64,000 nucleotides of DNA from an uncultured delta proteobacterium (GTDB taxonomy: Bacteria; Desulfobacterota; Syntrophia; Syntrophales; UBA2185), in NCBI GenBank assembly GCA_963729715.1, contig CAVSPA010000018.1, forward strand, positions 16,191 through 80,190, given 5' to 3'. This document shows, piece after piece, positions 1-64,000 of this stretch. The translations under genes and the position numbers were made by a program. The notes beneath the pieces were generated by a model. The model was not told where the DNA came from, did not search any database, and saw only the letters and a list, made by a program, of their open reading frames with translations. The first letter of the stretch is position 1. Every line of letters starts with the position of its first letter.

Positions 1-85
1 TTTGTAGCGGTGTGGAACAAAGTCATGAACCTTGACCGTTTCGACCTCGCCTGATCGTAGCATAAACGTCTTCGAGGGCTTCTGA

Positions 86-214
86 CAGGATGGGATCCAT
101 ACGTTGTATGGGGCAGATGGGAAAATACCGACTGTTCCAGAACCGTCATCTTTTCTACTCATTGGTCTTGGTTTAGCAGGATTGGCAGGTGTGAGGAGAA
201 AGTTTAAAAAATAG
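86..214 (+). pseudogene. PEP-CTERM sorting-signal tail with no intact upstream reading frame (remnant or frameshifted 3' end of an exported-protein gene)
   Basis: The frame ending at TAG 212-214 reads ..KIPTVPEPSSFLLIGLGLAGLAGVRRKFKK*. That is a VPEP motif, a hydrophobic helix and a basic tail. The same frame is closed by TGA at 83-85 with no ATG in between, and the other plus-strand frames are also closed. Confidence 0.4.
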
Positions 215-239
215 AAAAGAAACTGATTTTTACCATAGC

Positions 240-270
240 AAGGCAGAGTCAATTGGCTCTGCCTTTTTTT
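240..270 (+). terminator. Rho-independent terminator-like hairpin
   Basis: AAGGCAGAG-tcaattgg-CTCTGCCTT, a perfect 9-bp stem, followed by a T-run. It lies directly after the PEP-CTERM tail. Confidence 0.6.
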
Positions 271-660
271 ACCAGTTACGAATGGTAATCTTCATTTCAA
301 GCCCAAACCAAAAACCAGTATTATCTTAAAAAATTCCCGAGATGAACGGGTCACCTGCTTTATAAACTTGAGATTACGATCTCCTCAGACCACGCGTCTT
401 CGACCTTGTTTATCTCTTACCGAGAACAAGTCGCGAAGCCCCTTCCCCGGCGGAATAGAACCAGATATCTTAAAAAGACTTATAGACGACGATCTCTTGC
501 CGGTGCACGTAATCTATCTCATCTTTTCTGCGAACCCTTCGAAGTAGCCCGATCTTCAAAACATGCCTCCCCTCTTTCCACATCATCAACATCATTTGTT
601 TCGCAGAGACCATCGTCAAATGTCCCATGTAAATCCTTGTAAACTTCTGTGCTTTCTTTC

Positions 661-778
661 GGAACTAATGCTTCAGGTTACCCTTTGCACCTCCCTCCAG
701 CTACGTGGGCGAACTACCGAACTCCCACGGTCGGACTTTAACCGACAAGTCATACGTTTTACACGGCATACCCTACGA
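661..778 (-). repeat. Copy 1 of a ~115-nt conserved structured element (group II intron domain-I-like)
   Basis: The reverse complement is near-identical to 27834-27950 and clearly related to 11069-11180. It sits in a ~0.7 kb region (271-935) with no credible ORF. Confidence 0.75.
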
Positions 779-935
779 GCCAGCAACTTCAAAGAGAATT
801 TGTCCTGATGATTACGGCTCGAAATGCATAACAAAAATACCATGCCGACTAGTGTGACGTCTCACTTATAATTTGTATTTATTGTAATAGTAGCCAGCAG
901 ATATCATTCGGCAATTGCCGTATAACTAATTAAAC

Positions 936-1127
936 TTATTTCTGGGACAAAACACTAGCTGCTAGATGGTGGACCCGCTCACTTTCATTAACCTTGACCG
1001 TCCGATAAATAAGTTCGGGAAGTCCCAGGCTGTGAATGAACTCATCTCGGATAATACCTCCACCGACACTGACCACGGTATCGTTTCCTTCTACGAGGAT
1101 AATCTTCTTCCTATAGGCAACTTTCAT
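936..1127 (-). CDS. Hypothetical small protein (63 aa)
   Basis: The ORF has GAGGTG 4 nt upstream of the ATG at 1127 (MKVAYRKKIILVEGN..). I recognise no family. Confidence 0.4.
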   Translation of the reverse strand: MKVAYRKKIILVEGNDTVVSVGGGIIRDEFIHSLGLPELIYRTVKVNESERVHHLAASVLSQK

Positions 1128-1338
1128 TTTCACCTCTTGGGTGACCAAGATTATGTTATTCTAATAGGACGAAAACCCTTTGTCTCTATGAATTTCAAAG
1201 AACTTGGTACATTTTTACCAGTGCATTAGCGCTGGATCTGGAATTTTATAATGCTAATCATCGGCAATCGGCATAATAGCTGTTACCGATTAGATCCTGG
1301 CATCGCCTTAGCCTTAGATTTTGAATATTCCAGTATAG

Positions 1339-2013
1339 TCACTTTTTCGGTCCGAAGATTTCCAATGAAATGATTCTCCCGTTCTCCCAACCAACCCTGT
1401 AGACTTGGATGATATCGGCTGGTATTTCGCTAGATGTTGAGCTCGTAATACCCTCGACGGTGTAATAAATTTTGTTGTCGACCTTCTCTGTCTTGATAAC
1501 ATAAGGATCTCTAACTATCAAAAGACCCATGGCCTTGCGTATAATATCCGAGTTTGCGTATTTGCTGATGACTGCCCTGTATCTTTTCTGCGATGTATGA
1601 GCCTGCATGCATTCCTTCATTTCAGGAATAATATCGGCGACAGCAATCCCCTTTTTTGCACCCAGGGGAGTGAAGGATACAATCCTTCTATTTTCCCAGC
1701 ACACCTTATATGTCTGGACGATATCACGCGGAATTTCAGATGCTGTTTCCACCGTGACACCCTCTACAGTGTAACAGATTTTCTGCCCTTCTCGATCCGC
1801 ATTCGTGATATAGGGCTCCTTGATGATCAGAAGTCCCATGGCCTGATTGACAATGGCTGGGTCGGCATATTTCTGTATAACGGACTTGTACTCTTTCTGC
1901 GATCCGTGGGAACGCATGCACTCCCTCATCTCGGGGATAACCTCCATCGCGAAGGCATGACCCCACATTCCAAAGAAAAGATACATTATGAAGCAAATCG
2001 TAGTTCTCTTCAT
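1339..2013 (-). CDS. Exported protein built from two tandem ~95-aa repeats, unknown function
   Basis: Signal peptide MKRTTICFIMYLFFGMWGHAFA with GGAGGTG upstream. Repeat 1 reads IPEMRECMRSHGSQKEYKSVIQKYADPAIVNQAMGLLI..; repeat 2 reads IPEMKECMQAHTSQKRYRAVISKYANSDIIRKAMGLLI.. Confidence 0.7.
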   Translation of the reverse strand: MKRTTICFIMYLFFGMWGHAFAMEVIPEMRECMRSHGSQKEYKSVIQKYADPAIVNQAMGLLIIKEPYITNADREGQKICYTVEGVTVETASEIPRDIVQTYKVCWENRRIVSFTPLGAKKGIAVADIIPEMKECMQAHTSQKRYRAVISKYANSDIIRKAMGLLIVRDPYVIKTEKVDNKIYYTVEGITSSTSSEIPADIIQVYRVGWENGRIISLEIFGPKK

Positions 2014-2056
2014 CTTCGTCCACCTCCACTTAATTCCGTTCATCCAAAATCTTCAC

Positions 2057-2611
2057 TCAGCGACTTTTATCTTCCTCATTGAGTTTCTTCAAATAATCCA
2101 AGATTTCCTCATAGTTTGGCGAGCCATCCTTGGCGTAACGTACGACACCTTTTTTGTCGATGATCACCGTGCGCCGGTTGAAGACGAAGAGCGATCCCGG
2201 GGGTATCACGCCAAAAAAATCACCGAGATAACCGGAAATATTAGAGAGTATCGGAAAGGTCAGTTTCAGGGATTTGGCCCAGTATTTTAGAGTGACAACA
2301 TCATCGCGGCTGACGCCCGTGACCCGGGCGTTGAGGGACTCATAGAGGGGAAAGTGCCTCTGATGACCCATCATTTCACCCGATCAGATCGGTGTGAAAG
2401 CCGCAGGGAAAAATGTCATAATCAGATAATACCTCCCATAGTAATCCTGATTGTAGCCGACCAGCCGATCCTCTGTAGAAGACAGGTAAAAGTTTAGTGT
2501 CTGCTTGTCTAGGAGGCTTTCCACCTTGAAAGCGGCTTGGGCATTAGACAGAGTCAGAATACTGCAGACGAGGGTTGCAAGAACAAGAATTGTTTTAGTC
2601 TGCTTTTTCAT
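2057..2611 (-). CDS. Exported AhpC/TSA (BCP/peroxiredoxin-like) protein with an in-frame UGA (Sec candidate) at the peroxidatic Cys position
   Basis: ORFs 2384-2659 and 2057-2374 share one frame and are separated only by TGA 2384-2386. The joined product reads ..MTFFPAAFTPI-U-SGEMMGH.. GAGGAG lies upstream of the ATG at 2611, and the signal peptide ends ..SNAQA. Confidence 0.75.
2354..2386 (-). other. UGA codon plus SECIS-like hairpin
   Basis: RNA reads UGA UCGGGUGAAA UGAUG-GGU-CAUCA, with flanking GUG..CAC. The stem starts 11 nt after the UGA and the apical loop is GGU. Confidence 0.55.
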
Positions 2612-2787
2612 AAAAATCTCCTCATTGAAAAGAAACAATGATGCCGTTCCCTGCATCATTAGAATCGCGGGATGATGGAAATGTTTTCAGGAAAAGCCGG
2701 GGACTCCTGATTCAGAAAATTTACGAGGTCGATGCCTTCACCCGACCACACTTAACCCGGAATCGCTCATCCCGAAAATCTCCCCGC

Positions 2788-3099
2788 TCATTTCACGGGT
2801 GTCGGACGCCCACGAACGTGGAAGCCCCCCTCTATCAGGGCCTTTAAGATGCTGTCGACGTTAGTCACCTTGTCGTCAAAACTTACGACAAAGACCTCTT
2901 TCCGGGCGTCATAATCGGTGCCTGTCACTCCGTCGACATTTTCCAGGATAACACCTACCCTGGTTTTCTGCACTCAGGTCTTGCAATCGGCAATTTTGAT
3001 CTCCACCTTGCTCTCGGCGCCATGTGCGGGTTGAGAAACAGTAAAAGCGATCAGTAAAATCAGTAAAAGGGGGGAAACAAAGACCGGTTTTAATCTCAT
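2788..3099 (-). CDS. Exported HMA-fold (MerP/CopZ-like) metal-binding protein with a C-x-x-U motif (Sec candidate)
   Basis: From the ATG at 3099 there are 41 codons: signal peptide MRLKPVFVSPLLLILLIAFTVSQPAHG, then AESKVEIKIADCKT. TGA 2974-2976 follows in frame, then VQKTRVGVILENVDGVTGTDYDARKEVFVVSFDDKVTNVDSILKALIEGGFHV. This matches the GMxCxxC..V..L....GV layout of HMA domains. Confidence 0.7.
2943..2976 (-). other. UGA codon plus SECIS-like hairpin
   Basis: RNA reads UGA GUGCAGAAAA CCAGG-GUAGGUGUUAU-CCUGG. The stem starts 11 nt after the UGA and the loop contains GGU. Confidence 0.5.
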
Positions 3100-3125
3100 G
3101 ACTTAATCCGTCGGGCCGATCCCTT

Positions 3126-3689
3126 TCAAGCCCAGTCATCCAAATCAATATCCGGGCAAAGCCCCATCATGTTGTCGACCCATTCCTCGTTGTCCTTGAT
3201 CCACTGCCTGGCATCGGCCCGTGAAATCATGTTCTCCTTGACCAGGTTCATGGCGGACTCAAGTTTGCCTCCGCATAAGCAGAATTGCTTGACGAGTGTC
3301 GTAAGCGCTGGTCTCTTCTTCTGCAGACCGCTACGAGCTATGGTATGAATCGTTTTCTTTTCGTCTATCCAGTTTGGACCGAGGTCTTCGACCTTCTTGG
3401 CATATTTGGTGTAGTAAGCTTTCTGTTCCGGTAATGTCGCGCTTAATGTGGCGTCGTACTTCCCCTCAACTATGCCTTTCCACATGTCATCAACGGTGGT
3501 CTTAACAAGATTGACCTTTATGCCTAACTTGTCCTCGAGGATGTACTTCAGCATGTATGATTTTGCAATGGAATCCTTTGTATCGATATAAGCCACGGTG
3601 ACCTGCGGTGCCGCCGCAATTGCGGCGGAGACCGTCATGACAATCATGAACGCGGCAACTATGCTTATCTTCAATAGATAACGCCTCAT
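3126..3689 (-). CDS. Glycine-betaine/quaternary-amine binding (OpuAC-like) periplasmic protein; no cognate permease or ATPase nearby
   Basis: Signal/anchor MRRYLLKISIVAAFMIVMTVSAAIAAA. The body resembles substrate-binding domains of betaine ABC systems (..VTVAYIDTKDSIAKSYMLKYILEDKLG..). The family call is from memory. Confidence 0.6.
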   Translation of the reverse strand: MRRYLLKISIVAAFMIVMTVSAAIAAAPQVTVAYIDTKDSIAKSYMLKYILEDKLGIKVNLVKTTVDDMWKGIVEGKYDATLSATLPEQKAYYTKYAKKVEDLGPNWIDEKKTIHTIARSGLQKKRPALTTLVKQFCLCGGKLESAMNLVKENMISRADARQWIKDNEEWVDNMMGLCPDIDLDDWA

Positions 3690-3761
3690 AATAACCTCCT
3701 TTCCAAAATATTTTTCTTTCGGTTGAGAAATCCAACCGGACATCCCACCTAGGAAGTAAAT

Positions 3762-4934
3762 TTAGGTTGCCCTGAACTCGATGGTATCGCCATTGCCGAG
3801 GTAAGCCTTGTCCTTTGACCGGAAACGGGCCGTTCCCTGGACGATGGGGTATCCCGCTTCGATGAACTTCTTGGCGCAGGTGATCCCTGTGCAGTGGTTG
3901 CAGCCAACCTTCTCGAACTCGTACTTCCTCATGGAAAGGACCAGGTCATCGTATTTGGGATCCCAGTCCTCGAAGGGCGAGATGTGCAGCCCGCCGTAGA
4001 TGCCGTAGTTTTTCTTGTACTTGATGGTGTCCTTGGCCGTAGCGGCGAACTGGATAATCCCCTGGTGGCAGCAGCCCGTCACGGAGACCATCCCCGCGTC
4101 CTTGACATTGAAGTACCACGATTGTTCACCATAGACCCGGCATATGATGGGAATGGCGAAGTTGTAAATAGCGCAACCCGAGAAGAGAGGAGTCAGTCCC
4201 GGCTTGGTAACCACTAGCTTACCCCGATGACCGCTGTCCTTGATATACTGCATGCCCTCCTGGTAGAACCCTTCAGGAATGTAAGTAATTATCTCCGGGT
4301 TATACTTATACACCACGGGCAGACCCCAGAAGTGGTCGAAGTGTTCATGGGTTACCATGAATAAATCTATTTCCTTACGCTCAAGCATCCGGTCAATCCC
4401 CTCGCGCTTATAAGCCTGATCCATCCAGTTGTAAGACCATCCAGCATCCTGGAGTATCTTCTTCTTCGTGCCGTCCAGGAGTTCTACTTCGATGAGGCAG
4501 GAAAACCCTCCGGCGTTCTCAGGATGAACGGCATTTTCGATTTGAAACTGCCAGGCCTTGTCTAAATCACGGGGCAGCCACCGCTTGATCTCCTTGATAC
4601 CCTTCTCGTAGGAACCCTTCCCAAGTTGCCCTTTCGGTTCTGCAAAAGGCGGCCAATTATACGTGTACTGGTTGACCAGCAATCCCCCGGATCCCTTGAT
4701 GTCACCCATGAGTACTTTATTCTCGAACCAACTCGTCTCTGAAACATTCGTTACCTTAACGCTCCTGCATTCCCCAATATCAATATTTTTGGGCGCGACT
4801 CTCGCGAAATGACTCTTACGCCAGGGGCTGTAAGAGTATATGCCCATGGCCCCAATAGTGCCTGTAACTCCTCCCACGATAAGACCCTTGACAAAATCGC
4901 GCCGGTTCAGGCCTTTCTTTTCTTCTTCTGCCAT
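3762..4934 (-). CDS. Tat-exported metallo-beta-lactamase-fold protein (COG1237-like)
   Basis: Twin-arginine motif NRRDFVKGLIVGG. It has the HxHxDH motif (VTHEHFDHFWG) and C-terminal motifs VTGCCHQG and GCNHCTG, which are shared with ORF 20095-21051. Confidence 0.8.
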   Translation of the reverse strand: MAEEEKKGLNRRDFVKGLIVGGVTGTIGAMGIYSYSPWRKSHFARVAPKNIDIGECRSVKVTNVSETSWFENKVLMGDIKGSGGLLVNQYTYNWPPFAEPKGQLGKGSYEKGIKEIKRWLPRDLDKAWQFQIENAVHPENAGGFSCLIEVELLDGTKKKILQDAGWSYNWMDQAYKREGIDRMLERKEIDLFMVTHEHFDHFWGLPVVYKYNPEIITYIPEGFYQEGMQYIKDSGHRGKLVVTKPGLTPLFSGCAIYNFAIPIICRVYGEQSWYFNVKDAGMVSVTGCCHQGIIQFAATAKDTIKYKKNYGIYGGLHISPFEDWDPKYDDLVLSMRKYEFEKVGCNHCTGITCAKKFIEAGYPIVQGTARFRSKDKAYLGNGDTIEFRAT

Positions 4935-4995
4935 AATTAGTCCTCCTTCAGTTTAGGAGAAATTTTCCCGAAGAGGGGAAAATCTGTTTTAAAAT

Positions 4996-5121
4996 TCAGC
5001 TTATTTTGGTTAGCATCCAGTTCCATTTTGCCATGATGGGCAGGGCCCATACAACGGCAAAATAAACCAGAATGCCGAGAACGATGCCCACAAAAATGCC
5101 AAACTTATATTCTGTGCTCAT
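4996..5121 (-). CDS. 41-aa single-pass membrane peptide
   Basis: MSTEYKFGIFVGIVLGILVYFAVVWALPIMAKWNWMLTKIS. AAGGAGGAG lies 5 nt upstream, immediately after the stop of the 423-aa membrane protein gene. It is below the ORF-track length cut-off. Confidence 0.6.
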   Translation of the reverse strand: MSTEYKFGIFVGIVLGILVYFAVVWALPIMAKWNWMLTKIS

Positions 5122-5133
5122 TTCATCTCCTCC

Positions 5134-6405
5134 TTATGTAATGGCGGTTTCTGATGTCTTGACCTTCTTCCATCCCGGCCAGTTGTCCATAAACCAGTGA
5201 TTGATGAGCATGATGTTGATAAACCAGATGGTGGGAATCATAGGGAATTGCTGGGGATGTGAGTAGCCCTTCTGGGTGCCCAAGACCAGGTGGCTGGTGT
5301 TGTAGTAAAGCCAGTAGACAAAAAGTCCGCCCATGATGGCGATCAGGGTCCGGATAAGCCAATTAACAGGAATACTGTACTTCCTCGGCCAGTTATTGCA
5401 GTAGAACTTGACAAAGAGTGCCGGAATGAGGAAGAAGACAATCGTTTCACCCACATGGAGCCAGCGCCAGTCCGGGGCTGCATCCCGCCTGGTTCCCCGG
5501 ATAGCTGGGCCCCACCACAATTCCTGTGCAAAGTAAAGAAACAGAAAACAGCACCAGGCAATAGCGATGATGCCGAAGAACGCCACAAGCCGACGGGTCC
5601 AATCATGCTTAATGACCCGGAAGGGGTAACGATCCCAGATGCTTTCGTACATCCAGACAATAACGGTGCAGCACATGATCCAAGCCACGTGGAAATTGCC
5701 GCTTACCGTGTCGGCGAAATTCTCCCAGTAGGGCGGCGCGATGGAGCAGAAGTACTGCCAGGGATAATAGAGGATGCCCATGTGGGGGTGCATGGTGCAG
5801 AAATAGACAATGGTACTTATAAAGAAGGTGACAATGAGAACGGTCGTACCCAGGACCGGTTGTTTAAGGTTCTGCCAGGGGGCCATCTCCATCGCCACCG
5901 GCCACGCGGGGCTCAGCCAGGAGGCAATGGCAGCAAACATGAGGCAGGCCAGGGCCGAGTACTCGATAGCGAAGAACTCCGTGATCCCCGGCAGCTTCAT
6001 CAATTGGTGAGAATTAAAGTAGGCCATCGACAAGTTTCCCAGAAGTCCTTCAAAGAAACCCTTGATGAGTATCATAAGAATGATCACGGAAACAGCCGTC
6101 ATCGCGACTCCTTTCAAAACAGGGTGCCAGTTTTCCAACTGTTGTCTCCTGAAAGGCCAGTAATGATAAATATATACCATCCAGATTAACATGATCAGGA
6201 GCCAACGTGTGTACATGTAGCCCACGTAAGGGGTATACATCCGCAGCCATCCTCTTGGATCTTGAAAGATCCACCATGTAACGTAAAAAATAGCGAGAAT
6301 AAAAATTGTGTTCACAATCTGCGGTATTGGTGCAGGCCATCTGGGGACGAGCGTCCGCTCTTCAAGATATCCTTCACCATAACGCTCCTCGACTTTTCCC
6401 TCCAT
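5134..6405 (-). CDS. Polytopic, Trp-rich integral membrane protein, family not recognised
   Basis: A 423-aa ORF with many hydrophobic segments. The long plus-strand ORF opposite it (5290-6189) is a compositional shadow. Confidence 0.75.
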   Translation of the reverse strand: MEGKVEERYGEGYLEERTLVPRWPAPIPQIVNTIFILAIFYVTWWIFQDPRGWLRMYTPYVGYMYTRWLLIMLIWMVYIYHYWPFRRQQLENWHPVLKGVAMTAVSVIILMILIKGFFEGLLGNLSMAYFNSHQLMKLPGITEFFAIEYSALACLMFAAIASWLSPAWPVAMEMAPWQNLKQPVLGTTVLIVTFFISTIVYFCTMHPHMGILYYPWQYFCSIAPPYWENFADTVSGNFHVAWIMCCTVIVWMYESIWDRYPFRVIKHDWTRRLVAFFGIIAIAWCCFLFLYFAQELWWGPAIRGTRRDAAPDWRWLHVGETIVFFLIPALFVKFYCNNWPRKYSIPVNWLIRTLIAIMGGLFVYWLYYNTSHLVLGTQKGYSHPQQFPMIPTIWFINIMLINHWFMDNWPGWKKVKTSETAIT

Positions 6406-6464
6406 ACCAAACCTCCTTTCTCTTTTTATGAAGTTGGACGATTGCCAAGAATGGTTATCTTTTG

Positions 6465-6788
6465 TCAGTTACCTTTTGTCTCCTCCCGTGAGAAGATCTC
6501 CCTGGCAATATCCATTTTACTTTTTTCCTTGACATCAATTCCTCTTTTAAGAGCCTCTTCCATAAGTAACTCACCGGATTCCGAAAGCAGGGGATAGCAG
6601 GTCTCAAAGGAATTGAAATAGTTGTATTCACTTTCTTCTCGAAAATCAGTGCGCGTGCCATCAGCTATTAAGTCGGCGATCTCTCTGATCAGATCTTTCG
6701 TCAAAAAGTTCCTTCTCCTTTTATCGAATGTTATCAACTTTTCCCCTTCTTTAATCTTTGGTGGAGATAGACCGTGCCATACTATCAA
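6465..6788 (-). CDS. Hypothetical protein (start uncertain, TTG)
   Basis: The ORF overlaps the upstream stop by 4 nt. It has no recognisable motifs. Confidence 0.35.
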   Translation of the reverse strand: MIVWHGLSPPKIKEGEKLITFDKRRRNFLTKDLIREIADLIADGTRTDFREESEYNYFNSFETCYPLLSESGELLMEEALKRGIDVKEKSKMDIAREIFSREETKGN

Positions 6789-7114
6789 TCCACTATATCT
6801 CCACGGTTCAATTTACGCATAATGTATCGATGAAAAACCGCGTCAACACCGCCAATGACGTTATCAATGAACCGGACGTTATATTTTCTCATCAACTCCT
6901 GGCAATCATCCTGGGTGCCCCCGCATATGACTACCTCAACACGCATGCGGCTGAGGAGGGCGGTTTGATCCTCCAGTTGTAAGTCCCCTATGGGAATAAC
7001 CCCCCTCTCTTCAATAGTCCCGATGTTATTGACGGTGAACACGACTATTTCAGAAGAGTGATCATATCTGGGTGCGACTCTTCCCTTTATCTGGCAAATG
7101 GCAATTTTCCTCAT
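6785..7114 (-). CDS. NifX/NifB-type (dinitrogenase FeMo-cofactor biosynthesis domain) protein
   Basis: MRKIAICQIKGRVAPRYDHSSEIVVF.. and ..VEVVICGG..NVRFIDNV resemble the NifX-like domain. It is related to ORF 26867-27241. Confidence 0.55.
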   Translation of the reverse strand: MRKIAICQIKGRVAPRYDHSSEIVVFTVNNIGTIEERGVIPIGDLQLEDQTALLSRMRVEVVICGGTQDDCQELMRKYNVRFIDNVIGGVDAVFHRYIMRKLNRGDIVD

Positions 7115-7126
7115 GGTTCAGGATTT

Positions 7127-7142
7127 TGCACAGTATATGCCA
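7127..7142 (-). promoter_or_regulatory. Sigma-54 (-24/-12) promoter candidate
   Basis: The minus strand reads TGGCATATACTGTGCA, with GG and GC at the consensus spacing of TGGCAC-N5-TTGC. Caveat: the -12 GC lies only ~14 nt from the ATG at 7114. Confidence 0.4.
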
Positions 7143-7304
7143 TGTGCTACGAATTAAATAATTCACAATAAAGTCAGCTATTTGAGAATATGAGACAATT
7201 TAGAGAAGCATAAAACGACATTGCAAAATGTTGCAGGATGAAACATCAGAAAGAGTGCCTATGAGCAGAGGCTTATAAGGGTGGGCATTGGAACGTTTCA
7301 GACA

Positions 7305-7325
7305 CAATGCAACAATGTTGCATTG
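7305..7325. promoter_or_regulatory. Perfect 10-1-10 palindrome, candidate activator binding site (UAS)
   Basis: CAATGCAACA-A-TGTTGCATTG. TGCAACA recurs at 7326-7332 and AATGTTGCA recurs at 7227-7235. All lie upstream of the sigma-54 candidate and just 3' of the activator gene. Confidence 0.45.
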
Positions 7326-7332
7326 TGCAACA

Positions 7333-8694
7333 TCAGTTGCTTTGTTTTGAAAAGAGGTTATGCTTTTTCATCTTCCGCCAGAGAGTTGTTCTGTTCATTT
7401 GGAGTGCTCTGGAGGTTTCGCCCCGTCTCCACCCATGTGCTTTGAGCGCCACGAGGAGCTTCTCTTTTTCATTGAAGGAGGCCCCTTGCTTGGAGACAAT
7501 ATCCACATTGGATGATGAAAACAGCGGGGATGAATTATTTTTCTCAAAAAGATAGAGTGGGAGAAGGTCTTTATCCATTTTTCCGCCTCGGTAAAGGATC
7601 ATGGCGTGTTCAATGATGTTTTTGAGTTCCCGGACATTGCCGGGGTAGGGGTAATTAAGAAGAAGTACCATGAAATCGGATGTAACAATCTTAATTTCCT
7701 TTCCAAGAAGTCTCGCCTGCTCTGCCAAAAAATGATCCACAAGCAGAGGGATGTCCGTAGATCTTTCCCTCAGAGGCGGGATTTCGACCTCGACCACCCT
7801 CAGACGATAATATAAGTCCTGCCGGAAGATCTTTTCCCGGGTCATGTCGGGAAGCTTGCGATTTGTGGAGGTGATGACCCTCACGTCGACAATAACAGGA
7901 CGGGTAGACCCAAGGGGATAGAATTCTTTTTCATCCAGGACCTGTAGAAGCTTGGCTTGGAGGTCGTTGGGAAGCTCACCAATTTCGTCGAGGAAGATGG
8001 TTCCCCCTTCAGCCGTCTGGAATCTTCCAAGCTTATCATGCTTCGCATCGGTAAAGGCACCTTTTTTGTATCCGAAAAGTTCTGATTCGAGTAGTTGCGA
8101 TGGAAGAGCAGCACAGTTGACTTTGATAAAAGGACCATCTCGGCGATGACTGGCATTGTGAACGGCCTTGGCAAAGATGTCTTTGCCGGTCCCCGTTTCA
8201 CCGAGAAGAAGAACAGGGGCATCCGTCGGGGCGACTGTGTTCAGGAGATCGAAGATTCTTAGGATCTTTTCGTCCTTGCCGATGATATCTCCGAAAGAGT
8301 GCAACCCCCGAATCTCCTTTTCTAGGGTGACACGGATCGAGTCATCTTGAAAAGACTCGACACCGCCGATGATCCGCCCCTGATCATCCTGAAGAATCGC
8401 AACAGTGATATCAACGGGGATCTCTTTGTTGTGCCTGTTCAAAATCCTATTCCGGACCTTGACAATCTTGGAGCCGGTCTCCATAGCCATCCTGAGATAG
8501 CACCCCCTCTGGCAGAGTTCGGTCCGGAAGATCTCATAACATTTACGGCCCAAAGCCTCTTTCTTCGAAAAGCCGGTGATCTTCTCCGCTTCTTCGTTGA
8601 AGCAGTTGATATTCCAGCCCATGTCCACGGTGAATATTCCCAAGGCCACACTATTCAGTATTTTCCTGCTATCGAATTCTCTTTTCATAAACAC
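7333..8694 (-). CDS. Sigma-54-dependent transcriptional activator (PAS sensor + AAA+ + C-terminal HTH)
   Basis: Walker A GETGTGKD, the GAFTDA loop (KKGAFTDA) and an ESELFGY-type motif (ESELFGYKKG). The C-terminus reads ..RALQMNRTTLWRKMKKH. Confidence 0.9.
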   Translation of the reverse strand: MFMKREFDSRKILNSVALGIFTVDMGWNINCFNEEAEKITGFSKKEALGRKCYEIFRTELCQRGCYLRMAMETGSKIVKVRNRILNRHNKEIPVDITVAILQDDQGRIIGGVESFQDDSIRVTLEKEIRGLHSFGDIIGKDEKILRIFDLLNTVAPTDAPVLLLGETGTGKDIFAKAVHNASHRRDGPFIKVNCAALPSQLLESELFGYKKGAFTDAKHDKLGRFQTAEGGTIFLDEIGELPNDLQAKLLQVLDEKEFYPLGSTRPVIVDVRVITSTNRKLPDMTREKIFRQDLYYRLRVVEVEIPPLRERSTDIPLLVDHFLAEQARLLGKEIKIVTSDFMVLLLNYPYPGNVRELKNIIEHAMILYRGGKMDKDLLPLYLFEKNNSSPLFSSSNVDIVSKQGASFNEKEKLLVALKAHGWRRGETSRALQMNRTTLWRKMKKHNLFSKQSN

Positions 8695-8816
8695 GTAAAC
8701 TTGCCGAAACCCAAAGTATAATAACAGTCAAGCCATCTAAAGTCAAACGGATACCCCGGGGTTCTGCGTTCTTGACTTAACCCGTGAGTTGTGACACAGA
8801 AAAACCGGGAGGTAGA

Positions 8817-10727
8817 ATGACCTTGGCGACCTTGCGTGACCTTCAGCCGTCGGGCATCGTAAATTATCCTGGAATCGGTTTCCCAAATTTCATCGAAAAC
8901 ATTTTAATCAGGATTTCCTTCGAGCCTGTAATCAAGGAAAACATCGGGTGGATCGGTACAGCGTACCGCACGGGCCGCAAGAGAAGCTGGACATTCCGGA
9001 TCCGGGGTTTCAAAGGGATCTACTGCCTGACTTTTCAGGGTTTCGAGGAGGAAGCAGCGGGTTGGCATCATGGCGTCTTTGAGCTTCAGTATTTCCCGAA
9101 GTCCGATGAGGCCATTCTGGATACTTTTTCCGTCCGGGAAAATCTTCTGCGCCTGGATCCGTTTTTTGATAAATTGGTCCGGCGTGCTCCGGAAGAGGAA
9201 GATCCTCTGGTGTCACAATTCATGGTGGGGAACATAATCTTGACCTGCGATGCCGGCGAGAAAAACCTCTTTCTTTCTCTCTGGGCACCGGTCAGATGGC
9301 GTGAGATCCGGCGGGCAGGCCTCTACATGAACGCACATGACGGGTCGCCGGTGGAGGCCGTTCCTCCGGGGGGCACTGACAGAAATGTTCCCTCTTTCGC
9401 CCTTGCTTGGCCATTCTTCGACAGACTCGTTTTGACCCTTGCCTGCCAAATGAGGCGACCTCCCCTTTGTGTAATACTGAAGCGCAGAAACTGGCCCGTT
9501 TGGATCATAGCCGGAGGCAATGATTGCGTGCCGTCTGAGGAAAATTTTACACTACAGAATTTTCTTTCCGTTGGATTCGGTCCGTGGTCCAAGAATAAGA
9601 CCGAAGATCCACGTGTCAAATGGGCAATGGACTTTTTCCCGGCGGATACCGGTTTCTCCGCATCGTCTAAAACAAGAGTCGTTTGGTCCGTGACACCTTG
9701 GAATCCTTTACCTAAAAGGGGGAATTCACTATGGTGGAAAGCACCCTTCTGGAAGGAAAAGGGCAGAATGAGAGGATTTCAAACCTTGGGGATTCATTAT
9801 AGACCCCCGCTTCTGGTGATCACGGGATTCTTGGGGAGCGGCAAGACGACACTGCTCAACCAGATCGTCGAGTATAAAGCCCTTTCGTCTTACAAGTTCA
9901 TAGCCGTTATCCAGAATGAGGTGGGTGATGTCGATGTAGACAGCAAGCTTATGGACAGCGCTTATTGCATCACGTCCTTGGATGAAGGTTGCGTCTGCTG
10001 CACCCTGCTTGGAGAGTTCCGTCAGGCAGTCCGGAAGATCTGCATCGAATATGAACCGGACTTAATCATTATCGAGACCACAGGTGTGGCCGATCCCCAC
10101 AGCATCCTTGCCGCGATCCCTGACCTCGAACCATTTGTCCGCTTTGATACTGTTGTATGTGTTGTGGACGGTCCGAATCTTGAATATATCTTGAAAGACT
10201 ATCCTGTTGCACGATCTCAAATTGAATATGCCAGCTTGATCCTCCTCAATAAGAAGGATCTTATGGATGCAGAAACCCTGGCAAAAGCGGAGAGGATCAT
10301 CTGTGCAATCAATCCTCATGCAACTATTCTTCATACGATCTATGCCCGTGTGAATCCAGGCCTTTTTTTCGCCATTGAGGAAAATATTGGTTTGCCAATG
10401 ATGAAGAGAGATCGGATATCACTTGAAGCAACAGATTTGGACGCCCAGCAGGTTCGTGCTTTTACACTCATATTACCCGGGGACCTGAAGGAACCTTGTT
10501 TCATGCAGTTTCTGGATGATCTTCCCGATTCGGTATACCGCCTGAAAGGCGTCATTAAAATAAAGGGCCGGGAGCAACCGCAGCTGCTTCAATACGTGGT
10601 CCACCGCTATGAAATCTCCAACTTTTTGGAAAAGAACATGGAGCCCAACACTCTCGTCTTTATCGGCCGGAATCTCGACGAAAATGCCTTGAGGAAAGAT
10701 TTCCTGAGATGTCTTGCTGAAGAGTGA
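8817..10727 (+). CDS. COG0523 (CobW/YjiA-type) G3E GTPase with an unrecognised N-terminal domain of about 325 aa
   Basis: GGGAGG lies 5 nt before the ATG at 8817. The C-terminal half has GFLGSGKTTLLN, the CxCC motif (EGCVCCTL) and ETTGVADP. The N-terminal half has no motif I recognise. Confidence 0.8.
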   Translation: MTLATLRDLQPSGIVNYPGIGFPNFIENILIRISFEPVIKENIGWIGTAYRTGRKRSWTFRIRGFKGIYCLTFQGFEEEAAGWHHGVFELQYFPKSDEAILDTFSVRENLLRLDPFFDKLVRRAPEEEDPLVSQFMVGNIILTCDAGEKNLFLSLWAPVRWREIRRAGLYMNAHDGSPVEAVPPGGTDRNVPSFALAWPFFDRLVLTLACQMRRPPLCVILKRRNWPVWIIAGGNDCVPSEENFTLQNFLSVGFGPWSKNKTEDPRVKWAMDFFPADTGFSASSKTRVVWSVTPWNPLPKRGNSLWWKAPFWKEKGRMRGFQTLGIHYRPPLLVITGFLGSGKTTLLNQIVEYKALSSYKFIAVIQNEVGDVDVDSKLMDSAYCITSLDEGCVCCTLLGEFRQAVRKICIEYEPDLIIIETTGVADPHSILAAIPDLEPFVRFDTVVCVVDGPNLEYILKDYPVARSQIEYASLILLNKKDLMDAETLAKAERIICAINPHATILHTIYARVNPGLFFAIEENIGLPMMKRDRISLEATDLDAQQVRAFTLILPGDLKEPCFMQFLDDLPDSVYRLKGVIKIKGREQPQLLQYVVHRYEISNFLEKNMEPNTLVFIGRNLDENALRKDFLRCLAEE

Positions 10728-11068
10728 AGGATGTTGGCTATCGTATCTGTATCCGTAATAAAAATGCGCATTTACACGGCAAGTTACATAAAATTAACAA
10801 AACCCTGCTTATGAAAAAAGACCAGCAATGAGCATAATCGCATATGCAGTTATGCATACCATTTGGCATAATTAAAAAAGGATGAGCTTATATCTATTTT
10901 GCAGATTTCAAAGGAAAGTGGATAGATTGCGGGATAGGACTAAGAGAGGATTTTCGATTCCAATAAATTTTGGACAGGAAAGAAGCAATTGACGATCCTC
11001 AATCGACGGTCACATTTCCAACTCTTTTTTCATGCACTGATATCTACAAATTTGCATGGCTTCAGACT

Positions 11069-11180
11069 CGTAGGCTGTGCCGTGTAAAACGTTCTCGGTT
11101 AAAGTCTGACCCCGTGGGTTCGGTGGTTCGCCTACATAGCTGGAAGGAAGTGTCAATGGCAGAATTCTAAGTTAACATGC
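11069..11180 (+). repeat. Copy 2 (more diverged) of the ~115-nt conserved structured element
   Basis: CGTAGGCTGTGCCGTGTAAAACG..CGGTTAAAGTCTGA..GTGGGTTCGGTGGTTCGCCTAC..GCTGGAAGGAAGTG. It sits in a ~0.6 kb ORF-poor gap (10728-11333). Confidence 0.7.
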
Positions 11181-11333
11181 GGTGCGAGAATCGAGAGCAC
11201 GTCAAATTCGTGCGTCTCATATGAAACATAAAACGTCGTGCCCCTATAAACTCCTATCCTAATCTATTGGCGGATTATTCGAATGACCTGGCCCTATCAG
11301 ATCGAATAAATCCCCTGCGGACCACTCAGAATA

Positions 11334-12368
11334 CTATTTAAAGGAAAGCAAGCCTGATCTGAGATTTGACTTCTTGTATCTCATTCCCAATTTATTTCGA
11401 ATGTTGAATCTGTGAAAATCGACCGTCTGTTGCGAACAGCCCAACAACTCGGCAATATCTTTTGTTCTCTTTCCCTCTTTTACGAGGATAGCAATCTCGA
11501 TTTCTCTAGGAGTGAAATTAAAATATCTGGATCTTAAATTGTGCAGGAATGGCGAAACGATATCGCTTAGATGGGATTCTAATATATTTACATAATCCAT
11601 TTGAGCATTGCTCAACCGCATCTTCTTGAATTTTTTAATATACGGCATCACAATTTCTTTAACGTTAGATAATATCTTTTCTTCAAGTTCAACTTTGTCG
11701 TCTTCCCTGCGCTTTAATAGAACCGATAATGCAATATTAACTCTTTCGAGATTTTCTGATTTCTTACTTATTTCCCTATCTCTTTTTCGCAGTGCGGCGG
11801 CGATTTTCTTGCGTTCTATAATTTCTTGCTTCAGAAGTTTATTCGCTCTGGAGAGATCGGCAGTCCGATTGTTGACTTGCCGCTCAAGCTCTTCTTCTAG
11901 GCGCTTTTGATCCGTTACATTTATGACCGTTGCAATGGCTGCCGGCTTCCCCTCGTATGTAAAATAGCTTGGTCTAACCTGTATCCACCGCTCCTTTCCC
12001 TTTTTTGTCAAGATCTTGTATGCCCAAGATGAAGGAAGAGTCTTGTCTCCTTTTTGCCGGGCAAGACCCCTTTCTTTGACTAATGCCTTGAAATCGGGAT
12101 GAGCATAATCCCAGAAGTTCATTGTGACGAGTTCCTTTGCGCTGTAACCGGTAAGCAACTCGTGGCTGGGATTCACATACTTAAATTTATTGCCTTGGAA
12201 AATGACTATTGAAGCGGTAGCGGATTCTACAAACGTCCTGAATGGTGCTTCATTTACAGACATTTCATCCGGGTGCTTGCTCACAGTATTTGCGAATATA
12301 TCCCCCTCAGATGATAGATAATCGCTGTTGCGTGATAGCTTTTGTTTCTGTTTTGAATTTTTTCTCAT
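11334..12368 (-). CDS. PAS - coiled-coil - LuxR-type HTH transcriptional regulator
   Basis: The C-terminus FTPREIEIAILVKEGKRTKDIAELLGCSQQTVDFHRFNIRNKLGM is a LuxR/GerE HTH. The N-terminal part has a PAS-like segment. Confidence 0.8.
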   Translation of the reverse strand: MRKNSKQKQKLSRNSDYLSSEGDIFANTVSKHPDEMSVNEAPFRTFVESATASIVIFQGNKFKYVNPSHELLTGYSAKELVTMNFWDYAHPDFKALVKERGLARQKGDKTLPSSWAYKILTKKGKERWIQVRPSYFTYEGKPAAIATVINVTDQKRLEEELERQVNNRTADLSRANKLLKQEIIERKKIAAALRKRDREISKKSENLERVNIALSVLLKRREDDKVELEEKILSNVKEIVMPYIKKFKKMRLSNAQMDYVNILESHLSDIVSPFLHNLRSRYFNFTPREIEIAILVKEGKRTKDIAELLGCSQQTVDFHRFNIRNKLGMRYKKSNLRSGLLSFK

Positions 12369-12519
12369 TGCGGGACACGCCTCTGCTCTATGATTTACAC
12401 GACATAGTTTATATTAGGTTTTACCTAAAAATAACCTAAAAATTATTAAATATTTTCATATTCATGATTTCAATATAAACGTTTGCGAAAGATTTGCAAG
12501 AGATTTCAGGAGGCGGACA

Positions 12520-13287
12520 GTGTCACAGATTCTTTATAAGAAGGAAGATCATATCGCTTATATTTCTTTAAATAACCCTGACAGTTTAAATGCATTGAAT
12601 CTGGAAATGGCGAAAGAATTTGAAGCTATCTGGGTGGATTTTCGGGATGACAAAGAAATGTGGGTGGCCATTTTAAGTGGCGAAGGCAAGTCTTTTTGTG
12701 CCGGTGCGGATGTAAAAAAGATGGAAAGGGGCCGATGGCAGTTCCGGCAGTCCCTCATTTTAGGGGATTACAGTGTATCCTCCAGACGTCATAACATATG
12801 GAAGCCTATCATCGCCGCAGTCCATCGCCACGTCTATGGGGCAGGACTTTTATTGGCCCTGGAATCAGATATCAGAATTGCATGCGATGATGCCTTATTT
12901 GGAATACCGGAAGGGAAGGTGAATGTGCCCACATTATTTGCGCCGTTTGCTTCCAGATATATGCCGAGAGCGATAGCTTGCGAGTTATTGTACACAGGAA
13001 GGCCAATAGATGCACAACGTGCATATCAGGTGGGTCTGGTGAACAAGGTTGTATCCAGAGACCAGCTGATACCCACTGCCACAGAAATAGGAAAACAAAT
13101 TTGTGAAAATGGGCCATTATCAATTTGGGCTACCAAGGAACTATTCTGCAGGGGTGAGGATATGAGCTATGAGTGTGCTCTGGCCCTCATTGAACATATC
13201 GTGCCGCCCATCTTCAACTCTGAGGATTCCGTCGAGGCTAAACGAGCATTTCTTGAAAAAAGAAAACCTGTATGGAAATTAAAGTAA
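12520..13287 (+). CDS. Enoyl-CoA hydratase/isomerase (crotonase) family protein
   Basis: AGGAGG lies upstream of a GTG start. Motifs ..GEGKSFCAGADVKKM.. and ..YGAGLLLALESDIRIA.. are typical of the family. Confidence 0.85.
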   Translation: MSQILYKKEDHIAYISLNNPDSLNALNLEMAKEFEAIWVDFRDDKEMWVAILSGEGKSFCAGADVKKMERGRWQFRQSLILGDYSVSSRRHNIWKPIIAAVHRHVYGAGLLLALESDIRIACDDALFGIPEGKVNVPTLFAPFASRYMPRAIACELLYTGRPIDAQRAYQVGLVNKVVSRDQLIPTATEIGKQICENGPLSIWATKELFCRGEDMSYECALALIEHIVPPIFNSEDSVEAKRAFLEKRKPVWKLK

Positions 13288-13392
13288 GGAAGAGACATGG
13301 ACGGAGTTTCAAATCTTCAGGGTCACGAATTGGTATAACGACGCTGAAAATCTTCACCGTCCTTAAATGCAGCCAGCAAGGAGATAATCATC

Positions 13393-14127
13393 ATGTACAC
13401 TATTAGACCACTCTTACTCTCCACCGTGGAAACCAATCGAAGTATGATGACGTACACTTTGTACTTCAACAAGACCGATTCCAATCCGATGGTATGTTGG
13501 TACATCAATGCCGATGGAAAACATATATTGGTGGATACGGGAATATCCGTCGAGGAACACAAAAAGATAGCAAATGTTCCTATGACTGATGTCCAGTCCT
13601 TTGAGGCGGCGCTTCAGAGTATCGGATTAAAGCCTGAAGACATCGATATTGTCATACAAACGCATTTACATTATGACCACTGCGCCAACACGGCAAAATG
13701 TACGAATGCCAAGGTTGTTGTGCAAGAGAAAGAATTAATGTTCGCATATTCCCATGATCCGGTATTTCATCATTTATACGTGAGGAAATATTTTGAGGGG
13801 CTGAATTATTGGCTGATTGACGGAAAAATGGAAATTGTGCCCGGGATCGAGGTTATTCCAATGACGGGACATACCCCGGGATGCCAGGCAGTATCGGTAA
13901 AGACGCCGCAAGGGTTAGCGGTTATCAGCGGTGTTTGTGCAATTAAAGAAAATTTTTTCCCCCCGCCCAAACTCGCAAGCATCTGGCCTGTGTTGATTCC
14001 TACATTTCATATAGATGCGAAAAAATCATTCTATGACTTGTTGTATATAAAACACTTGGCAGACATTTTAATCCCTCAGCATGATATCGGCTTTGCATCC
14101 ATGAAAGAGATACCTGCTAACAAATAA
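13393..14127 (+). CDS. MBL-fold hydrolase (lactonase-like)
   Basis: HxHxDH motif (QTHLHYDHC) and a downstream GHTPG. The start is uncertain. Confidence 0.7.
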   Translation: MYTIRPLLLSTVETNRSMMTYTLYFNKTDSNPMVCWYINADGKHILVDTGISVEEHKKIANVPMTDVQSFEAALQSIGLKPEDIDIVIQTHLHYDHCANTAKCTNAKVVVQEKELMFAYSHDPVFHHLYVRKYFEGLNYWLIDGKMEIVPGIEVIPMTGHTPGCQAVSVKTPQGLAVISGVCAIKENFFPPPKLASIWPVLIPTFHIDAKKSFYDLLYIKHLADILIPQHDIGFASMKEIPANK

Positions 14128-14150
14128 TCTACAATCTTAGGAGGCTGAAG

Positions 14151-14876
14151 GTGAACAAAGTACATACAAATGTGATGGATGCGATCACTGATATCACAGA
14201 CGGAAGTTCAGTTATGATGCAAAGCTTCATCGGTCCGCTGGGAGTGGCGCAAACCTTAATAGAAAATTTAACAAAATTAGGCTCGAAGGATTTGACACTC
14301 ATTGTAACCGCTAACATCAGTCATGCCGGAGGCTATACAATCCATCCACAGTTTAAGCCTTTCATTGCGCCGAGAATTCTTATTGAAGCTGAGCGGGTGA
14401 GAAAAGTTATTCTGGGCTGGGGAGTGGGCGCCCAGTTTCCAGGAGAAGAAAGGTCCCCCTGGATAGGTAGAGAGGAAAAACTCGATTATGAATATTTGCC
14501 AATAGGAGTAATGGCACACCGTATACGTGCTGCCGGAACCGGGATGGGAGCCTTTTACAGTCCTGTTGGACCCGGCACTTGGTTTGCGAAAGGCAAAGAA
14601 GTGCGAGTGATTAATGGACAGGAATACCTCTTGGAATTTCCACTCGGAGCTGACTTTGGATTTGTCAGGGCCAGTAAGGCAGACAAGCTGGGAAATCTTT
14701 ACTACAAGCTCTCAGAACGCATGTACTCTCCGCTGATTGCCAAAGCATGCAAAACGACCATAGCTGAAGTCGATGAAATTGTTGAACCCGGCGAAATTGC
14801 TCCTGACCAGATTATTACACCCGGTATTTATATAGATAGAATTGTGCTTACTGATAGAAAGGTGGTGCCCCAGTGA
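14151..14876 (+). CDS. CoA-transferase subunit A (3-oxoacid/glutaconate type)
   Basis: The N-terminal ..AITDITDGSSVMMQSFIG.. and overall similarity to AtoD/ScoA-type subunits. It overlaps subunit B by 4 nt. Confidence 0.8.
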   Translation: MNKVHTNVMDAITDITDGSSVMMQSFIGPLGVAQTLIENLTKLGSKDLTLIVTANISHAGGYTIHPQFKPFIAPRILIEAERVRKVILGWGVGAQFPGEERSPWIGREEKLDYEYLPIGVMAHRIRAAGTGMGAFYSPVGPGTWFAKGKEVRVINGQEYLLEFPLGADFGFVRASKADKLGNLYYKLSERMYSPLIAKACKTTIAEVDEIVEPGEIAPDQIITPGIYIDRIVLTDRKVVPQ

Positions 14877-15559
14877 AAAAGACCCTTGATAAACATGAAA
14901 TGGCCAGACGTATGGCACAAGAATTAAAGGATGGGGACGTAGTAAACTTAGGAATAGGAATACCATCTCTGGCTTCCAGTTATTTGCCAAAAGACATACA
15001 GATAATATTTCATGTAGAGAACGGCATTATTGGTTTTGGAAGAGTGCTTGGCAAGCAAGAGGTAGAATCGATGGATTATTATCTGGCAAATGCCGGGGGC
15101 CAGTTCATTGCCCCGATACCCGGTATGTGTATAGTCGATTTTGCCGAGTCTTTTGACGCTGTCCGGACGGGAAGAGTAAATATCACCATGTTAGGCGCTT
15201 ATCAAGTCTCAAAAAGTGGTGATATAGCAAGCTGGACAGTTAGTCAAACGGTGGATGAGGTCTCTCCCTCGTCTCTAACGCTCGGCGGCGCCATGGATAT
15301 GCCGATCGGGCCTAAGAAGGTCATTATTGGGATGAAACATTTAACCAATGATGGAAAACCCAGGATAGTAAATAAATGTGATTTGCCATTGACAGCAGTG
15401 GGTAAGGCTAAACTGATAATTACAGATGTGGCTGTTATTCAGGTTACACCCGCGGGATTGGAATTGTTGGAAATAGCACCAGACTGGGATCCGGAAGACG
15501 TTCAAGCGATAACTGAACCACCTTTGATAATTTCACAAAAAATAAAAAAGATGTTTTAG
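14873..15559 (+). CDS. CoA-transferase subunit B
   Basis: ..ELKDGDVVNLGIGIPS.. and ..ENGIIGFG.. resemble AtoA/ScoB-type subunits. Confidence 0.8.
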   Translation: MKKTLDKHEMARRMAQELKDGDVVNLGIGIPSLASSYLPKDIQIIFHVENGIIGFGRVLGKQEVESMDYYLANAGGQFIAPIPGMCIVDFAESFDAVRTGRVNITMLGAYQVSKSGDIASWTVSQTVDEVSPSSLTLGGAMDMPIGPKKVIIGMKHLTNDGKPRIVNKCDLPLTAVGKAKLIITDVAVIQVTPAGLELLEIAPDWDPEDVQAITEPPLIISQKIKKMF

Positions 15560-15858
15560 AAAATTATCCTTATCTTAAATTTCAAGCTATTGGTGGGTAC
15601 AATCCGTCGATTGCATATTGTGCGACAGAAAATCTTGCCGACGATTTATAGGGATGCATGGGAATGAATTCGCCATTCATATGTATTTAGAAGAAGCAAA
15701 CTGTTGCTTCTTATCCCCTTGGGGACTTCACGGCGGATTTTTGACAATCTTCACTATGGAAGCTAATTGGTACTCTGATTAATATCGGAGAAGACGTTAA
15801 CATAAAAAACAGACGAAATCGGATTGCTAAACAGTACTATCTGAAAGGGGGTGTTACT

Positions 15859-15951
15859 GTGTTGTCAGGTGCTCAATTGATAGCCATTTTACACGGCCTT
15901 ATATTAGTTGCAGCTGGAGTGATCGGTCTATGGATAAAGAAGCGTTTGTAA
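15859..15951 (+). CDS. Possible 30-aa membrane peptide preceding the SSS permease
   Basis: GTG start after GGGGGTG. The product VLSGAQLIAILHGLILVAAGVIGLWIKKRL is a single helix. It is below the ORF-track cut-off. Confidence 0.35.
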   Translation: MLSGAQLIAILHGLILVAAGVIGLWIKKRL

Positions 15952-15972
15952 CTTAAGGAGGTGAATTGAAAA

Positions 15973-17550
15973 ATGGTCATTGCCATATTTTTTGGAATTC
16001 TTATATCGTACTTGGTGATAGGGTTCATCGCCTCGCGCCACACTAAAGGAGCCGATGAATTCTATGTAACAGGGAGACGATCCGGAATAATTCTTGTTCT
16101 CGGAGGATTTGCCGGAACTTGGATCAGCGCTCTGGGCACTCTTGGGTATCCTGGCATGTCCTATTCACAGGGTATAGGATTAGTGGCTATTTGGGGAGCT
16201 CTCCCGGGATTCTTGTTGGCGGCTTTCCTTATTGTGCCTCAATTGTATAGGAGCGGTTCCTGGACGCTTTTTGATTTCTTTGAATCTCGTTGGCAGGACA
16301 AGAGGTTAGCCGCTGTCGGCGTCTGCGTCATGTTTTTCGGCATGTTTCCTTATTTTGTTGCGCAAATTATGGGGGCTGCAACTTTATTATCGACACTTAC
16401 AGGGTTAAGCTATCAAACTATGCTCTATATAGTGTGCGCAACATTTTTCCTCTTAACAATTGTAGGAGGCGCCTGGTCTGTAACGGTTACAGACACTGCC
16501 ATGCTGCTCGTCAAATTAAGTCTTGTAGCATTCATTCTTCCTGCTGCACTTGCTTTTTTTGGCGGCATTAATAAAGTCACCGTCGATATGTATGCTTCCT
16601 CGCCACAGCGTTTTAGTCTCACTGGTTCTCTGCCTCCTCTTTATGTTTTGTCCTCATGTCTAATCTGGTTCTTTGGCATGTTCGCTGCGCCACACCAGGC
16701 GTCACGTATTATGATTGCGAAAGATACGAGAACAGCCGTCGCCGGAGCTATATTAGCGTTGACTTTAGGAACTGTTATTGTCTGGGCCTTGCATTTCATG
16801 GCAAGCGGTTTATGGGTCATTACACACGACGTTAAGCCGTCTTCCAGTGCCCTCCCTTATCTCTTTGCGCATTTGCCAAGCACGGCAATAGGCGCTTTAG
16901 GAATATCGGCCTTATTTGCTGCTGCTTTGTCAAGTGCAACGGGGATGCTATTGACTTTGAGCATGGGAGTCGGGAGAGATGTGGTAAAGCGTTTTTTTAA
17001 ATCAGACTTGCCTGATAAAAAGCTATTGAGCATTACTCGCTGGGCAGTACTGGGGTTCACTCTCGCTGTATTGGCCACATGCTTGGCTCAACCGGAAGCA
17101 ATTGTCAAATTTGCAGAGTTAGGGGGTTCGATATTCGCGTGCACGTTCTTTGCTCCATTGTTTTTCGGTGCCAACTGGCGGCGTGTTACAAAAAATGCAG
17201 TATTCTGGTCGATGATTTTGGGTGGCGGGATAGACATAATCCTCTGGATTGGGTGGCGCTTTATGGGTATGCCGTTGCTGTTTGGAATTCAGCCCGTTCT
17301 TTATGGCATCACGGCCTCGATTTTGACACTCGTCATAATAACCTTAAAATCTGATCCCACGCCTGCGGAAATTAAGGAGTTTGAACGAATCACGACGAGA
17401 ATGGAAGTAGCTACAGTTGCAGTAGGCGCCAACCAATCGAATGCAGTAATTAAGACGAGGCGGATTGACGGCTATGATTGGACGTGTATTCTGTCCATTG
17501 TCATAGGATTGACTTTAGCCATAGGAGGTACGGTTATTCTTCCACCCTAA
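15973..17550 (+). CDS. Sodium:solute symporter (SSS) family permease
   Basis: A 525-aa polytopic protein. The N-terminal ..EFYVTGRR.. is typical of SSS carriers. Confidence 0.8.
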   Translation: MVIAIFFGILISYLVIGFIASRHTKGADEFYVTGRRSGIILVLGGFAGTWISALGTLGYPGMSYSQGIGLVAIWGALPGFLLAAFLIVPQLYRSGSWTLFDFFESRWQDKRLAAVGVCVMFFGMFPYFVAQIMGAATLLSTLTGLSYQTMLYIVCATFFLLTIVGGAWSVTVTDTAMLLVKLSLVAFILPAALAFFGGINKVTVDMYASSPQRFSLTGSLPPLYVLSSCLIWFFGMFAAPHQASRIMIAKDTRTAVAGAILALTLGTVIVWALHFMASGLWVITHDVKPSSSALPYLFAHLPSTAIGALGISALFAAALSSATGMLLTLSMGVGRDVVKRFFKSDLPDKKLLSITRWAVLGFTLAVLATCLAQPEAIVKFAELGGSIFACTFFAPLFFGANWRRVTKNAVFWSMILGGGIDIILWIGWRFMGMPLLFGIQPVLYGITASILTLVIITLKSDPTPAEIKEFERITTRMEVATVAVGANQSNAVIKTRRIDGYDWTCILSIVIGLTLAIGGTVILPP

Positions 17551-17629
17551 TGTTATGACAATATTACTTGAAAAAGTTCGGGGCCCCTCGGACCTGTTTT
17601 TCAATGGAGAAACACGAAGGAGCAGAAAG

Positions 17630-18517
17630 ATGCATATACAGAAGATCATGGTCGTGGGTTCAGGTTTCATGGGCTCCGGTATCGCGCAGGTTGCGGCTGC
17701 TGCAGGCTTTACGGTGACAATGCAGGACATAAAGGATGAACTCGTTCAGAAGGGCATGGCGACCATCGAGAAAAACCTTAAGAACAGCGTTGCCACAGGG
17801 AAGCTCAGCGAGGAGGACATGAGGGCCACCCTCGGTAGGATTACCCCGACCCTTGATTTATCTCTCGCTAAAGACTGCGACGCAGTAATCGAAGTCATAT
17901 TCGAAAAAAAGCAGGCTAAAACGGAGCTCTTCAAGAAACTGGATGAGCTTTGCCCGCCGGAGGTCATATTCGCAAGCAACACTTCCTCTATCCCTATCAC
18001 GGAACTGGCCGCCACCACCAGGCGGCCAGCCAGGTTTGCCGGTATGCATTTCTTCAGCCCCGTCCCGGTCATGAAGCTCGTTGAAGTTATCAGGGGCTTG
18101 AAAACATCCGAAGAAACTGCCACGATCATTAATGATCTGGCGATAAAGTTCGGCAAGGTTCCGGTTTATGTAAAGGACGGCCCCGGTTTCTTGGTCAACC
18201 GGGTCAACGCGGCGCTTCGCAATGAGGTTTACAGATGTTTGGCGGAGGGCGTCGCAACCATTGAAGACATCGACAAGGCCCTGAAGTTCGGCCTCAACCA
18301 TCCCATGGGTCCGTTCGAGCTCAATGATTTCGTCGGCCTCGAGATCGGACTGGCCGTCTTTGAAACCCTCTGGGAGAATTTCAAAGACCCGAAATGGGCG
18401 CCCTCGCTGATTCTGAAGAAGATGGTCGCTTCCGGCGACCTAGGCCGCAAGACCGGCAAGGGCTGGTATGACTATACATCCGGCGAGAAGAAGCCGCGGA
18501 CAGACCTTAACTTCTAA
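17630..18517 (+). CDS. hbd: 3-hydroxyacyl-CoA (3-hydroxybutyryl-CoA) dehydrogenase
   Basis: MHIQKIMVVGSGFMGSGIAQ is an NAD-binding GxGxxG motif; ..PGFLVNR.. is also present. I placed the start at the ATG directly before the Rossmann motif. Confidence 0.85.
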   Translation: MHIQKIMVVGSGFMGSGIAQVAAAAGFTVTMQDIKDELVQKGMATIEKNLKNSVATGKLSEEDMRATLGRITPTLDLSLAKDCDAVIEVIFEKKQAKTELFKKLDELCPPEVIFASNTSSIPITELAATTRRPARFAGMHFFSPVPVMKLVEVIRGLKTSEETATIINDLAIKFGKVPVYVKDGPGFLVNRVNAALRNEVYRCLAEGVATIEDIDKALKFGLNHPMGPFELNDFVGLEIGLAVFETLWENFKDPKWAPSLILKKMVASGDLGRKTGKGWYDYTSGEKKPRTDLNF

Positions 18518-18552
18518 TCAGACTTTCTGAAAAAATTACGGGGTGACAAAAA

Positions 18553-19821
18553 ATGGAAGATGTAGTTATTCTGAGCTGTGTCCGCACACCGATAGGCGCT
18601 TACGGCGGAGCCATGAAAGATATCCCGGTCTATAGGCTGGGAAGCCTAGTCTTAAACGAGGTCGTCAAGAGGGTTGGCATCGAAGCCTCTGCGGTTGATG
18701 ATGTGATCATGGGAACATCCTACCAGAACGGAGAGTGCGCCAACGGCGCCCGGATGGCCGTTCTTGATGCGGGCTGGCCGGATACTGTGCCGGGCGTCGT
18801 GATCGACCGTCGCTGCTGCTCTGGGTTGGAATCAATCTTTTATGGTGCTTTACAGATTCAAACGGGAAATGCAGAAATCATCGTCGCCGGCGGTATGGAC
18901 AGCATGAGCCAGGCGGAACTTTATATACCGGGTGATATCAAGTGGGGTCTCGGTGGTAAGAGCCATGAAAAGTACGGTTTCATGCCCAGAGGTCACGGCG
19001 CCCTCGCCATGTGGGGGATACCTCTCTATGACAGGCTTCAGCGTGGGAGGGTGATGTCTCAGCCCATCCACCGTTACGGAGAGTTGAACTCGATGATGTC
19101 CTGGGCGGAGATGGCGGCCAAGAGGGAAAAAATAACCCGTGAAGAGGCGGACAAGTGGGCGTATCGCAGCCACAAGAGAGCCATTGCGGCATGGGATGCC
19201 GGGAAATTCGCGAATGAGATAGTCCCCGTTCCTGTCGGAAAGGGGAAAGACGGGGACATGATCTTTTTTAATACAGATGAGGGACCGCGTCGCAAAACGA
19301 CAATGGAAAAGCTTGCCAAGCTCCGGCCCGTTTATCCGGACGGGGTGTGTACTGCCGGTAATTCCTCTTCAGAGAATGACGGCGCCTCCGTCGTTGTCCT
19401 CGCATCGGAAAGAAAAGCAACAGAACTCGGTATCAAACCGATGGCATATTTTCGTTCGTGTGCTATTGCCGCCACGGATCCGACATTGACATATCCGGCG
19501 GTGCCTGTCGCCGTTTCCAGGGCTCTCAGTAAGGCCGCTTTGAAGATCGATCAGATAGATCTCATAGAAGTGCAGGAGGCCTTTGCAGTCCAGGCCTTGG
19601 CCGATGCAAGGCTCTGCGGGCTCAGTGAAAAAGATATGGAAGAGAAAGTGAATGTGAATGGATCGGGCATTTCCCTCGGCCATCCGGTAGGCGCAACCGG
19701 CACGATGAGATTGACAACGCTTCTCCATGAAATGAAGAGGCGTAGTGTCCGTTACGGGCTTGAGACCATCTGCGGCGGCGGCGGACAGGGCATCTGCATG
19801 ATCGTTGAGAGAAAATCATAA
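18553..19821 (+). CDS. Acetyl-CoA acetyltransferase (thiolase)
   Basis: ..IDRRCCSGLE.. contains the active-site Cys. The C-terminal part has ..NVNGSGISLGHPVGATG.. and ..CGGGGQG.. Confidence 0.85.
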   Translation: MEDVVILSCVRTPIGAYGGAMKDIPVYRLGSLVLNEVVKRVGIEASAVDDVIMGTSYQNGECANGARMAVLDAGWPDTVPGVVIDRRCCSGLESIFYGALQIQTGNAEIIVAGGMDSMSQAELYIPGDIKWGLGGKSHEKYGFMPRGHGALAMWGIPLYDRLQRGRVMSQPIHRYGELNSMMSWAEMAAKREKITREEADKWAYRSHKRAIAAWDAGKFANEIVPVPVGKGKDGDMIFFNTDEGPRRKTTMEKLAKLRPVYPDGVCTAGNSSSENDGASVVVLASERKATELGIKPMAYFRSCAIAATDPTLTYPAVPVAVSRALSKAALKIDQIDLIEVQEAFAVQALADARLCGLSEKDMEEKVNVNGSGISLGHPVGATGTMRLTTLLHEMKRRSVRYGLETICGGGGQGICMIVERKS

Positions 19822-19839
19822 ATCAGCAAGGAGAACAAG

Positions 19840-19966
19840 ATGGATTTTGCACAAACGCAAGAACAGCAAATGATTCGAGAAAATGCTCGAACTGGGCTTC
19901 TTCGGTTTCTGGATTGACGAGAAATACGGCGGCAACAGCATTGTGTTCTTCGAGGGGTCCTGGTGA
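19840..19966 (+). pseudogene. Acyl-CoA dehydrogenase N-terminal stub (internally deleted and frameshifted)
   Basis: MDFAQTQEQQMIRENA.. then, in another frame, ..KMLELGFFGFWIDEKYGGNS.., then stop. These are the two conserved N-terminal ACAD segments with the stretch between them missing. Nothing follows. Confidence 0.65.
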
Positions 19967-20094
19967 TTGAGCAGCTTTACCGCCCCGGGTTAAAACTCAC
20001 CACTGTTTCAGATCATTATTCTCCTACACGCTTAGATGTCGATAAATTATTCATAAAAACATTGCAACATAATCTCGGTTTTTTCAATCATTGT

Positions 20095-21051
20095 CTATGA
20101 GGAAAAGGTCAGCTTCGTTCCAGACATGTTGAGGATGAACTGATCGGGCATTTCTTCTTTAATATGCATCATCGCATTTCTTCCTGTACAGTGAGTTGGT
20201 ATAATATAGCCGGGATTAATTTTGTGCAGTTCTTCTATTGTCCTTTCGATGATTGATTCAAAAAGAGGGCCGCTCAGGTGAAACCCACCCATGATTGCAC
20301 GCACGTCTTTAATTCCTGTAACCTTCATAGCATGATAAACTGTATTGATGATACCCGAATGGGCACACCCGGATAGAATAACCAAGCCCTTGCCCTTAAC
20401 GTTCATAGCAATTGATGTGTCATCTTCAATAGCATCAAACTTCTCTCGACCATCCTCCAAAAGGCGGGCAATCGGATAACCTTTTTCAAAGTCTGTGGAG
20501 CGCTCGATCTCTCCCAGAAATAGGGCATCACCATCAAGCATAAGCCGAGGCTCTCTTGTTTCCACAACTCTAATTTCGAGTTTTTCAAGAGCATCTCTGG
20601 TGATTGCAGGAAAGAAGATTTTTTGTTCTTCATTGTACTTCAGATAACGTGGGGCTTTAAATACGGATGGGTGAACAAACAGTTCGATACCCGGTTTCCC
20701 AATCATCTTGACAAACCTCTCCAGGCCGCCCGCGTGGTCATCGTGCCCGTGTGAAAGGGCAAGAACTTCGATTTGCGATGTGTTCACGCCAAGAGCTTCG
20801 GCATTGAAAACGGCTCCGATCTCCGAAAATCCGAAATCAAAAAGCATAGTTCTCGTCTGGCTTCCCGTTGTTGCCCTGATAATCGAGGAAAAGCCGTGCT
20901 CGGACAGGATGGATTTTCTAAATCCCCCCTCTTTCATCGGCATGGCTCGTGTAACCATTTCGCTGTTGTCTCTTATCGTCAAGTCTATGTAGTTATCCTG
21001 TAAGGTTAAAATTTCTGCCTTATCTACTGCGTTCAAGATAACTTTTCCCAT
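20095..21051 (-). CDS. MBL-fold protein, COG1237-like
   Basis: GGAGG lies before the ATG at 21051. It has ALSHGHDDHAGG, ..NVKGKGLVILSGCAHSGI.. and ..IIPTHCTG.. Confidence 0.8.
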   Translation of the reverse strand: MGKVILNAVDKAEILTLQDNYIDLTIRDNSEMVTRAMPMKEGGFRKSILSEHGFSSIIRATTGSQTRTMLFDFGFSEIGAVFNAEALGVNTSQIEVLALSHGHDDHAGGLERFVKMIGKPGIELFVHPSVFKAPRYLKYNEEQKIFFPAITRDALEKLEIRVVETREPRLMLDGDALFLGEIERSTDFEKGYPIARLLEDGREKFDAIEDDTSIAMNVKGKGLVILSGCAHSGIINTVYHAMKVTGIKDVRAIMGGFHLSGPLFESIIERTIEELHKINPGYIIPTHCTGRNAMMHIKEEMPDQFILNMSGTKLTFSS

Positions 21052-21147
21052 GACATTTCCTCCGAACATCCTATCTCGATGTATTCATACTTTGAATTTT
21101 ATATGCGAGATCCCGTACCTACAAAATGTATTGCTTCTGGATTTCCA

Positions 21148-22131
21148 TTATTGAAGCGCCTTCTTGCATAGTTCCGTTATGAATATCGGATTGATTGAAT
21201 CATCCTTGCATAGCTTCCGAAGATTGAGATAGCACATGGGGCAGAGGAAGACCATGGCATCCGCATTCACTTTTTTTGCATCGTCTATATTCCACTTTTT
21301 TACAATCGCCGCCCGTTCTTTGTCGCGGGCCATGAGCGGCGCGCCACAGCAAAGTGCGTTTATTCTTTCGTACTTCCGTGCCGGCCTCTCCACTCCGAGG
21401 AGTTCAAAAATCTTATCGAGATAGATATCCTTCCCCTGTGTGTAGCGCGAGGCGCAGGGGGACTGGTAGGCAACGCGGATGGGAACCGCCTTGAGACGGC
21501 CCTCGCGCTTCTTGAGTTCCCGGTAGAGATATTCAAAGATATGGACAGGGTGGAAAGGCACTTTCAAGCCATACTCCTGGGCCAGCGTGGTCAGCATAGT
21601 GTAACAGTCGTCGTGGAAACAGATAACTTCTTTGGCTCCCAAGGCTGCGAGGTTCTCGATGAATCTCTTTGCCTCCTTCTTAGCGGAGCTCGGTTTCCCG
21701 AGGTGAATATGTCCAACAGTACAGAAATAGTCCGCGCCTTCGACAATCGTCAAATCATCGAAAAGAGGATTGTCCAGAAGTTCACGGACCATATCTCCCA
21801 CAATGCACAGATTCAGCACGGGTTTGCCCTCTTTGCCTTTTTTTACGATGGTCGGCAGATTATAGAGCTTAGCGAAATTCTGCATGGCCTGCTCGGGAAT
21901 GCCGAGGGCACCCGTTTCTTCCTGACGCTGGTTCAGCAAATCGAATGGATTGGCTTGGGTCGGGCAGACCAAATTGCACGATGCGCAAGTAACGCATAGA
22001 CCCACAATCGGCGGTGTTCCTCCCGATACAAGCTCCTTCATTTCCTCTTGGGCCCGATTGAGGTCGTATTCCACATAAGGACAAAACTCCAGGCAGTTTC
22101 CACATAAATTGCATTTTTCTTGGTAAAACAT
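21148..22131 (-). CDS. HdrD/GlpC-like Fe-S protein (2x[4Fe-4S] ferredoxin motifs + CCG domains)
   Basis: CNLCGNCLEFCP and CVTCASCNLVCP are the ferredoxin motifs. ..ALCCGAP.. and ..FLCPMCYLNL.. are the CCG motifs. Confidence 0.8.
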   Translation of the reverse strand: MFYQEKCNLCGNCLEFCPYVEYDLNRAQEEMKELVSGGTPPIVGLCVTCASCNLVCPTQANPFDLLNQRQEETGALGIPEQAMQNFAKLYNLPTIVKKGKEGKPVLNLCIVGDMVRELLDNPLFDDLTIVEGADYFCTVGHIHLGKPSSAKKEAKRFIENLAALGAKEVICFHDDCYTMLTTLAQEYGLKVPFHPVHIFEYLYRELKKREGRLKAVPIRVAYQSPCASRYTQGKDIYLDKIFELLGVERPARKYERINALCCGAPLMARDKERAAIVKKWNIDDAKKVNADAMVFLCPMCYLNLRKLCKDDSINPIFITELCKKALQ

Positions 22132-22341
22132 TGATTCCTCCTTGGCTTTTATATTTGGCCGTTTATGTCAGTATGCTTTTTTACTACAATTCAAAAGAAT
22201 TCGCGTCACTTTGCCGGAAGCTGCACCGGCACTGCTTCTCCTTTCGCGCGGATCTCACCTTCCGCAGATAACGTGACGCTCACAATGATTTTTCGTTTTC
22301 CCGTTCCATTTGAACAATGCCGGCTGGACGCTTAGAGATGC

Positions 22342-23034
22342 TCATTTCCGCCGTTTCACCGCGTTCAGGGACCGATAATAGCTGTCCATTGTATAAACTG
22401 CGGCCAGGGGATTGTGGCCCAGCAGGCGGTCCTTGACGGCAAGTACGGTGCAGGGGGCCTCGGCATATTTCATGAACAGCGAATCGTGACCAACGCACAA
22501 TCCCATCATGATGTTAAACTCAGTCTTTTCATGATTGAGCAATAAGGCCTGGGCGATCGGATTGCACATGGATTCAAAACATCCTATCCTGACTTTTTGA
22601 TTTTCCAGGATTCCGATCACTTCTTTCGGGACGCGACCAATTTTGCATACACCCGAGACGACATCAAAACCGTAGGAAGAAAGAAACCCTTCCACAGCTC
22701 TGGCCTCTTTCCTGAGGCCGAGACAGAAGGCAAACCCCAATTTCTTGTAGTTCATCTTTCCTGCAAATTCTACAATCTCAAGAATCCGGGGTTTGACCGG
22801 TTTTGCTTGCGCAAATCCGAGTTCCCTGTCCGCATACCCTTCTCCTTCCTGAATAGACGCCTGTCTGGCAAATTCCAGGACCTCGCCTTTTTTGAGTTCT
22901 TCCAGTGCCTTTTCGATAACAGTTGCTTTATGTACCGTAGGACAGAAAGGTGGCGCTTTACCGTTTTCTTCCTGGCAGATACGCTCCTGACGTTCAAAAG
23001 GGCAGCGGGCGCATTGCGGATGGTTGTGTTCCAT
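22342..23034 (-). CDS. DUF1847-type Cys-rich metal-binding protein
   Basis: The N-terminus reads PQCARCPFERQERICQEENGKAPPFCPT. The family assignment is from memory. Confidence 0.55.
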   Translation of the reverse strand: MEHNHPQCARCPFERQERICQEENGKAPPFCPTVHKATVIEKALEELKKGEVLEFARQASIQEGEGYADRELGFAQAKPVKPRILEIVEFAGKMNYKKLGFAFCLGLRKEARAVEGFLSSYGFDVVSGVCKIGRVPKEVIGILENQKVRIGCFESMCNPIAQALLLNHEKTEFNIMMGLCVGHDSLFMKYAEAPCTVLAVKDRLLGHNPLAAVYTMDSYYRSLNAVKRRK

Positions 23035-23220
23035 CAGGTCTCTCCTTGAACATTATAATATTTCTCTATAGGCGGCACTGAACGGGTACCGGTGTAATCT
23101 TGGCGTGATTCTTCTCTCTTTCCGGGGGTGATCCCGGACGATTTGAGACTGCTTATAATGCCGTATCCCCCTTGAATATCATACACCACACCGTTAGACT
23201 GATCAGCGTTTCCTCTTACA

Positions 23221-23652
23221 TCATTTATCCTTTTTCCCGACGGCGAAGTCCCTCAATGCTCTATGCAGTGTCGTGGCGGCGAGAAGGGCACAATGCCTGG
23301 CTTCTTCCGGCATCCCTCCCAGATGCTCCAGGATGGCATTCTGGTTGATCCTGATGCAGTCCTTCGGGGCTTTCCCCTTAGCCATCACTGTGGCAGCCGA
23401 GACAGCGGCATGGGATGTCATGCAACCATCTGTGGTATATCGGACGTCTTCAATTCTGCCGCTTTTCACCCGTAGAAATATTTCTACCGTATCCCCGCAT
23501 GGTCCGGTTATCTTTGCATAGCCGTCCGGCTTTTTTATTGTACCGCAATTTCTCGGGTTAGTCCCGTAATCAATGACTCTTCCGGAAAAAAGATTCTTGG
23601 TTTTTTCCAAGAGCAAATCCATCATTTCTTTTTTGATCTCGTCTTCTTCCAC
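23221..23652 (-). CDS. IscU/NifU N-terminal-domain Fe-S scaffold-like protein
   Basis: ..NPRNCGT..GPCGDTVEIFL..TDGCMTSHAA..RHCALLA.. shows the conserved Cys pattern of IscU-like scaffolds. Confidence 0.75.
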   Translation of the reverse strand: MEEDEIKKEMMDLLLEKTKNLFSGRVIDYGTNPRNCGTIKKPDGYAKITGPCGDTVEIFLRVKSGRIEDVRYTTDGCMTSHAAVSAATVMAKGKAPKDCIRINQNAILEHLGGMPEEARHCALLAATTLHRALRDFAVGKKDK

Positions 23653-23688
23653 TTCCTTAATCCTGCCTGCGATTCCTCTGCGGGGCGC

Positions 23689-23937
23689 TTATTTGTGACA
23701 TGCCGCCCCCTGCGCACACGGCGCCGTGTCGCACCGCTCCTCTCTGCCGCAGCAGGTCCTGCCTCCTCGAGAACCCATTATCTGACCTATTCTCGATGTG
23801 ACCCCCTTCGACAGGATTCTCTTTAAGTCTTCATTTCCGCAGACACGGCACCTCCTCGCGGTTTGCTCCTCCGTCATACCTTCAAGCAACTCGGAGATTC
23901 CGCCGCATGCGGTGCATTCATACTCATAAATCGGCAT
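23689..23937 (-). CDS. FmdB-family zinc-ribbon protein
   Basis: MPIYEYECTACG....CRVCG is the signature CxxC..CxxC N-terminus. Confidence 0.75.
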   Translation of the reverse strand: MPIYEYECTACGGISELLEGMTEEQTARRCRVCGNEDLKRILSKGVTSRIGQIMGSRGGRTCCGREERCDTAPCAQGAACHK

Positions 23938-23953
23938 AGTGCAAAAGACCTCT

Positions 23954-24835
23954 CTATTTCTTTGTCATTCCTAAAATCGGTTTGACGGCTTTGACAAAGG
24001 CCTTGGCCGCAGAGGTTTTCCCGTAATGATAGATAAATGGTTTCCCGTTGTCCGAAGCCTCCACGATCAGCGGTTCTATGGGAATGCGCCCGAGAAAGGG
24101 AACTCCCATTTCGCCTGCCATTTTTTCGCCACCTCCACGCTTAAAGACATCGACGCCTTTCCCGCAGTGCGGGCAGACGAGACCGCTCATGTTTTCAATC
24201 ACCCCCAGGACGGGAACTTTCAACTGTTTACAGAAATCTATGGATTTTCGCACGTCGATGAGAGACAAATCCTGGGGCGTGGTCACAATAACGGCGCCGT
24301 CTGCGTCAGGAATCATTTGAGCCACGGAAAGGGGTTCATCTCCCGTGCCCGGAGGAAAGTCAATAACGAGGTAATCGAGATGACCCCAATTCACCTCCGT
24401 CAAAAGCTGTTTTATGACATTGACCTTCATGGGGCCTCTCCAGATCACGGCCCTGTTCTGTTCAGGCATAAAGAATCCTATGGACATTACTTTTATTCCT
24501 TCCACAAAATCCACAGGGTTAATGCCTTCATCGCCGGTTTTCACCGACTTCCCATTGAGATGGAGCAGAGTGGGGATACTGGGACCATGCAAGTCTACAT
24601 CCAGAATTCCCACCTGTTTTCCTTGCATGGCCAGGGCAACGGCGATATTAACCGCCACAGTGCTCTTGCCGACGCCGCCCTTCCCGGACAGCACCATGAT
24701 CTTATGATCGATCTGCGCCATACGATTTGCCAGTGTTACATCTTCGGTACTGTCATTTAATCTATTATCAGGTTCCTTGTATTTGCCTTGACAACCCTGG
24801 TCTTCACCACCACTGTGTTTTTCACAATCCATCAT
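23954..24835 (-). CDS. Mrp/NBP35/ApbC-family Fe-S cluster carrier ATPase
   Basis: VLSGKGGVGKSTVAVNIA is a deviant Walker A. ..CPHCG.. is the CxxC motif. Confidence 0.85.
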   Translation of the reverse strand: MMDCEKHSGGEDQGCQGKYKEPDNRLNDSTEDVTLANRMAQIDHKIMVLSGKGGVGKSTVAVNIAVALAMQGKQVGILDVDLHGPSIPTLLHLNGKSVKTGDEGINPVDFVEGIKVMSIGFFMPEQNRAVIWRGPMKVNVIKQLLTEVNWGHLDYLVIDFPPGTGDEPLSVAQMIPDADGAVIVTTPQDLSLIDVRKSIDFCKQLKVPVLGVIENMSGLVCPHCGKGVDVFKRGGGEKMAGEMGVPFLGRIPIEPLIVEASDNGKPFIYHYGKTSAAKAFVKAVKPILGMTKK

Positions 24836-24951
24836 CGCTCACCTTTAGTTGCTTGGTTTCGTATCCTGCATTATGGGCTCCATTTTATTCCAAATGGAAA
24901 TTATTTCACCCGCCACCTTGTCCTGCGCATATTCAATTCGCTTAAGCCTCA

Positions 24952-26421
24952 TTATTTCTTTTTCTTTTCCGGTTCTGGAATCTCCTCAGTTATGCCGGCA
25001 ATTTTTCTGGCGTATTCGGCAAACTGGTCAATTGGGGTAAGAGCCCTGACAACCAGTTTTGCACCATCAGGAGAACCGCCGCCGTGCATACATCCAGGAA
25101 CGCCTGCGCCGAGCGTCAGCCATTCAGAAAGCCTTGCTGCGCGCGCCCTTGATTCAGCGCTGAACTTACCGGAGGCTTTCAGGGCCGATTGAACCATGGC
25201 TCCTAATTTTGGGTCATTAAAGTCTTTCGAAGACGGGAAACATCCTGTTTCAACGATACCGCCGCCGATGTCCTGGCAGATACGCTTTGTTTCATAAGGG
25301 AGAGTTGCCACATGTACTTTATTGGCATGAGCGGTCAAGGGATCTGAAACCCACATACCACCGGGACCTTTCTTTCCAAGGGCCATCGCACCAATTCCCA
25401 TGCAGTATGTTGTCTCATTGTTGACAGCCATCTCTACCAGCTTGTTTGCAAACGTGCTGGCTGCCAATCCGTTCGTCCTTGCCATAAGCGCCGCAGCGCC
25501 GATCATCACGTCTCCCTGACCGGCGACACATGCGCCGATGCACGCACGGTAGTTAGCTGTGAAATATCCAATTATATTGCCTGTATATTTGAATTCTTTA
25601 CACATAAAAACCCTGTCATTGGGAACAAAGCAGTCCTTGAAAAACAGGAAAGACTGGGTGATGCCTGAGTCGGGAATGTCGAATCCGCCTTCCATTTCTC
25701 TCGTATCGCTCGGCCTCCGGGCCTCCACGATTGTAAGACCTTTTATATCCCGCGGCACAACGCAGCTCACTGCATAGTCCTGATCCTCTTCCCTGTAGGC
25801 GCCTCCCGGCAAAAGAAATATTTCGTTAGAGGCGGCCACACCGCAGATCATCGCCTTCATTCCACTGATTATGATGCCGTCTTCGCGGACTTCTGTAATA
25901 TGCAGATTGCTGTCGGGATTCGCCTGCTGTGATGGTCTCAGGCTGCGATCCCCTTTGGCATCTGTAAGAGCCCCCGCTACGAGAAGGCCGTTTTTCTGAG
26001 AATTGATAATCCATTTTTTGAGCCGCTCCTGATATTTCGTGCCTAATTCCTTGTCCATAAGCGACGTGATATTCCACATAACGTTCTGGGCGTTCCAGCC
26101 TACGCACACTCCGCCGCTGCAGCTTCCTGTCAAGCGATACATCCACCTCTTCATCCTGGAATTGGCCATAATATCTTCAAGGGTTTCCATCATGGAATTC
26201 CATCTGTGGATCTTTTCACCGCTTATGAAGGTGGAGGTAGTAGTGAAATCATCTGCTAATTTTGGGTCATGCGATGCGTCAATTGCCCGTGCATGGCTTT
26301 CTACGACTCTTTTTGTTGCCGGATGAATTGTTACGTCTTCAATCAGCTCTCCAAATTTGTAAATGTTCGGCCTCATTGCCTTTAATGATTTCTTGTATTC
26401 CTCTCTCGTCTTCAAAGCCAT
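24952..26421 (-). CDS. 4-hydroxybutyryl-CoA dehydratase / HpaB-family (AbfD-like) protein
   Basis: AAGGAGG lies before the ATG at 26421. The N-terminus MALKTREEYKKSLKAMRPNIYKFGELIEDVTIHPATK.. is typical of AbfD-like enzymes. Confidence 0.75.
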   Translation of the reverse strand: MALKTREEYKKSLKAMRPNIYKFGELIEDVTIHPATKRVVESHARAIDASHDPKLADDFTTTSTFISGEKIHRWNSMMETLEDIMANSRMKRWMYRLTGSCSGGVCVGWNAQNVMWNITSLMDKELGTKYQERLKKWIINSQKNGLLVAGALTDAKGDRSLRPSQQANPDSNLHITEVREDGIIISGMKAMICGVAASNEIFLLPGGAYREEDQDYAVSCVVPRDIKGLTIVEARRPSDTREMEGGFDIPDSGITQSFLFFKDCFVPNDRVFMCKEFKYTGNIIGYFTANYRACIGACVAGQGDVMIGAAALMARTNGLAASTFANKLVEMAVNNETTYCMGIGAMALGKKGPGGMWVSDPLTAHANKVHVATLPYETKRICQDIGGGIVETGCFPSSKDFNDPKLGAMVQSALKASGKFSAESRARAARLSEWLTLGAGVPGCMHGGGSPDGAKLVVRALTPIDQFAEYARKIAGITEEIPEPEKKKK

Positions 26422-26866
26422 TTTGTTGTCCTCCTTAAATAAATTATTTTTTGTACCTTTCATAAAATTCATAACCAATTGTAATTACCGTTTTATTTGG
26501 CATACCATTTTTCCCCATAGAAATGGCCTTTTATCTGCCCAATAACAGGCTCTAAAAAGTTCGCAAAGTAAGTCTGCGTCTGCCTCTGGTGGCATCCTAA
26601 ATTCCTCAACGGTTCAGCATGCATCATTGGTCACCGTCACAAAATCCGATTCGTTAAAACCCTCTTCCAAATCTCTAATTTTGTGAAGCCCTATAATCAT
26701 AATCTGTCCCTTGTGCTCTATGCCAATAACAAGTATTTCAAAAATAGGCTCTTGTCGATGAAGACAATTCTTAATTACAGTAAATGTCATATTTCTGGAG
26801 TCACTTGGCAGAACCGGGGATTTAGAAGCCTTTTATGCAGACATATTGGCAAATATGTATTTCCTA

Positions 26867-27241
26867 TCAATGACCACAGCATCCCTGATGGCCGCTGCAT
26901 GTGTGATGTAGAGTCAGTTCGGGCAGCCTGTTGTCTTTTAGTAATTCAAGGTTCTCTTTTACTGTCTCGCTTGCCGATTTATATACCTTAATATCGTCCG
27001 CATTGAGTTTCCTCAGAGCCCCTGCGCCGATCCCACCGACAACTACCGCGTCAATCCTATGCCCTCCCACAGCCATGACAGGATTGCACGCCCCATGGAC
27101 GTGGTCCAGGTCTTTGTTGCCGACCGTTATCGTGCTCTGGAGTTCCGTGTTAACAACAATGAATTCAGGTGCTGAACCAAAATGATCATACACCTTGCTG
27201 TTGACGCCTTCATCTTTATAAACTGGGAAACATACTTTCAC
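26867..27241 (-). CDS. NifX/NifB-type (FeMo-cofactor biosynthesis domain) protein
   Basis: ..VYDHFGSAPEFIVV.. and ..IDAVVVGGIGAGALRKLNADDIKVY.. The tail is Cys/His-rich (HHTCSGHQGCCGH). Confidence 0.8.
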   Translation of the reverse strand: MKVCFPVYKDEGVNSKVYDHFGSAPEFIVVNTELQSTITVGNKDLDHVHGACNPVMAVGGHRIDAVVVGGIGAGALRKLNADDIKVYKSASETVKENLELLKDNRLPELTLHHTCSGHQGCCGH

Positions 27242-27283
27242 GCTTCAATCTCCTTTTCAAATTAATATTATTTTCTTTTTACG

Positions 27284-27766
27284 TTATTTTTGATGAATCC
27301 CGCGACATCCGCAGCCCTGACCCATACGTCTGCGTCCACCCGCAGCGAATCCTCTGTCTTCTTCCGCCCTGTGTATATTTACACTCTGGCAGGAAGGACA
27401 ACCTCTAATTCTCCCTGTTCCATGTGGTACTTCCCAAGTATGCTGACAATCGTAACATTTAAATTTTCTCATGGCGTTCATTTCAAAATTACCTCCTTCA
27501 ATCTTCAACGTTTTTCCTTGAACCAATGTCTCCGCCACCTTATGTCGCGCCGCTTCAATAATCCTTCCGAAAGTCGGCCGTGAGACATTCATCTGTTCTG
27601 CCGCCTTATCGTGGTAAAGCCGGTCAAGATCCGCCAAGCGGATTGCCTCAAACTCATCCATGGATAAGACCACGTGATCAAGCGCGGATGCTGGCACACC
27701 GGCCGGCTTGAAAATTTGGCATACCGGTTCTCCTGCTACTCTCCGACAACATTTTGGCCTCCCCAT
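27284..27766 (-). CDS. DUF134 (UPF0251) predicted DNA-binding protein with a C-terminal zinc-ribbon extension
   Basis: MGRPKCCRRV..FKPAG.......MDEFEAIRLADL...QEEAAxxMxVSRPTF-type pattern, followed by CYDC..CPSC. Confidence 0.8.
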   Translation of the reverse strand: MGRPKCCRRVAGEPVCQIFKPAGVPASALDHVVLSMDEFEAIRLADLDRLYHDKAAEQMNVSRPTFGRIIEAARHKVAETLVQGKTLKIEGGNFEMNAMRKFKCYDCQHTWEVPHGTGRIRGCPSCQSVNIHRAEEDRGFAAGGRRRMGQGCGCRGIHQK

Positions 27767-27833
27767 TCTTCTTTCTCCTGGACGCATTATAAGCATATGC
27801 CCATAACTTGTCAAGTGAAAAAGTAATATTATT

Positions 27834-27950
27834 GTAAGGTATGCCGTGTAAAACGTATGACTAGTCGGTTAAAGTCCGACGGTGGGAGTTCTGTAGTTCG
27901 CCCACGTAGCTGGAGGGAAGTGTTAAGGGTAACCTGAAGCATTAAGTTCC
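27834..27950 (+). repeat. Copy 3 of the ~115-nt conserved structured element (continuous with the intron-like RNA below)
   Basis: GTAAGGTATGCCGTGTAAAACGTATGACTAGTCGGTTAAAGTCCGACGGTGGGAGTTCTGTAGTTCGCCCACGTAGCTGGAGGGAAGTG..AACCTGAAGC. Confidence 0.75.
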
Positions 27951-28520
27951 CTGACAAAGGTTCCTATAGGGAGTCGAGCAAACCTGCGGGTCGCAGCGTG
28001 AGCGAACCTAGATGTAGCCTCAAAAATCACAATGGAGTTGTCGACCCTCTCCTACACAGGGGAAGACCGGAGCATCTATCCTGACGAAAACCACCAGAAC
28101 CGATAGATGGACTTCCGTGGTAACAGGGGTGACACGCAGGGGCAGCCAGACGAGAATGAACGCGGGAGACCCTTGTCGATGCTGCGAGAGCGGCAACTGG
28201 TGGATATAAGGAAACGAAGTTTCACTGGGTCGGCACGGGAGTCGGAGTTGCCCATAGTACCGCTTGTATCTCAAGGACAGCATAACCTTGAGAGAGGAAA
28301 GGGGCAATACCTTCATCATGCTTCTAAAGGAGAGAAGGAAAGGAGATTGCGGTAACGCTATCAACTCCAAAGATTCCAGGAACTCCGGTGGAAGCTATAC
28401 TGGAAGGCCAAGTGAAAGCGAAAGCCTCTGGAAGAAGATGATTGGAAAGCCGTGTGCGGGAAAACTGCATGCACGGTTGTGTGTCCAGCGAAGGCTGGTC
28501 TGTTCAGTAGGAGTCAAACC
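27846..28520 (+). ncRNA. ORF-less group II intron-like ribozyme (5' end tentatively at GTGTA; 3' end not determined)
   Basis: Domain-I-like 5' region, many perfect local helices (for example CATCTATC..GATAGATG) and a canonical domain V at 28448-28478. No RT/maturase ORF lies anywhere in 27815-29205. Confidence 0.5.
28448..28478 (+). ncRNA. Group II intron domain V hairpin
   Basis: AGCCGUGU-GCGG-GAAAA-CUGC-AU-GCACGGUU. It has the AGC triad at the base, an 8-bp lower helix, a 2-nt bulge on the 3' strand, a 4-bp upper helix and a GAAA-type loop. By eye it closely matches the yeast ai5gamma D5, GAGCCGUAUGCGAUGAAAGUCGCACGUACGGUUC. Confidence 0.7.
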
Positions 28521-29205
28521 TGCCAGGGTAAAAGCCAGAGCCCTGTAGCTTGGATAGCAGGGTGGAGGAAAACCAAAATCTTGGAGCCTATTGACACACC
28601 CATCAAAAGGAAGGGAGCGAGTTACCAGGCCGTAACGAGAGTGAACGCAGAGGTGGCCCCGAAAGTTCGAAGCCTCGGAAGCAGAGCTGGAGCTCACTAT
28701 CAGTGGAACCACGCTTATTTGGAGGTTTCGTTTTACATGGGCCTCACCTGAGGTACAAATGCCTCGCCCGATCGCGACATGGAAGGAATTTGACCCTTCG
28801 CAAATCATAGGACGCGAAGCTACCAGTAGAACATCCGGACATAGCAAATTTACTATCAGCGAAGACGGCAGCAGCATAACCGAGAATGGTGCAGACGGCA
28901 CTTTCACGTACTACCGTCAGTAAAGGCAAGGGTTTCGGAGTCTGTGCTTGGGGCCGAACTTTGCGTTGGTTTGAAATGGCAATGCCCTGTGTTCAGCCCC
29001 ATGGCTGACACAATAGTTGTGGGTGCCACTATTAACGGATCTCTTTCATATTTTGATTCATCTTTCTCACGCAGTACGGGTTGAAACACGCGAAGGCTCG
29101 AAAGCTTATTTTCAGTTCGCATAAAATCCGGCTGCCTTCCTTGTTTGACATGCCTATCAGGACATTGTAGAGTTTAAGTCATAATACTTCCATGGAGGTG
29201 CCACG

Positions 29206-29811
29206 GTGGAATTATCAGAAGTTATCGCTTCACGGCGAAGCATTCGTAAATTCAGACAGCAGGATATTTCGGCTGACACTATCCGCCTGCTGCTCGAGGC
29301 TGCGCGGCTTGCCCCTTCGGGATCAAACCTCCAGCCCTGGCGCTTTATCATTGCTCAATCACCTGCCGCCAAAGAGGCCCTTGGCCGATGTACGCCCTAT
29401 AAGTTTATAGTCAAGGCAGCGGCTATTTTTGTATGCTGCGCCGACCTGACGGCCATGACAACAAGAGAGCGTCGTCTCGGAGAACTGGTGCAAGAAGGCG
29501 CCTTCGAAGGTGTGGATATAGATATGAATGATGCATCAATCACAGCCAGCCCTATCGTGGACGCGGAAACGGTTAAGGCCTATCTTTCCATGAATGTGGC
29601 GATAGCTGTAGAGCACATCGCCCTTAAGACCGTCGATCTGGGTCTGGGCAGTTGCTGGCTTGCAAGGTTTGATCGCGATAAGGTAAAGGAATATCTGGCG
29701 CTAAACGAAAGTATCCACCCGGTAGTGCTTTTGCCCGTAGGTCATCCCGATCAGTCACCCAAAGCAAGACCGCGCTTTGCTTTGGACAAGTTGGTGCTGA
29801 AGATAATCTAA
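29206..29811 (+). CDS. Nitroreductase-family protein
   Basis: ..IASRRSIRKF........LLEAARLAPSGSNLQPWRF.. The start is GTG after GGAGGTG. Confidence 0.85.
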   Translation: MELSEVIASRRSIRKFRQQDISADTIRLLLEAARLAPSGSNLQPWRFIIAQSPAAKEALGRCTPYKFIVKAAAIFVCCADLTAMTTRERRLGELVQEGAFEGVDIDMNDASITASPIVDAETVKAYLSMNVAIAVEHIALKTVDLGLGSCWLARFDRDKVKEYLALNESIHPVVLLPVGHPDQSPKARPRFALDKLVLKII

Positions 29812-29882
29812 GCAAGTACCGAGCTTCGGGGACATCATCCGGGCATGCTTCTCCCAGGAATGATGAATAGGGGATAACTATT

Positions 29883-30551
29883 ATGAAAAAGATTACTTGT
29901 TTCGTCCTTTGGATTACGTGTCTTTGCCTTTCGCTTTCCGGAAATGTATGTTTAGCTCAACGCACAGCAGGTATAAAAGGAACCGCCGACTTTCCGCAAT
30001 CAACCATCCTTGAATTAAAGAATATCGGCGTGATGATCGGGGAAGGTGAACCTCAGGAGAGATATCTGGCAGCCTGGAAACAGTTGGCAGGTAAATCAAA
30101 GAACATGGATATTGGTCGGGCAGTCAATATCGTCATTGAAGAGGCTAAACAGGAAATCAACCGAAATGTGAATCAACATCGTTTCAAGGTACAAAAGTAT
30201 GTTGAGATAAAAAGAAATATAGCTCAGGAAATAAACGTTAACCGCTCAATTTTAAGCCGGTCAGCAGGCAGGATTCAGCCGATTCAGAAGAGTATATATG
30301 TGATAGAGCGCGGCAACCCGGACAAATTCACAATCCAGAAAGGAAATGTAATTAATACGAGAAGTGAGCTGGAAAAATATACTAAAGATTTGGAAGATCA
30401 ATTGAACTCAGTGGGAGACGACGCGCAATTAGCAAACGTTGACTTACAAAATGTCCTACAAAAACAGCAACAGACCATGCAGATGATGTCAAATATTTCG
30501 AAACTGCTCAGTGATACCGCAATGGCTGTTATCCGGAAAATAGGCGGATAA
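29883..30551 (+). CDS. Exported coiled-coil protein, unknown function
   Basis: Signal peptide MKKITCFVLWITCLCLSLSGNVCLA. The remainder is Q/N/K-rich and helical. Confidence 0.6.
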   Translation: MKKITCFVLWITCLCLSLSGNVCLAQRTAGIKGTADFPQSTILELKNIGVMIGEGEPQERYLAAWKQLAGKSKNMDIGRAVNIVIEEAKQEINRNVNQHRFKVQKYVEIKRNIAQEINVNRSILSRSAGRIQPIQKSIYVIERGNPDKFTIQKGNVINTRSELEKYTKDLEDQLNSVGDDAQLANVDLQNVLQKQQQTMQMMSNISKLLSDTAMAVIRKIGG

Positions 30552-30594
30552 GTTCATAGAATTTTTTCGCGGCCGTGTACAAATTTCTATGAAC
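30552..30594. terminator. Long hairpin between convergent genes (possible bidirectional terminator)
   Basis: GTTCATAGAATTT-..16 nt..-AAATTTCTATGAAC, with one bulged T. Confidence 0.4.
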
Positions 30595-30614
30595 ATAATC
30601 AGACCGTCTGCATA

Positions 30615-31115
30615 TCAGTCAGTTTCATAACAAGCCAGCACTTCACCAAAATAAAGGGTATGGTAATCCTTCTTGGGATACAGGGATGAATCATAACCCT
30701 TGTCAAGATGGGCCGGGTTCATAGCAGACTTGTAGATGATTTTGCACTCGTAATGGCGCCCTCGGGTTTTAATAATCGGCGAAGCGACCTTGCGGCCATT
30801 GGTCGTTTCCAGGTTACACATCTTAAACTTGTCCACGTTCCGGCCGGATTTTGAGCCGCAATAGGCAGTCTCTTTATGCATGTCGCCCGCCGGGACCGTA
30901 ACGGTAAAATCCTTGGCCGCCTCGATGATTCCAAAGGTGTGCCGGCTCAACCGCACTGCCACCATCATGATCGGTTTGCTCCAGACGACTCCGAAGGTAG
31001 CCCAACCGATGGTCATGGTGTTAAGTGCCTTCCCGGACTTAACGGTTAAGAAAGCGCCCTCTTTGATCTTTTCGATGCTGTCCTGGGCAACGCTCATGTA
31101 GTCCACATCTTTCAT
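30615..31115 (-). CDS. Flavin reductase-like (FMN-binding split-barrel) protein
   Basis: ..GAFLTVKSGKALNTMTIGWATFGVVWSKPIMMVAVRLSRHT.. is typical of the flavin reductase-like domain. Confidence 0.7.
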   Translation of the reverse strand: MKDVDYMSVAQDSIEKIKEGAFLTVKSGKALNTMTIGWATFGVVWSKPIMMVAVRLSRHTFGIIEAAKDFTVTVPAGDMHKETAYCGSKSGRNVDKFKMCNLETTNGRKVASPIIKTRGRHYECKIIYKSAMNPAHLDKGYDSSLYPKKDYHTLYFGEVLACYETD

Positions 31116-31823
31116 AGGAAGCTCCTTTTGTTATTTAGAATTCTTACGCGCGGCTGCACGAAGAAAGAGATCACTCACTGTATGGACATGTATTACACTC
31201 CTGCGAGTAGGTTGATCAGCCACACGAGAAAATGCTAATAGTAAAGACCTGACCCTTCTACTCCCTATAACCATTATACCTTATCACTCGACGGCAAAGA
31301 TATTCTCAAAGCGTTCCTTAAATTTGTTTATTGCGTCTATTTAAACCAAGAACGTCATCGGTTTTATGCAATATAAAAAGAAACAAGTAAATGCTCGTTT
31401 CAAGCACTTCTCTGTGCCGTTTATCACTCGTCTAGAAGTTGCCGGATTGTTTTGTAGTCGCTTACATCCATCAAGTAAGGCCTGTTCATCTGCCATATGC
31501 ATTAGGGGTATATGTGGATAGAAAAATAAAGGCCCTAAATGCTGCATGGCGAAATTGATTGAGTCGGTATACCGGTTTCTCTCTGATATACCTGTGATGC
31601 TTGTTTTCTCTATTTACCGCCTGTTTTCCAATCTTGCCACAGTACTTCAAGAATTACTGATTATACTCTTGCATAATTATCACAATCCGTCCATCACGGA
31701 TTCGAGAAGTAAGTTGGTCGTGAATATAGTCGGGACTTAACCGATATTAAGCGGTTTAGATAGGTTTCAAAAAACAATAAAATGGGACTAAGGCTTTTCC
31801 TTATAGCTTTCACGTTAACCTCC

Positions 31824-32621
31824 TTACTGTTGACGTGCCTCCGGCTGCTTTTTCAGCAAGTACTTGTCAAAGAAATTGAGAGTCCTGTTCCAGCTATCCT
31901 GCATTGCAGAATAATTGTAACCACGAACTCTGTCATACTCATGCCCGGCATTAGGGTATATATGCTTCTCATAGGGAACCTGCTTCTGATCCAGAAGAGC
32001 AGACAACCTGTCGGCTCCGGCGGCGGGCTGGGTCATATCATTTGATCCATGGAGGATGAGAACGGGGGAACTCTTTTCATCAAAGATATTCTCGAATCTG
32101 TACCTCATCTTGCCACGCTTTCCCCTTCCTCCCGAGAGGACACCGTAATAGGAAACGCCCGCTTGAACCTTTCCCTGTGCAGCAAGCACCATGGCCCAAT
32201 ATCCGCCCATCGAGAAACCGACGGCGCCCAGTTTGTTCTTGTCTATCTTCGGGTTCTTCTTCAGGTACTCCAGTGCATCCAAAAGATCGGCAAGTATCTC
32301 TTCTGCATGATCCGTAAGAGCATATCCTCTTGATCCATACGAAATGCCGTGAGCCTCGAAATAATGAGGAATCAGAGAGGCATAACCCTTCTTGGCCAGT
32401 TCTTCGCCATAGCTGGATTCCGCGCCGAATATCCCGCCGCTCGTGTGGAGGATAATGACGGCGGGAAAGGGGCCGTTACCGTCAGGCAGGATGAAATCCG
32501 CCTTCATGTTCTTCTCAATGCCCAGATCATTGACAATCACATGTTCTGTTGCATGGGCAAAAGAGGAAAACAAAAAGCAGATAATGAAAATGGCGATTAA
32601 TTTTTTGAAAGTGTTCTTCAT
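31824..32621 (-). CDS. Exported dienelactone hydrolase-family alpha/beta hydrolase
   Basis: A signal peptide, the nucleophile elbow GFSMGG, and ..ILHGSNDM.. and ..AGHEY.. Confidence 0.8.
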   Translation of the reverse strand: MKNTFKKLIAIFIICFLFSSFAHATEHVIVNDLGIEKNMKADFILPDGNGPFPAVIILHTSGGIFGAESSYGEELAKKGYASLIPHYFEAHGISYGSRGYALTDHAEEILADLLDALEYLKKNPKIDKNKLGAVGFSMGGYWAMVLAAQGKVQAGVSYYGVLSGGRGKRGKMRYRFENIFDEKSSPVLILHGSNDMTQPAAGADRLSALLDQKQVPYEKHIYPNAGHEYDRVRGYNYSAMQDSWNRTLNFFDKYLLKKQPEARQQ

Positions 32622-33020
32622 TGTAGTCTCTCCTTGAGCGAAAGATGTAGTACGCGATAAGGTTCTCGTCTAACTGGAATTCTACGGCATGATGCCGAAT
32701 TTATATTTCTCCATGCAGCATGTCAAATATGCACTTAAGTGAGTAAAGAATTCTATCTGTAATTGATAGTGCGTGACCGTAAAACAGAATTGCGGATATG
32801 GGTCTGCCTTTTCGTAATGGTAGTTTTAGCTTACCACTATACGTACATTAAACCACTATTGAGATATGGAACGAATGCGTTAATATATGTTTTAAGATGT
32901 CATTTTATCACGAACCTTAAGCAAACCATTTATTAGACAGCAGGGAAACTAAAATCAGTAGGTAAAGAAAAGAGGGTGGGTTTAAACAATCTAATCTTAA
33001 CTAAGTTTAAGGAGGAAACT

Positions 33021-33503
33021 ATGCGAAAGTTGGCAATAGGGGTTGTGTTAGTTGTGGCGATCAGTATGATGTTTATGCCGGTGGCATTTGCCCAGAAATC
33101 ACAGGCAGCAGGGGCCGGTGTATCAACAGGTGCATGGACTCTGGGACTTCCCGGGACAATTTCCGTCGATTCAGGCTTTACTGGAACCGAGGCTATTGTG
33201 GTTGAATCCGGCAAGATTGTGAAAATGGAGAAGATGGCCGGTGTAAAAAACGGTATGCAGATGAAATTCAAAAATGATCAGGGTAATGCTTATACTGTTT
33301 ACATGGGGCCCAAGTGGTTCATTGAAAATCAGAAGATTAAATTTATGGCCGGTGACAGCGTTATGGTCAGAGGCAAGAAATTTGGTTCCTCTATCATAGC
33401 TACAGAAATCAGCAAGGGCGATTGGACCATGAAACTCCGTAATGAAGAAGATGGCCAGCCAAAGTGGGAATGCTGTTTTCCCGGACCAGTGAAAATGCAG
33501 TAA
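33021..33503 (+). CDS. Exported hypothetical protein
   Basis: AAGGAGG lies before the ATG at 33021. Signal peptide MRKLAIGVVLVVAISMMFMPVAFA. Confidence 0.6.
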   Translation: MRKLAIGVVLVVAISMMFMPVAFAQKSQAAGAGVSTGAWTLGLPGTISVDSGFTGTEAIVVESGKIVKMEKMAGVKNGMQMKFKNDQGNAYTVYMGPKWFIENQKIKFMAGDSVMVRGKKFGSSIIATEISKGDWTMKLRNEEDGQPKWECCFPGPVKMQ

Positions 33504-33822
33504 TAATCGGAGACCCACCCAATTTCTTTAGCTGGTTTTAAACTTTACCCAGTCTGCAGATTTGTTTTTGATATGCGTTGCTTGTTGGTTACAGGAAAAG
33601 ATTAGTCAGAATAATAAGAGGCAAAAAGGTATTTTAACGATAGCTTCCTCCCTCCGTTGTTCTCTCATCCCGGAGAGAGGTTGTTCTAAGGGAAGCCCAA
33701 GGCGGATATTGTCAGCTCAATCGCTTTGGGTTTTCCTGTTCTTATCACGCCCGACGATGACCAGTCCTTGCACCCTTTCCTAATCCTCGGCGGCGGAATA
33801 GGCTTATATTCCGTTTTGTCGC

Positions 33823-34140
33823 TTACGCCCCAAACGTATACTTGGTTCCAGCCGTATTAATAATGAATTCGTTCGGCATCTCCCTGCTGAAGGATACGAT
33901 TGCTTCGAATCCCGTGCAATGGGTCGGTACGATGTAGTCCGGCTTCATTGCCTTGATATCGGCTACCGTATTCTGAATAACCTCAGGTTTCGCATTGATG
34001 AGGCGAAATCTTCCCATCACTGCGTCGATATTGTCTGTGCCTGAAACCTTCTGCGCATGCTTGACGGCGTTGACTATGCCGACGTGTGCACAACCGGAAA
34101 GGACCACCAGCCCTTTCCCTTTCACGTTAAAGAATAGCGC
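33823..34140 (-). pseudogene. C-terminal third of a COG1237-type MBL protein (truncated paralogue of 20095-21051)
   Basis: NVKGKGLVVLSGCAHVGIVNAV...DYIVPTHCTGFEAI..INTAGTKYTFGA aligns with the C-terminus of ORF 20095-21051. The HxHxDH part is absent, and the upstream 59 codons of ORF 33823-34305 are unrelated. Confidence 0.65.
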
Positions 34141-34340
34141 AATCAGGATCACGGCGCGGATCCGGTTCAGGACTTTATCCTGCTGAAATAGGGGATTTGA
34201 AACAGAGAAGTAAGGGGCTGCCTGATTGAATACATTTTCTATTTGCAATATATTTTCATCGTCGCAGTCGGGTCTGGTCAAGGGATGTGTGATAGAAGAT
34301 GTCATGCAACTACAATGAGAAAGACTGAAGGAGGAATTTT

Positions 34341-34766
34341 ATGGAATCGATGAGACACAACATCAGTACCAAGAGGCACTTTGTCCTACTCTTTACAGTT
34401 ATGATAGTAACTCTCTTCTCCATCACCTGCCCTGTTTACGGGCAGCAGGCAAAGCCAAGTGAAAAAGGAACCTTTTTATTGACGATATTCCTGAAGCACG
34501 ACCAGTCGAAGACATTGGGTGAGCTTCACGACCAGCTTACGAAAAGCGAATTCGTGAAGAACTTCCCTCCGGAAGGGGTAGAGATCGTATCGTGGTACGT
34601 CATGATGGGGATCGGTCAAGTAGTCACGCTGCGGGTGCCGGCGGAAAAGCTGCGGGCCGTGAACCGGGTCATCGAGCAGAGGGCATGGGGCGCATTTCGG
34701 ACAGAGTTCTACCCAACCTATGACTACAAGCATATCTGGGAAGCGGAGCGGCAAAAGGCGCACTGA
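34341..34766 (+). CDS. Exported hypothetical protein
   Basis: A signal/anchor segment (HFVLLFTVMIVTLFSITCPVYG). No family recognised. Confidence 0.55.
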   Translation: MESMRHNISTKRHFVLLFTVMIVTLFSITCPVYGQQAKPSEKGTFLLTIFLKHDQSKTLGELHDQLTKSEFVKNFPPEGVEIVSWYVMMGIGQVVTLRVPAEKLRAVNRVIEQRAWGAFRTEFYPTYDYKHIWEAERQKAH

Positions 34767-34969
34767 AAGCGGACCCGTTGCCATCTTTTCTCATAACTAT
34801 CTGCAACAGCCGTAGACAGGATGTGCTGGTTTGTGCGGCGATGGATACAGAGATCGCCTGCCGGATCAACAGGACTCACTTGAGAAGTGAATCGCTGCTT
34901 ACTGCCTGCCATGAGGCTTCGTAATGACGTCCTGCTGTTGTAATATTTTCCGGTTGCTCCGGGTCGCCC

Positions 34970-35968
34970 TCATTCTTTAACAGGCGTCCAGGTTGCATCG
35001 GGATTGTATGATTTCATCTCTGAGGCGATCTTCGCTGTGTCCGGCCCGAGATTCTTCTGGTACACTTTCCCCTGCTGATTGACAATAAAAGTCATGACCC
35101 CTGATTTTCCCCAGTTTGAGGGAAAAGCGACCAAGGCGAAGCCCCCAACCATGTTACCGTTGATGACATAGTTGTATTTTCCTCCCGGCGCTTTCTTCCC
35201 CTGCCTTGTTAATATCTTGAAATAGTAGCCGTGAAAAGGTACCGGCTGCTCTTCCTTGAAGGCGGCCTTTTCCTTCTTGTATCCCTCATGCCAGGCTCGT
35301 GCCAAGAGCTCACCTAGGGGGCTTGACTCTTCTCCCGGCGCGCTTCTCCAGAAGAGGCCGTTTCTCTTCCCGGAATCGCTCCGGAGTTTCTGCGCGTATG
35401 CAAATATCCCGTCGCCACCGCAGTCTTTAAGCGCGTACTCGCGTTGCGCCTTCACATAGGCGCGGCTGACCAGTATGGCGGTGAGTTCATTTTCTCCGAT
35501 CCGGCGGTTCAGTATCTCTTCCTTGCCTGCCTCCGTGTCAAAGAACCATTGGTTATCTTTTTTTACAATGGGAATAGGAAAGGGCCAGTTCTCATTTCCT
35601 ACGTGAAGGATAACTTTTGTATCGCCTTCTTTCACGAGGCTGGTTTTTTCAGCGAGGTGCTTGGCAAGCTCTTCAAACTCTGCGGCGTCCTGCACCCTGT
35701 CGCCAGAGCGCAGGTCTTTTCCGGAGGGCCCGAAGATCTGATCGAGTGCGGCTTTGTCCTTTGTCTTGACGGCATCTGCAAGATTTTTCACGGCGTCTTC
35801 GGGAGAGGAAAAGAGCCTCTGCGATGGCGCCCCGAATACCGGTATAGTCCAGGTAAAGACAAGGACCGCAATCAACAGGATCAAAGCGGTGAAGGCCATT
35901 CCCTGCGATGGGCGACATGCGGGTTTCTCTTCTATTGTACCCATAGTTTCCTTCCTTTCCATATTCAT
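34970..35968 (-). CDS. DUF2950-family exported protein
   Basis: ..FPIPIVKKDNQWFFDT..GKEEILNRRIG.NEL.. and ..HGYYFKILT.QG..APGG.. and ..GGFALVAFP..WG.SGVMTFIVNQQGKVY.. The start is uncertain. Confidence 0.7.
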   Translation of the reverse strand: MNMERKETMGTIEEKPACRPSQGMAFTALILLIAVLVFTWTIPVFGAPSQRLFSSPEDAVKNLADAVKTKDKAALDQIFGPSGKDLRSGDRVQDAAEFEELAKHLAEKTSLVKEGDTKVILHVGNENWPFPIPIVKKDNQWFFDTEAGKEEILNRRIGENELTAILVSRAYVKAQREYALKDCGGDGIFAYAQKLRSDSGKRNGLFWRSAPGEESSPLGELLARAWHEGYKKEKAAFKEEQPVPFHGYYFKILTRQGKKAPGGKYNYVINGNMVGGFALVAFPSNWGKSGVMTFIVNQQGKVYQKNLGPDTAKIASEMKSYNPDATWTPVKE

Positions 35969-36012
35969 TAATTCTCCGTTGCCAAAAAATATTTAACGCA
36001 AACCTGCATTTG

Positions 36013-37248
36013 TTACCGCCCCGGTCTGCCCCCGGAGGAACTCCTGCCCGCTGGCGCGCTCCCTCTGCTCGCAGGAGGGGCAGAGGGTCGTGTTACGGTG
36101 CTGCTCTGACGACTCTCCTGGCCGCGAAGGCTCTGCGACCTTGCCTCGCTGCCTCCCCTGTAACCGCCAAAGGTAACTGATGGCGTCCTCGCGGGCTGCA
36201 TTATTCCCACTGCAGGACGGAGCGGCGGGGAAACGCTGCTGATATGAGGGGCCGGCATGGACGGCTGTCGGCTGAGAGCGGCAGCCGGTGGCGCCTGCCG
36301 CTGGTTGATTGTACCGAGGCTCTGCCTGCCGCGATTGCTGAACGAGCTCGTGTCGCCCCTCGGGCCGAAAACTACTCCCGGGACATTCATCTGCGTTGTC
36401 CCTCTTCCCCTGACTTCAGGTGTGTGCGCAACCGTGCCTCTGCTGACGCGGCCGGGCTGTGATGCACGGAACCTTTCAGGGTCGCCGTGTGACATATCAT
36501 GTCTCCAGGTCTCGTTTATGAAAGGCCTGCTTCTGTTGACGTAAACATTCGGTACGTGGACATAGGGCCTCGCATGATTGACCCAACCCGGCCGATTCCA
36601 GCCATGATAGATTACGTGATGCTGGCGCCAGTCAAAGTCCATGCTCAGCCAGCCCCCGATTGCCAGACCGGAGCCGTACGTGACGAAGGGCGGCGAGCCC
36701 GGAACCCAACTATTGTCATATACGACCAAATCATCATACTCGGGAACGTACATATAGTCTGCTTGAGTCGGAATGATCTCGATGTTGTCGCCGTCGATAA
36801 TGACTTGCTCTTTATCGTTGCTCTCCAGATTACCGGCGTCTCTGGCCTCCCACCTGAGCCGCTGGATCGCTCTCGTCACATCTTCCGGCTGATTGAGAAA
36901 CGCATCTCCGAGGTCGGCAATCCAGCCCAAATTTCCAGCCATCATTTTAAGAATCTCGGGATAGTAGGAAATTGCCTTGACGGATTCATCCCAACTCTGT
37001 CCGTCAATACCCGATACGGTCCCGCCTCTTTTAAACCATGCATCCGCATCGGCAATTTCCGCCGGATACGTCGAGGCCGGCAACATCACGGCAAGCAGGG
37101 GGTCGGGATAGAGGGCGATGGGTGCGAGGAGATCATCAAGCTCTTGATCAGAAGATGCGCTTGCGGGTGAGCCGGCACCTTCAGCCTGCGCGAAGAAAGC
37201 GCCGAAGAGAAAAATAAAAACAATGAATGTGCGTACTGTTTTTTTCAT
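36013..37248 (-). CDS. DUF3300-family exported protein with a Pro/Ser/Arg-rich tail
   Basis: Signal peptide, then ..LDDLLAPIALYPDPLLAVMLPASTYPAEIADA..W.. The opposite-strand ORF 36499-37170 is a shadow. Confidence 0.7.
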   Translation of the reverse strand: MKKTVRTFIVFIFLFGAFFAQAEGAGSPASASSDQELDDLLAPIALYPDPLLAVMLPASTYPAEIADADAWFKRGGTVSGIDGQSWDESVKAISYYPEILKMMAGNLGWIADLGDAFLNQPEDVTRAIQRLRWEARDAGNLESNDKEQVIIDGDNIEIIPTQADYMYVPEYDDLVVYDNSWVPGSPPFVTYGSGLAIGGWLSMDFDWRQHHVIYHGWNRPGWVNHARPYVHVPNVYVNRSRPFINETWRHDMSHGDPERFRASQPGRVSRGTVAHTPEVRGRGTTQMNVPGVVFGPRGDTSSFSNRGRQSLGTINQRQAPPAAALSRQPSMPAPHISSVSPPLRPAVGIMQPARTPSVTFGGYRGGSEARSQSLRGQESRQSSTVTRPSAPPASRGSAPAGRSSSGGRPGR

Positions 37249-37375
37249 ACTGCCTGATCAGAATAACGTTATATTAAGATTATAGGCCATCTGAAAACAA
37301 AGTCAAGCAACAGCATAAAGGACCAAGTCCTGAGAACAGAACTTGGTCCCGTGGCACTTCTTCCCAGGGCCGCTT

Positions 37376-37942
37376 TCAGCCGCAGAGCTTCTTCGCCATC
37401 CAGGCGATCTTTTGCCCGAGGGCCTGCGCGCTCTGCACGCCTTCCTTATCTTTGTCCACCTCTCCTTTATCTCTCGCTACGCTAATTGAGCGACCGGCGA
37501 TGATAAGCTCATTAGCGAAGAAGAAATGGTTCATGGTTTCGATTGTATGCATCCCTCCGCTGCGGCGGAAACAGGATACGGAAGCCCCGATCTTGTTCTT
37601 GTACATCCTCCCATTTGCCAATCCGACGAAGCCGGCCCGGTCGACCAAGGCCTTCATCTCCGCTGTTACATCCTGAAAATAGGAAGGAGATCCCAAAACG
37701 ATACCCTGAGCCATCGTCATTTTTTCGATATACTCATTCGCCGCATCTTTCTTAACGGCGCACCGCTGGTCCTTATTCTCGAAACACTTGTAACAGGCGA
37801 TGCACCCGTGAATTGCCTTTGCAGAAAGCTGAACGATTTCCGTTTCTATGCCCTCTTTCTCGACCTCCCGTAAGAGATGGCCTAACAACGTGTTGGTGTT
37901 GCCGTCTTGCCTTGGACTGCCATTGAAACCGATAACCTTCAT
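37376..37942 (-). CDS. Flavodoxin-fold FMN reductase / iron-sulfur flavoprotein-like protein
   Basis: MKVIGFNGSPRQDGNT.. and the compact Cys cluster ..HGCIACYKC......RC.. Confidence 0.75.
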   Translation of the reverse strand: MKVIGFNGSPRQDGNTNTLLGHLLREVEKEGIETEIVQLSAKAIHGCIACYKCFENKDQRCAVKKDAANEYIEKMTMAQGIVLGSPSYFQDVTAEMKALVDRAGFVGLANGRMYKNKIGASVSCFRRSGGMHTIETMNHFFFANELIIAGRSISVARDKGEVDKDKEGVQSAQALGQKIAWMAKKLCG

Positions 37943-37972
37943 ATCCGTCCTCCTCTCCGTTATGATATCTAC

Positions 37973-38527
37973 TTATTCCTTTCGGTCTGCTTCAATTTTT
38001 TCTTTTATAAAATTTACCAGGGACCCTTCCGCACGCCATGTCCAACAGGTGTTGAGAAGCATATTGAACATATCTGATGTGAATTTGGGGGACTCCTGCA
38101 ATTTGTAGGCAGCGTATCCCTGAATGGTTGAGGAACCCATTGCTGTCAACAGCGCCACGAGATGGTTGCACCCTTTACCACTGCCTGCGAGAGCCTTTAC
38201 CCTTGACGTAAATCCACGTGTAATCCTTAATCCCTTGACAGGCTCCAGGCTGTTGATGGTCTCCAGACACTCTTCTCGCGGAACGGCAGGCATTTCGACA
38301 TGCAGATCCTCAATCTCAAGCGTTGTCTTGTTAACGAGCATATGGATGATCATCTGATGCAATAGGCCGGGCGATCTTTTTTCACCTGTGGCCAAATGAT
38401 ATTCCTGCAATCGATGATCTGTCAAGCACCCCTCTACGACTAATCTCTGTTCGTCATATTCATAGGTATTCACCTCTATGGTTCTTGTGTGATATTTTTT
38501 TCCGTTCGGTTTTTCAAAGAAGCTCAT
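37973..38527 (-). CDS. DUF2889-family protein
   Basis: ..HQMIIHMLVN..TLEIEDLHVEMPAVPREEC......VKGLRITRGF...V.ALAG...GCNHLVALL.. Confidence 0.65.
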   Translation of the reverse strand: MSFFEKPNGKKYHTRTIEVNTYEYDEQRLVVEGCLTDHRLQEYHLATGEKRSPGLLHQMIIHMLVNKTTLEIEDLHVEMPAVPREECLETINSLEPVKGLRITRGFTSRVKALAGSGKGCNHLVALLTAMGSSTIQGYAAYKLQESPKFTSDMFNMLLNTCWTWRAEGSLVNFIKEKIEADRKE

Positions 38528-38793
38528 CGCGCTCTTTCTCCCATACCTTTAATATTAAGATACTCTGACGAAATATCATATAAAGATAACGGCCCTGTAT
38601 GTCAATGCAATACCAGCGACAGATTACGGCTTGAAGTGTTCTGTGATTGAGAAATCCATTGGGTCATTGATAACTGGAAGACAGGCTGCCGATGCCACCT
38701 ACACTTCTTGACGCCTTGGTGTCACGATTCAACATTTTCATTTGAAATCCTTACCCTGCGGAGTCTGTATCTCATCAATTTGTCTTAACTGGT

Positions 38794-39753
38794 TTAAAAG
38801 CGATAACCTGGCCCGACCATGATCACGTCGGTATCGCGGTTGTAATCTGTGGTAATGCGATTCCAGGAGAGACGTACCAACCAGTTCGGGTTGAATCGAT
38901 AGCTTGCGGACAACGTGATAACACCCGCCACAGCATACCTATCTTCATTGCCGTATGTGTCAACAAGGAAGTAGGGACCTAAGCCGACTCCAAGGGCTAG
39001 ATGCTCATCAAGAAAAGCACGGGCCAGCCAGGCTTGAGAAAGGATGCCGTTGCGGCGGATGAGATGATTATCACCCTCGTTGAGCCATGCAATAGTCCAG
39101 TCTATGTATCGTGCAATACCGTGGCGGTATTCGATGCTTTGAGCCATTGATTGCGGGGAATTTGCGCTGTTGACGGTGGTTTGACCGATCATCACTGTTA
39201 TCTCGTTATCCGTCGTTTTCACACGCGGGGGCCCTGCTCCGGACGATGGATCACGTGCTGATGAATAATCGAGTTGATACCCCACCCCGACCATGGCAGA
39301 ATATGTATCGATATTGTTAGTTTTAACTAAATTGCTGCGTAACTGGATGACCCACGGGCTTTCCGTGTACCAAAAACCGGCAAGGCTGAAGACCCCTCCC
39401 ACGCCGTGTTCGTCGGAGAAACGGCGTCCTCTTCTTGCCAATTCGGTATCATAGAAATAGTAAGGTCCGACCCCAGCGGCTAAGACGAACTGCTTGTCTA
39501 TAGGCTTGGTATGTGCCCAGAATTGTACTGTCGGGCCGTCGCGGTGGTTATTTGGCAAATGGCCCTCATTCAGCCACGAGACACTAAATGCTGAATATTC
39601 TCCCAACGCCTGCATGTATTCGACAGACCAGCTATATGAGCGGTCCGTGCTCGCTGTATCTCCGAGTGGTCCGCCAAGCAGATAAAGCTCCTGCGCATGT
39701 ACAGGGGTACAGCAAATCAATAGCCCACACAAAAGAGTAAGAACCCTACGCAT
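38794..39753 (-). CDS. Outer-membrane beta-barrel protein (family not recognised)
   Basis: Signal peptide MRRVLTLLCGLLICCTPVHA, alternating aromatic/Gly-rich strands, and a C-terminal ..GPGYRF. Confidence 0.65.
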   Translation of the reverse strand: MRRVLTLLCGLLICCTPVHAQELYLLGGPLGDTASTDRSYSWSVEYMQALGEYSAFSVSWLNEGHLPNNHRDGPTVQFWAHTKPIDKQFVLAAGVGPYYFYDTELARRGRRFSDEHGVGGVFSLAGFWYTESPWVIQLRSNLVKTNNIDTYSAMVGVGYQLDYSSARDPSSGAGPPRVKTTDNEITVMIGQTTVNSANSPQSMAQSIEYRHGIARYIDWTIAWLNEGDNHLIRRNGILSQAWLARAFLDEHLALGVGLGPYFLVDTYGNEDRYAVAGVITLSASYRFNPNWLVRLSWNRITTDYNRDTDVIMVGPGYRF

Positions 39754-39796
39754 TGGAATTTTTCGCTATGAATATTTACTTTGGGCTCTGAACTGA

Positions 39797-40330
39797 ATTA
39801 CCCTCGACTATAAGTCGAGGGGTTTAAGAGGGGGCGATTTCAAATCGACTGTCATCAGTCACCGGCTCCCCTTCTTGCTCTTGAATATAGTGCTGGATCA
39901 TTTCATCCGTTATGTTGCCGGAACTTACGGCCAGATACCCTCGCGCCCAGAGATGTCTGCCCCAAAATTGCTTTTTTAAATGGGAAAATTCAGATAGCAA
40001 AATTCGCGAGCTTATCCCTTTTAACCATTGAACGGTTTTGCTAACATCATGGCTGGGTCTATATGAAATGAACATGTGAACATGATCGCTCGCTACTTTG
40101 CCGGTAATTATATCAAGTTCATGTTCCAAGGCAATTTGGCGCAAGACATCTCGTGCGTGAACCGCCACTGGCCCTACCAATACTTTTTTACGGTATTTCG
40201 GTATCCAGATTAAGTGAACCTTGAGGTCACTCGTTCTATGTGCTCCTAGTTGATAACGTCGCATAGCGACAGTATATAAACTTTTCTTCGCCCAAAGGCG
40301 AGGGGTTTCCACCATCCCCGAAAGGGACAC
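39797..40330 (-). mobile_element. IS200/IS605-family minimal element (TnpA only); boundaries approximate
   Basis: A Y1 transposase gene flanked by subterminal hairpins: CCCTCGACT-ata-AGTCGAGGG at 39801-39821 and CGCC-caaa-GGCG at 40289-40300. Both hairpins are followed by the shared CGAGGGGTTT in direct orientation. Confidence 0.65.
39824..40264 (-). CDS. tnpA: IS200/IS605-family Y1 (HUH) transposase TnpA
   Basis: ..LKVHLIWIPKYRKKVL.. and ..DHVHMFISYRP (the HUH motif) and ..LWARGYLAVSSG.. I placed the start at MRRYQL. Confidence 0.85.
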   Translation of the reverse strand: MRRYQLGAHRTSDLKVHLIWIPKYRKKVLVGPVAVHARDVLRQIALEHELDIITGKVASDHVHMFISYRPSHDVSKTVQWLKGISSRILLSEFSHLKKQFWGRHLWARGYLAVSSGNITDEMIQHYIQEQEGEPVTDDSRFEIAPS

Positions 40331-40403
40331 TAAACGTTTTCATGTTTTGAATTATTTTTCCCCGAACTCTCAACAGCCATCAAACCGGCATCACAATCTC
40401 CCG

Positions 40404-41123
40404 CTATTTCACGGTATACCCGCGGGCATCGAGACAGGCACCCATCGCTCGTTGATAGTCCGCGCGCTTCTGGTTCATTTGAACTGCGGACATACCAACA
40501 GGCGGCTGGGTAGGGTCATAATGTGTCTGGCCCACAGCCCAGCTGTGGCACTCATAGCGATCTTTTGCCTGTTGCTGTTCGCTCTGGCCCTGGCGGGGAT
40601 AGATGAACGATTGGTCTGACGGCATTTGGCCTGTAGATGGGTGTGCCTGCATGGGTGGTGCCTGCATGGGTGGTGCCTGCGTGACTCCAGCCGGCGGCTC
40701 AACAACCATGTAGCCACTTGGATTTTGAACGTAATATACATCATTGGCATAATAGTAAGGGAAACCACCTATCATGATTGTCGTGTAATAGGGAGGCAAC
40801 AGGGGAACTACGATTCCGAACGGAGGCGCAACGATGACGAATCGCGGGCCGTACGGGCGGTACCAGACACCTCCGTGGAAATAATATGGTGAGCCGCCAT
40901 GAAACACCTCCCGGTAGCCGTTTGGCAACCTTTCAACATACTGACCGCGCACCGGGTAGATACCGTCATGGCCATGACGCATATCCATGAACTCTTCGTG
41001 ATGGCCGAAGCCGCGCTCTTCCGCACATACCACCTGCGTTAACCCGAATGGCATGATTCCTGACAACATTGCTAACATAAGCCCAATCGTAAGGTACCGA
41101 CTCGTATTTCGAATGTGTGACAT
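40404..41123 (-). CDS. Exported Tyr/Pro-rich protein with a conserved Cys-containing C-terminal module
   Basis: AAGGAGG lies before the ATG at 41123, so the longer ORF to 41330 is rejected. It has the APPMQAPPMQA repeat and the C-terminal ..DRYECHSWAVGQTHYDPTQ....YQRAMGACLDARGYTVK. Confidence 0.65.
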   Translation of the reverse strand: MSHIRNTSRYLTIGLMLAMLSGIMPFGLTQVVCAEERGFGHHEEFMDMRHGHDGIYPVRGQYVERLPNGYREVFHGGSPYYFHGGVWYRPYGPRFVIVAPPFGIVVPLLPPYYTTIMIGGFPYYYANDVYYVQNPSGYMVVEPPAGVTQAPPMQAPPMQAHPSTGQMPSDQSFIYPRQGQSEQQQAKDRYECHSWAVGQTHYDPTQPPVGMSAVQMNQKRADYQRAMGACLDARGYTVK

Positions 41124-41166
41124 GGCTATTGCCTCCTTAAAATCAAATATAGATCCCCCGTTTTTC

Positions 41167-41778
41167 TCACTGTACGGTATACCCGCGGCCTTCGAGGCAG
41201 GCAGACATCGCACGCCGGAAGTCACGTGCCTTTCCTTCTTCATGGCGGGCATCGAGCGCCTGATCGCGGTTGACATAAGCTTCCTGCATTTGCTGGGCCT
41301 GCTGCTGCCGGGACAAATCTGATGCACCACCTACAACAGCCCCGCTGCCTGCGCCGATCAATGCGCCGGCCCCGGCGTGCCTCGGTCCGGCTATTAACGC
41401 GCCCAGAACCGCACCGGTGATAGCCAAAACAGCTGTATCATGGCCTGGTGGGGGCATAGGCACCACTTTTACGCGACGCTCGGGCGGAATCGATGATTGA
41501 CTCGGATCGAAGCCGGTCTGTTGCATCGCCCAGTTGTAACATTCATAGTGGTCTCGCGACTGCTGCTCGGTCGTCTGGCCGGCTTTCGGGTAAAAATAAA
41601 CTTGGGTAATGGGAGCACTTGGGCTTGGGCCTGCGCTTGGGACCTCGCGATAAGTCGCAGGATAACACGCAGCCAGGGCAAGTATTAATAAGAGAAGCAA
41701 AAGCCGAAGACCTGCTTGTGATAACCGCCGTTTCAGTATATATGTTCCTGTCGTCATTTTCCAGATTGACACCATCAT
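41167..41778 (-). CDS. Lipoprotein with a glycine-zipper segment and the same C-terminal module
   Basis: GGAGG lies before the ATG. Lipobox LALAAC, Gly-zipper AITGAVLGALIAG..GAGALIGAGSGAVVGG, and ..DHYECYNWAMQQTGFDPSQ....FRRAMSACLEGRGYTVQ. Confidence 0.7.
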   Translation of the reverse strand: MMVSIWKMTTGTYILKRRLSQAGLRLLLLLLILALAACYPATYREVPSAGPSPSAPITQVYFYPKAGQTTEQQSRDHYECYNWAMQQTGFDPSQSSIPPERRVKVVPMPPPGHDTAVLAITGAVLGALIAGPRHAGAGALIGAGSGAVVGGASDLSRQQQAQQMQEAYVNRDQALDARHEEGKARDFRRAMSACLEGRGYTVQ

Positions 41779-42054
41779 TTATGTCCTCCTTCGTAATTAA
41801 ACACTTGAGAAACCATCGTCACAAAAAGATGGCTTTCGTTGTTGATTATTCTTTTTCTTTTCATGGGTTTTACATCTGTTTTATGCATACACAGCAACCG
41901 GATCGCATGAATTATGCTTACATCTTCTCCATGTGTCTCAGGATCCCCCAACTCTTTAGAAGTTCTATTGCACTCTTTAATTGGTTATCCTTCATAGCAT
42001 CTAAATCTCCTTTTGCCTGAATCGATGCCTGCGCGGTTCAAACATGACAATTGA

Positions 42055-42508
42055 TCATAACCTTGCCCACTTCTTTTTTGCAAGCCTAGGATATAGTATA
42101 TCATTACATTCCGGACAAATACTATGGCGAAATTCCGCATTTGTATTATCACTGATAAAGAGCTCTATCTGCTTCCAGTGACCATTATCGTCACGAATTT
42201 TTTTGCAGGAAGAACAAACGGGTAACAGGCCGCTTAAGGTCTTTATCTCATCAAGTGCCTTCTGAAGCTTGAGAACAAGTATTTCGTTCTCATCTGAACT
42301 CATTCTCTCTTGATGTATCAAGTAAACAACAATTGTAAAAAAGCTGAAGTGGATAAAAAGATTCCAAGAGTCGATGAAATAATTCTGAATGACTTTTCCC
42401 GCCAAAATATCTGTAGAGATTATTGTTACAGTGCTAATTACCGACATAATAATCCCGGCTTTTCTATTGATAAGCCGAGATAAAAGGCCGATAGGCATTA
42501 AATAAAAA
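42055..42508 (-). pseudogene. 3' part of a small membrane protein gene with a C-terminal CxxC..CxxC zinc ribbon, split by the ISL3 insertion
   Basis: ..LPVCSSCKKIRDDNGHWKQIELFISDNTNAEFRHSICPECN.. It joins in frame to 43877-44006 once the IS and one target-duplication copy are removed. Confidence 0.8.
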
Positions 42509-43876
42509 GGGTCTTCTGGGTTTGTTGTGCATAAATTTAATTCTATTTCGGTTCTTTGATAAAGGAAGTTATAACTTTGAGCATCAGGTATTCCTGATCC
42601 TTAATGCCGTATGCTCTGCGCTGGATGACGCGGATCTTGTTATTCAAGCCTTCCATGAATCCAAGTGAAACCTTGTGATCAGGATGGCAGTAACTGATGA
42701 TTCCGTCCCAGTGACGCTCAATGAGAGCAGCAAACTTCTCAAAGGGTTTAAGCCGCTGCCAGCGCAACTGGTCTTTCCAGCTTTCAAAGAACTTTCGTGC
42801 CCATGTTGGGTTGTTATAATCCCAGAGTTGCCCGAACGATTCTTTCAACAGATAGGCTTTATGAAGCCGTTTGTTTGCTTTTAACAGCATTTGCAAGGCC
42901 CGTCGGCCTTCAATATCTAAATTGGCTTTATGGGACAGCAACGTATAGCGCTGCCCCTTGATGAACCGACGTTCTTTCTCATTGACACGTTTGTACTCGC
43001 TGCGTCTGACCTGATCAAGGGCGTCTGCCAGATGACGCGTGATGTGAAACTTGTCATAGACAATCTGTGCGTTGGGAGCATGACTCAGCGTTGCTTTACG
43101 AAATGGCTTCCACATATCCATGACCGCCAGTTCGATTGTCTTGCAGCGCTCAGGCCCCATGGTGTCGAAGAACAACTGTAAATCCTGTTCGGTGCGACCC
43201 TGTCCACCCAGCCAGATCGGTCGTCTCTGGTCAAGATCGGCGACAACGATGGCATAGGTGTGGCCCTTACGGGTCGATATTTCATCGATGCCAATGGTCC
43301 GAAGCTGTGCGGAAGGCGGATGCTGCTCCAGCAGGCGACGCATGTAACCCTTCTCCATGCGACATACCTGGTCCCAGCTCAGGTTGTTAAGCTCTGCAAC
43401 ACGTTTGATGCTCATCTCGCGACAGAGCAGTCCAATGCGGTCTTCGAACCGCTGAGTGAACCGGGACGACTTGGCCAGCATTGAAAGAGTCTCGCGTTTC
43501 ACGGCTTTGCAATGCGGGCAGGCAACCCTGCGATACTCGAAGTCAAGATAGATGCGGGTTGCTCCGGCATCCAGGTCTCGCACCCTATGAGTTCGCCGGT
43601 CCCGATAGCTTGATGCCGTTGTACCGCAGCCGGAACAGACTGTTTTTTTTGGCGGCGCTCCAGGGTAACAATGCATCCTTCAGGATCTTCCGGGTGTGGC
43701 TTCAGCGTGGCACGGGCACGGAATCCAGGAAATTTATACAGGTCTCGGAGTGTATTTTTCGTTTTCATCTAACTACTCTATCCGAGATTAGAAAACGTGT
43801 CAATTTTCAAAGAACATTTATAAAAGCGTTACAGGTACTTATGCCTGTTTCTTTGTACAAAAAAGTCAGATGATCC
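42509..43876 (-). mobile_element. ISL3-family insertion sequence (1368 bp) with an 8-bp target-site duplication
   Basis: AATAAAAA occurs at 42501-42508 and at 43877-43884. The ends GGGTCTTCTGGGTTTGTTGTGCATAA and GGATCATCTGACTTTTTTGTACAAAG are imperfect inverted repeats, with about 18 of 26 positions matching by eye. Confidence 0.85.
42543..43768 (-). CDS. ISL3-family transposase, in two frames that join at an A8 tract
   Basis: The N-terminal frame reads MKTKNTLRDLYKFPGFRARATL..IVTLERRQKK. It shifts by -1 at the A8 tract (43643-43650) into ..TVCSGCGTT..RVRDL..RRVACPHCK.., the remainder of the transposase. Confidence 0.8.
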
Positions 43877-44006
43877 AATAAAAAAAGCCCATTCCAATTT
43901 CGTAACCCGTTAAATAATCAATAAGCCCTATAATCAAATTCAACAGGAGACCGATAACCCAAATAAATGATCTTGGCTTTCTTTCAAAATAGTCAACGAG
44001 GTACAT
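43877..44006 (-). pseudogene. 5' part of the IS-disrupted membrane protein gene
   Basis: MYLVDYFERKPRSFIWVIGLLLNLIIGLIDYLTGYEIGMGFFY. The restored junction reads GFFY-L-MPIGLLS. Confidence 0.75.
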
Positions 44007-44490
44007 ATTCACCCTTTAGAAGCCTGGCAGGTTATTACGAATTTCTGTTTGCAGTCCTATCTATATCCTTAGTCAACGAAAGGGCTCAGGAGAAAGACAT
44101 TTCTTAGTATTTTCCTGCTGTGCTATGACTCCTTTCGGAAGAATATTTGATCATATGAACAGCAACATATATGCCGACCAGAATGACGCATACCAAGCAT
44201 TTAATATTACTAAATGTTTGCTAATGGATACCGGAATGTCTTAAGCGCTAGTGGATAAAATGTATCCAATCTAAAGTATCCAGTTGATTAAAAAATATCC
44301 ACACCTGAATATACCCTATCGAATGAAATTTGACTCCTTTTCAAATGATAGGTCAATTTGATTAGTCACGCGTGTTCAATGGATATACGGTTGCGTCAGG
44401 CAGACTTCTTAATGTATTAATAATATACGAATGGAGTCAATCCGGTATAAGCCTTAGCGGAACGGAAGCTATTTTCACTGTGGTAATTTG

Positions 44491-45324
44491 ATGATAGAAA
44501 TTAAAGGACTGACAAAAACATACGGGAACGTAAAGGCGGTTGACAATATAACCTTTTCCGTCAGCAAGGGAGAGGTATTCGGCCTTCTCGGCCCGAACGG
44601 CGCGGGAAAAACAACGACCATCAAGATGCTAACTGCCCTGAGCAGGCCCGATTCGGGCAGATGCACGATCAATGGCTTTGATGTCGCAGCAAACCTCCAT
44701 GAAATAAAAAAGCACATCGGTGTCGTGCCCCAGGAAAACAACCTCGACCGCGAGCTTACGGCTTACGAAAACCTGCTCATCTATGGAATGCTGCATCGCG
44801 TGAAGGACAAAGAAAGAAAGATCCGCAAACATTTAAAAATGGTTGATTTGTCTGACAGAAGGGATTCACTCGTAGCGTGGTTTTCCGGAGGCATGCAGAG
44901 GAGGCTCCTCCTGGCAAGGGCACTGCTGCCGGAACCGGCCGTTCTCTTCCTCGACGAACCGTCCATCGGTCTGGACCCGCAGATCAGGCGACAGCTCTGG
45001 GACATCATCAGGAAGACCAGGATAGAAGGCCGGACCGTCGTCATCACCACACACTACATCGAGGAGGCGGAGGCGTTGTGTGACAGGGTGGGCATTCTTG
45101 CAAGGGGCGCGCTGATCGCCCTCGATACCCCTCATCACCTCAAGGGCAGTGTGGGCGATTACATTGTCGAGTATATCGATGCGGAAGGAAAGCTCATACA
45201 GCACATCTGCAAGACTCGGGGCGAGGCGCATGATATCGCAAAACACCAGCCGAACAGCGTTACCGTGAGAAAGTCAAATCTCGAGGATGTATTCATAAGA
45301 CTTACGGGAGAGCGCATAGAATGA
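44491..45324 (+). CDS. ABC transporter ATP-binding protein (ABC-2/DrrA-like)
   Basis: Walker A GPNGAGKTT, signature FSGGMQRRL and Walker B LFLDEPS. Confidence 0.9.
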   Translation: MIEIKGLTKTYGNVKAVDNITFSVSKGEVFGLLGPNGAGKTTTIKMLTALSRPDSGRCTINGFDVAANLHEIKKHIGVVPQENNLDRELTAYENLLIYGMLHRVKDKERKIRKHLKMVDLSDRRDSLVAWFSGGMQRRLLLARALLPEPAVLFLDEPSIGLDPQIRRQLWDIIRKTRIEGRTVVITTHYIEEAEALCDRVGILARGALIALDTPHHLKGSVGDYIVEYIDAEGKLIQHICKTRGEAHDIAKHQPNSVTVRKSNLEDVFIRLTGERIE

Positions 45325-46067
45325 TCACACCCGCGTGGTATCCGATCTTCTTAAAGGAAATGCTTCATTTCAAGAGAAGGCTCCTCAAACTCGGCTATAT
45401 CTTTTCCGCGATGGTCGTGCCGATAATCTATCTCGTCGCCTTCGGCTTCGGACTCGGCAAGAGCGTCCGCATCGAAGGCGCCGATTATCTCACCTTCCTC
45501 CTCCCGGGACTCGTGGCCATGAGTTCCATGAACAACTCCTATACCTGGGTCTCGACCTCCCTGAATCTCAACAGGCTCTATTTCAAGACATTCCAGATCT
45601 ACGTGCAGGCTCCTATCAGCCCTTCTTCGATCATGACCGGGGAAGTGTTGGCGGGCATGGCAAAGGGGATATTTGCATCATCTTTAATCATCATCGTCGG
45701 TTTTATATCTTCGCCGGATTTTTCACTCACCCCATGGTTTGTGATCGCCCTGCTTCTGAACTGCTTTCTCTTTGCCAATTTGGGCGTGATCGTCGGGATG
45801 GTCACGAAGTCCCACGAGGACACGGCCACGTATTCCAACTTCTTTGTCATACCCATGGCGTTTTTCAGCGGTACATTTTTCCCAGTGGATAAATTGCCTG
45901 TTTACTTCAAGGCGGTTATCTATGTGCTGCCCCTCACCCATGCAAGCATCCTGATAAGAAAGACGTCCATGGATGCAGATGGGTTGCTTTCTCTCTGTGT
46001 GATGTTTGTCTATGCGGCGGTGTTTTTTATCTACGGCTCGAAGCTGATCAAGGATTACAGCGAATGA
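45321..46067 (+). CDS. ABC-2-type transporter permease
   Basis: It overlaps the ATPase gene stop by 4 nt. It is a roughly 6-TM hydrophobic protein. Confidence 0.8.
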   Translation: MITPAWYPIFLKEMLHFKRRLLKLGYIFSAMVVPIIYLVAFGFGLGKSVRIEGADYLTFLLPGLVAMSSMNNSYTWVSTSLNLNRLYFKTFQIYVQAPISPSSIMTGEVLAGMAKGIFASSLIIIVGFISSPDFSLTPWFVIALLLNCFLFANLGVIVGMVTKSHEDTATYSNFFVIPMAFFSGTFFPVDKLPVYFKAVIYVLPLTHASILIRKTSMDADGLLSLCVMFVYAAVFFIYGSKLIKDYSE

Positions 46068-46314
46068 TTATACGGGGAGCGAGCGACAAACTGAAACCCT
46101 ACGATAACGCCGCGTCAAATACGACCTGACCCGGAATACTTGGCATAATACAGATCCGTTTTATTTTTATATCCTGCAGAAAACATTTTGGCAATAAAAT
46201 CAGCGAGCGGATCCTCTCGAAGCGGCTTTTCCCCGAAAAAGCAGGAGACCGGCAGTACGTATTTCGAGATTCCCAAGCACGAAGCAGAGACTCGTGCCCG
46301 CGGCCGTTTCATCA

Positions 46315-48219
46315 CTATGTGACCTTCATCCTGCTGATAACTTCAAAGAGCTTCTCGGCCGTCACCTCTGCGGCATGAAGGGGCGTGCCGAATTCGAGGG
46401 AGATACGCGACCATTTTCTTCTGAAGGGCCGCCGGTCTTCACCATGGTACATCCTGCTAAAGTAACTGCCCCAGAGACCGTTCAGACAGGCGGGCACCAC
46501 CGGGACAGGAGTCCTCTGCACTATCTTTTCTATTCCCGGCTGAAACGCATGTATTTTGCCGTCGTTTGTGAGCATGCCTTCGGGAAAGATGCAAACCACT
46601 TCATCATTCTGCAGCCCTTCTGCAATTTTATCGAAAGCGGCGTTCAGCACATCCGGGGCTTCATCTGCGCCAGCCATGGGAATAACCCTGCCGTCTTTGA
46701 ATATGCGGCCGAAGAACGGTATTTCAAAGTATTTGTAGTACATCGCGAAGAGCGTGGGTCTGGGGCAGCCGCTTTCGACGATCAAGCCATCGATGTAGGT
46801 GACGTGGTTGCACGCGATGATGAAAGGGCCATCGAGAGGAAGGTTCTCACGTCCGATAACTTTGAGACGGTATATTATATTGGCGATGCCCCAGGCCGTA
46901 AGCCTCAGCAAGAACTCCGGTATCTGGGTGTATATATATGCGGCGACAAGGATGTTCATTAGGGAAAAAATCAGGAATATCTGTGAGTAGCTGAATTTAT
47001 AAATATAGAGTACTGTAAGAAAAAGAGAGGAAACGACCATGAAAAGTGCGTTTATGATGTTGTTGCCGGCTATGATACGCGATCTGATTTTCCTGCGCGA
47101 CCCCTGCTGGATGAAGGTGTAGAGCGGCACGGTAAAGAAACCGCCCGACACAGCAAGAAGAAAAACATCCAGGGATATCCTCTTCCCATGATCAGTATTT
47201 AAGAAATCCATAACTGATACAAGTCCACCGGATGAAAGCACCGAAGGCTGCCCCACCAGAAAGAGGTCAAAGGTGAACAGCGAGATACCGAGTGAGCCGA
47301 TCGGGACGAGCCCCAGTTCCGTCCTCCTGAAACTCAGTTTCTCGCAGAGTATGGAACCCACGCCGATACCGATGGAAAAAAGTACTAAAAACAGCATGAC
47401 GACCGATTCTCTTGCCTGCAGGTAATCCTTGCAATACACGGGAATGATCGACAGCAGAGCAATGCCTATAAACCAGAACCAGGCGATTCCGAGGACGGAG
47501 TTGAAGATGATATTCACTTTTTTCGTGATTCCCAAAATTTCAGCGGTCGTGGTGATCGGATTCATATTGATCTTGAGCTCCGGCATCACTGGTTTGATGG
47601 ATCTTATTGTCAAACTGATAAGAAATCCTATCATGGCAATCGCAACTACCACTATCCCCGTCGCCCATGTACCGCTCTCTATGGAGATTAGTTGTACCCC
47701 CAGGATTGAGCCGAGGAGAATAGCTATGAATGTGCCGGTCTCAACATACGCGTTGCCCCTGACAAGCTCATCACTGTGGAGGAGATGGGGCAGGATGCTG
47801 TATTTCACCGGGCCGAAGAGAGTTGAATGAAGCCCCATGAAGAAGAGCGCAGTCAGGAGAAGAACGATATTTTCATATATGAAACCGAGCATACCCACGA
47901 ACATAATCACCACCTCGAACGCTTTGACGATGCGTATGATCTTGGTCTTGGAAAATTTGTCGGCAAGCTGCCCGGAAATTGCGGAGAATAGAAAGAAAGG
48001 CAGTATAAATATGCCGCCGGAGAGCGACACCATCTGCTCGGGAGATATGCTGCCTATGGAATATGCCTTGTAGGCGATCAGTATGCCTATAGCATTCTTG
48101 AACGCGTTGTCGTTGAATGCGCCAAAGAACTGGGTATAGAAGAAAGGCCAGAAGCCTCGATCTCTGAATATCTGCGCCGTCATTAATTCTCCATACCCGT
48201 AACTTTCCGCATCCGTCAC
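46315..48219 (-). CDS. MFS (lysophospholipid transporter LplT-like) fused to a PlsC-type acyltransferase domain
   Basis: The N-terminal part has about 12 TM segments. The C-terminal part has the HX4D motif (CNHVTYIDG) and ..IFPEGM.. Confidence 0.75.
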   Translation of the reverse strand: MTDAESYGYGELMTAQIFRDRGFWPFFYTQFFGAFNDNAFKNAIGILIAYKAYSIGSISPEQMVSLSGGIFILPFFLFSAISGQLADKFSKTKIIRIVKAFEVVIMFVGMLGFIYENIVLLLTALFFMGLHSTLFGPVKYSILPHLLHSDELVRGNAYVETGTFIAILLGSILGVQLISIESGTWATGIVVVAIAMIGFLISLTIRSIKPVMPELKINMNPITTTAEILGITKKVNIIFNSVLGIAWFWFIGIALLSIIPVYCKDYLQARESVVMLFLVLFSIGIGVGSILCEKLSFRRTELGLVPIGSLGISLFTFDLFLVGQPSVLSSGGLVSVMDFLNTDHGKRISLDVFLLAVSGGFFTVPLYTFIQQGSRRKIRSRIIAGNNIINALFMVVSSLFLTVLYIYKFSYSQIFLIFSLMNILVAAYIYTQIPEFLLRLTAWGIANIIYRLKVIGRENLPLDGPFIIACNHVTYIDGLIVESGCPRPTLFAMYYKYFEIPFFGRIFKDGRVIPMAGADEAPDVLNAAFDKIAEGLQNDEVVCIFPEGMLTNDGKIHAFQPGIEKIVQRTPVPVVPACLNGLWGSYFSRMYHGEDRRPFRRKWSRISLEFGTPLHAAEVTAEKLFEVISRMKVT

Positions 48220-48452
48220 GCTTCCTTAGATCGACTGCCCGACGCTACAGTTTACGGCACTTTACTGCTCTGCCGCTCCCTGAATTCGGCTATTGAAAGG
48301 TTTGGAGGAAGACGCAATACTGTCCTACAGTCGATATATATTTAATAGAATTACCAAAAGAAATCCAGCATAAAGAGAATGCAGAGGCGGCGCGAGTCCC
48401 CGGAAGTTGCGGGCCAGTTTGTAGTCCCGAAGCTGCCTGTATCCTCTTTTCC

Positions 48453-48481
48453 TTGACACTTTGTCATGTTACGGCTATATG
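48453..48481 (+). promoter_or_regulatory. Sigma-70-like promoter candidate for the Wood-Ljungdahl operon
   Basis: TTGACA - 17 nt - TATATG, about 150 nt upstream of the ACT-protein start. Confidence 0.4.
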
Positions 48482-48630
48482 ACGAAGTCAAGTCGCCTTC
48501 CTAAGGGTTTCTTGTGCCCCCGCATATAACAGAGCTGTTTTGCGACGGCACCTGATGATCCTTCTGAAGGCAATTTGCGGCAGGTTTAGGATATCTTGTA
48601 ACTGAACGAAAAAAATTACGGAGTTGACTT

Positions 48631-49170
48631 ATGAGATCATATGTCGTCTTTTCATCCATGGGGCCGGACCGTCCCGGTCTGGTGAGAGAAATCGCGGAAT
48701 TTTTTTCGGCGCGGGGCATCAATATCGAGCGCTCGCGTGGCTGCGTGCTCGGAAATGAATTCGGCATGGTCATCCTGACATCGGGCAACAGCGAAAATAT
48801 CGAAGGGCTGATCAAGGATATGGACAGTCTCCGTCAGAATACCGGGCTGGACATTTACATCCGGAAGACGAAGGCGCCTCTCCACAGGGAAGTCCTCCCA
48901 TCGATCCCGTACAAGCTCATCGCCATATCCATCGACCGTCCGGGAATCATCCATCAAATATGTAAGGTGCTTCATGAGCGGGGGATCAATATCGAAGAGA
49001 TATCGACCAATGTCGACCATGATCCCGCGACGGGCGCCAATGTCTTTCAAATGTTCTGCTATTTTTCTCTGCCGCCGGCCGTCAAGATTATCGACCTCAA
49101 GAACGCCATCACGCGTATCAGTGACGAGTACAATATCGACATACGGTTCGACGCGATGATCAATAAGTAG
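48631..49170 (+). CDS. Tandem ACT-domain protein (GcvR-like)
   Basis: ..SMGPDRPGLVREIAEFFSARGINIE.. and ..SIDRPGIIHQICKVLHERGINIEE.. are two ACT repeats. Confidence 0.75.
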   Translation: MRSYVVFSSMGPDRPGLVREIAEFFSARGINIERSRGCVLGNEFGMVILTSGNSENIEGLIKDMDSLRQNTGLDIYIRKTKAPLHREVLPSIPYKLIAISIDRPGIIHQICKVLHERGINIEEISTNVDHDPATGANVFQMFCYFSLPPAVKIIDLKNAITRISDEYNIDIRFDAMINK

Positions 49171-49172
49171 CT

Positions 49173-50858
49173 ATGAAAAAAGTGAAAGCAAAACGTGCCG
49201 CCACTTGCATGAAGCCGATCAGCGAAATTGCCGCATCCATCGGCTTGGCGGAAGATGATCTGGAATGTTATGGGCGCTACAAGGCCAAGGTCAGGATCGA
49301 GGCAATCAAGCGCTTCGAACGCAGGGCGAATGCCTCACTGATCCTCGTCTCCGCGATGACCCCTACCCCCGCAGGTGAGGGAAAGACCACCGTCTCCATC
49401 GGCCTCGCGCAGGCCTTAGCCAGGCTCGGAAAGCAGACGATTGTCACGCTCCGCGAGCCGTCCCTCGGGCCTGTCTTCGGCATCAAGGGCGGCGCTACCG
49501 GCGGAGGACTCTCATGCGTACTTCCCGCGGATGATATTAATCTTCACTTTACGAATGACTTTCCGGCGGTGGAGAGCGCCCACAATCTTTTGTCTGCCCT
49601 CGTTGACAACTCGGTTTTCCACGGTAACCCCCTGAACATCGATCCGCGCAAGATCACGTGGCGTCGCGTGATGGACATGAACGACCGTTCCCTCCGGGAT
49701 ATAGTCATCGGCCTCGGCGGTTCCACAAACGGCGTACCCCGCGAGAGCGGCTTCGACATCGTTCCTTCGAGCGAAATCATGGCAATTCTCTGCCTCTCGC
49801 AGTCTTATGCGGAATTGAAAGAAAAGATACGAAAGATCCTCGTTGGCTTTACATACGAAGATAAGCCGGTCTTCACAAAGGATTTGAAAATCGAGGGTGC
49901 TGTCACATCCCTCTTGAAGCATGCCCTTCTTCCCAATCTGGTGCAGACCACAGAGGGTGTGCCGGCCATCGTTCACGGCGGCCCTTTTGCCAACATCGCC
50001 CAGGGAACAAACAGCGTTATAGGCACTGACCTTGCGCTCCGTCTCGCCGATTATGTGGTGACCGAAGCTGGGTTCGGTTTTGACCTGGGCGCGGAAAAAT
50101 ATTTCGACATCGTGGCGCTGTACGGAAACTTCAATCCTCGCATCGTTGTCCTGGTGGCAACGGTTCGCGCCCTGAAATATCATGCCGGCGTGTCCGCCGA
50201 TGCCCTAAGCGAGTCCAACCCCCGTGTGGCTGTCCTAGGAATGGCCAATCTGAGGAAACACTATGAAAACATCGATAAGTTCAACGTCCCCTGTATCATA
50301 GCCCTGAACCGTTTCCCCTCCGATACGGACGCGGAGATACAAGCAGTCGTGAAGGCAGCGGAGAATGAAGGGATGAATATCGCACCTGTCGACATCTTCC
50401 GTCTCGGCGGCGAGGGAGGCCTGGAACTCGCGGAGAAGACGGCGGAGATCATCGCGCGAGCCTCCGGCGCTTTCCGGTCCCTCTATAGATGGGATCAGCC
50501 GGTGGAAGACAAGATCTTCACCGTAGCGAGCAAGATATACGGTGCAGTTTCCATCGACTACCAGCCACTTGCGAAGCGGAATCTCGACCTCATCAAGAAA
50601 TTCGGCTTCGATAAGCTCCCGATATGCATCGCCAAGACGCAGCAGTCCCTATCGGACAATCCCAGCCTCCTGGGACTGCCCAGCGACTTCATTGTCACCG
50701 TTCGGGAAATCAATATCGCATCAGGCGCCGGCTTCCTTATCCCCATCACCGGCGAGATCCTGCGCATGCCGGGTCTCTCGAAAGCGCCGGCAGCTTATCA
50801 CATCGATATCGACGACGACGGGAATGTCACGGGTATCACTACCCCGGGAGATGCGTGA
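49173..50858 (+). CDS. fhs: Formate--tetrahydrofolate ligase
   Basis: ..PTPAGEGKTT.., ..GGPFANIAHG-like GGPFANIAQG.. and full-length similarity. The start could be the internal MKPISEIA at 49209. Confidence 0.9.
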   Translation: MKKVKAKRAATCMKPISEIAASIGLAEDDLECYGRYKAKVRIEAIKRFERRANASLILVSAMTPTPAGEGKTTVSIGLAQALARLGKQTIVTLREPSLGPVFGIKGGATGGGLSCVLPADDINLHFTNDFPAVESAHNLLSALVDNSVFHGNPLNIDPRKITWRRVMDMNDRSLRDIVIGLGGSTNGVPRESGFDIVPSSEIMAILCLSQSYAELKEKIRKILVGFTYEDKPVFTKDLKIEGAVTSLLKHALLPNLVQTTEGVPAIVHGGPFANIAQGTNSVIGTDLALRLADYVVTEAGFGFDLGAEKYFDIVALYGNFNPRIVVLVATVRALKYHAGVSADALSESNPRVAVLGMANLRKHYENIDKFNVPCIIALNRFPSDTDAEIQAVVKAAENEGMNIAPVDIFRLGGEGGLELAEKTAEIIARASGAFRSLYRWDQPVEDKIFTVASKIYGAVSIDYQPLAKRNLDLIKKFGFDKLPICIAKTQQSLSDNPSLLGLPSDFIVTVREINIASGAGFLIPITGEILRMPGLSKAPAAYHIDIDDDGNVTGITTPGDA

Positions 50859-51019
50859 CGTCCTTAACTGATCAGATACGATGGACGCCGAAGATCCAAA
50901 AATTTGGCCCGCAGCACCAATGGAATTGCCCGCCCTTCCCGCTCCATCCCGTATCAAGATTGTTTTGACAGACAATGCCGGTTTTCCTATACTACCCCCA
51001 TATGAGAAGCAACAATTAT

Positions 51020-51062
51020 AAATGCAAAATGTAAAATGCAAAAAGCAAAGTGCAAAATTATA
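51020..51062. repeat. A+T-rich GCAAAA-type intergenic repeat (about 1.5 units, A-rich orientation)
   Basis: AAATGCAAAATGTAAAATGCAAAAAGCAAAGTGCAAAATTATAAAGG. Confidence 0.6.
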
Positions 51063-51078
51063 AAGGAGTTAGCTTGCA

Positions 51079-52149
51079 ATGCTCGTTAAACCGAAGTTTC
51101 TGGCGACCGCCATCGGCAGCATGCCCTTTGATGATCCGATGCGCGCCGTCGACCTGATCCTTTCCAAGCTGCCCGCTGCTTCGCACTGGCCACAGTTGCC
51201 GAGGCTCGGCATAAATGAGCAGATGGAAATCCAGTATTCCGAACATATGCCGTGCGCAGTTATCGATCAGGAAAAGAACCGCCTCTATTTCGATACATCA
51301 GGCGATTATTCTGAAGCCTTTGCCGAATTCTACGAAACCTACCTCCTGGCAATGGACCCCGAAGAGGGAAGCGGCGACTGCTCGGCGGCAGCCGTCAGCC
51401 CGGCCTTTTCCCGGGGGATCTATGCACTCGAAGAGAAACTGCGAACCCGCGGCACGAAGCTGCCTTTTGTAAAATGTCAGGTTACGGGACCGTGCAGCTT
51501 TGCGCTTGCGGTCGTGGACGAAAAAAAGCGTGCGATATATTATAACGAAGAATTCCGGGACATGATCGTCAAGACGCTGGCAATGGTCTGCCGCTGGCAG
51601 GTCCAGCTGTTCAAGCCATTTGCGCAGCAGGTGATATGTTTTATCGATGAGCCGATCCTCTCGGCCTTTGGCAGTTCCACTTATGTGTCCGTCCGCCGTG
51701 ATGATGTGATTCATCTGCTGAAAGACATGGTCGATGCGGCGCATGCCGACGGGGCCATCGCAGGCATGCACTGCTGCGGCAATACGGAATGGAGCATCCC
51801 TATAGACGCCGGTGTGGATATCATCAGCTTCGACGCATTTCAGTACGGAGCAACAATGGCCATGTATGCCGAGGCCGTCAAGAATTTTCTCACAAAAGGC
51901 GGCGCACTTGCCTGGGGAATCGTGCCCACCTCAACGCTCATAAGGGAACAGACCGTGGATGGTCTTGCTCTTCGCCTTGAGGGCATGATGGACCACCTCA
52001 CTTCCAAGGGTATCGAGAAAAGCCTCATTGCCGATCAGGCCATTTTAACGCCTTCCTGCGGCACGGGTTCCCTGACACCTGAGGAAGCGGAGTTGGTATA
52101 TGACAGGCTCGCGGCGCTCTCCGTTTTTATGAAAGAAAAATATAAATAA
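51079..52149 (+). CDS. MetE C-terminal-domain / URO-D-superfamily (COG0620-like) putative Zn-dependent methyltransferase
   Basis: ..GMHCCGNTEW.. (H-x-C) and ..LTPSCGTGS.. (distal Cys) fit the His/Cys/Cys zinc site of cobalamin-independent methionine synthase-like proteins. Confidence 0.6.
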   Translation: MLVKPKFLATAIGSMPFDDPMRAVDLILSKLPAASHWPQLPRLGINEQMEIQYSEHMPCAVIDQEKNRLYFDTSGDYSEAFAEFYETYLLAMDPEEGSGDCSAAAVSPAFSRGIYALEEKLRTRGTKLPFVKCQVTGPCSFALAVVDEKKRAIYYNEEFRDMIVKTLAMVCRWQVQLFKPFAQQVICFIDEPILSAFGSSTYVSVRRDDVIHLLKDMVDAAHADGAIAGMHCCGNTEWSIPIDAGVDIISFDAFQYGATMAMYAEAVKNFLTKGGALAWGIVPTSTLIREQTVDGLALRLEGMMDHLTSKGIEKSLIADQAILTPSCGTGSLTPEEAELVYDRLAALSVFMKEKYK

Positions 52150-52150
52150 T

Positions 52151-52220
52151 ACAAAGTGCAAAAGTTAAAATGCAAAATTAAACAGTATGAATAATTTTAC
52201 AATTTGCATTTTGACTTTTG
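52151..52220. repeat. Inverted pair of the ~27-nt A+T-rich intergenic unit
   Basis: ACAAAGTGCAAAAGTTAAAATGCAAAATTA .. TTTTACAATTTGCATTTTGACTTTTG. The two arms can form a long AU-rich hairpin. Confidence 0.6.
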
Positions 52221-52254
52221 AATTGGATTTTCCCTTTTGCATTTGAGTTGACCT

Positions 52255-53031
52255 ATGAAGCTTGCTATCTCCGGAAAAGGGGGCGCCGGCAAATCCACGC
52301 TGGCCGCCGCCCTGGTCCTCCTCATGGCACGCCGTGGCCGGAAGGTCTTGGCTGTGGACGCCGACCCGGACGCCAATCTCGCGGCCGCCATGGGGATCCC
52401 CTCTTCCGAACAGGAAAAGATTGTCCCCATATCCCGTCAGGCTGCCTTGATCTCGGAGCGGACTGGTGCTGAAGTCCGCCAGTACGGGCAGATATTTAAA
52501 CTCAATCCGGAAGTCTCCGACATTGCCGATACTTTTGCATACCATCATCAGGGTGCGGCGCTCCTCGTCCTTGGCGCCGTTGACCGCGGCGGCGGCGGCT
52601 GCGCCTGCCCGGAAAATGTATTGATGCGTGCCCTCGTTACAGATCTCGTTCTGTACAAGGATGACGCCCTCGTTATGGATATGGAGGCCGGTGTGGAGCA
52701 TCTCGGCCGGGCCACGGCGAGCGGTGTGGACAGGATGATAATCGTGATCGAGCCGGGCCAGCGTGCCGTAGACAGCACCCGGCGCATTCTCCGCCTGGCT
52801 CATGATATCGACATCAAGGATATCCGCCTTGTGGCCAATAAAATAACAGGTCCGGACGATGAGCGATTCCTGCGGGACGCCTTTCCTGAAAATAGATTTA
52901 TCGGCATTATTCCCTACCGGGAGGAATTCCGCCGTGCCGACCGGGAGGGCCACTCCGTGCTCGACGGCCTTCCGGACGAGTTGCTTCGCCGCTTCGAAGA
53001 TATCCTGAAGAACCTTGAGGACCCGTTATGA
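52255..53031 (+). CDS. cooC: CooC/AcsF-type Ni-insertion ATPase (copy 1)
   Basis: MKLAISGKGGAGKSTLAAAL is a deviant Walker A. ..GGGCACPEN.. is the CxC metal motif. Confidence 0.85.
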   Translation: MKLAISGKGGAGKSTLAAALVLLMARRGRKVLAVDADPDANLAAAMGIPSSEQEKIVPISRQAALISERTGAEVRQYGQIFKLNPEVSDIADTFAYHHQGAALLVLGAVDRGGGGCACPENVLMRALVTDLVLYKDDALVMDMEAGVEHLGRATASGVDRMIIVIEPGQRAVDSTRRILRLAHDIDIKDIRLVANKITGPDDERFLRDAFPENRFIGIIPYREEFRRADREGHSVLDGLPDELLRRFEDILKNLEDPL

Positions 53032-53783
53032 GCAGGCTGATTGCTGTTGCGGGTAAAGGCGGTGTCGGAAAGACCACCGTGGCGGCCCTCCTGGTAATGC
53101 GCCTTCTTCAGCGTGGGTGTCGGCCGGTGCTGGTCGTTGATGCCGATCCCAATACCTGTCTTGACGCAGCCCTGGGTGTCAACGTAGTTAAGACTGTGGG
53201 CGGCGTCCGTGAGGATGCCCGAAAATTCACCCAAGATGGCACAGTGCGGGGCATGGATAAAAAACGTTTTCTCGAACTCCGCATCGCCGAGAGCCTGGTC
53301 GAGAGTGATGATTTCGATCTCATTGCCATGGGGCGTTCCGAGGGGCCGGGCTGTTACTGTTATGCCAATAATGTGCTGAAGGCGGTTCTGAACGCGATGG
53401 TAAACAAGTATCCCTTTGTGGTCCTCGATAATGAAGCAGGCCTGGAAAACCTCTCGAGACGCATTGTCAATAAAGTAAGTCTCCTCGTCATGATTACCGA
53501 TCCGAGCATCCGCGGCCTTGAGACTGTAAAGAGGCTCCATGCTTTGGCAGGCGAGATGGAGATCGCCTATGACCGCCTCGCCATTGTCGTTAACCGCCTG
53601 CGGCGTAAAGAGTTGCCCGCTGGTGCAGATGAGCTCAGAATAGCCACGGGGGCCGATATCATCGTGGGTATCCCGGAGGATGAAGACATCTATGCAATAG
53701 CTGAGAAAAACGGAAATCTCAGACTCCTTTCACCGGACAATCCGGTCTTGACTGGACTGGACAAGATATTGGAAATGATATAA
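53028..53783 (+). CDS. CooC/AcsF-type Ni-insertion ATPase (copy 2)
   Basis: ..IAVAGKGGVGKTTVAALL.. and ..GPGCYCYAN.. It overlaps copy 1 by 4 nt. Confidence 0.85.
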   Translation: MSRLIAVAGKGGVGKTTVAALLVMRLLQRGCRPVLVVDADPNTCLDAALGVNVVKTVGGVREDARKFTQDGTVRGMDKKRFLELRIAESLVESDDFDLIAMGRSEGPGCYCYANNVLKAVLNAMVNKYPFVVLDNEAGLENLSRRIVNKVSLLVMITDPSIRGLETVKRLHALAGEMEIAYDRLAIVVNRLRRKELPAGADELRIATGADIIVGIPEDEDIYAIAEKNGNLRLLSPDNPVLTGLDKILEMI

Positions 53784-53850
53784 TTCACAATTTAAAATAC
53801 AAAATATAACAATTGATGAAAAAACATTTTTCCGAAATATGTTTTGTTTC

Positions 53851-53877
53851 TTCATTTTAACTTTTACATTTTGACTT
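53851..53877 (+). repeat. A+T-rich intergenic unit (T-rich orientation)
   Basis: TTCATTTTAACTTTTACATTTTGACTT. 24 of 27 positions are identical to 59206-59232 by eye. Confidence 0.65.
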
Positions 53878-53891
53878 AGCACGGGCTCTCG

Positions 53892-55841
53892 ATGACCAAG
53901 AAAATAATAAAACCTAAGGATCGCGTCTGGGATAAGGCGTCGTTGGAAACCCTGATCAAGGCGGAGCGGGACTGCATAGACACCTGCTTCACCCGCCTGG
54001 ATGCGCAGCAGAGTCCCTGCCGGTTTGGAACCGAAGGCCTCTGCTGCCGGATCTGCTATATGGGCCCCTGCCGGATTACAAGCAAGGCTCCACGCGGAGT
54101 CTGCGGAGCAGATGCCGACACGATTGTGGCCCGCAATTTTCTCCGTGAGGTCGCAGGCGGCACGGCTGCCCACTCTGATCACGGCCGCCATCTTGTCCTC
54201 CTCTTGAAACATGCGGCGGAAGGCCAAATAGCTGATTATGTAATCAGGGATGAAAAAGCGCTCCGACGTATAGCGAAAAGCTATGGCATAGAGGAAACGG
54301 AACGCACAAAAGAGGCGGTTGCCCTCGATCTTGCCGACTTGTTTTTGAAGGAATTCATGCTTCAGGAAGATACTCTTTCGACGCTGCGTCTTTCCCCGGT
54401 CAGGCAGCAGGCCATCTGGCGCGGCCAGTCCGTAGCGCCGCTCGGCATCGACCGGATGGTCGTCGAATCTCTCCACCGCACGCACATGGGCGTAGACCAC
54501 GATTACCGGAACATCCTTCTCCAGGCCTTTCGCACGTCCCTCGCCGACGGCTGGGGCGGATCGCGCATCGCCACGCAGATTTCCGATATCCTCTTCGGCA
54601 CACCCTCGCCGGTGCGGAGCGACGCTAACCTCGGCGTGCTCGGGAAAGATACGGTCAATATAGTCGTACATGGCCATGAGCCGGACCTGCCGGAGATGCT
54701 CGCTATCGCTGCACGTGATCCCGCCACGCAGGCTTATGCGCGAGAGGCCGGCGCCACCGGGATTACGCTCGCCGGCATTTGCTGCACGGCAAATGAAATA
54801 CTCATGCGGCACGGCATCCCCGTGGCGGGAAGCTTCCTCCAGCAGGAACTCGCCCTTGTGACGGGCGCTGTTGAAATGATGCTTGTCGATGTGCAATGCT
54901 GCATGCCGAGCCTTCCGGATGTCGCCCGGAGTTACCATACGGAAATCGTCTCCACGGCGGATATCGCCAAGACCGTCGGGACGACACATATCACGCTCAA
55001 CCGGGACAACCCGCTCGCCACGGCAAGGGTCCTGATCCGCCGCGCCGTCGACAATTTCAAGAACCGCGATCCTGAGAAAGTTTCCATCCCGGACATCAAA
55101 ACGCCGCTCGTCGCGGGTTTCAGCGTGGACGCTATTAAGTATATGTTGGGCGGCCGCTTCCGTGCGTCCTTCCGTCCGCTCAACGACGCAGTTATCCAGG
55201 GAAGGATCAGGGGCATCGTCGGCATTGTCGGCTGCAATAATCCGCGGACGCGCGTGGATGCCTACATCAACACCATGACGCGAGCGCTGATCGGGCAAAA
55301 CGTACTCGTCCTCAAGACCGGCTGCGCGGCCATTGCTTCCGCAAAAGAAGGGATGCTCAGGCCGGAGGCGGCGCTCGAAGCAGCGGGCGCGGGGCTCCGC
55401 GAGGTCTGCGAGGCAATCGGAATGCCGCCTGTCCTTCACATGGGAAGCTGCGTGGACAACTCCCGCATCCTCGAGGCGGGCACGGAAGTAGTTCTCGAGG
55501 GCGGCCTGGGCGACGACCTCTCGCAAATCCCCGCTGTGGGCGTGGCCCCCGAATGGATGAGCGAAAAAGCAGTGGCCATCGCCTGCTATTTTGTGGCTTC
55601 GGGCATTGACGTTGTCCTGGGACATCCCTTCCATGTAGGCGGTTCAGATAATGTGACACGCTTCCTCAATGAGGAAACACGGGAACTTTTTAACGCCTCC
55701 TTCCACGTCTGCGAAGACCCCCTCCGGGCCGTGGACATGGTGATCGATCTTCTCGATAAAAAGCGCGAGCGCCTCGGAATTAACCGCAAGGCCGAGCGGA
55801 AGCTCTACGACATGGAGGACCGGAGGAAGCTCGATGTCTAA
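53892..55841 (+). CDS. acsA: Ni-dependent carbon monoxide dehydrogenase catalytic subunit (AcsA/CooS)
   Basis: The N-terminal Cys clusters ..CRFGTEGLCCRICYMGPCRI.., ..HGHEP.. and full-length similarity. Confidence 0.9.
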   Translation: MTKKIIKPKDRVWDKASLETLIKAERDCIDTCFTRLDAQQSPCRFGTEGLCCRICYMGPCRITSKAPRGVCGADADTIVARNFLREVAGGTAAHSDHGRHLVLLLKHAAEGQIADYVIRDEKALRRIAKSYGIEETERTKEAVALDLADLFLKEFMLQEDTLSTLRLSPVRQQAIWRGQSVAPLGIDRMVVESLHRTHMGVDHDYRNILLQAFRTSLADGWGGSRIATQISDILFGTPSPVRSDANLGVLGKDTVNIVVHGHEPDLPEMLAIAARDPATQAYAREAGATGITLAGICCTANEILMRHGIPVAGSFLQQELALVTGAVEMMLVDVQCCMPSLPDVARSYHTEIVSTADIAKTVGTTHITLNRDNPLATARVLIRRAVDNFKNRDPEKVSIPDIKTPLVAGFSVDAIKYMLGGRFRASFRPLNDAVIQGRIRGIVGIVGCNNPRTRVDAYINTMTRALIGQNVLVLKTGCAAIASAKEGMLRPEAALEAAGAGLREVCEAIGMPPVLHMGSCVDNSRILEAGTEVVLEGGLGDDLSQIPAVGVAPEWMSEKAVAIACYFVASGIDVVLGHPFHVGGSDNVTRFLNEETRELFNASFHVCEDPLRAVDMVIDLLDKKRERLGINRKAERKLYDMEDRRKLDV

Positions 55842-58800
55842 GATCATCTGCGCAAGCGCCATTGACGGGGCCAGAGACTGGATCGCCAAAGCGGAAGACC
55901 GCCTGAATCATGCTATCAGCAAACGAGGCGAGACGTGGCCCGCTGCCTTTCCCGGTACTGCCTACTTCCTGCCTGTTATCTATTCCTTCACCGGTGAGCC
56001 TGTCCGCACACTCGGAGACCTGCGGCCGATCCTTCGCCAGGCCAAGCAACTCCTGCCGCTCCGCCCTGCCGATGCAGTATGGCTTCCCTACTTGGGGAGC
56101 GCCCTCGATGCAGGTATGGCGTCCCTCTTCGCCTGTGAAATAATCGAGGCGTGCAAGTATGCCGTCGGACCCGATCCTGTGGATGGGATCTGGTTGAGTG
56201 CGGCCAATGACGTCATCCTGCGGGAACGAGGCATCGAATTCGTGGACGGCACGGCCCCCGGCTTCGCCGCGATCACCGGCGCGGCGCCGACAAATAAAAT
56301 CGCAGTCACTATCGCGCGGCAGCTCCAGGAAAAAAACCTCTATGTCTTCATGGCGGGCGGCACCGACGGTAGGCAATTTGCCGAACAGTTGGCCGAAGAA
56401 GGCGTGCAGTTGGGATGGCCGACGCGCCTGATTCCGTTTGGTCCCGATGTCTCCGCCCTGATCTATGCTTTGGGATTCGCCAACCGCGTAGCCCTTTCCT
56501 TCGGCGGCGTACAGCCCGGCGACTACGAACGGAATCTTAAGTACAACAAGACTCGCATCTTTGCCTTCGTCCTTGCCCTGGGCGAGGTAACGCCCGACAA
56601 GTACGCCATAGCCGCAGGCGCAATCAACTACGGCTTTCCCATCATCGCCGATACGGACATCCCCGAGATTCTGCCGACGGGCGTCTGCACTTACGAGCAT
56701 GTCGTCTCCTCCGTGCCCTACGACACAATGGTGGAGAGGGCCCTCGAGGTGCGGGGCTGCAAGATCAAGGTCACCAAAGTGCCCATCCCCGTGCCCTACG
56801 GGCCGGCCTTCGAGGGTGAACTGATACGCAGGGCCGATGCCCACGTGGAGTTCGGTGGAAATTTGACCACCGCCTTTGAATTCGTCACCAGCGTGGATAT
56901 GGATCAGATCAACGACGGCGAGATAGAAATCATTGGTCCCCATATAGATGAGGTCGAGCCCGGCAGCACACTGCCGCTTGCCATCTGGGCGGAGGTTGCG
57001 GGCCGGAAGATGCAGTCTGATTTTGAACCTATCCTCGAAAGGCAGATCCATCACCTTGTCAACGGTGCCGAGGGGATCTGGCATATGGGTCAACGGGATA
57101 TTGTCTGGACGCGCGTTTCGAAGAGCGGCTTTGCACGTGGACTGGGGCTTCGCCACTACGGAGAGATCATCCACGCAAAGTTCATCTCCGACTACCCGGC
57201 CATTGTCGACAAGGTGAAGGTGACAATCATTACGGATGCGGCGGAGGTGGAACGGCGTCTCGCAGTCGCACGAAGAATCTATGACGAGCGAAACCGCCGC
57301 CTCGAGGCCATGACGGATGAAGCCGTGGATACCTTTTATTCCTGTCTCCTCTGCCAGTCCTTCGCCCCCAATCATGTCTGCATCATCACGCCGGAGCGGC
57401 TCGGGCTCTGCGGCGCCTACAATTGGCTGGATGGCAAGGCGGCCTACGAGATCAACGAGACCGGCCCGAACCAGCCCGTAAAAAAAGGCGAAGCCATCGA
57501 TCCTGTGAAAGGCATTTTTCGGGGCATCAACGAATACGTCTATCTAAGCAGCCACAAGAGCGTGCCGGAGTTCTGCTGCTATTCCCTCATGGACAGGCCC
57601 ATGACGAGCTGCGGCTGTTTCGAGGCGATCCTTGCCTATCTTCCCGAATGCAACGGCGTCATGGTCGTCAACCGGGAATATCAGGGCGAAACGCCTGTGG
57701 GGCTGACCTTCTCGAGCCTCGCCGGCAATGTGGGCGGCGGACAGCAGACCCCAGGCTTTATGGGCGTGGGCAAGGTCTTCCTGACCTCGAAGAAATTCCT
57801 CGCTGCGGAAGGCGGATTTAAACGCATCGTCTGGATGCCGAAGGCCCTTAAGGAACTCCTCGCTCCCGATCTCTCAAAACGCTTCGCCGAACAGGGAGCT
57901 CCGGATCTTTTAGAAAAAATTGCCGATGAGGAAGTGGGTGTCGATGCGCATGCAATCCGCGCGTTCATGGAAAACGTGCAACATCCCGCACTTTCGATGG
58001 ACGATATGGCCATCTATGCACTGCTGACCCCAACACCGACGCCGATAGAGCGTCCTCCATCCGAGGCGCATCCCGTTGAGGTACAGGAAGCCCCGCCATC
58101 ACCTGTGGAGACGAAGGAAGAGAGAGTTGCACCCGCCGAGGAAACGATCATTGGGCCTGCCGCAATCGGCCTCCTCGAAGCAGTCACCGCTTTTCCGGTC
58201 CGCCGGCAAACCTGCGATGTCCCCATCTGGCAGGTCACGCTCGGTGCTACAAAGAAAACAGGAGGAACCCGCGGCCATACCCTGAAAGTCGGCGGCGCAA
58301 ACTGCATGCCCTTCCATTTCTGGGAAGGTGCAATGCCGAGCCGTCCCCTTGTGGCCATGGAAGTCTTTGATGTGATCTCGGAGAAGTATCCCTCCGTCCT
58401 GAGAAACATCTATGGCGATCTCTTGATCCGGCCGGCGGAGATGGCACGTCTCTGCGTGGAAAAATACGGCGCAGATCTCATCAGCGTCCGTCTCGACGGA
58501 ACGCATCCCGAGAAGGGAAATCGCACTCCCGAGGAAGCCGTGAAGCTCGTCAAAGAGGTACTGGTCACGGTCGACGTGCCCCTGATCGTCACGGGCCACA
58601 GCCATTACGAGAAGAACAACGAAGTCCTGAAGTCCGTAGCCCAGGCCTGCGCCGGGGAGAACCTGCTCTTCAACTGGGTGGAGCAGGACAACTACCGCAC
58701 CATCGCCGGGGCGGCCATCGCCTACGGCCACTGCATTGTCGCTCAGAGCCCTATCGATGTGAACATCGGCAAGCAGTTGAACATCCTCCTCATAAATATG

Positions 58801-59157
58801 GATATCAAGCCGGAGCGGATTATCATGGACCCAATGACGGGCGCAACCGGCTATGGAATCGAATACACGTATTCAGTCATGGAGCGCATACGCCTGACGG
58901 GACTGGAAGGAGACCGCATGCTTGCGGCGCCGATGATAGTCTCACCCGGACAGGAGTGCGCGAGGGTCAAGGAGTACCGGGCTGCCGAGGCAAATTTCCC
59001 GGCATGGGGCAATCTCAAGAGACGCACAGCCCTCTGGGAACTCTCCACGGCGCTGAGCCTTCTTTACGCAGGCGCCGACCTCCTGATCATGTATCATCCC
59101 GACGCAGCGATGGCGCTGAAGAAGACGATCCTTGAATTGATGCAGAAGGAAGTATAA
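55834..59157 (+). CDS. acsB: Acetyl-CoA synthase (AcsB) fused through a Pro-rich linker to the corrinoid Fe-S protein small subunit (AcsD)
   Basis: Residues 1 to ~730 are AcsB-like, including ..CLLCQSFAPNHVCIITPERLGLCGA.. and ..MTSCGCFE.. The linker TPTPTPIERPPSEAHPVEVQEAPPSPVETKEE lies at about 58027-58145. The C-terminal ~330 aa are an AcsD/CdhD-like TIM barrel (..LISVRLDGTHPEKGN.. and ..IIMDPMTGATGYGIEY..). Confidence 0.8.
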   Translation: MSKIICASAIDGARDWIAKAEDRLNHAISKRGETWPAAFPGTAYFLPVIYSFTGEPVRTLGDLRPILRQAKQLLPLRPADAVWLPYLGSALDAGMASLFACEIIEACKYAVGPDPVDGIWLSAANDVILRERGIEFVDGTAPGFAAITGAAPTNKIAVTIARQLQEKNLYVFMAGGTDGRQFAEQLAEEGVQLGWPTRLIPFGPDVSALIYALGFANRVALSFGGVQPGDYERNLKYNKTRIFAFVLALGEVTPDKYAIAAGAINYGFPIIADTDIPEILPTGVCTYEHVVSSVPYDTMVERALEVRGCKIKVTKVPIPVPYGPAFEGELIRRADAHVEFGGNLTTAFEFVTSVDMDQINDGEIEIIGPHIDEVEPGSTLPLAIWAEVAGRKMQSDFEPILERQIHHLVNGAEGIWHMGQRDIVWTRVSKSGFARGLGLRHYGEIIHAKFISDYPAIVDKVKVTIITDAAEVERRLAVARRIYDERNRRLEAMTDEAVDTFYSCLLCQSFAPNHVCIITPERLGLCGAYNWLDGKAAYEINETGPNQPVKKGEAIDPVKGIFRGINEYVYLSSHKSVPEFCCYSLMDRPMTSCGCFEAILAYLPECNGVMVVNREYQGETPVGLTFSSLAGNVGGGQQTPGFMGVGKVFLTSKKFLAAEGGFKRIVWMPKALKELLAPDLSKRFAEQGAPDLLEKIADEEVGVDAHAIRAFMENVQHPALSMDDMAIYALLTPTPTPIERPPSEAHPVEVQEAPPSPVETKEERVAPAEETIIGPAAIGLLEAVTAFPVRRQTCDVPIWQVTLGATKKTGGTRGHTLKVGGANCMPFHFWEGAMPSRPLVAMEVFDVISEKYPSVLRNIYGDLLIRPAEMARLCVEKYGADLISVRLDGTHPEKGNRTPEEAVKLVKEVLVTVDVPLIVTGHSHYEKNNEVLKSVAQACAGENLLFNWVEQDNYRTIAGAAIAYGHCIVAQSPIDVNIGKQLNILLINMDIKPERIIMDPMTGATGYGIEYTYSVMERIRLTGLEGDRMLAAPMIVSPGQECARVKEYRAAEANFPAWGNLKRRTALWELSTALSLLYAGADLLIMYHPDAAMALKKTILELMQKEV

Positions 59158-59205
59158 AGATTAAGAGACCGGATTCCCGTTTTCACGGGAATGACAAAAT
59201 GTGTT

Positions 59206-59232
59206 TTCATTTTTACTTTTGCCTTTTGACTT
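59206..59232 (+). repeat. A+T-rich intergenic unit (T-rich orientation)
   Basis: TTCATTTTTACTTTTGCCTTTTGACTT. It is preceded by the hairpin ATTCCCG-ttttca-CGGGAAT at 59172-59191. Confidence 0.65.
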
Positions 59233-59253
59233 TTCTATTGTCCTGAGGTTTCT

Positions 59254-60606
59254 ATGGCTCTGACGGGTTTACAAATTCAGAAACTGCTTCCCAAGACCAA
59301 TTGCAGGGAATGCGGTTCCAATACGTGTATGGCCTTTGCGATGAAGCTTGCAACAAAGAAGGCTGAGATTGCCGCATGCCCTTATGCCTCCGAAGAGGCC
59401 ATCCAGGTGCTGGGCGCGGCGAGCGAGCCTCCCGTACGCGGGATTGTGCTGGGGCCGGACCGGACGCTGACTCTCGGCGAGGAAACCGTCCTTTACCGGC
59501 ACGAAAAGACCTTTTTCCACCAGACTGCTCTTGCCGTCAATATCAATGATACCGATTCCTCCGGCATGATTGAAGACACGCTCGCGGCCGTCCGTGATTA
59601 TCGGCTGGAGCGGGTCGGCGAGACCATTCGGATCGATATGGCGGCAGTGACTCAGAGAGGTACAAACGTAAATGCTTTTGCGGAGCTTGCAGCGAAAGCC
59701 TGGAGCACAACCGGCCTGCCCCTCGTGCTCCGGAGCGAGAGTCCTGCAGCATTGAAGGCCGCGGCAATCGCCGTAAAAGGCTCACGCAGCGTGCTTGCCG
59801 CAGCCACGCAGGAAACATTGGATGAGCTGCACAACATCGCCAGAGATAATGACCACGCCCTCGGTGTCACTGCACCGGACCTGGACAGCCTTTTTCGCGC
59901 CGCCGCGAAGCTCCGTGAGGCCGGCTTCCAAGATATGCTGCTCCAGTTTCAGACGTCGTCTCTCGCCGAACAATTTCAGACAAACTCTGCAATTCGTCGC
60001 GCCGCCCTGAAAGACACCGTCAAGCCCCTCGGTTATCCGTTCTTGCGCTTCCTTCACAATGTCGACGATCTCCTCACAATAGCTGCCGGGGCAATCACGG
60101 AAATCAACAAATACGGCGGCATCTGCGTTCTGCCCGTTTTCGAGCCCGAACTCCTGGCAGCACTCATGACGCTCCGCCTCAATATCTACACCGACCCGCA
60201 GAAACCCATCCAAGTTGAGCCCAAGGTCTATCCCATCGGGGAACCGCGTCCCGACTCTCCGGTTTTCGTAACCACCAATTTCTCCCTTACTTATTTCACT
60301 GTCTCGGGAGAAATCGAAAACAGCGGCACCAGCGCGTGGCTGGTCGTCCCGGAATGCGAGGGAATGAGCGTGCTAACCGCTTGGGCGGCTGGAAAGTTTT
60401 CCGGCGCTTCCATCGCGAAATTCGTGAAGCAAGTGGGTTTGGAGAAGCAAGTATCTACGCGCGAGATCGTCATTCCCGGCTATGTCGCCCAGATCAGCGG
60501 TGAGTTGGAGGAAAACCTGCCGGGCTGGAAGGTGCTCGTCGGCCCCCAGGACGCTGCGGATATAGAAAGCTTTGTGAGAATGCAAAAGACAAAGAACAAA
60601 ATGTAG
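59254..60606 (+). CDS. acsC: Corrinoid Fe-S protein large subunit (AcsC)
   Basis: The N-terminal [4Fe-4S] motif ..TNCRECGSNTCMAFAMKL......ACP.. and full-length similarity. Confidence 0.9.
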   Translation: MALTGLQIQKLLPKTNCRECGSNTCMAFAMKLATKKAEIAACPYASEEAIQVLGAASEPPVRGIVLGPDRTLTLGEETVLYRHEKTFFHQTALAVNINDTDSSGMIEDTLAAVRDYRLERVGETIRIDMAAVTQRGTNVNAFAELAAKAWSTTGLPLVLRSESPAALKAAAIAVKGSRSVLAAATQETLDELHNIARDNDHALGVTAPDLDSLFRAAAKLREAGFQDMLLQFQTSSLAEQFQTNSAIRRAALKDTVKPLGYPFLRFLHNVDDLLTIAAGAITEINKYGGICVLPVFEPELLAALMTLRLNIYTDPQKPIQVEPKVYPIGEPRPDSPVFVTTNFSLTYFTVSGEIENSGTSAWLVVPECEGMSVLTAWAAGKFSGASIAKFVKQVGLEKQVSTREIVIPGYVAQISGELEENLPGWKVLVGPQDAADIESFVRMQKTKNKM

Positions 60607-60630
60607 ATTGAACTCTTTAATGTCATTTCG

Positions 60631-60708
60631 AGCGCACGCGAGAAATCCTTGTCCCGATCGAAAGGAGGAGTTTTAAAGATTCCTCGTCGCACGCTTCTCG
60701 GAATGACA
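60631..60708. repeat. Long imperfect palindrome (REP-like) between acsC and acsV
   Basis: GTCATTTCGAGCGCACGCGAGAAATC ..26 nt.. GATTCCTCGTCGCACGCTTCTCGGAATGAC. The GGAATGAC terminus is shared with 59186-59193. Confidence 0.5.
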
Positions 60709-60722
60709 GAGGGATTGAATAT

Positions 60723-62645
60723 ATGCCGCACATAACTTTTCAACCATCCGGGATTGTAATCAACGTTAAGGCGAATACGATGCTCCTCGACGCGGCGCGC
60801 CTCGCCGGCGTGGAGATAGACGCCCCCTGCGGCGGCAAGGGTACCTGCGGCAACTGCTCTGTGCGCATCGTCTCCGGACAGGTTCTCTGCGAAAGCCTCG
60901 ACGTGTTGACTCAGGCGGAAATCGATCAGGGCTTTGTTCCAACCTGCCACACATCTGTACTGGATTCCGATGTTGTTGTTGATGTGCCAGATCAGGCGGG
61001 ACGTCTCGGCGGTCAGTTCAGCGACCATGACGGTATAAGGCTTATCGATGCGGCGCTGCTCCCCACTCCGGAAGACTGCCAGCCCTTGACCGAAAAGATA
61101 AGCATCTCCGTTCCGCCCCCGCAGAAGGCCGACGGCCTGTCGGATATTGACCGTCTCATATGTACACTTCGGCAGCGGCTTGGCAAGGACGAGTTCATTG
61201 TTCCCCTTGCTGTCATCCGTAATTTAGCCGACGCCCTGCGCGCAGCCGGCGGGAATATAACCGTCACCCTGATCGCGCAAACCCCATCAGAGTCTAATTC
61301 CACCAATATCAGAAGATACCGCGTCACGGCTCTCGAAGCGAATAACGGCACGGACAGGCACTATGGGATCGCCGTTGACGTGGGCACGACGACAGTTGCG
61401 GCGCAGCTGGTCGATCTCTCCGATATGAAAGTCATCTCCACGCGCACCGATTATAACGGCCAGCTCGCCTGTGGTCTCGACGTCATCAGCCGTATTGATT
61501 ATGCACGCCGGCCGGACCGCCGGTGGGAGCTCCGCACACGCGTACTTCGGACTATCAACCGTCTCATAGAGCAGTCGGCCCATCACGACCAGATCGAACA
61601 TTCTGAAATCGCATGCGCCGTGGTATCCGGCAACACGACTATGATGCATCTCCTCCTCGGTCTGAACCCCGAATACATCCGGCTCGCACCATATACGCCG
61701 ACGGTTCTCGACGTGCCCTTCTTCACCGCGTCGGAGGTGGGGATCGCCATAACTCCCTCCGCACCTGTGATGATCTCGCCCGCCGTGGGAAGCTATGTAG
61801 GCGGAGACATCACCGCGGGTATTCTCTGCACGGATTTATGCAACGACAGCGACGGAGTCTGCCTCTTTATGGATGTCGGCACGAATGGCGAGGTCGTCAT
61901 AGGCAATAGGGATTTTCTTCTGACATGCGCCTGCTCTGTCGGCCCTGCCTTCGAAGGCGGCGGGATCAAATGCGGGATGAGGGCGGCTCACGGGGCTATC
62001 GAAAAAGTGGATGTAGATCCGGCAACAGGACTGGCGACATGCCGGACTATCGGCCAGGTCAGGCCCCGCGGCGTCTGCGGCTCCGGCATGATATCGCTTC
62101 TCGCTCAACTTTTGGAAACAGGCTGGATCGACGCTGCCGGAAAATTGAAACGCTCCGCACCATCAGAAGCCATTCAAATCAATGGTCGCCAGGCAGCCTA
62201 TACCTTGGTCTCAGCAAAGGAGAGCGCCACCGGCCGCGCAATCACTCTCGAAGAGAAGGACATCGAAAACATCATCCGTGCGAAGGCCGCGTTATATGCC
62301 GCCTGTGCGCTCATGCTGACGCAGATAGATATGGAATATCACAATCTCCGGAAGGTCTATATCGCCGGCGGGTTCGGCAGATTTCTCGACCTCGATGCGG
62401 CCATAACGATCGGCCTCCTTCCGAATCTGCCGCGGGACCGTTTTCATTTTATCGGCAACTCTTCTCTTGCGGGGAGCCGCATGGTCCTCGTATCGGAGAA
62501 GCACCGGAAACTGCAGCGCCTGCATGCCCGACGGATGACATATCTGGAACTCACAACGGACCCGTCCTATATGAATGAGTATACTGCGGCCCTTTTTCTT
62601 CCCCATACCAACCCGAAGCGCTTCCACCAGAAAGATATCGTGTAA
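60723..62645 (+). CDS. acsV: Corrinoid activation/regeneration protein (RACo-type: [2Fe-2S] ferredoxin + ASKHA/DUF4445 ATPase)
   Basis: The N-terminal ..APCGGKGTCGNCSVRI.. is a plant-type ferredoxin motif. A long ASKHA-like body follows (..IAVDVGTTTVAA.. and ..MDVGTNGEV..). Confidence 0.8.
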   Translation: MPHITFQPSGIVINVKANTMLLDAARLAGVEIDAPCGGKGTCGNCSVRIVSGQVLCESLDVLTQAEIDQGFVPTCHTSVLDSDVVVDVPDQAGRLGGQFSDHDGIRLIDAALLPTPEDCQPLTEKISISVPPPQKADGLSDIDRLICTLRQRLGKDEFIVPLAVIRNLADALRAAGGNITVTLIAQTPSESNSTNIRRYRVTALEANNGTDRHYGIAVDVGTTTVAAQLVDLSDMKVISTRTDYNGQLACGLDVISRIDYARRPDRRWELRTRVLRTINRLIEQSAHHDQIEHSEIACAVVSGNTTMMHLLLGLNPEYIRLAPYTPTVLDVPFFTASEVGIAITPSAPVMISPAVGSYVGGDITAGILCTDLCNDSDGVCLFMDVGTNGEVVIGNRDFLLTCACSVGPAFEGGGIKCGMRAAHGAIEKVDVDPATGLATCRTIGQVRPRGVCGSGMISLLAQLLETGWIDAAGKLKRSAPSEAIQINGRQAAYTLVSAKESATGRAITLEEKDIENIIRAKAALYAACALMLTQIDMEYHNLRKVYIAGGFGRFLDLDAAITIGLLPNLPRDRFHFIGNSSLAGSRMVLVSEKHRKLQRLHARRMTYLELTTDPSYMNEYTAALFLPHTNPKRFHQKDIV

Positions 62646-62827
62646 TAAAGATTACTTTCCTTTCACCTCCTTCTCATGCCCTGCAATTTTTCCATGAAGA
62701 GCCACAATATGAGCATCACGGAGCAGGACGTGAAGAAGATGATCAAGCCCGCATGACACACCTGCGACAATACCGGACAAATCCTATTCCATATCGCGGT
62801 GACAAACTTTCTGCCCTGCCGAGCAGG

Positions 62828-63913
62828 TCAACGTTTAACTCCGGCGCCTTTGGTGTAGGCTTGCCGCTCCGTGAGGAAGCGGTTCACATAGTCCCTCGGG
62901 TCTTGCGGAGGGGCCGTCTCCGTGTCCCTGCTGACCAAGGCGAGTGAGCGGGTCGGGCACTCGTAGGCGCACACGCCGCAGCCGAGGCAGCGATCCGCAT
63001 CGCGGCCACTCGCCTTTCCTTTCTTGTTTTTCGCCTCTGGAGATTCCTGCAGCGACAAGGCATCCATCGGACATCGTTTCACGCAGAGACCGCAGGCCTT
63101 GCATGTTTCCGCCTTTACCGACATGATGAAATTGGACGCGTCCATGCTCTTGCCGTGTTTCAGGACATGGAAGGATTCGAACCACATACAGCAGCAATTG
63201 CAGCAGTTGCAGCAGTTGCAGATTGTATCAACACCCGTGCGCCAGTTGGAGATGCCATGAACAAGACCTTCCTCGGCGGCCTGTTTGAGAATATTCCTGG
63301 CTTCCTGTATGGTAATTGATTGTCCCAGGCCATTCTCCACCATGTAGCGAGTAAGGGTGCCGAAGTGCAGACAGTTTTCCGTTGAGTATTTGCAGTCCGG
63401 CGCTGCCGGGTCGAGGTTCTTTCGGTGCCTGCAGGGGCAGACCGCCACGCAGAATTCGCTTTGCTCCTCCAGAACCTTTGCGACATCTTCATAGGGAAGA
63501 ATCTTCTTACCCGCCTCGACGTCAAGGGCTGTCTCCACAGGAATGGCGCGGAGTCCTCTCGTCCGGACGCCCTCGTAAGGGTCAAGCAAACCGGCGTGGA
63601 AATAGGCGTTCACTCTCGGAGCCACGCGCCAGCTGTGTTCATCCATCCTGCCAGGCCAGAAGGAGCTGCGAAGGAAGACTAAAAATGCATCATTCAAGCC
63701 GTAGAATAACTCTTCCCCCTTCTTCATCCGGAAGACGAGGCCTTTCTGCTCCATGGCGTCGAGTGCGCGCGCAAGTCCGGCCGCGGCCATCCCCTTCTGG
63801 GCCGCAAGTTCCCCTACATTCTTCGGCGAAAAGGGCATACCGGTCAGCAGGGTCGCCTCCTCTTCGGAATAACGGGACTTGACGGCAGTCAGAAGTTCTT
63901 CGGAGTCCGGCAA
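62828..63913 (-). CDS. 4Fe-4S dicluster-domain protein with CPCRH and poly-Cys (CNCCNCCNCCC) motifs; true N-terminus may lie upstream (see findings)
   Basis: ..CKACGLCVKRCP.. and ..CLGCGVCAYECP.., plus ..VAVCPCRHR.. The ORF-track start is a TTG, and the frame continues upstream through TGA 63935-63937 to the ATG at 63988. Confidence 0.75.
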   Translation of the reverse strand: MPDSEELLTAVKSRYSEEEATLLTGMPFSPKNVGELAAQKGMAAAGLARALDAMEQKGLVFRMKKGEELFYGLNDAFLVFLRSSFWPGRMDEHSWRVAPRVNAYFHAGLLDPYEGVRTRGLRAIPVETALDVEAGKKILPYEDVAKVLEEQSEFCVAVCPCRHRKNLDPAAPDCKYSTENCLHFGTLTRYMVENGLGQSITIQEARNILKQAAEEGLVHGISNWRTGVDTICNCCNCCNCCCMWFESFHVLKHGKSMDASNFIMSVKAETCKACGLCVKRCPMDALSLQESPEAKNKKGKASGRDADRCLGCGVCAYECPTRSLALVSRDTETAPPQDPRDYVNRFLTERQAYTKGAGVKR

Positions 63914-64000
63914 GCCGTACCAGGACCTTTTTAGTCAGGCGATGAATTCATTGTAAACGGACTTATTCTCCAGACCATCCTCTTTCATACGAGACTAAAT

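What the first reader, a model, noticed from the sequence alone, without database searches (positions are those of the whole stretch)
1339..8694. Same-strand envelope gene string downstream of a sigma-54 activator gene, combining two exported Sec proteins with unrecognised membrane components: candidate uncharacterised periplasmic redox/detoxification module
Nine tightly spaced genes follow the PAS-AAA+ activator gene on the minus strand:
- a NifX-like protein
- a small unknown protein
- a 423-aa Trp-rich polytopic membrane protein
- a 41-aa membrane peptide
- a Tat-exported COG1237 MBL-fold protein
- an orphan OpuAC-like binding protein with no ABC partner genes
- the CxxU HMA protein
- the Sec-peroxiredoxin
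- an exported protein made of two tandem Cys-containing repeats

I know of no described pathway with this combination. The concentration of exported redox/metal-binding selenoproteins next to a Tat-dependent metallo-hydrolase and an unclassified membrane protein suggests one functional unit. It could handle a periplasmic oxidant, metal(loid) or onium compound. The functional link is inference from adjacency only.
Basis: inference. Interest (0 to 1): 0.7.

Follow-up and report, generated by a model that had tools for sequence, protein, structure and literature searches.

The report
Conserved anaerobe envelope enzyme–permease module
The gene string is real, and its core (an exported metallo-hydrolase-fold protein, an unclassified membrane protein, helper proteins and a redox-sensing switch) recurs in hundreds of anaerobe genomes with no described function, while the two selenoproteins are local additions found only in this bacterium's close relatives.

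Summary
All nine minus-strand genes exist as described. Seven ORFs run from first start to stop. The two selenoprotein genes each read through one in-frame TGA.

Comparing 82 related loci splits the string in two:
- **Conserved core.** The 423-aa membrane protein and the Tat-signal MBL-fold protein are adjacent in 82/82 loci. They stay adjacent in subfamilies only 30-47% identical. A small "RRxF" protein, a NifX-like protein and a periplasmic repeat protein are frequent companions.
- **Lineage-specific additions.** The CxxU heavy-metal-associated (HMA) protein (4 loci) and the Sec-peroxiredoxin (5 loci) occur only in close Syntrophales relatives. The truncated OpuAC-like protein (12 loci) is also found in Rhodospirillaceae.

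The activator carries the OrpR signature (C52/E54/C61/C65, GAFTDA). A conserved sigma-54 promoter precedes the NifX-like gene. This predicts expression at low redox potential, which argues against an oxidant-defence role.

The membrane protein matches no Pfam or NCBIfam model. It has an internal duplication, and distant paralogues sit in acyl-CoA operons where a permease would be expected.

Best reading, about 0.4: a periplasmic metalloenzyme, loaded with metal in the cytoplasm, paired with a permease. The substrate is unknown.

The parts
8784..10727 (+). CobW-type (COG0523) GTPase with a ~330-aa N-terminal domain specific to this module.
   Evidence: Pfam cobW 9.6e-44 and CobW_C 6.4e-17 at residues 342-644; nothing matches residues 1-340. 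GCVCC motif. Found in 66/82 related loci, usually just downstream of the MBL gene. The N-domain also occurs as a stand-alone 294-339-aa protein next to the membrane/MBL pair in other subfamilies (E 3e-27). In Rhodospirillaceae that protein has a His-rich tail.
7333..8694 (-). OrpR-type sigma-54 enhancer-binding protein (PAS, AAA+, Fis-type HTH).
   Evidence: Pfam domains. It has C52, E54, C61, C65 and GAFTDA. These are the positions reported for Desulfovibrio vulgaris OrpR/DVU2106 (PMC8359166; PMC4641369). The same signature is present in 22 module-linked activators. A sigma-70-like promoter lies at 8746-8718.
7308..7331 (-). Candidate upstream activating sequence: overlapping palindromes GTTGCA-N3-TGCAAC. 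A further half-site lies at about 7230-7235.
   Evidence: Four half-sites in 300 bp against 0.48 per kb in the whole window. The same palindrome lies between the activator and NifX-like genes in L019, L015 and L067. Its function is inferred.
7128..7142 (-). Sigma-54 promoter element, TGGCAT-N5-GTGC.
   Evidence: One match in this window is not significant on its own (50 found, 57 expected). A GG-N10-GC element does sit at the same place, 12-25 nt before the NifX-like start codon, in L005, L007, L008, L010, L012, L015, L019, L067 and L083. The leader would be almost absent.
6785..7114 (-). NifX-like (Nitro_FeMo-Co-type) small cytoplasmic protein; proposed cofactor or metal carrier.
   Evidence: Sub-threshold Pfam hit; NCBIfam MrpORP C-terminal domain E 1.8e-6. 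Present upstream of the membrane gene in 16 loci by tblastn and 27 by clustering. In L165 it is in frame with the MBL gene, but an RBS and ATG are kept before the Tat motif, so the fusion is ambiguous.
6465..6788 (-). Small protein with an N-terminal RRxF(L/F) motif and a DYFxSFExxYPLL motif; function unknown.
   Evidence: No family hit. Homologues lie directly beside the membrane gene in about 42 loci (four clusters). They are also present in the 30-35% identity subfamilies and in Rhodospirillaceae (E 1e-5 to 1e-14).
5134..6405 (-). 423-aa polytopic membrane protein of an unclassified family; proposed permease subunit.
   Evidence: No Pfam or NCBIfam match for any of 17 family members. No PDB sequence or fold match. 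It is 68-90% identical across Desulfobacterota, Rhodospirillaceae, Leptospirales and SAR324. Internal duplication TM2-5 vs TM6-9: hhalign probability 94%, E 1.5e-7. Paralogues 21-27% identical sit inside acyl-CoA operons.
4996..5121 (-). 41-aa single-helix membrane peptide, a split-off last helix of the membrane protein.
   Evidence: It aligns with the C-terminal helix fused to the ~470-aa homologues. It is a separate ORF in 13 related loci.
3762..4934 (-). Tat-signal MBL-fold (COG1237-type) metalloprotein with a ~100-aa N-terminal extension; proposed periplasmic catalytic subunit.
   Evidence: RRDFVKG motif; homologues carry Pfam TAT_signal PF10518. HEHFDH, TGCCH, GGLH and CNHCTG motifs. AlphaFold2 pLDDT 74, pTM 0.80. 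Foldseek top hits are 7dck (phosphodiesterase tw9814, E 7e-15), 2p4z and 3h3e. Adjacent to the membrane gene in 82/82 loci.
3126..3743 (-). Exported, truncated OpuAC-like protein (probable start near 3689).
   Evidence: Pfam OpuAC matches only model positions 2-82. The choline-binding-protein model matches only positions 207-270. Present in 12/82 loci, in Syntrophales and Rhodospirillaceae (27% identity, E 3e-19). No ABC transporter genes nearby.
2788..3099 (-). Exported MerP/CopZ-like HMA selenoprotein, motif C-K-T-U (TGA at 2974-2976).
   Evidence: Translation. NCBIfam MerP E 5e-8. TGA conserved in L019, L010 and L007; TGC (Cys) in L050. Conserved hairpin 10 nt after the TGA. Found in only 4/82 loci.
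2627..2661 (-). Hairpin followed by a T-run between the HMA and peroxiredoxin genes; possible terminator or attenuator.
   Evidence: Terminator-like site in the scan; sequence read. The stem is weak (3 G-C pairs) and function is untested.
2057..2611 (-). Exported Sec-peroxiredoxin, motif FTPIU (TGA at 2384-2386).
   Evidence: Pfam AhpC-TSA 1.2e-18. TGA conserved in five loci. Downstream structure has z = -2.9 and is conserved. RBS and ATG at 2611. Found in 5/82 loci; on the opposite flank of the module in L007, L008 and L010.
1339..2043 (-). Exported protein of two tandem ~100-aa repeats; relatives elsewhere are mostly single-repeat.
   Evidence: Repeats are 54% identical. No family or PDB match. 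Homologues lie between the MBL and CobW genes in 31/82 loci.

Best explanation
**What it is.** One conserved envelope module plus lineage-specific additions.

**Shown**
- The membrane protein (with its split last helix) and the Tat-signal MBL-fold protein are an obligate pair.
- They travel with a CobW-type GTPase, or with its module-specific N-domain alone.
- They also travel with a small RRxF protein and often a NifX-like protein and a periplasmic repeat protein.

**Inferred**
1. The OrpR-like activator holds a redox-sensitive Fe-S cluster in its PAS domain. It fires the sigma-54 promoter in front of the NifX-like gene only at low redox potential.
2. The MBL protein receives its metal in the cytoplasm from the CobW-type chaperone. 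The NifX-like and RRxF proteins help.
3. The folded MBL protein is exported by the Tat pathway and works at the outer face of the membrane protein.
4. It cleaves an extracytoplasmic ester-type bond (phosphodiester, ester or lactone).
5. The membrane protein, a duplicated-repeat permease, takes up the anionic product.

**Additions.** The OpuAC-like protein, HMA-U, PrxU and the repeat protein are periplasmic accessories. HMA-U and PrxU are limited to Syntrophales.

**Rough confidence by step**
- One conserved module: about 0.9.
- OrpR-type, sigma-54 control: about 0.7.
- Metal loading followed by Tat export of an enzyme: about 0.55.
- Hydrolase plus product uptake: about 0.3.
For: **Pairing**
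- Adjacent and co-directional in 82/82 loci.
- Kept in subfamilies 47%, 35% and 30% identical, in either gene order.
- CobW in 66/82 loci.
- Stand-alone N-domain homologues carry His- or Cys-rich tails: HHHHHDHDHHH in L001, HHCCYHDH in L167.

**Enzyme**
- Intact HxHxDH motif plus the COG1237 motifs.
- Confident MBL fold; the nearest solved structure is deposited as a phosphodiesterase.
- Twin-arginine motif.

**Permease**
- Internal duplication.
- In 41 of 63 loci with enough flank, the 21-27% identical paralogues lie inside operons of thiolase, acyl-CoA dehydrogenase, CoA-transferase, acyl-CoA ligase or mutase genes.
- Several of those follow a sigma-54 response regulator. The layout resembles atoDAEB, where AtoE is the fatty-acid carrier. 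The ato comparison is from my own knowledge.

**Control**
- OrpR signature in 22 linked activators (PMC8359166).
- Conserved -24/-12 element.
- Enriched palindromes.
Against: - No substrate is identified.
- No catabolic genes recur next to the module, which is odd for a nutrient-uptake system.
- An elaborate helper set (GTPase, NifX-like protein, RRxF protein) is more than a plain zinc hydrolase usually needs.
- Both proteins are 65-70% identical across phyla. That constraint is stronger than is usual for a permease.
- The membrane-protein model is poor (pLDDT 59) and matches no transporter fold.
- The permease inference rests on gene context of distant paralogues only.
- The nearest characterised MBL is only 17% identical.
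- About a third of loci use a GntR-type regulator instead of OrpR.
- Co-transcription through to 1339 is untested, and a hairpin with a T-run precedes PrxU.
Confidence: 0.4

Rival explanations
1. A metal or metalloid handling system for sulfidic, very reducing conditions. The membrane protein moves a metal species. The periplasmic MBL protein and, in Syntrophales, the MerP-like Sec protein bind or release it. The CobW-type GTPase, its His/Cys-tailed N-domain and the NifX-like protein receive it in the cytoplasm.
For: - CobW-type GTPase in 66/82 loci; His- and Cys-rich tails on stand-alone N-domains.
- NifX-like protein related to the NifX-like domain of MrpORP.
- MerP-like CxxU protein.
- Near-invariant vicinal Cys pair (IMCCT) and His/Met-containing loops (TMHPHMG, SHPQQFPM) in the membrane protein.
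- OrpR is inactive when N2 sparging raises the redox potential of the culture (PMC8359166). My own inference, not stated in the passages I read, is that sparging strips sulfide and that such reducing, sulfidic conditions make trace metals scarce.
Against: - No known metal transporter, Mo/W, Zn, Ni or Co genes recur with the module, and no riboswitch was found.
- The CC pair and the HPH motif are not kept in divergent subfamilies.
- The intact catalytic motif and Tat signal of the MBL protein fit an enzyme better than a binding protein.
- HMA-U is present in only 4 loci.
Confidence: 0.15
2. One reading: a periplasmic redox or detoxification module. An MBL-fold oxidoreductase would be coupled through the membrane protein to the quinone pool and act with the Sec-peroxiredoxin and the CxxU protein against an oxidant or metalloid.
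For: - Exported peroxiredoxin and CxxU proteins flank the module in several Syntrophales, in two different arrangements.
- Some MBL-fold proteins are redox enzymes, for example flavodiiron proteins (my own knowledge).
- The activator is a redox sensor.
Against: - No cytochrome, Fe-S or flavin subunit recurs.
- The motif is the hydrolase-type HxHxDH.
- Most invariant His residues of the membrane protein are lost in divergent subfamilies, so haem ligation is unlikely.
- OrpR-type regulators switch off on oxidation (PMC8359166).
- The selenoproteins are absent from more than 90% of loci.
Confidence: 0.1
3. A cell-envelope turnover or cell-division function. The periplasmic hydrolase would trim an envelope component (lipid head group, wall or polymer phosphodiester) and the permease would recycle the product. 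This would parallel the cell-division phenotype ascribed to the OrpR regulon in Desulfovibrio.
For: - The module is self-contained, with no catabolic neighbours.
- It is very strongly conserved.
- OrpR targets in D. vulgaris are described as putatively involved in cell division (PMC8359166, PMC3897727).
- The nearest solved MBL structure is a phosphodiesterase.
Against: - The module occurs in only 393 stretches of a 185,579-species collection, too patchy for a core envelope function.
- No envelope-biogenesis genes recur nearby.
- The Mrp/MinD-type genes of the orp cluster are absent from the frequent neighbours.
Confidence: 0.1
4. The string is two or three independent units that are merely adjacent. 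The conserved core runs from 7114 to about 3762. The HMA-U, PrxU and repeat-protein genes would be unrelated periplasmic thiol/selenol proteins.
For: - HMA-U and PrxU occur in 4-5 of 82 loci.
- A hairpin with a T-run and a 128-176 bp gap precede PrxU.
- PrxU lies on the other side of the module in L007, L008 and L010.
Against: - PrxU and HMA-U stay next to the module in two different arrangements within Syntrophales.
- The repeat protein recurs in 31 loci between the MBL and CobW genes.
- The gaps from the MBL gene to the HMA gene are only 18-26 bp.
Confidence: 0.2

Closest known systems
OrpR (DVU2106) and the orp gene cluster of Desulfovibrio vulgaris Hildenborough
   Same: - PAS, AAA+, HTH activator with Cys52/Cys61/Cys65, an acidic residue at 54 and GAFTDA.
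- A sigma-54 promoter next to the activator gene.
- A divergent gene on the other side of the activator.
- A NifX-like protein among the targets.
   Different: - The Mrp/MinD-type ATPase genes of the orp operons are absent.
- The main cargo here is a membrane protein, a Tat-signal MBL protein and a CobW-type GTPase. None of these is mentioned in the OrpR papers I read.
- The palindrome differs: GTTGCA-N3-TGCAAC against GGGCGYRTTTTGCGCCC.
COG1237-type MBL-fold proteins (PDB 7dck phosphodiesterase tw9814, 2p4z, 3h3e/TM1679)
   Same: MBL fold. Shared HxHxDH, TGCxH, GGxH and HCTG motifs.
   Different: - Only 17-22% identical.
- Those proteins are 241-276 residues as solved.
- This one adds a twin-arginine signal, a ~100-residue N-terminal extension and extra invariant Cys residues (C265, C289, C345).
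- It is always paired with a membrane protein.
COG0523 / CobW-family G3E metallochaperones (ZigA, YeiR, nitrile-hydratase activators)
   Same: cobW and CobW_C domains and a CxCC motif. Encoded beside a presumed metalloenzyme client.
   Different: - It carries a ~330-aa N-terminal domain with no family match.
- That domain also exists alone next to the module, sometimes with a His-rich tail.
- No Zur-type or metal-uptake context.
atoDAEB-type short-chain fatty-acid operons (AtoE carrier, AtoC sigma-54 regulator)
   Same: Distant paralogues of the membrane protein occupy the carrier position among thiolase, CoA-transferase A/B and acyl-CoA dehydrogenase genes. Some follow a sigma-54 response regulator.
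   Different: - No sequence similarity to AtoE or to any transporter family was detected.
- The window's subfamily has no acyl-CoA genes next to it.
- The analogy is by gene position only.
MerP/MerT mercury uptake and Sec-containing MerT/CopZ fusion proteins; PrxU-type Sec-peroxiredoxins
   Same: - Exported HMA fold with a CxxU metal loop; MerP E 5e-8, MerT/CopZ selenoprotein model E 2e-4.
- Peroxiredoxin with Sec at the peroxidatic position.
   Different: - All scores are far below the curated cut-offs (33 vs 92.6 bits for MerP; 34 vs 270 for PrxU).
- No mer genes are present.
- Both proteins are limited to a few Syntrophales loci.

Membership tests
OrpR-type sigma-54 enhancer-binding proteins | PAS, sigma-54 AAA+ and Fis-type HTH architecture | tested here: met
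   Pfam PAS_9, Sigma54_activat, AAA_lid_14 and HTH_8.
OrpR-type sigma-54 enhancer-binding proteins | Cys52, Cys61 and Cys65 in the PAS domain with Asp/Glu at 54; GAFTDA variant of the GAFTGA loop | tested here: met
   The window protein has C52, E54, C61, C65 and GAFTDA at 212. So do 22 linked activators. Reference positions come from PMC8359166 and PMC4641369.
OrpR-type sigma-54 enhancer-binding proteins | Binds a redox-sensitive [4Fe-4S] cluster and is active only at low redox potential | not testable with these tools
   Needs anaerobic purification, spectroscopy and expression assays.
OrpR-type sigma-54 enhancer-binding proteins | Controls orp operons (Mrp/MinD-type ATPases and the orange protein) through the GGGCGYRTTTTGCGCCC palindrome | tested here: not met
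   No such genes in the string. A different palindrome is present. Treat it as an OrpR-like regulator of a different regulon.
Sigma-54-dependent operon | -24 GG / -12 GC element upstream of the first gene, with an adjacent activator | tested here: met
   TGGCAT-N5-GTGC at 7128-7142. Conserved position in nine orthologous loci. Actual use is untested.
Metallo-beta-lactamase superfamily, COG1237 branch | HxHxDH motif, the further His/Cys motifs and the alpha-beta/beta-alpha sandwich fold | tested here: met
   Pfam Lactamase_B 27.7 bits against a 22.7 cut-off. Motifs. AlphaFold2 plus Foldseek E 7e-15 to 7dck.
Tat substrates | N-terminal twin-arginine motif followed by a hydrophobic stretch | tested here: met
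   NRRDFVKG followed by LIVGGVTGTIGAMGIY. PF10518 is recorded on homologues. Whether the signal is cleaved or stays as an anchor is undecided. Residues just after it are invariant.
COG0523 / CobW G3E GTPases | cobW nucleotide-binding domain, CxCC motif and CobW_C domain | tested here: met
   Pfam 149.5 and 61.6 bits. GCVCC in the sequence.
NifX/NafY (Nitro_FeMo-Co) family | Match to PF02579 above its gathering score | tested here: inconclusive
   17.2 bits against a 26.3 cut-off. A homologue from a related locus scores 23.2 bits. NCBIfam MrpORP C-terminal domain E 1.8e-6. No PDB sequence hit.
OpuAC-type substrate-binding proteins | Two-lobe binding protein covering the whole ~257-position model, with ABC partner genes | tested here: not met
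   Only model positions 2-82 match, plus the C-terminal end of a related choline-binding-protein model. The protein is 205 aa and there are no ABC genes.
Bacterial selenoproteins (HMA-U and PrxU) | In-frame TGA at the redox or metal Cys position, conserved in orthologues, with Cys-containing homologues and a downstream SECIS hairpin | tested here: met
   (TGA conserved; TGC in L050). Hairpins are conserved but show no covariation. Sec insertion itself is untested.
Known secondary transporter families (APC/AAT, as some sources name the membrane protein) | Significant match to a transporter family model or fold | tested here: not met
   No Pfam or NCBIfam match for 17 members. No PDB sequence or fold match. 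The JGI/UniRef label "AAT family amino acid transporter" could not be reproduced. Only an internal duplication and gene context support a transporter.

The most novel reading that the evidence does not exclude
The MBL/membrane pair is a previously unrecognised, oxygen-sensitive periplasmic metalloenzyme complex of anaerobes. In this reading the MBL-fold subunit carries a non-standard metal centre, not plain zinc, and a dedicated maturation set installs it:
- the module-specific domain fused to a CobW GTPase,
- the NifX-like carrier,
- the RRxF protein.

The enzyme would be docked on a membrane subunit of a new fold and made only at very low redox potential. It would carry out a reaction special to sulfidic habitats. 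One example is processing of metal-sulfide, thiometallate or organo-sulfur/selenium species. The Sec proteins of Syntrophales would be its periplasmic partners.
Probability: 0.2. Interest if true: 0.85.

Novelty: new variant of a known kind. Interest (0 to 1): 0.65.

Why it matters
- **An unstudied conserved module.** Two proteins are kept at 65-70% identity across unrelated anaerobic and phototrophic lineages, are always adjacent, and have their own chaperone and redox switch. That marks an important activity nobody has assigned.
- **A new membrane-protein family.** The family has no model in Pfam or NCBIfam. Its distant branch may be an unrecognised organic-acid carrier of anaerobic fatty-acid degraders.
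- **A second OrpR regulon.** The link to OrpR gives a second, different cargo for a regulator so far known from one organism, and a testable condition for expression: low redox potential.
- **A setting for two selenoproteins.** Two exported selenoproteins of unknown role now have a concrete genetic context.
- **Testable in culture.** Cultured carriers are available for genetics and biochemistry: Desulfobacter curvatus, Rhodospira trueperi, Roseospira and Pseudodesulfovibrio species.

Tried and rejected
**Searches that found nothing for the membrane protein**
- Pfam and NCBIfam for the protein and 16 relatives.
- PDB sequence profile.
- Foldseek on a low-confidence model: best hit an alternative complex III subunit, E 0.14, TM-score 0.17, rejected.
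- Profile search of 1.84 billion representatives: only 159 clusters, mostly fragments, with no bridge to a known family.
- Plasmid collection: no hit.

**Other negative checks**
- Source names are only "hypothetical protein", "MBL fold metallo-hydrolase" or unverifiable automatic labels.
- No riboswitch or other Rfam element controls the module in the window or in six related loci.
- No anti-phage defence model matches beyond a P-loop.
- No PDB or family hits for the repeat protein, the RRxF protein, the CobW N-domain or the NifX-like protein.
- Literature searches on COG1237, tw9814, MBL with CobW and Tat, and COG0523 neighbourhoods gave nothing on this module.

**Ideas considered and set aside**
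- Haem or copper ligation by the eight invariant His residues: dropped because most are lost in divergent subfamilies.
- The special Cys motifs of the MBL protein as an Fe-S site: TGCxH and HCTG are shared by the whole COG1237 family.
- The NifX-MBL fusion in L165 as a Rosetta-stone argument: downgraded because a GGGAGG RBS and an ATG precede the Tat motif.
- The single sigma-54 match as evidence on its own: rejected (50 found, 57 expected). Accepted only because of its conserved position.

Full report
**1. The observation**

Family scans confirm these:
- a PAS / sigma-54 AAA+ / HTH activator;
- an MBL-fold protein with the twin-arginine motif NRRDFVKG;
- an AhpC/TSA peroxiredoxin;
- a MerP/CopZ-like HMA protein.

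Reading through the two in-frame TGA codons gives ADCKT-U and FTPI-U.

Support for selenocysteine:
- The TGAs are conserved in orthologues, and one HMA orthologue has TGC instead.
- Conserved hairpins follow both TGAs, though without covariation.

The membrane protein has 29 Trp in 423 residues. The 41-aa ORF is real: it corresponds to the last helix of the ~470-aa homologues.

Corrections:
- The NifX-like assignment is sub-threshold in Pfam (17.2 against 26.3 bits).
- The OpuAC-like protein matches only the two ends of the model.
- Only one Cys is common to the two repeats of the last protein.
- The peroxiredoxin gene probably starts at 2611.

**2. What is conserved**

A profile of the membrane protein found 393 matching stretches in a collection holding one genome for each of 185,579 species. 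The best 80 were retrieved. With two further places they give 82 non-redundant loci from Syntrophales, many Desulfobacterota, Rhodospirillaceae, Leptospirales, SAR324 and others.

| Component | Loci of 82 | Note |
|---|---|---|
| MBL gene | 82 | directly downstream, same strand |
| CobW-type gene | 66 | 51 of the 60 loci with at least 3 kb downstream |
| Repeat-protein homologue | 31 | between the MBL and CobW genes |
| Activator homologue | 29 | |
| RRxF protein | 20 by tblastn, about 42 by clustering | |
| NifX-like protein | 16 by tblastn, 27 by clustering | |
| OpuAC-like protein | 12 | |
| PrxU | 5 | close Syntrophales only |
| HMA-U | 4 | close Syntrophales only |

A GntR/FCD regulator with a PAS protein replaces the activator in about 27 loci.

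In the window the CobW-type gene is the divergent one at 8784-10727.

**3. Depth of the association**

Subfamilies whose membrane proteins are 47%, 35% and 30% identical to the window's still have an MBL homologue next door. That homologue is 53%, 43% and 38% identical and lies upstream instead of downstream. An RRxF-protein homologue is also present.

The 30% subfamily, seen in the two loci examined (L165 and L167), adds further parts:
- in L165, an activator 49% identical and a NifX-like domain directly before the MBL gene;
- in both, a 328-339-aa protein homologous to the N-terminal domain of the window's CobW-type protein but lacking the GTPase.

In Rhodospirillaceae the corresponding 294-aa protein ends in HHHHHDHDHHH. 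The conserved set is therefore the MBL protein, the membrane protein, the RRxF protein and the "CobW-N" domain, with the NifX-like protein and an OrpR-like activator as frequent members.

**4. The regulator**

The activator has Cys at 52, 61 and 65, Glu at 54, and GAFTDA. These are the features reported for OrpR (DVU2106) of Desulfovibrio vulgaris. [quoted passage not shown] Supporting evidence:
- Twenty-two module-linked activators share the signature.
- A TGGCAT-N5-GTGC element at 7128-7142 is matched by GG-N10-GC elements at the same position in nine orthologous loci.
- The element sits so close to the start codon that the mRNA would be nearly leaderless.
- GTTGCA-N3-TGCAAC palindromes are enriched upstream, in the window and in three relatives.

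The cargo differs from the orp operons, and the palindrome differs from the OrpR site. I therefore call it OrpR-like, not OrpR.

**5. The two central proteins**

*MBL protein.* The model is confident in the core (pLDDT 74, pTM 0.80). It matches the COG1237 structures 7dck (deposited as a phosphodiesterase), 2p4z and 3h3e. It shares their HxHxDH, TGCxH, GGxH and HCTG motifs. It adds a Tat signal and an N-terminal extension of about 100 residues.

*Membrane protein.*
- It has no match in any library, and its model is poor.
- It contains an internal duplication, TM2-5 against TM6-9.
- A branch 21-27% identical lacks the MBL partner.
- In 41 of 63 informative metagenome loci that branch lies inside operons of thiolase, acyl-CoA dehydrogenase, CoA-transferase, acyl-CoA ligase or mutase genes.
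- That is the position of a substrate carrier. This is the only positive evidence that the family transports something, probably an organic anion.

**6. Mechanism**

The best-supported reading has four steps:
1. The OrpR-like activator switches the operon on under strongly reducing conditions.
2. The MBL protein is loaded with its metal in the cytoplasm by the CobW-type chaperone and its helpers.
3. The MBL protein is exported folded by the Tat pathway.
4. It acts beside the membrane protein, which imports the product.

The first three steps rest on homology and conserved context. The hydrolase-plus-uptake step is inference.

Points against it: catabolic neighbours are missing, the helper set is heavy, and the sequence constraint is unusually strong.

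Rivals:
- metal handling under sulfidic conditions;
- a redox or detoxification enzyme;
- envelope turnover.

None has recurrent supporting neighbours.

**7. The selenoproteins**

HMA-U and PrxU are limited to close Syntrophales relatives. They stay beside the module in two different arrangements, so a local functional tie is possible. In the window a hairpin with a T-run and a longer gap precede PrxU. The selenoproteins are add-ons and do not define the module.

**8. Novelty**

I found no description of this module. Its parts include known families (OrpR-like activator, COG1237, COG0523, Prx, HMA). Four parts have no family at all: the membrane protein, the RRxF protein, the CobW-N domain and the repeat protein.

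I rate it a new variant of a known kind, namely a Tat-exported periplasmic metalloenzyme with a membrane partner and its own maturation factors. I give about a one-in-five chance that it is a truly new enzyme system.

Noticed in passing
L085-L164 (metagenome loci), e.g. L100, L101, L127, L130: A membrane-protein branch 21-27% identical to the window's sits in operons such as sigma-54 response regulator, thiolase, membrane protein, acyl-CoA dehydrogenase, CoA-transferase A and B. It also sits between acyl-CoA ligases or family III CoA-transferases and a B12 mutase. It looks like an undescribed organic-acid carrier family of anaerobes.
   Followed up: partly
window 27862-28001 and 28505-28640 (+): Two Rfam matches to group II intron domains D1-D4 (RF02003; 84 and 104 bits), about 640 bp apart.
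   Followed up: no
window 104-214 (+): A short ORF ends in VPEPSSFLLIGLGLAGLAGVRRKFKK, which looks like a PEP-CTERM sorting signal. The rest of the gene may lie off the window's start.
   Followed up: no
window 7112-7142 (-): The sigma-54 -12 element lies only about 13 nt before the NifX-like start codon, and no Shine-Dalgarno sequence is visible. The same tight spacing (12-25 nt) holds in nine orthologous loci, which suggests a nearly leaderless sigma-54 transcript.
   Followed up: partly
window 6465-6788 (-); L165 10394-10657; L167 3739-4020; L168 4473-4739; L001 7477-7914: The small conserved protein starts with a twin-arginine-like motif ([SK]R[RK]xF[FL]) but has no hydrophobic stretch after it. 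It resembles the start of a Tat signal without being one. Its role is unexplained; it could be a Tat-signal mimic or an export checkpoint.
   Followed up: partly
L165 6327-7742 and 10967-11170: In this divergent locus the NifX-like ORF runs in frame into the MBL gene, with the Tat motif at residue 117. A GGGAGG RBS and an ATG are kept just before the motif. A 67-aa desulforedoxin-like Cys-rich protein is encoded just downstream of the module.
   Followed up: partly
L001 6596-7480 (Roseospira visakhapatnamensis): The stand-alone relative of the CobW N-terminal domain ends in a His-rich tail (HHHHHDHDHHH), like nickel or zinc chaperones. Rhodospirillaceae loci have this protein instead of the GTPase fusion.
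   Followed up: partly
window 11334-12368 (-) and 12520-13287 (+): Just beyond the CobW-type gene lie a 344-aa ORF and a 255-aa ORF. By eye their translations look like a PAS plus LuxR-type HTH regulator and an enoyl-CoA hydratase-like protein. No family scan was run on either.
   Followed up: no
window 40649-40678 (-): The 15-mer AGGCACCACCCATGC occurs twice in direct tandem.
   Followed up: no
L022 13126-13288 (-): An FMN riboswitch lies about 2 kb downstream of the module in a Rhodospirillum MAG, on the opposite strand. It does not appear to control the module.
   Followed up: no

Follow-up and report, generated by a model that had tools for sequence, protein, structure and literature searches.

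HMA proteins related to the locus

The closest described relatives of the protein studied here are small HMA-fold proteins. MerP (TIGR02052; PDB 1osd, 1afi) is a small, exported, stand-alone HMA domain with a Sec-type signal peptide, whose two soft ligands lie in the beta1-alpha1 loop and in the first turn of helix alpha1, within a G-M-T-C-x-x-C motif. The CopZ/Atx1 chaperones and the N-terminal HMA domains of P1B-ATPases (PF00403; PDB 6ff2, 1p6t, 1cpz) have this fold and ligand placement but are cytosolic and carry no signal peptide. Selenolate as a metal ligand in an HMA fold is, as a concept, already documented. Two curated NCBIfam models, NF041115 ("UxxU metal-binding (seleno)protein") and NF045683 ("MerT/CopZ fusion-like heavy metal transport selenoprotein"), place selenocysteine (Sec, U) inside an HMA-like metal motif, and P-type ATPases with UxxC are also HMA-type selenoproteins (PMC13188914).

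The 64,000-nucleotide stretch of DNA analyzed here (the window) very probably carries, at 2785..3099 on the minus strand, a real gene for a small exported HMA/MerP-fold protein in which Sec would replace the second metal-binding Cys. A first-pass annotation had joined a 41-codon open reading frame ending at TGA 2974-2976 to the 61 codons that follow in the same frame, and translation of the minus strand recovered both parts. From a start ATG at 3099, 41 codons encode MRLKPVFVSPLLLILLIAFTVSQPAHGAESKVEIKIADCKT, the next codon is the in-frame TGA (2976..2974), and 61 more codons lead to a stop TGA at 2787..2785. Read-through translation predicts the full product as MRLKPVFVSPLLLILLIAFTVSQPAHGAESKVEIKIADCKT-U-VQKTRVGVILENVDGVTGTDYDARKEVFVVSFDDKVTNVDSILKALIEGGFHVRGRPTPVK, with the in-frame TGA in the context ...ADCKT-TGA-VQKTRVG.... 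The features of the gene are:

2785..3099, minus strand: very probable selenoprotein gene, complete, 103 codons followed by the stop TGA 2787..2785 (translation; full-length Cys orthologue P0001)
3019..3099, minus strand: predicted Sec-type signal peptide, residues 1-27 (read from the sequence)
2983..2985, minus strand: codon (TGC) of Cys39, which lies in the beta1-alpha1 loop as the first C-x-x-U ligand (sequence, alignment, model)
2974..2976, minus strand: in-frame UGA, predicted selenocysteine 42, opening residue of helix alpha1 (orthologues, second assembly)
2943..2963, minus strand: putative bacterial SECIS core (fold, published criteria, covariation)
2788..3018, minus strand: mature HMA-fold domain, residues 28-103 (AF2 model, Foldseek, subfamily profile)

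The predicted signal peptide consists of a positive n-region (MRLK), a hydrophobic core and a c-region ending in QPAHG, with predicted cleavage before AESK. The NCBIfam MerP alignment begins within that model's own signal-peptide region (profile positions 7-86), the AF2 model shows an isolated low-confidence N-terminal helix at residues 8-21, and the N-terminal architecture is shared by all family members.

Assignment to a MerP/CopZ-like HMA fold, as initially proposed, was upheld by NCBIfam, a subfamily profile, the AF2 model and Foldseek. The AF2 model of the Cys orthologue (pLDDT 88.9 overall, >94 over the mature domain) has a ferredoxin-like beta-alpha-beta-beta-alpha-beta topology, with beta1 at 29-34, alpha1 at 42-53, beta2 at 58-64, beta3 at 69-75, alpha2 at 81-90, and then beta4. 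In this predicted structure C39 lies within the beta1-alpha1 loop and residue 42, a Cys in the modeled orthologue, starts helix alpha1, so the two soft ligands of an HMA site would be supplied as C-x-x-U, by Cys39 in the loop and Sec42 at the helix start. The best 50 PDB matches in Foldseek were all HMA domains, with MerP 1osd at the top (TM 0.83 normalized to target). A profile built from the subfamily-only alignment, which replaced a partly circular version that included canonical HMA proteins, matched CopA (6e-19), MerP (1.6e-12) and CopZ (3.8e-10) in the PDB. Among NCBIfam models, MerP was matched over its full length (E 5e-8), and matches to CopZ and to two HMA selenoprotein models were also found. 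MerP is the best NCBIfam match, the best single-domain PDB profile match and the best Foldseek match. In contrast, searching Pfam HMA (PF00403) with the joined translation (U replaced by C), as the first-pass annotation had proposed, and with each half gave no match at E<=1; the homology is therefore shown through NCBIfam, the family profile and the structure model. Some relatives (P0006, P0036 and P0054) do carry PF00403. The product is a divergent member of the HMA superfamily that falls below the Pfam threshold.

Compared with these described systems, the product is a relative of MerP and is itself neither MerP nor CopZ proper. It scores 33.3 bits against the TIGR02052 cut-off of 92.55, has A-D-C-K-T-U with Sec as the second ligand where MerP has G-M-T-C-x-x-C, and has no mer genes (merR, merT, merA) among its neighbors. 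Unlike CopZ/Atx1 it has Sec in place of the second Cys, and unlike both these chaperones and the P1B-ATPase domains it has a signal peptide. The CopZ models NF033794, NF033795 and TIGR00003 give 25 bits (cut-off 95), 17.6 bits (cut-off 91) and 22.4 bits (cut-off 62), although JGI labels some family members "copper chaperone CopZ". With respect to the curated HMA selenoproteins, the motif here is CxxU with a single Sec rather than UxxU (NF041115, 15.3 bits versus a cut-off of 95), and the protein is a stand-alone exported domain, lacking the MerT part of NF045683 (20.7 bits versus 375) and the ATPase part of the UxxC ATPases.

An entry named "Mercuric transport protein MerP" in the GOS selenoproteome (PMC2398784) was considered as a relative and rejected: it comprises two read fragments of 33 residues with the same sequence (HHARTSAPAGTUCQSGVQAVPATDQAHGDVNEC), which contain a UC motif and do not resemble the present family. 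The text of the 2026 selenoprotein catalogue (PMC13188914) has no entry for HMA, MerP or PF00403, and the family, a small one that occurs in anaerobic Syntrophales-type bacteria, was not found described as a selenoprotein in the databases and literature searched. The initial view that this would be an unusual protein holds in part: HMA selenoproteins as such are already curated, but the exported stand-alone CxxU form seems uncatalogued.

Conservation of the in-frame TGA and of the downstream hairpin

Related loci were collected with a 4-sequence alignment. The 29 close loci represent 12 distinct orthologue variants, covering approximately 47-100% protein identity and 63-93% nucleotide identity, and 10 of the 12 have TGA at the identical codon. 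These TGA-bearing variants include Syntrophales MAGs (L014-L016) and many contigs from JGI metagenomes. DATKLL01, DAOTMG01 and DAIMEJ01 are among the MAGs with the TGA form. TGA is also found in three distant relatives with about 30% identity, in the motifs CAA-U (L011), CLT-U (L012) and CV-U (L032). In two close relatives the codon is instead a Cys codon, TGT in the L001 group, whose full-length product P0001 is 93% identical, and TGC in L018. The Cys of the resulting CKTC motif aligns exactly to the UGA, which agrees with the early proposal that the UGA occupies the second Cys position of the HMA metal loop. Orthologues that simply terminate at this position, which would have spoken against that proposal, were not found; each has either TGA with conserved downstream coding or Cys. 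Distant CxxC clades also exist (for example, PGCRPCGA).

The possibility that the true codon is TGT or TGC, raised at the outset, was addressed by a second assembly of the same population (L004, Logan ERR10755942), in which TGA is again present; it differs from the window by 1 mismatch in 10,036 nt, which is not at the TGA. Ratios of pN/pS were 0.16-0.63 upstream of the TGA and 0.14-0.47 downstream of it (nine comparisons), indicating purifying selection on both sides. Together with the TGA in 10 of 12 orthologues, this downstream selection supports the original reading of a single exported protein with the UGA as Sec. In the tree the Cys forms are nested within the Sec clade. Sequence comparison identifies Sec as the ancestral state of the window clade, from which two close relatives appear to have switched recently to Cys, giving at least two recent Sec-to-Cys events.

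The metal motif itself varies in the family. The canonical Met of GMxCxxC is missing, the motif being A-D-C-K-T-U or P-G-C-x-x-U, and some members have CxC, a single Cys or none, so that metal binding is not guaranteed across the whole family. Cys39 is almost invariant in the subfamily alignment, and most family members end in a C-terminal tail G-x-P-x-(Y/F)-L-K.

A SECIS-like hairpin had been recognized downstream of the UGA from the start. Its presence and spacing were confirmed, but it was first drawn with 5 bp and an 11-nt loop, whereas the stem has 8 bp (CCAGGGUA/UAUCCUGG, 2963..2956 pairing with 2950..2943) and the apical loop is GGUGU, 5 nt (2955..2951). The hairpin begins 10 nt past the UGA, and the distance from UGA to loop is 18 nt. 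Over 40 nt the predicted dG is -10.9 kcal/mol (z-score -2.8 from 200 dinucleotide shuffles, 2 of which fold equally well). Published constraints for bacterial SECIS elements are a loop of 3-9 nt, a stem of 4-16 bp, a G within the first two loop positions, a spacing of 16-37 nt and an MFE <= -7.5 (PMC13188914), and the hairpin agrees with all four published criteria (5-nt loop, 8 bp, GG, 18 nt, -10.9). Like the consensus bacterial element (bSECISearch model), it is a stem-loop inside the coding region just past the UGA with a loop starting GG; however, it has no bulged U and no extended lower helix reaching the UGA, and it overlaps a conserved motif of the protein, R-V/I-G-x-I-L. With the U of the UGA as position 1, the G at 23 and the U at 24 would correspond to the SelB-contacting G23 and U24 of E. 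coli fdhF. Rfam returned nothing relevant for the window at the gathering threshold or for 2000-3200 at E<=10.

Across 12 Sec-form sequences, pairing is preserved in 90.6% of cells, compared with <=54% in slid registers. Compensatory changes occur in 3 of 8 stem pairs, and the observed values are reached by 2-16 of 500 shuffles, which suggests modest covariation. The CCAGGG...CCUGG pairing is retained in all 10 close Sec forms, while each of the two close Cys forms has a different C-G pair weakened to G.U; the dG is -9.3 to -16.8 in the close Sec forms versus -7.7 and -7.2 in the close Cys forms. In L032, which has CxU, the hairpin is displaced by 3 nt, the same shift as the UGA. Two of three distant Cys members have no hairpin, and the third (L033) retains one of 7 bp. 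Since the hairpin codons encode the conserved helix-alpha1 motif R-V-G-V-I-L (AGG GUA GGU GUU AUC CUG), part of the conservation of the hairpin is due to coding.

Operon neighbors and evidence for Sec decoding in the lineage

The gene is flanked on both sides by genes on the same strand:

2054..2659, minus strand: downstream neighbor, gene for an exported peroxiredoxin-like protein that also has an in-frame TGA, at 2386..2384 (translation, NCBIfam)
3126..3743, minus strand: upstream operon partner, exported, single lobe of an OpuAC-type binding protein (Pfam, PDB, synteny)
3762..4934, minus strand: operon partner with metallo-beta-lactamase (MBL) fold, HxHxDH and a TAT-type signal (..RRDFVKG..) (Pfam, PDB, synteny)
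4996..6405, minus strand: operon partners, a 41-aa hydrophobic peptide (4996..5121) and a 423-aa polytopic membrane protein (5134..6405) (synteny)

The OpuAC-like partner (Pfam OpuAC 4.3e-12; PDB OpuAC 2b4l 9.6e-12) ends 26 nt before the selenoprotein ATG and is syntenic in every close locus. Gene calls in its relatives give 187 aa, so that translation probably begins at the internal MRRYLL near 3689. The MBL-fold partner (Pfam Lactamase_B 3.1e-6; PDB 2p4z 1.8e-11), which belongs to an uncharacterized COG1237-like group, is also syntenic at the close loci. The 423-aa membrane protein and the 41-aa peptide have no Pfam, NCBIfam or PDB match; gene calls for the two occur in synteny in L001, L004, L005 and L006-L010. 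The module further includes a sigma54-type activator and a small NifX/ORP-like protein, and the operon is conserved across both deep clades of close loci. Distant family members have no OpuAC-like or MBL neighbors (BLASTP E>0.1), which limits inference from the operon to the Syntrophales clade. A candidate sigma54 promoter near the operon head (7142..7128, minus strand, TGGCATATACTGTGC) was dropped, as a scan with the consensus gave 50 matches versus 57 expected.

In the peroxiredoxin-like gene, which matches NCBIfam peroxiredoxin models down to 7.9e-14, the in-frame TGA falls at the position of the peroxidatic Cys (FTPI-U-SGE) and is kept in six variants, including both lineages with a Cys-form HMA gene. 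This gene provides independent, comparative evidence that UGA is decoded as Sec in the lineage. In addition, an NADH-oxidase/CoADR-type gene with a conserved TGA (YAA-U-PMPYY) is present in L001 and L006 and absent from the window; a split Pyr_redox_2 gene in relatives, at one point considered a MerA-like partner, proved to be this selenoprotein type and was rejected as such a partner. Another TGA-split candidate in the window (26790..26485, minus strand) was likewise discarded for want of support from homologues.

Genes for selA, selB, selC or selD were found neither within the 64-kb window nor in the fetched loci. Among 20 candidate-sized ORFs NCBIfam identified no selA, selB or selD, these ORFs proving to be Wood-Ljungdahl, beta-oxidation, transposase and similar genes, and ARAGORN found no tRNA, and hence no tRNA-Sec, in the window or in 26 loci. 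Sec decoding in the source genome therefore rests on comparative evidence. In Syntrophus aciditrophicus, SelD and 19 selenoproteins have been reported (PMC1794560).

Alternative readings, proposed function and significance

A nonsense mutation, or a sequencing or assembly error in a Cys codon (TGT/TGC), would mean that the window holds a pseudogene or an artefact. TGT or TGC, one substitution from TGA, is indeed found in the two orthologues of highest similarity (about 93% identity), but this explanation is effectively refuted: the TGA recurs in the separate assembly, in the 10 of 12 close variants, which come from independent samples and MAGs, and in the three distant relatives, purifying selection persists downstream of it, a hairpin matching the bSECIS consensus follows it and is less stable in the close Cys forms than in the TGA forms, and the Cys forms fall inside the Sec clade. 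Judged by these comparisons, TGA 2976..2974 is neither an error nor a pseudogene lesion. It is also very improbable that the UGA terminates translation, yielding a 41-residue exported peptide and/or a 61-residue protein started at GTG, or that it is read as Trp or Gly under a reassigned code. A GTG does directly follow the TGA in the window, and several database entries read the family TGA as W in code-4 gene calls. However, the codon after the TGA in orthologues is GCG, GCA or ACG, none a start codon, so that gene callers began 8 codons later, and the C-terminal part alone would be without beta1, the signal peptide and the first ligand. The genetic code is standard, since TGA terminates 21 of 57 long ORFs in the window as well as the selenoprotein gene itself, and the alternative residue in homologues is Cys, not Trp or Gly.

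The same selenoprotein might instead use Cys-x-x-Sec as a redox centre, with a reversible selenenylsulfide, rather than as a metal site; it could then, for example, supply electrons in the periplasm to the adjacent exported Sec-peroxiredoxin, or act on the MBL-fold partner as a thiol/selenol oxidoreductase. A redox role is what most CxxU and UxxC selenoproteins of bacteria are thought to have (PMC13188914), MerP has been crystallized with both Cys oxidized to a disulfide (title of 1osd), an exported Sec-peroxiredoxin lies directly downstream in the window clade, and the canonical Met is missing. We nevertheless consider a redox centre unlikely, as all structural and profile matches are to metal-binding HMA proteins and none to thioredoxin-fold or other redox proteins, loci of the other deep clade (L006-L010, L015, L016) lack the peroxiredoxin but keep the selenoprotein and the remaining operon, and in some family members the site is CxC or has just one Cys.

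The reading that we consider probable is that 3099..2785 (minus strand) is one gene for a 103-residue precursor, an exported MerP/CopZ-like HMA protein with Cys39-Lys-Thr-Sec42, SECIS-directed Sec insertion and, most likely, a periplasmic role as metal(loid) carrier or scavenger. We infer the steps of Sec insertion from the established bacterial Sec pathway and the working mode from fold and motif. When a ribosome arrives at UGA 2976..2974, the hairpin 10 nt downstream would tether SelB carrying Sec-tRNA(Sec), Sec would be inserted rather than translation terminated, and the other 61 codons would then be translated. Sec-dependent export and signal-peptide cleavage (predicted after AHG27) would leave a domain of about 76 residues in the periplasm, in which the beta1-alpha1 loop may offer the thiolate and the start of helix alpha1 the selenolate. 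This predicted ligand geometry is that of MerP, CopZ and Atx1 domains, which bind soft metals, Hg(II), Cu(I) and Cd/Zn, in low-coordinate sites. A selenolate would be the softer ligand and fully deprotonated at neutral pH, and should therefore give tighter binding or faster exchange of thiophilic metals. The protein would most likely carry or scavenge a metal or metalloid in the periplasm for the conserved module encoded with it, although this physiological role is a guess because the partners have no known function and the neighborhood is not common to distant members.

A wider reading can be offered tentatively, as a possibility to which we give somewhat less than even weight. The gene would be the founding example of an exported HMA-fold Cys-x-x-Sec/Cys-x-Sec family whose SECIS is written into the R-(V/I)-G-x-I-L codons, with repeated switching between Sec and Cys, and which in Syntrophales belongs to a sigma54-controlled periplasmic module that handles a soft metal or metalloid via a selenolate. 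If so, the protein motif and the RNA signal would constrain each other in the helix-alpha1 codons.

This is very probably a genuine uncatalogued selenoprotein family; its mechanism of Sec insertion and its fold are conventional and extend known biology. With it the prokaryotic selenoproteome gains a well-supported family that is missed by current resources: gene callers split the gene into ORFs of 41 aa and 54-61 aa or read the UGA as Trp under code 4, and no Pfam or NCBIfam model attains its cut-off on the product. The Sec and Cys versions, about 93% identical and coexisting in organisms that both still decode Sec, offer a natural system for the contribution of a selenolate to a two-ligand metal site. 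The locus also draws attention to a conserved periplasmic gene module of syntrophic anaerobes, organisms that matter for carbon turnover under methanogenic conditions, a setting in which sulfide interacts with thiophilic metals.

A conserved in-frame TGA in the HMA gene

The first-pass annotation had described a 41-codon ORF continued beyond a TGA by 61 codons of the same frame, and its coordinates and ORF lengths were borne out by translation of the window, which gives MRLKPVFVSPLLLILLIAFTVSQPAHG followed by AESKVEIKIADCKT-U-VQKTRVGVILENVDGVTGTDYDARKEVFVVSFDDKVTNVDSILKALIEGGFHVRGRPTPVK.

3099 to 2785, minus strand: HMA gene, one 103-codon frame from the ATG at 3099 to a stop TGA at 2787..2785, with a single internal TGA at 2976..2974

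A predicted Sec-type signal peptide, with n-, h- and c-regions and without a lipobox, forms the N-terminus. The identical TGA occurs in L004, a contig of the same population that was assembled separately and whose 1 mismatch in 10 kb lies elsewhere.

One full-length homologue (P0001, from a Syntrophales MAG) came out of a word-indexed search among 5.8 billion proteins; it is 93% identical and reads CKTC with a TGT codon at the position of the window's TGA, in agreement with the earlier placement of the UGA at the second cysteine of the metal loop. The best matches in an exhaustive HMMER search were proteins of 54–61 residues aligned solely to the post-TGA part, which is the pattern left when gene callers split an orthologue. 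Read in frame, contig L005 has ADCKT-TGA-TQKTRVG and contigs L006–L010 have PGCKT-TGA-AQKARVG, with the TGA at the identical codon. Scans of species-representative genomes and JGI metagenomes added three Syntrophales MAGs and 13 contigs with the HMA gene. Both Sec- and Cys-containing orthologues were found: 12 distinct protein variants over 29 loci have TGA (10/12) or Cys (TGT or TGC, 2/12) at the same codon.

More distant relatives (~30% identity) are listed in databases as 'CxxW'. DNA of three such entries on short contigs (ENA ERZ272...) confirmed that W is a TGA called under genetic code 4, with PGCAA-TGA in L011, DGCLT-TGA in L012 and PGCV-TGA, a CxU variant, in L032. Sec codons are shown as Trp because short metagenome contigs were gene-called with code 4, a general trap in searches for Sec/Cys pairs, and we infer that W is a Sec codon in the remaining CxxW entries among P0006, P0010, P0014, P0017, P0028, P0034, P0065, P0066, P0069, P0075 and P0088.

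Values of pN/pS (Nei-Gojobori) were 0.14–0.47 over the 61 post-TGA codons and 0.16–0.63 before the TGA, and translation in this frame therefore covers both halves. In a neighbour-joining tree, two deep clades are wholly TGA, and the window's gene and the two Cys forms make up a shallow trio at ~93% identity; Sec is therefore ancestral and Cys of recent origin. Two separate replacements of Sec by Cys are probable, given that the two forms use different Cys codons and carry different hairpin changes. TGA is also an ordinary stop here, terminating 21 of the 57 long ORFs in the window as well as the HMA gene itself. Pseudogene formation or sequencing error as the source of the internal TGA is effectively excluded, as are termination at the UGA and a reassigned genetic code.

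The candidate SECIS hairpin and selenocysteine decoding

The hairpin noticed in the first-pass annotation is present and stronger than it was described, with an 8-bp stem around a 5-nt loop.

2963..2956 paired with 2950..2943, minus strand: putative SECIS hairpin, 8 bp (CCAGGGUA/UAUCCUGG), loop GGUGU at 2955..2951, beginning 10 nt past the UGA

Its folding energy is −10.9 kcal/mol (z = −2.8 vs shuffles). The published bacterial SECIS consensus (PMC13188914) has an apical loop of 3–9 nt, a stem of 4–16 bp, G at the first two loop positions, a UGA-to-loop spacing of 16–37 nt and MFE ≤ −7.5 kcal/mol; the HMA hairpin, with an 18-nt spacing, lies within every constraint stated there. Rfam gave no relevant match for the HMA-gene region.

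The comparative behaviour of the hairpin supports a function. CCAGGG...CCUGG is kept in 10/10 close Sec forms, and across 12 Sec-form sequences pairing reaches 90.6% of cells, compared with ≤54% in slid registers. Both-sided changes occur in three of eight stem pairs, the observed values being reached by 2–16 of 500 shuffles. At 21/27 the window has A-U, L006 and L027 have C-G and the others are open (A/G); 19/29 is G.U, G-C or A-U depending on the sequence; and 15/33 is mostly C-G, G-C in L012 and U.G in L032. In L032 hairpin and UGA are shifted together by 3 nt. Each close Cys form has one stem C-G changed to G.U, at a different pair (GUC in L001, GCU in L018, the latter change synonymous), and these two have the weakest folds (−7.7 and −7.2, others −9.3 to −16.8). 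Among the distant Cys members, three in number, the hairpin is missing from one, reduced to a 4-bp remnant in another and kept over 7 bp in L033. The codons of R-(V/I)-G-x-I-L, a conserved helix motif, make up the stem, and constraints on the RNA are thus intertwined with those on coding; this and the 7 bp retained in L033 are the main weakness of the hairpin evidence.

No tRNA genes, selA, selB or selD were found within the 64-kb window or in the fetched loci. Indirect evidence that the organism decodes Sec is good, and includes further genes with a conserved TGA.

2054..2659, minus strand: adjoining exported Prx-like gene, AhpC/TSA-type, TGA at 2386..2384 in the peroxidatic position (FFPAAFTPI-U-SGEMMGH)
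L001 18272..19606 and L006 7664..8998, minus strand: NADH-oxidase/CoA-disulfide-reductase-type Pyr_redox_2 gene, called as 43 + 399 aa, with an in-frame TGA (GDFVSYAA-U-PMPYYIG)

The Prx-like TGA is conserved in six variants, also in lineages whose HMA gene has Cys, and the gene scores below every NCBIfam peroxiredoxin cut-off, PrxU included. The Pyr_redox_2 gene, its TGA conserved among relatives, is absent from the window. The loci are all Syntrophales, and PMC1794560 documents SelD and 19 selenoproteins for Syntrophus aciditrophicus. Genes elsewhere in the window, for the Wood-Ljungdahl pathway and beta-oxidation, are consistent with a Syntrophus-like anaerobe. We regard the HMA gene as very probably a real selenoprotein gene.

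Several other features of the window were recorded.

26485..26790, minus strand: second TGA-split ORF pair, downstream of an HpaB-like gene, TGA ~26616 (...VTNDAC-U-TVEEFRMPPEAD...); a possible CxxU candidate, with no supporting homologue found in L001 or L002
55834..59157, plus strand: 1107-aa ORF, apparently an acetyl-CoA synthase alpha/beta (1–725) and delta (795–1103) subunit fusion, inside a Wood-Ljungdahl block (FTHFS 49173–50858, CODH 53892–55841, gamma subunit 59254–60606, AcsV 60723–62645)
27862..28001 and 28505..28640, plus strand: tandem Rfam group-II-intron D1-D4-4 matches (84 and 104 bits, above gathering score)
42543..43676, minus strand: ISL3-family transposase (319 bits, above cut-off)
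104..214, plus strand: small ORF with a terminal PEP-CTERM sorting motif (Pfam E 1e-9), probably the 3' part of a gene that is mis-started or starts before the window

Protein fold and gene neighbourhood

The product had been called an HMA protein, and Pfam's HMA model gave no match to it. NCBIfam models for MerP (E 5e-8), CopZ, MerTP and two HMA selenoproteins matched over the full length but sub-threshold. A profile of the subfamily only, built without canonical GMxCxxC sequences, matched solved HMA domains over the whole domain (B. subtilis CopA 6e-19, MerP 1osd 1.6e-12, CopZ 3.8e-10). The Cys orthologue as modelled by AlphaFold (37-sequence alignment; pLDDT 88.9, mature domain >94) has beta1 29–34, alpha1 42–53, beta2 58–64, beta3 69–75, alpha2 81–90 and a C-terminal strand; Cys39 lies within the beta1-alpha1 loop and residue 42 begins helix alpha1, an arrangement shared with MerP, CopZ and Atx1. 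All 50 top Foldseek matches in the PDB were HMA domains, led by Ralstonia metallidurans MerP (target-normalised TM 0.83), and the predicted HMA fold is almost certain. The subfamily is small: the 5.8 billion proteins yielded 45 clusters at E ≤ 1e-6, every one of them metagenome- or MAG-derived. Its motif is CxxU, CxU, CxxC, CxC or a single Cys depending on clade. Cluster names include 'hypothetical protein', 'copper chaperone CopZ' and 'mercuric ion binding protein'; none of the 45 is named a selenoprotein.

In both deep clades the HMA gene is last or near-last in a conserved same-strand array.

7333..8694, minus strand: sigma54-type activator (PAS + AAA + HTH_8)
6785..7114, minus strand: NifX/MrpORP-C-like protein, 109 aa
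between the 109-aa and 423-aa genes, minus strand: ~79-aa ORF
5134..6405, minus strand: membrane protein without known family, 423 aa
4996..5121, minus strand: hydrophobic peptide, ~40 aa
3762..4934, minus strand: TAT-signal MBL-fold protein, uncharacterised COG1237-like group
3126..3743, minus strand: OpuAC-like exported protein, single lobe, directly before the HMA gene
8784..10727, plus strand: CobW/ZigA-type metallochaperone GTPase adjoining the activator, divergent from the same-strand array

The GTPase has a ~340-residue N-terminal extension without known family and weakly matches NF041053, a model for a CobW-related selenoprotein (67 bits against a cut-off of 180); in L001 a Fur-family gene lies beside its counterpart. 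An exported 215–234-aa protein at 1339..2043 (minus strand), which matches no known family, carries an internal duplication (IPEM[RK]ECM..H.SQK.Y..VI.KYA twice) and lies beside the Prx gene in L001, L004 and L005 too. Neighbours of distant family members are unrelated to the Syntrophales array, which names no substrate for the HMA protein.

Proposed function and relation to known families

We propose that the protein acts in the manner of MerP or CopZ, with selenium in place of one sulfur. The UGA would be recoded as Sec by SelB and the SECIS. After export and removal of the signal peptide, the HMA domain of ~76 residues would lie in the periplasm and bind a soft metal ion through Cys39-S and Sec42-Se, giving it to, or receiving it from, the periplasmic and membrane proteins encoded alongside. 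The main remaining alternative is a redox function through a Cys39/Sec42 selenenylsulfide, possibly coupled to the neighbouring Sec-peroxiredoxin. Between the two, we lean modestly towards a metal-ligand role.

The protein is not a MerP or CopZ equivalog, because it falls outside those families in cut-offs, motif and operon context. HMA-type selenoproteins already curated (NF041115 UxxU, the NF045683 MerT/CopZ fusion and UxxC P-type ATPases) differ in motif and architecture, and it scores below their cut-offs; the 'MerP' selenoprotein of the GOS study (PMC2398784) is an unrelated 33-residue fragment. Entries for HMA, MerP or PF00403 are absent from the accessible part of the 2026 prokaryotic selenoprotein catalogue, and no CxxU family there corresponds to it. 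We therefore rate the HMA protein as a new family within the already known HMA-type selenoproteins, a solid discovery at the level of annotation, in which both the recoding machinery and the fold are conventional.

Follow-up and report, generated by a model that had tools for sequence, protein, structure and literature searches.

The question raised by this locus is what occupies the 1.4-kb non-coding block that lies between a DUF134-like gene and a nitroreductase gene. An earlier note on the window (the whole 64-kb stretch of DNA analysed here) had read the block as an ORF-less group II intron-like RNA, possibly part of a larger structured RNA, and its observation that the block contains no credible ORF agrees with our ORF inspection and Pfam searches. 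We find that the block is a mobile-element relic of a known kind and not a new RNA class. With a probability of about 0.82, it is a decayed, truncated twintron, consisting of an ORF-less outer group II intron and a clipped inner intron. On the plus strand, domains I-V of the outer intron (27839-28478) are followed by nucleotides 1-210 of the inner intron (28479-28688) and then by unrelated DNA. The earlier description therefore holds for domain I, domain V and the domain IV stub, which are genuine, but not for an intact intron, since what remains is a truncated relic. The outer intron retains the following parts:

27839-28165, plus strand: outer domain I, which starts with GUAUGCC and holds the EBS1 loop (Rfam group-II-D1D4-4 and RNAalifold)
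28166-28243, plus strand: outer domain II, with a 13-bp basal helix (28166-28180/28229-28243)
28244-28312, plus strand: outer domain III, with the helix 28244-28253/28302-28311
28313-28441, plus strand: outer domain IV stub, with the ORF-deletion junction between 28412 and 28413
28448-28478, plus strand: outer domain V, with AGC triad, AU bulge and GAAAA loop, the last surviving outer part (HMM position 640)

The family HMM matches 27839-28478 over HMM positions 1-640 (E=5e-222), and Rfam group-II-D1D4-4 (RF02003) matches 27862-28001 with 84.1 bits (E=6e-17; gathering score 49), in line with the domain-I-like segment recognized before. Domain I is closed by the helices 27844-27849/28160-28165. 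The domain V architecture proposed for 28448-28478 is present, with the AGC triad, a U.G pair and after it the 2-nt AU bulge, and the GAAAA loop. About 35 relatives have a homologous domain V, and the comparison shows compensatory changes from A-U to G-C and from U-A to G-C. Rfam Intron_gpII matches domain V of the window with 34.1 bits (E=2e-4 in a 2-kb search), a score kept below the gathering score of 40 only by the missing domain VI; the complete relatives pass the gathering score (42.8-48.7 bits). Using our own alignment and the RNAalifold structure obtained from it, so that the counts lean somewhat towards that structure, we found 87, 27, 18 and 9 pairs in domains I, II, III and V, which are 99%, 97%, 98% and 99% paired and include 10, 14, 3 and 4 pairs changed on both sides, respectively. 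The consensus fold of domains I-V is thus 97-99% paired, compared with 19-70% in slid controls, and 42 of its pairs are changed on both sides, compared with at most 4 per domain in the controls. The copy in the window breaks 4 of 168 pairs, a number inside the range of 0-7 seen in the family.

The 5' end of the element had been placed at GUGUA (27846). The true start is 7 nt upstream, at 27839, which is also position 1 of the family HMM. Covariation between IBS1 (27834-27838) and EBS1 (28051-28055) fixes the 5' splice site at 27838/27839, and the intron opens with GUAUG. Two features flank this site:

27834-27838, plus strand: IBS1, the last 5 nt of the 5' exon, GUAAG here and GUAGG in the family consensus
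27786-27814, minus strand: sigma-70-type promoter of the divergent DUF134-like gene (perfect TTGACA-17-TATAAT), about 25 nt from the intron 5' end

The EBS1 loop, CCUAC, lies inside outer domain I and was located by mutual information. Across 55 copies, IBS1 and EBS1 pair at 90.2%, compared with 67.2% in shuffles (0 of 500 reach the observed value), and all five pairs show changes on both sides; in the window's own copy, four of the five positions pair and one is an A.C mismatch. The segment at 28303-28313, formerly taken for the EBS, forms the 3' side of the basal helix of domain III. We also considered whether the 12 nt preceding GUGUA were a target site carried with the element; they are really 7 nt of the intron plus the 5 nt of IBS1. 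A weak promoter-like site (TTGTCA-16-TATTGT, 27808-27835) is seen just upstream of the intron.

Related copies are found at 83 loci (numbered with the prefix L below) in Syntrophales, Smithella, Thermodesulfovibrionales and Nitrospirota MAGs, and one full-length copy (L043) lies on a contig binned as Methanosarcina. The suggestion of a larger structured RNA gives way to these relatives: the outer element is one of the ordinary members of a mobile family in which the full-length introns, such as L024 in Smithella SPRUCE 404, encode an RT/maturase. The ORF of about 1.24 kb in the full-length relatives lies exactly at the position of the domain IV stub in the window, and the same anchors that enclose 1274-1287 nt in those copies enclose 43 nt here, so that domain IV is only a stub, as had been noted. 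BLAST homology breaks at 28412/28414, and about 25 N-terminal RT codons are left only as DNA homology ending at 28412. The same 43-nt stub is found in 10 other copies from 7 MAGs with different flanks, which points to the spread of a single ORF-deleted lineage like that of Thermosynechococcus elongatus. Full-length and ORF-less copies also occur within one MAG (MFD09779.bin.2.135, with L051 full-length and L002 ORF-less). TIGR04416 recognizes the RT/maturases of full-length relatives with 406 and 370 bits, and tblastn with the outer and inner RT/maturases finds no RT or RT pseudogene in the 64-kb window (best E 0.49), consistent with the earlier remark that no RT/maturase remnant is visible. 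The earlier note had also set its intron against a decayed fragment with a detectable RT pseudogene; a decayed fragment is in substance what the locus holds, although the pseudogene is absent.

The family RT/maturase is closest to the solved IIC RTs, a comparison in which classes D-F have no solved structures, and our literature search found no assignment of Rfam D1D4-4 to a named intron class. Targeting of the class IIC type appears doubtful for this family: hairpin stability just upstream of 80 insertion sites shows no excess over control windows, and a conserved terminator-like hairpin precedes some family copies by 64-84 nt. The 5' module had been reported to occur twice elsewhere in the window, and the family HMM recovers both occurrences:

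661-771, minus strand: outer-family 5' fragment (HMM positions 1-112), with IBS1 GUAGG and an upstream GTAATC leader motif
11078-11161, plus strand: second, more diverged outer-family 5' fragment (HMM positions 4-93)

The rest of the intron is absent at 661-771. The pattern used for collecting copies favoured 5' ends, and the apparent excess of 5' fragments in the family is discounted.

The sequence behind domain V explains why the outer intron is incomplete. The 650 nt or so that follow it had been described as additional ORF-free sequence; they are ORF-free, but the first 210 nt are the 5' end of a second intron:

28479-28688, plus strand: inner group II intron, first 210 nt (5' part of domain I), which begins with GUGUG (Rfam D1D4-4 and HMM)

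The inner intron starts at 28479, directly abutting the last base of domain V, which is the DV/DVI junction of the outer intron. Rfam D1D4-4 matches the inner module at 28505-28640 with 104.1 bits, above the 84.1 bits of the outer module, and the inner-intron HMM is matched only at positions 1-211 (E=1e-51). Canonical copies of the outer family continue after domain V with UGAUGAGGGGGAGCUGG...CUCUACUCUAC (domain VI), while the window and L002, L030, L034, L039 and L051 have GUGYGUCCAGCRAAGGCUGG instead, so that the same twintron junction occurs in five other loci besides the window. The inner part is 78-82% identical to the complete or partial inner intron 5' ends of these five loci. L002 and L051 are complete twintrons, in which outer domain V is followed by a 1.94-kb inner intron with an RT and then by outer domain VI. 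In the window, by contrast with these two, the outer intron is not seen to resume past the inner one, and outer domain VI (HMM positions 641-697) has no match anywhere in the 64 kb. Insertion of the inner intron at the DV/DVI junction, an arrangement seen intact elsewhere, and subsequent truncation account for the missing domain VI.

These data also bear on whether the locus is an intact ORF-less intron that still splices through a cryptic domain VI or 3' splice site within 28479-29205. A small GNRA hairpin (CCAGC-GAAG-GCUGG, 28485-28498) right behind domain V, with ORF-free sequence after it, would suit such an intron, but this hairpin belongs to the inner intron's 5' end, and complete inner introns conserve it. 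No second domain V or VI is found in 28479-29205 (Rfam at E<=10 and motif scan), the family domain VI is missing window-wide and 28689-29135 carries no fold signal, which makes continued splicing extremely improbable. A circularly permuted intron was rejected as well, as the downstream domain I is that of another intron, whose complete copies show the normal domain order. Circularly permuted group II introns (bioRxiv 10.64898/2025.12.30.696962) share with the locus a domain V immediately upstream of a domain I, but the window has no domain VI and no exon between domain V and the downstream domain I.

Homology to the inner intron ends at 28688 in the window, and the alignments to the five inner introns all stop at 28656-28688. 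At inner positions 215-220, L002 and L034 have AACCGU, complementary to the outer domain V end ACGGUU, and the window's inner copy is cut 5 nt short of its EBS1 loop. Beyond this point, the following features are found:

28689-29135, no strand assigned: orphan spacer outside both introns, with no match found
29145-29173, plus strand: nitroreductase promoter-like site (TTGACA-17-TAGAGT), which marks the return of conserved sequence

Searches of the spacer against 163 loci with BLASTN and nhmmer revealed no homologues, Rfam at E<=10 returned only a spurious miRNA match, and Pfam on all its ORFs returned nothing. Its folding energy shows no excess (MFE z-score +0.23), and exact-protein look-ups of a 54-aa ORF and of both flanking genes were negative. 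We compared the nitroreductase flank with 49 close orthologues, taken from 80 metagenome loci returned. Most of these 49 loci align only from about 29136-29144, and one reaches 29077; synteny breaks off near 29136, without shared neighbouring genes. No empty orthologous locus representing the state before insertion was found among them, because synteny is broken on both sides.

An assembly artefact would offer another explanation for the break, in which the real twintron is complete and 28688/28689, perhaps together with the two short 5' fragments, represents chimeric joins from a high-copy repeat in a metagenome assembly, which is the probable source of the window. Many family copies lie at MAG contig ends, so the repeat does break assemblies, and both the end of nitroreductase synteny near 29136 and the lack of common neighbouring genes would fit. 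However, chimeric joins normally fall inside a shared repeat, and here the break is followed by unique sequence (28689-29135) that has no match among the introns and loci. The window also runs for more than 25 kb on each side, and 5' fragments with varied end points occur inside long contigs of other MAGs. We regard an artefact as improbable and favour a real truncation of the twintron.

The sequence data establish the family membership, the splice site, the ORF-deletion and twintron junctions and the point of truncation, and for the truncated twintron we infer an order of events with three steps. First, a non-autonomous, ORF-deleted member of the family, a family that belongs to Rfam D1D4-4 and has an endonuclease-less RT/maturase, probably retrohomed to a site ending in GUAAG that paired with its EBS1 CCUAC. 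Second, a distantly related group II intron would have homed exactly between outer domain V and domain VI, its EBS1 AACCGU presumably pairing with the 3' strand of outer domain V (ACGGUU). Third, a later deletion or rearrangement would have taken away everything from inner-intron position 211 on, with the probable loss of the inner RT gene, inner domains V-VI, outer domain VI and the 3' splice site. This deletion is deduced rather than seen, because 28689-29135 has no match that would explain its source.

Lacking a branch-point domain, a 3' splice site and an RT, the element in the window is unable to splice conventionally or to move, and it is probably a relic without function. If it is transcribed, folding and hydrolysis of its own 5' junction are the most that its DI-DV core could achieve; constructs of D1 and D5 are known to carry out this hydrolysis in vitro. 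The core is hardly degraded, being 96% identical to the complete copy L006 with the 4 broken pairs mentioned above, and therefore either the truncation is recent or the core has been retained for some reason.

Such retention would be expected if the DI-DV core were kept as a working protein-free ribozyme, acting either like HYER as a hydrolytic endonuclease or as one half, the 5' one, of a trans-splicing system, in which the intron would be split and a partner bearing domain VI could lie elsewhere. The near-intact core, the conserved AGC triad and bulge, and the compensatory changes in domain V are compatible with this proposal, as are the weak promoter-like site just upstream and the ORF-less length of 640 nt, close to the 637 nt given for HYER1 in PMC12990946. 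Against it, HYERs are described as class IIC elements with D5-D6 (PMC11754743; bioRxiv 10.64898/2025.12.30.696962), and the window copy has no domain VI; nor do the family's insertion sites show upstream-hairpin enrichment of the IIC kind. The arrangement also occurs at this locus only, the truncated form having no conserved homologue, and the absence of domain VI is accounted for by an inner-intron insertion that is seen intact elsewhere. Judged from sequence features of this kind, a retained ribozyme appears very improbable.

The truncated twintron can be compared with known systems. In T. elongatus, the ORF-less TeI3/TeI4 lineages have a single breakpoint, are mobilised in trans and form twintrons (Mohr, Ghanem & Lambowitz 2010, PMC2882425). 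The present family resembles them (PMC2882425) in that its ORF-less copies share one domain IV breakpoint with remnants of the RT N- and C-termini, occupy many sites with EBS sequences diverged to suit different targets, and have full-length RT-encoding relatives that could mobilise them in trans; twintrons, which form there by homing into another intron, probably have the same origin here. In T. elongatus, however, the inner intron is ORF-less and lies in the outer RT ORF (PMC2882425), whereas here it is the inner intron that carries the RT, and the outer intron that holds it at the DV/DVI junction is often ORF-less. The family of T. elongatus is confined to one genome, while the present one is found in MAGs assigned to at least two phyla, and, unlike the T. 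elongatus introns, the window copy is truncated and cannot function.

The nested introns of Methanosarcina acetivorans, balanced by deletions (Dai & Zimmerly 2003, as summarized in PMC4424553), offer a second parallel. According to the same review, they form intergenic arrays that home site-specifically into other introns, and they include ORF-less members and copies eroded by deletion, as in the present family. Their homing sites, as cited in the review, lie within intron ORFs, whereas the site here lies between domains V and VI. The resemblance to HYER (Liu et al. 2024, Science; covered in PMC12990946 and PMC11754743) lies in the lack of an ORF, the length of about 640 nt and the intact catalytic domain V. 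Unlike HYER, which those sources describe as class IIC with D5-D6 kept, the window element lacks domain VI. It also differs from HYER in having a 5-bp covarying EBS1-IBS1 pairing and in being a truncated copy from a family with RT-encoding members.

For annotation, these results turn a 1.4-kb non-coding "mystery" block into mobile-element debris with exact boundaries. ORF-less introns are considered rare in bacteria (PMC4424553), and a single-breakpoint, ORF-deleted group II intron lineage that extends across Desulfobacterota (Syntrophales) and Nitrospirota MAGs is of modest interest. Target specificity in this family has diversified through co-variation of EBS1 and IBS1, and the DV/DVI junction of the first intron probably serves as the homing site of the second. 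Without introducing a new principle, these three points carry the pictures drawn for T. elongatus and M. acetivorans over to soil and peat bacteria that are anaerobic. In L002, L034 and L039, moreover, an ORF-less outer intron bears an intact, RT-encoding inner intron at its DV/DVI junction. It is conceivable, though improbable, that the inner intron supplies RT for the outer one in a functional partnership, of which the window would then hold a broken example.

The block is very probably a twintron relic, in which an ORF-less outer group II intron (DI-DV, 27839-28478, plus strand) is followed by the first 210 nt of a second, inner intron and then by unrelated DNA. It lies between a DUF134-like gene on the minus strand and a nitroreductase gene on the plus strand (GTG start at 29206), and the ORF listing and Pfam agree with the earlier note that no credible ORF separates them. 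Rfam group-II-D1D4-4 has two plus-strand matches above the gathering threshold, at 27862-28001 (84.1 bits) and 28505-28640 (104.1 bits); the latter, a second domain I module that outscores the first and was overlooked by the earlier reader, starts directly 3' of domain V. In a permissive Rfam scan, Intron_gpII aligns to the domain V hairpin at 28445-28482 with 34.1 bits (gathering score 40), and the domain VI half of the model is spread across unrelated sequence. The domain V hairpin proposed earlier is confirmed, with the AGC triad, U.G pair, AU bulge and GAAAA loop all present, as is the recurrence of the 5' module at two other places in the window: the first ~105 nt at 764-661 (minus strand, 93% identity), and 11095-11159 (plus strand, 80%). 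These belong to two 3'-truncated 5' fragments of the outer-intron family in intergenic DNA, 661-771 (minus) and 11078-11161 (plus). Comparable internal fragments occur in other MAGs, with end points at model positions 45-157; because the search pattern favoured 5' ends, an excess of 5' fragments in the family cannot be claimed.

Relatives were collected by the pattern scan GTGTAAAACGN{2,12}CGGTTAAAGTC, with one genome per species. The scan gave 83 loci (L-numbers below). Nearly all come from MAGs of Syntrophales/Smithella, other 'delta proteobacteria', Thermodesulfovibrionales and Nitrospirota; a MAG often holds several of them, and they are frequently found at contig ends. BLAST against the window shows two forms. 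Full-length copies match 27838-28412, carry ~1,240 extra nt and then match 28414-28478, while ORF-less copies align to the window without a break (L006, 96% identity across 645 nt). The extra segment codes for a protein of ~440 aa that lacks an endonuclease domain and matches TIGR04416 (group II intron RT/maturase) with 406 bits (cut-off 300); its nearest solved structures are the class IIC RTs 7uim (4.7e-63) and 6ar1 (5.9e-62), and T.el4h and LtrA are poorer matches. In agreement with the earlier claim that no RT is present, tblastn with both the outer and inner RT/maturases found neither a match nor an RT pseudogene in the 64-kb window.

Measured between fixed anchors, the window shares one 43-nt domain IV stub with ten other copies in seven MAGs (consensus YGGAAGGCCAAGYGAAAGCGAAWGCCUCUGGAAGAAGAUGAUU). 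The insert is longer in fourteen other copies (223 nt in L049, 1274-1287 nt in the remaining 13). Separate, differing deletions are seen in L049, L056 (50 nt) and L057 (15 nt). The shared stub is the signature of a single ORF-deleted lineage that later spread, as shown experimentally for the T. elongatus TeI3 introns (PMC2882425). The stub copies (L006, L011, L030, L034, L039, L047, L064, L069, L075 and L077) are in MAGs labelled Syntrophales, Desulfobacteraceae, 'delta proteobacterium' and Nitrospirota, which implies horizontal spread of this ORF-less lineage. The ORF-less copies L011 and L075 lie on one contig (CAVQCU010000056.1) in opposite orientation, with almost the same 17 nt upstream (GTGTTTATTACGGAT) and an exon CGGAU that does not match their own EBS1 AAUGG, suggesting that a segment was duplicated in inverted orientation or that the insertion was ectopic. 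The full-length copy L043 (JADGNM010000241.1, binned as Methanosarcina sp.) is identical in DV-DVI to L008 from a Syntrophaceae MAG and has a different insertion site; either a bacteria-to-archaea transfer occurred or the 4.8-kb contig is mis-binned.

The 5' splice site was located by covariation. The ~12 nt upstream of GUGUA are common to all copies, and this 12-mer was not found away from an intron copy in ~500 kb of loci. Across 45 copies, mutual information links 27834-27838 with 28055-28051 in antiparallel register. On an independent MAFFT alignment (A1, 55 copies), 90.2% of cells in this helix are paired, compared with 67.2% in shuffles (0/500 reach the observed value) and 34-56% in slid registers; 5/5 pairs change on both sides, and the covariation score is 0.586 versus 0.210 in shuffles. 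Matched IBS1/EBS1 variants include GUAGG/CCUAC, CUGUG/CACAG, CCAUU/AAUGG, CUUGG/CCAAG, UCAGU/ACUGA and CUGAU/AUCAG. This helix is the IBS1-EBS1 pairing, which places the 5' splice site between 27838 and 27839, with the intron beginning GUAUGCC, and not at GUGUA as first proposed. The window IBS1 GUAAG pairs with its EBS1 CCUAC at 4/5 positions. The segment 28303-28313, formerly taken for the EBS, forms the 3' side of the basal DIII helix in the consensus fold.

Domains of the outer intron (RNAalifold, 25 family members)
27844-28165, plus strand, DI, with EBS1 in a terminal loop
28166-28243, plus strand, DII
28244-28311, plus strand, DIII
28313-28441, plus strand, DIV
28448-28478, plus strand, DV

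Standard pairs make up 97-99% of each domain, and 42 pairs in DI-DV change on both sides, with 19-70% pairing in slid controls. The window copy has 4/168 broken pairs, within the family range of 0-7, indicating that its core is not degraded.

Many outer-intron copies (L012, L044, L057, L067, L072, L076, L077) follow a conserved leader, also seen at window 772-840 (minus strand). It consists of a terminator-like hairpin GGCAGGGTCAGAAATGGCTCTGCC with a T-run 64-84 nt upstream of the 5' splice site, a GGTAATCCTCAG-like motif ~45 nt before it, yTGnrGAyTw and IBS1. Unrelated genes precede the hairpin at the different loci, and a small intergenic repeat may be the homing target of the family. L068 at ~1937-2050 (plus) has the hairpin, a leader-like motif and ...CTCTTTGGTAGG abutting TGCACTCC without an intron; its 3' side starts with TG, like occupied sites, and it looks like an unoccupied homing site.

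In canonical copies, which score above the Intron_gpII gathering score (42.8-48.7 bits), domain V is followed by UGAUGAGGGGGAGCUGGAGAUAG...ACUACGCCAGCUCUCUACUCUAC, a domain VI with a bulged A, beyond which the flanks diverge. In the window, L002, L030, L034, L039 and L051, domain V is followed directly by GUGYGUCCAGCRAAGGCUGG, with which another D1D4-4 intron begins. This inner intron is complete in L002 and L051 (1.94 kb): it encodes an RT/maturase (370 bits) and has both a domain V of its own and a domain VI with GACCCUAC at its end. Directly after it come the domain VI and 3' end of the outer intron. The hexamer AACCGU at inner positions 215-220 corresponds in relative position to the outer EBS1, and its complement ACGGUU ends the outer domain V. 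The L002/L051 arrangement is a twintron, which would have arisen by homing into the DV/DVI junction. In L034 (reverse complement, 7785-7870), the inner intron is followed by a different DVI-like 3' end (CCGUGGGAGCGUAGGGGUGAAAUUCCCCUGCG...CGACUCYUCA), also seen ~35-45 nt before outer-intron copies in L024 (2400-2517) and L045 (1600-1711), which suggests either another variant of domain VI or a third intron type present in tandem/nested arrays.

In the window, inner-intron homology covers only positions 1-211 (28479-28688, E=1e-51) and ends abruptly in all comparisons, and the outer family's domain VI was not found anywhere in the window. An assembly mis-join is an unlikely alternative to the relic, and a still intact intron whose 3' end is cryptic is a very remote prospect. 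Lacking domain VI, a 3' splice site and an RT, the block cannot splice conventionally or move. D1 and D5 are enough for 5'-junction hydrolysis by group II ribozymes in vitro, so a transcript of the block could fold and perhaps be cut between 27838 and 27839. Nothing suggests that the block uses such cutting, and a retained ribozyme, HYER-like or trans-acting, is quite improbable.

The 517 nt after the inner-intron remnant comprise 28689-29135 and a stretch conserved from ~29136. The former has no match among 163 fetched loci or in Rfam and Pfam, and no excess folding (z=+0.23); the purine skew typical of the intron strand fades by ~28900. This spacer holds a 54-aa ATG ORF (28759-28923, plus) with AGGT 4-5 nt upstream, no Pfam match and no record in the protein collection. 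Most metagenome nitroreductase orthologues align with the window from ~29136 on, and the gene and its promoter form a conserved island (~29136 to ~29815-29860; 70-89% amino-acid identity, 49 metagenome loci). Neither flank of the island is syntenic with the window, indicating that the locus was rearranged in the source genome. Neither DUF134 nor other window neighbours are shared with the orthologue loci, so that these do not show the ancestral state of the locus.

Promoter-like sites around the block
27814-27786, minus strand, DUF134 gene promoter, perfect TTGACA-17-TATAAT
27808-27835, plus strand, weak site TTGTCA-16-TATTGT adjoining the intron start
29145-29173, plus strand, TTGACA-17-TAGAGT within the nitroreductase-conserved stretch

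No terminator-like site was found in 27600-29300. The near-palindrome TTGTCAA at 27808-27814 supplies the DUF134 -35 box (TTGACA, minus) and also a -35-like box that points towards the intron on the plus strand; some other copies, e.g., L039 and L057, have TTGACAA/TTGTCAA at this distance too. The flank of the intron element may have contributed the DUF134 promoter.

Earlier work (PMC4424553, PMC2882425) already documents ORF-less bacterial introns that coexist with RT-encoding relatives, ORF-less lineages with a single breakpoint, EBS sequences that have diverged into target families, twintrons, and nested arrays that deletions have eroded. Unlike those systems, the homing site here is the DV/DVI junction, an RT-bearing inner intron lies within an ORF-less outer intron, and the family is spread over MAGs assigned to two phyla. 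The window element itself is a broken copy belonging to a known type of element.
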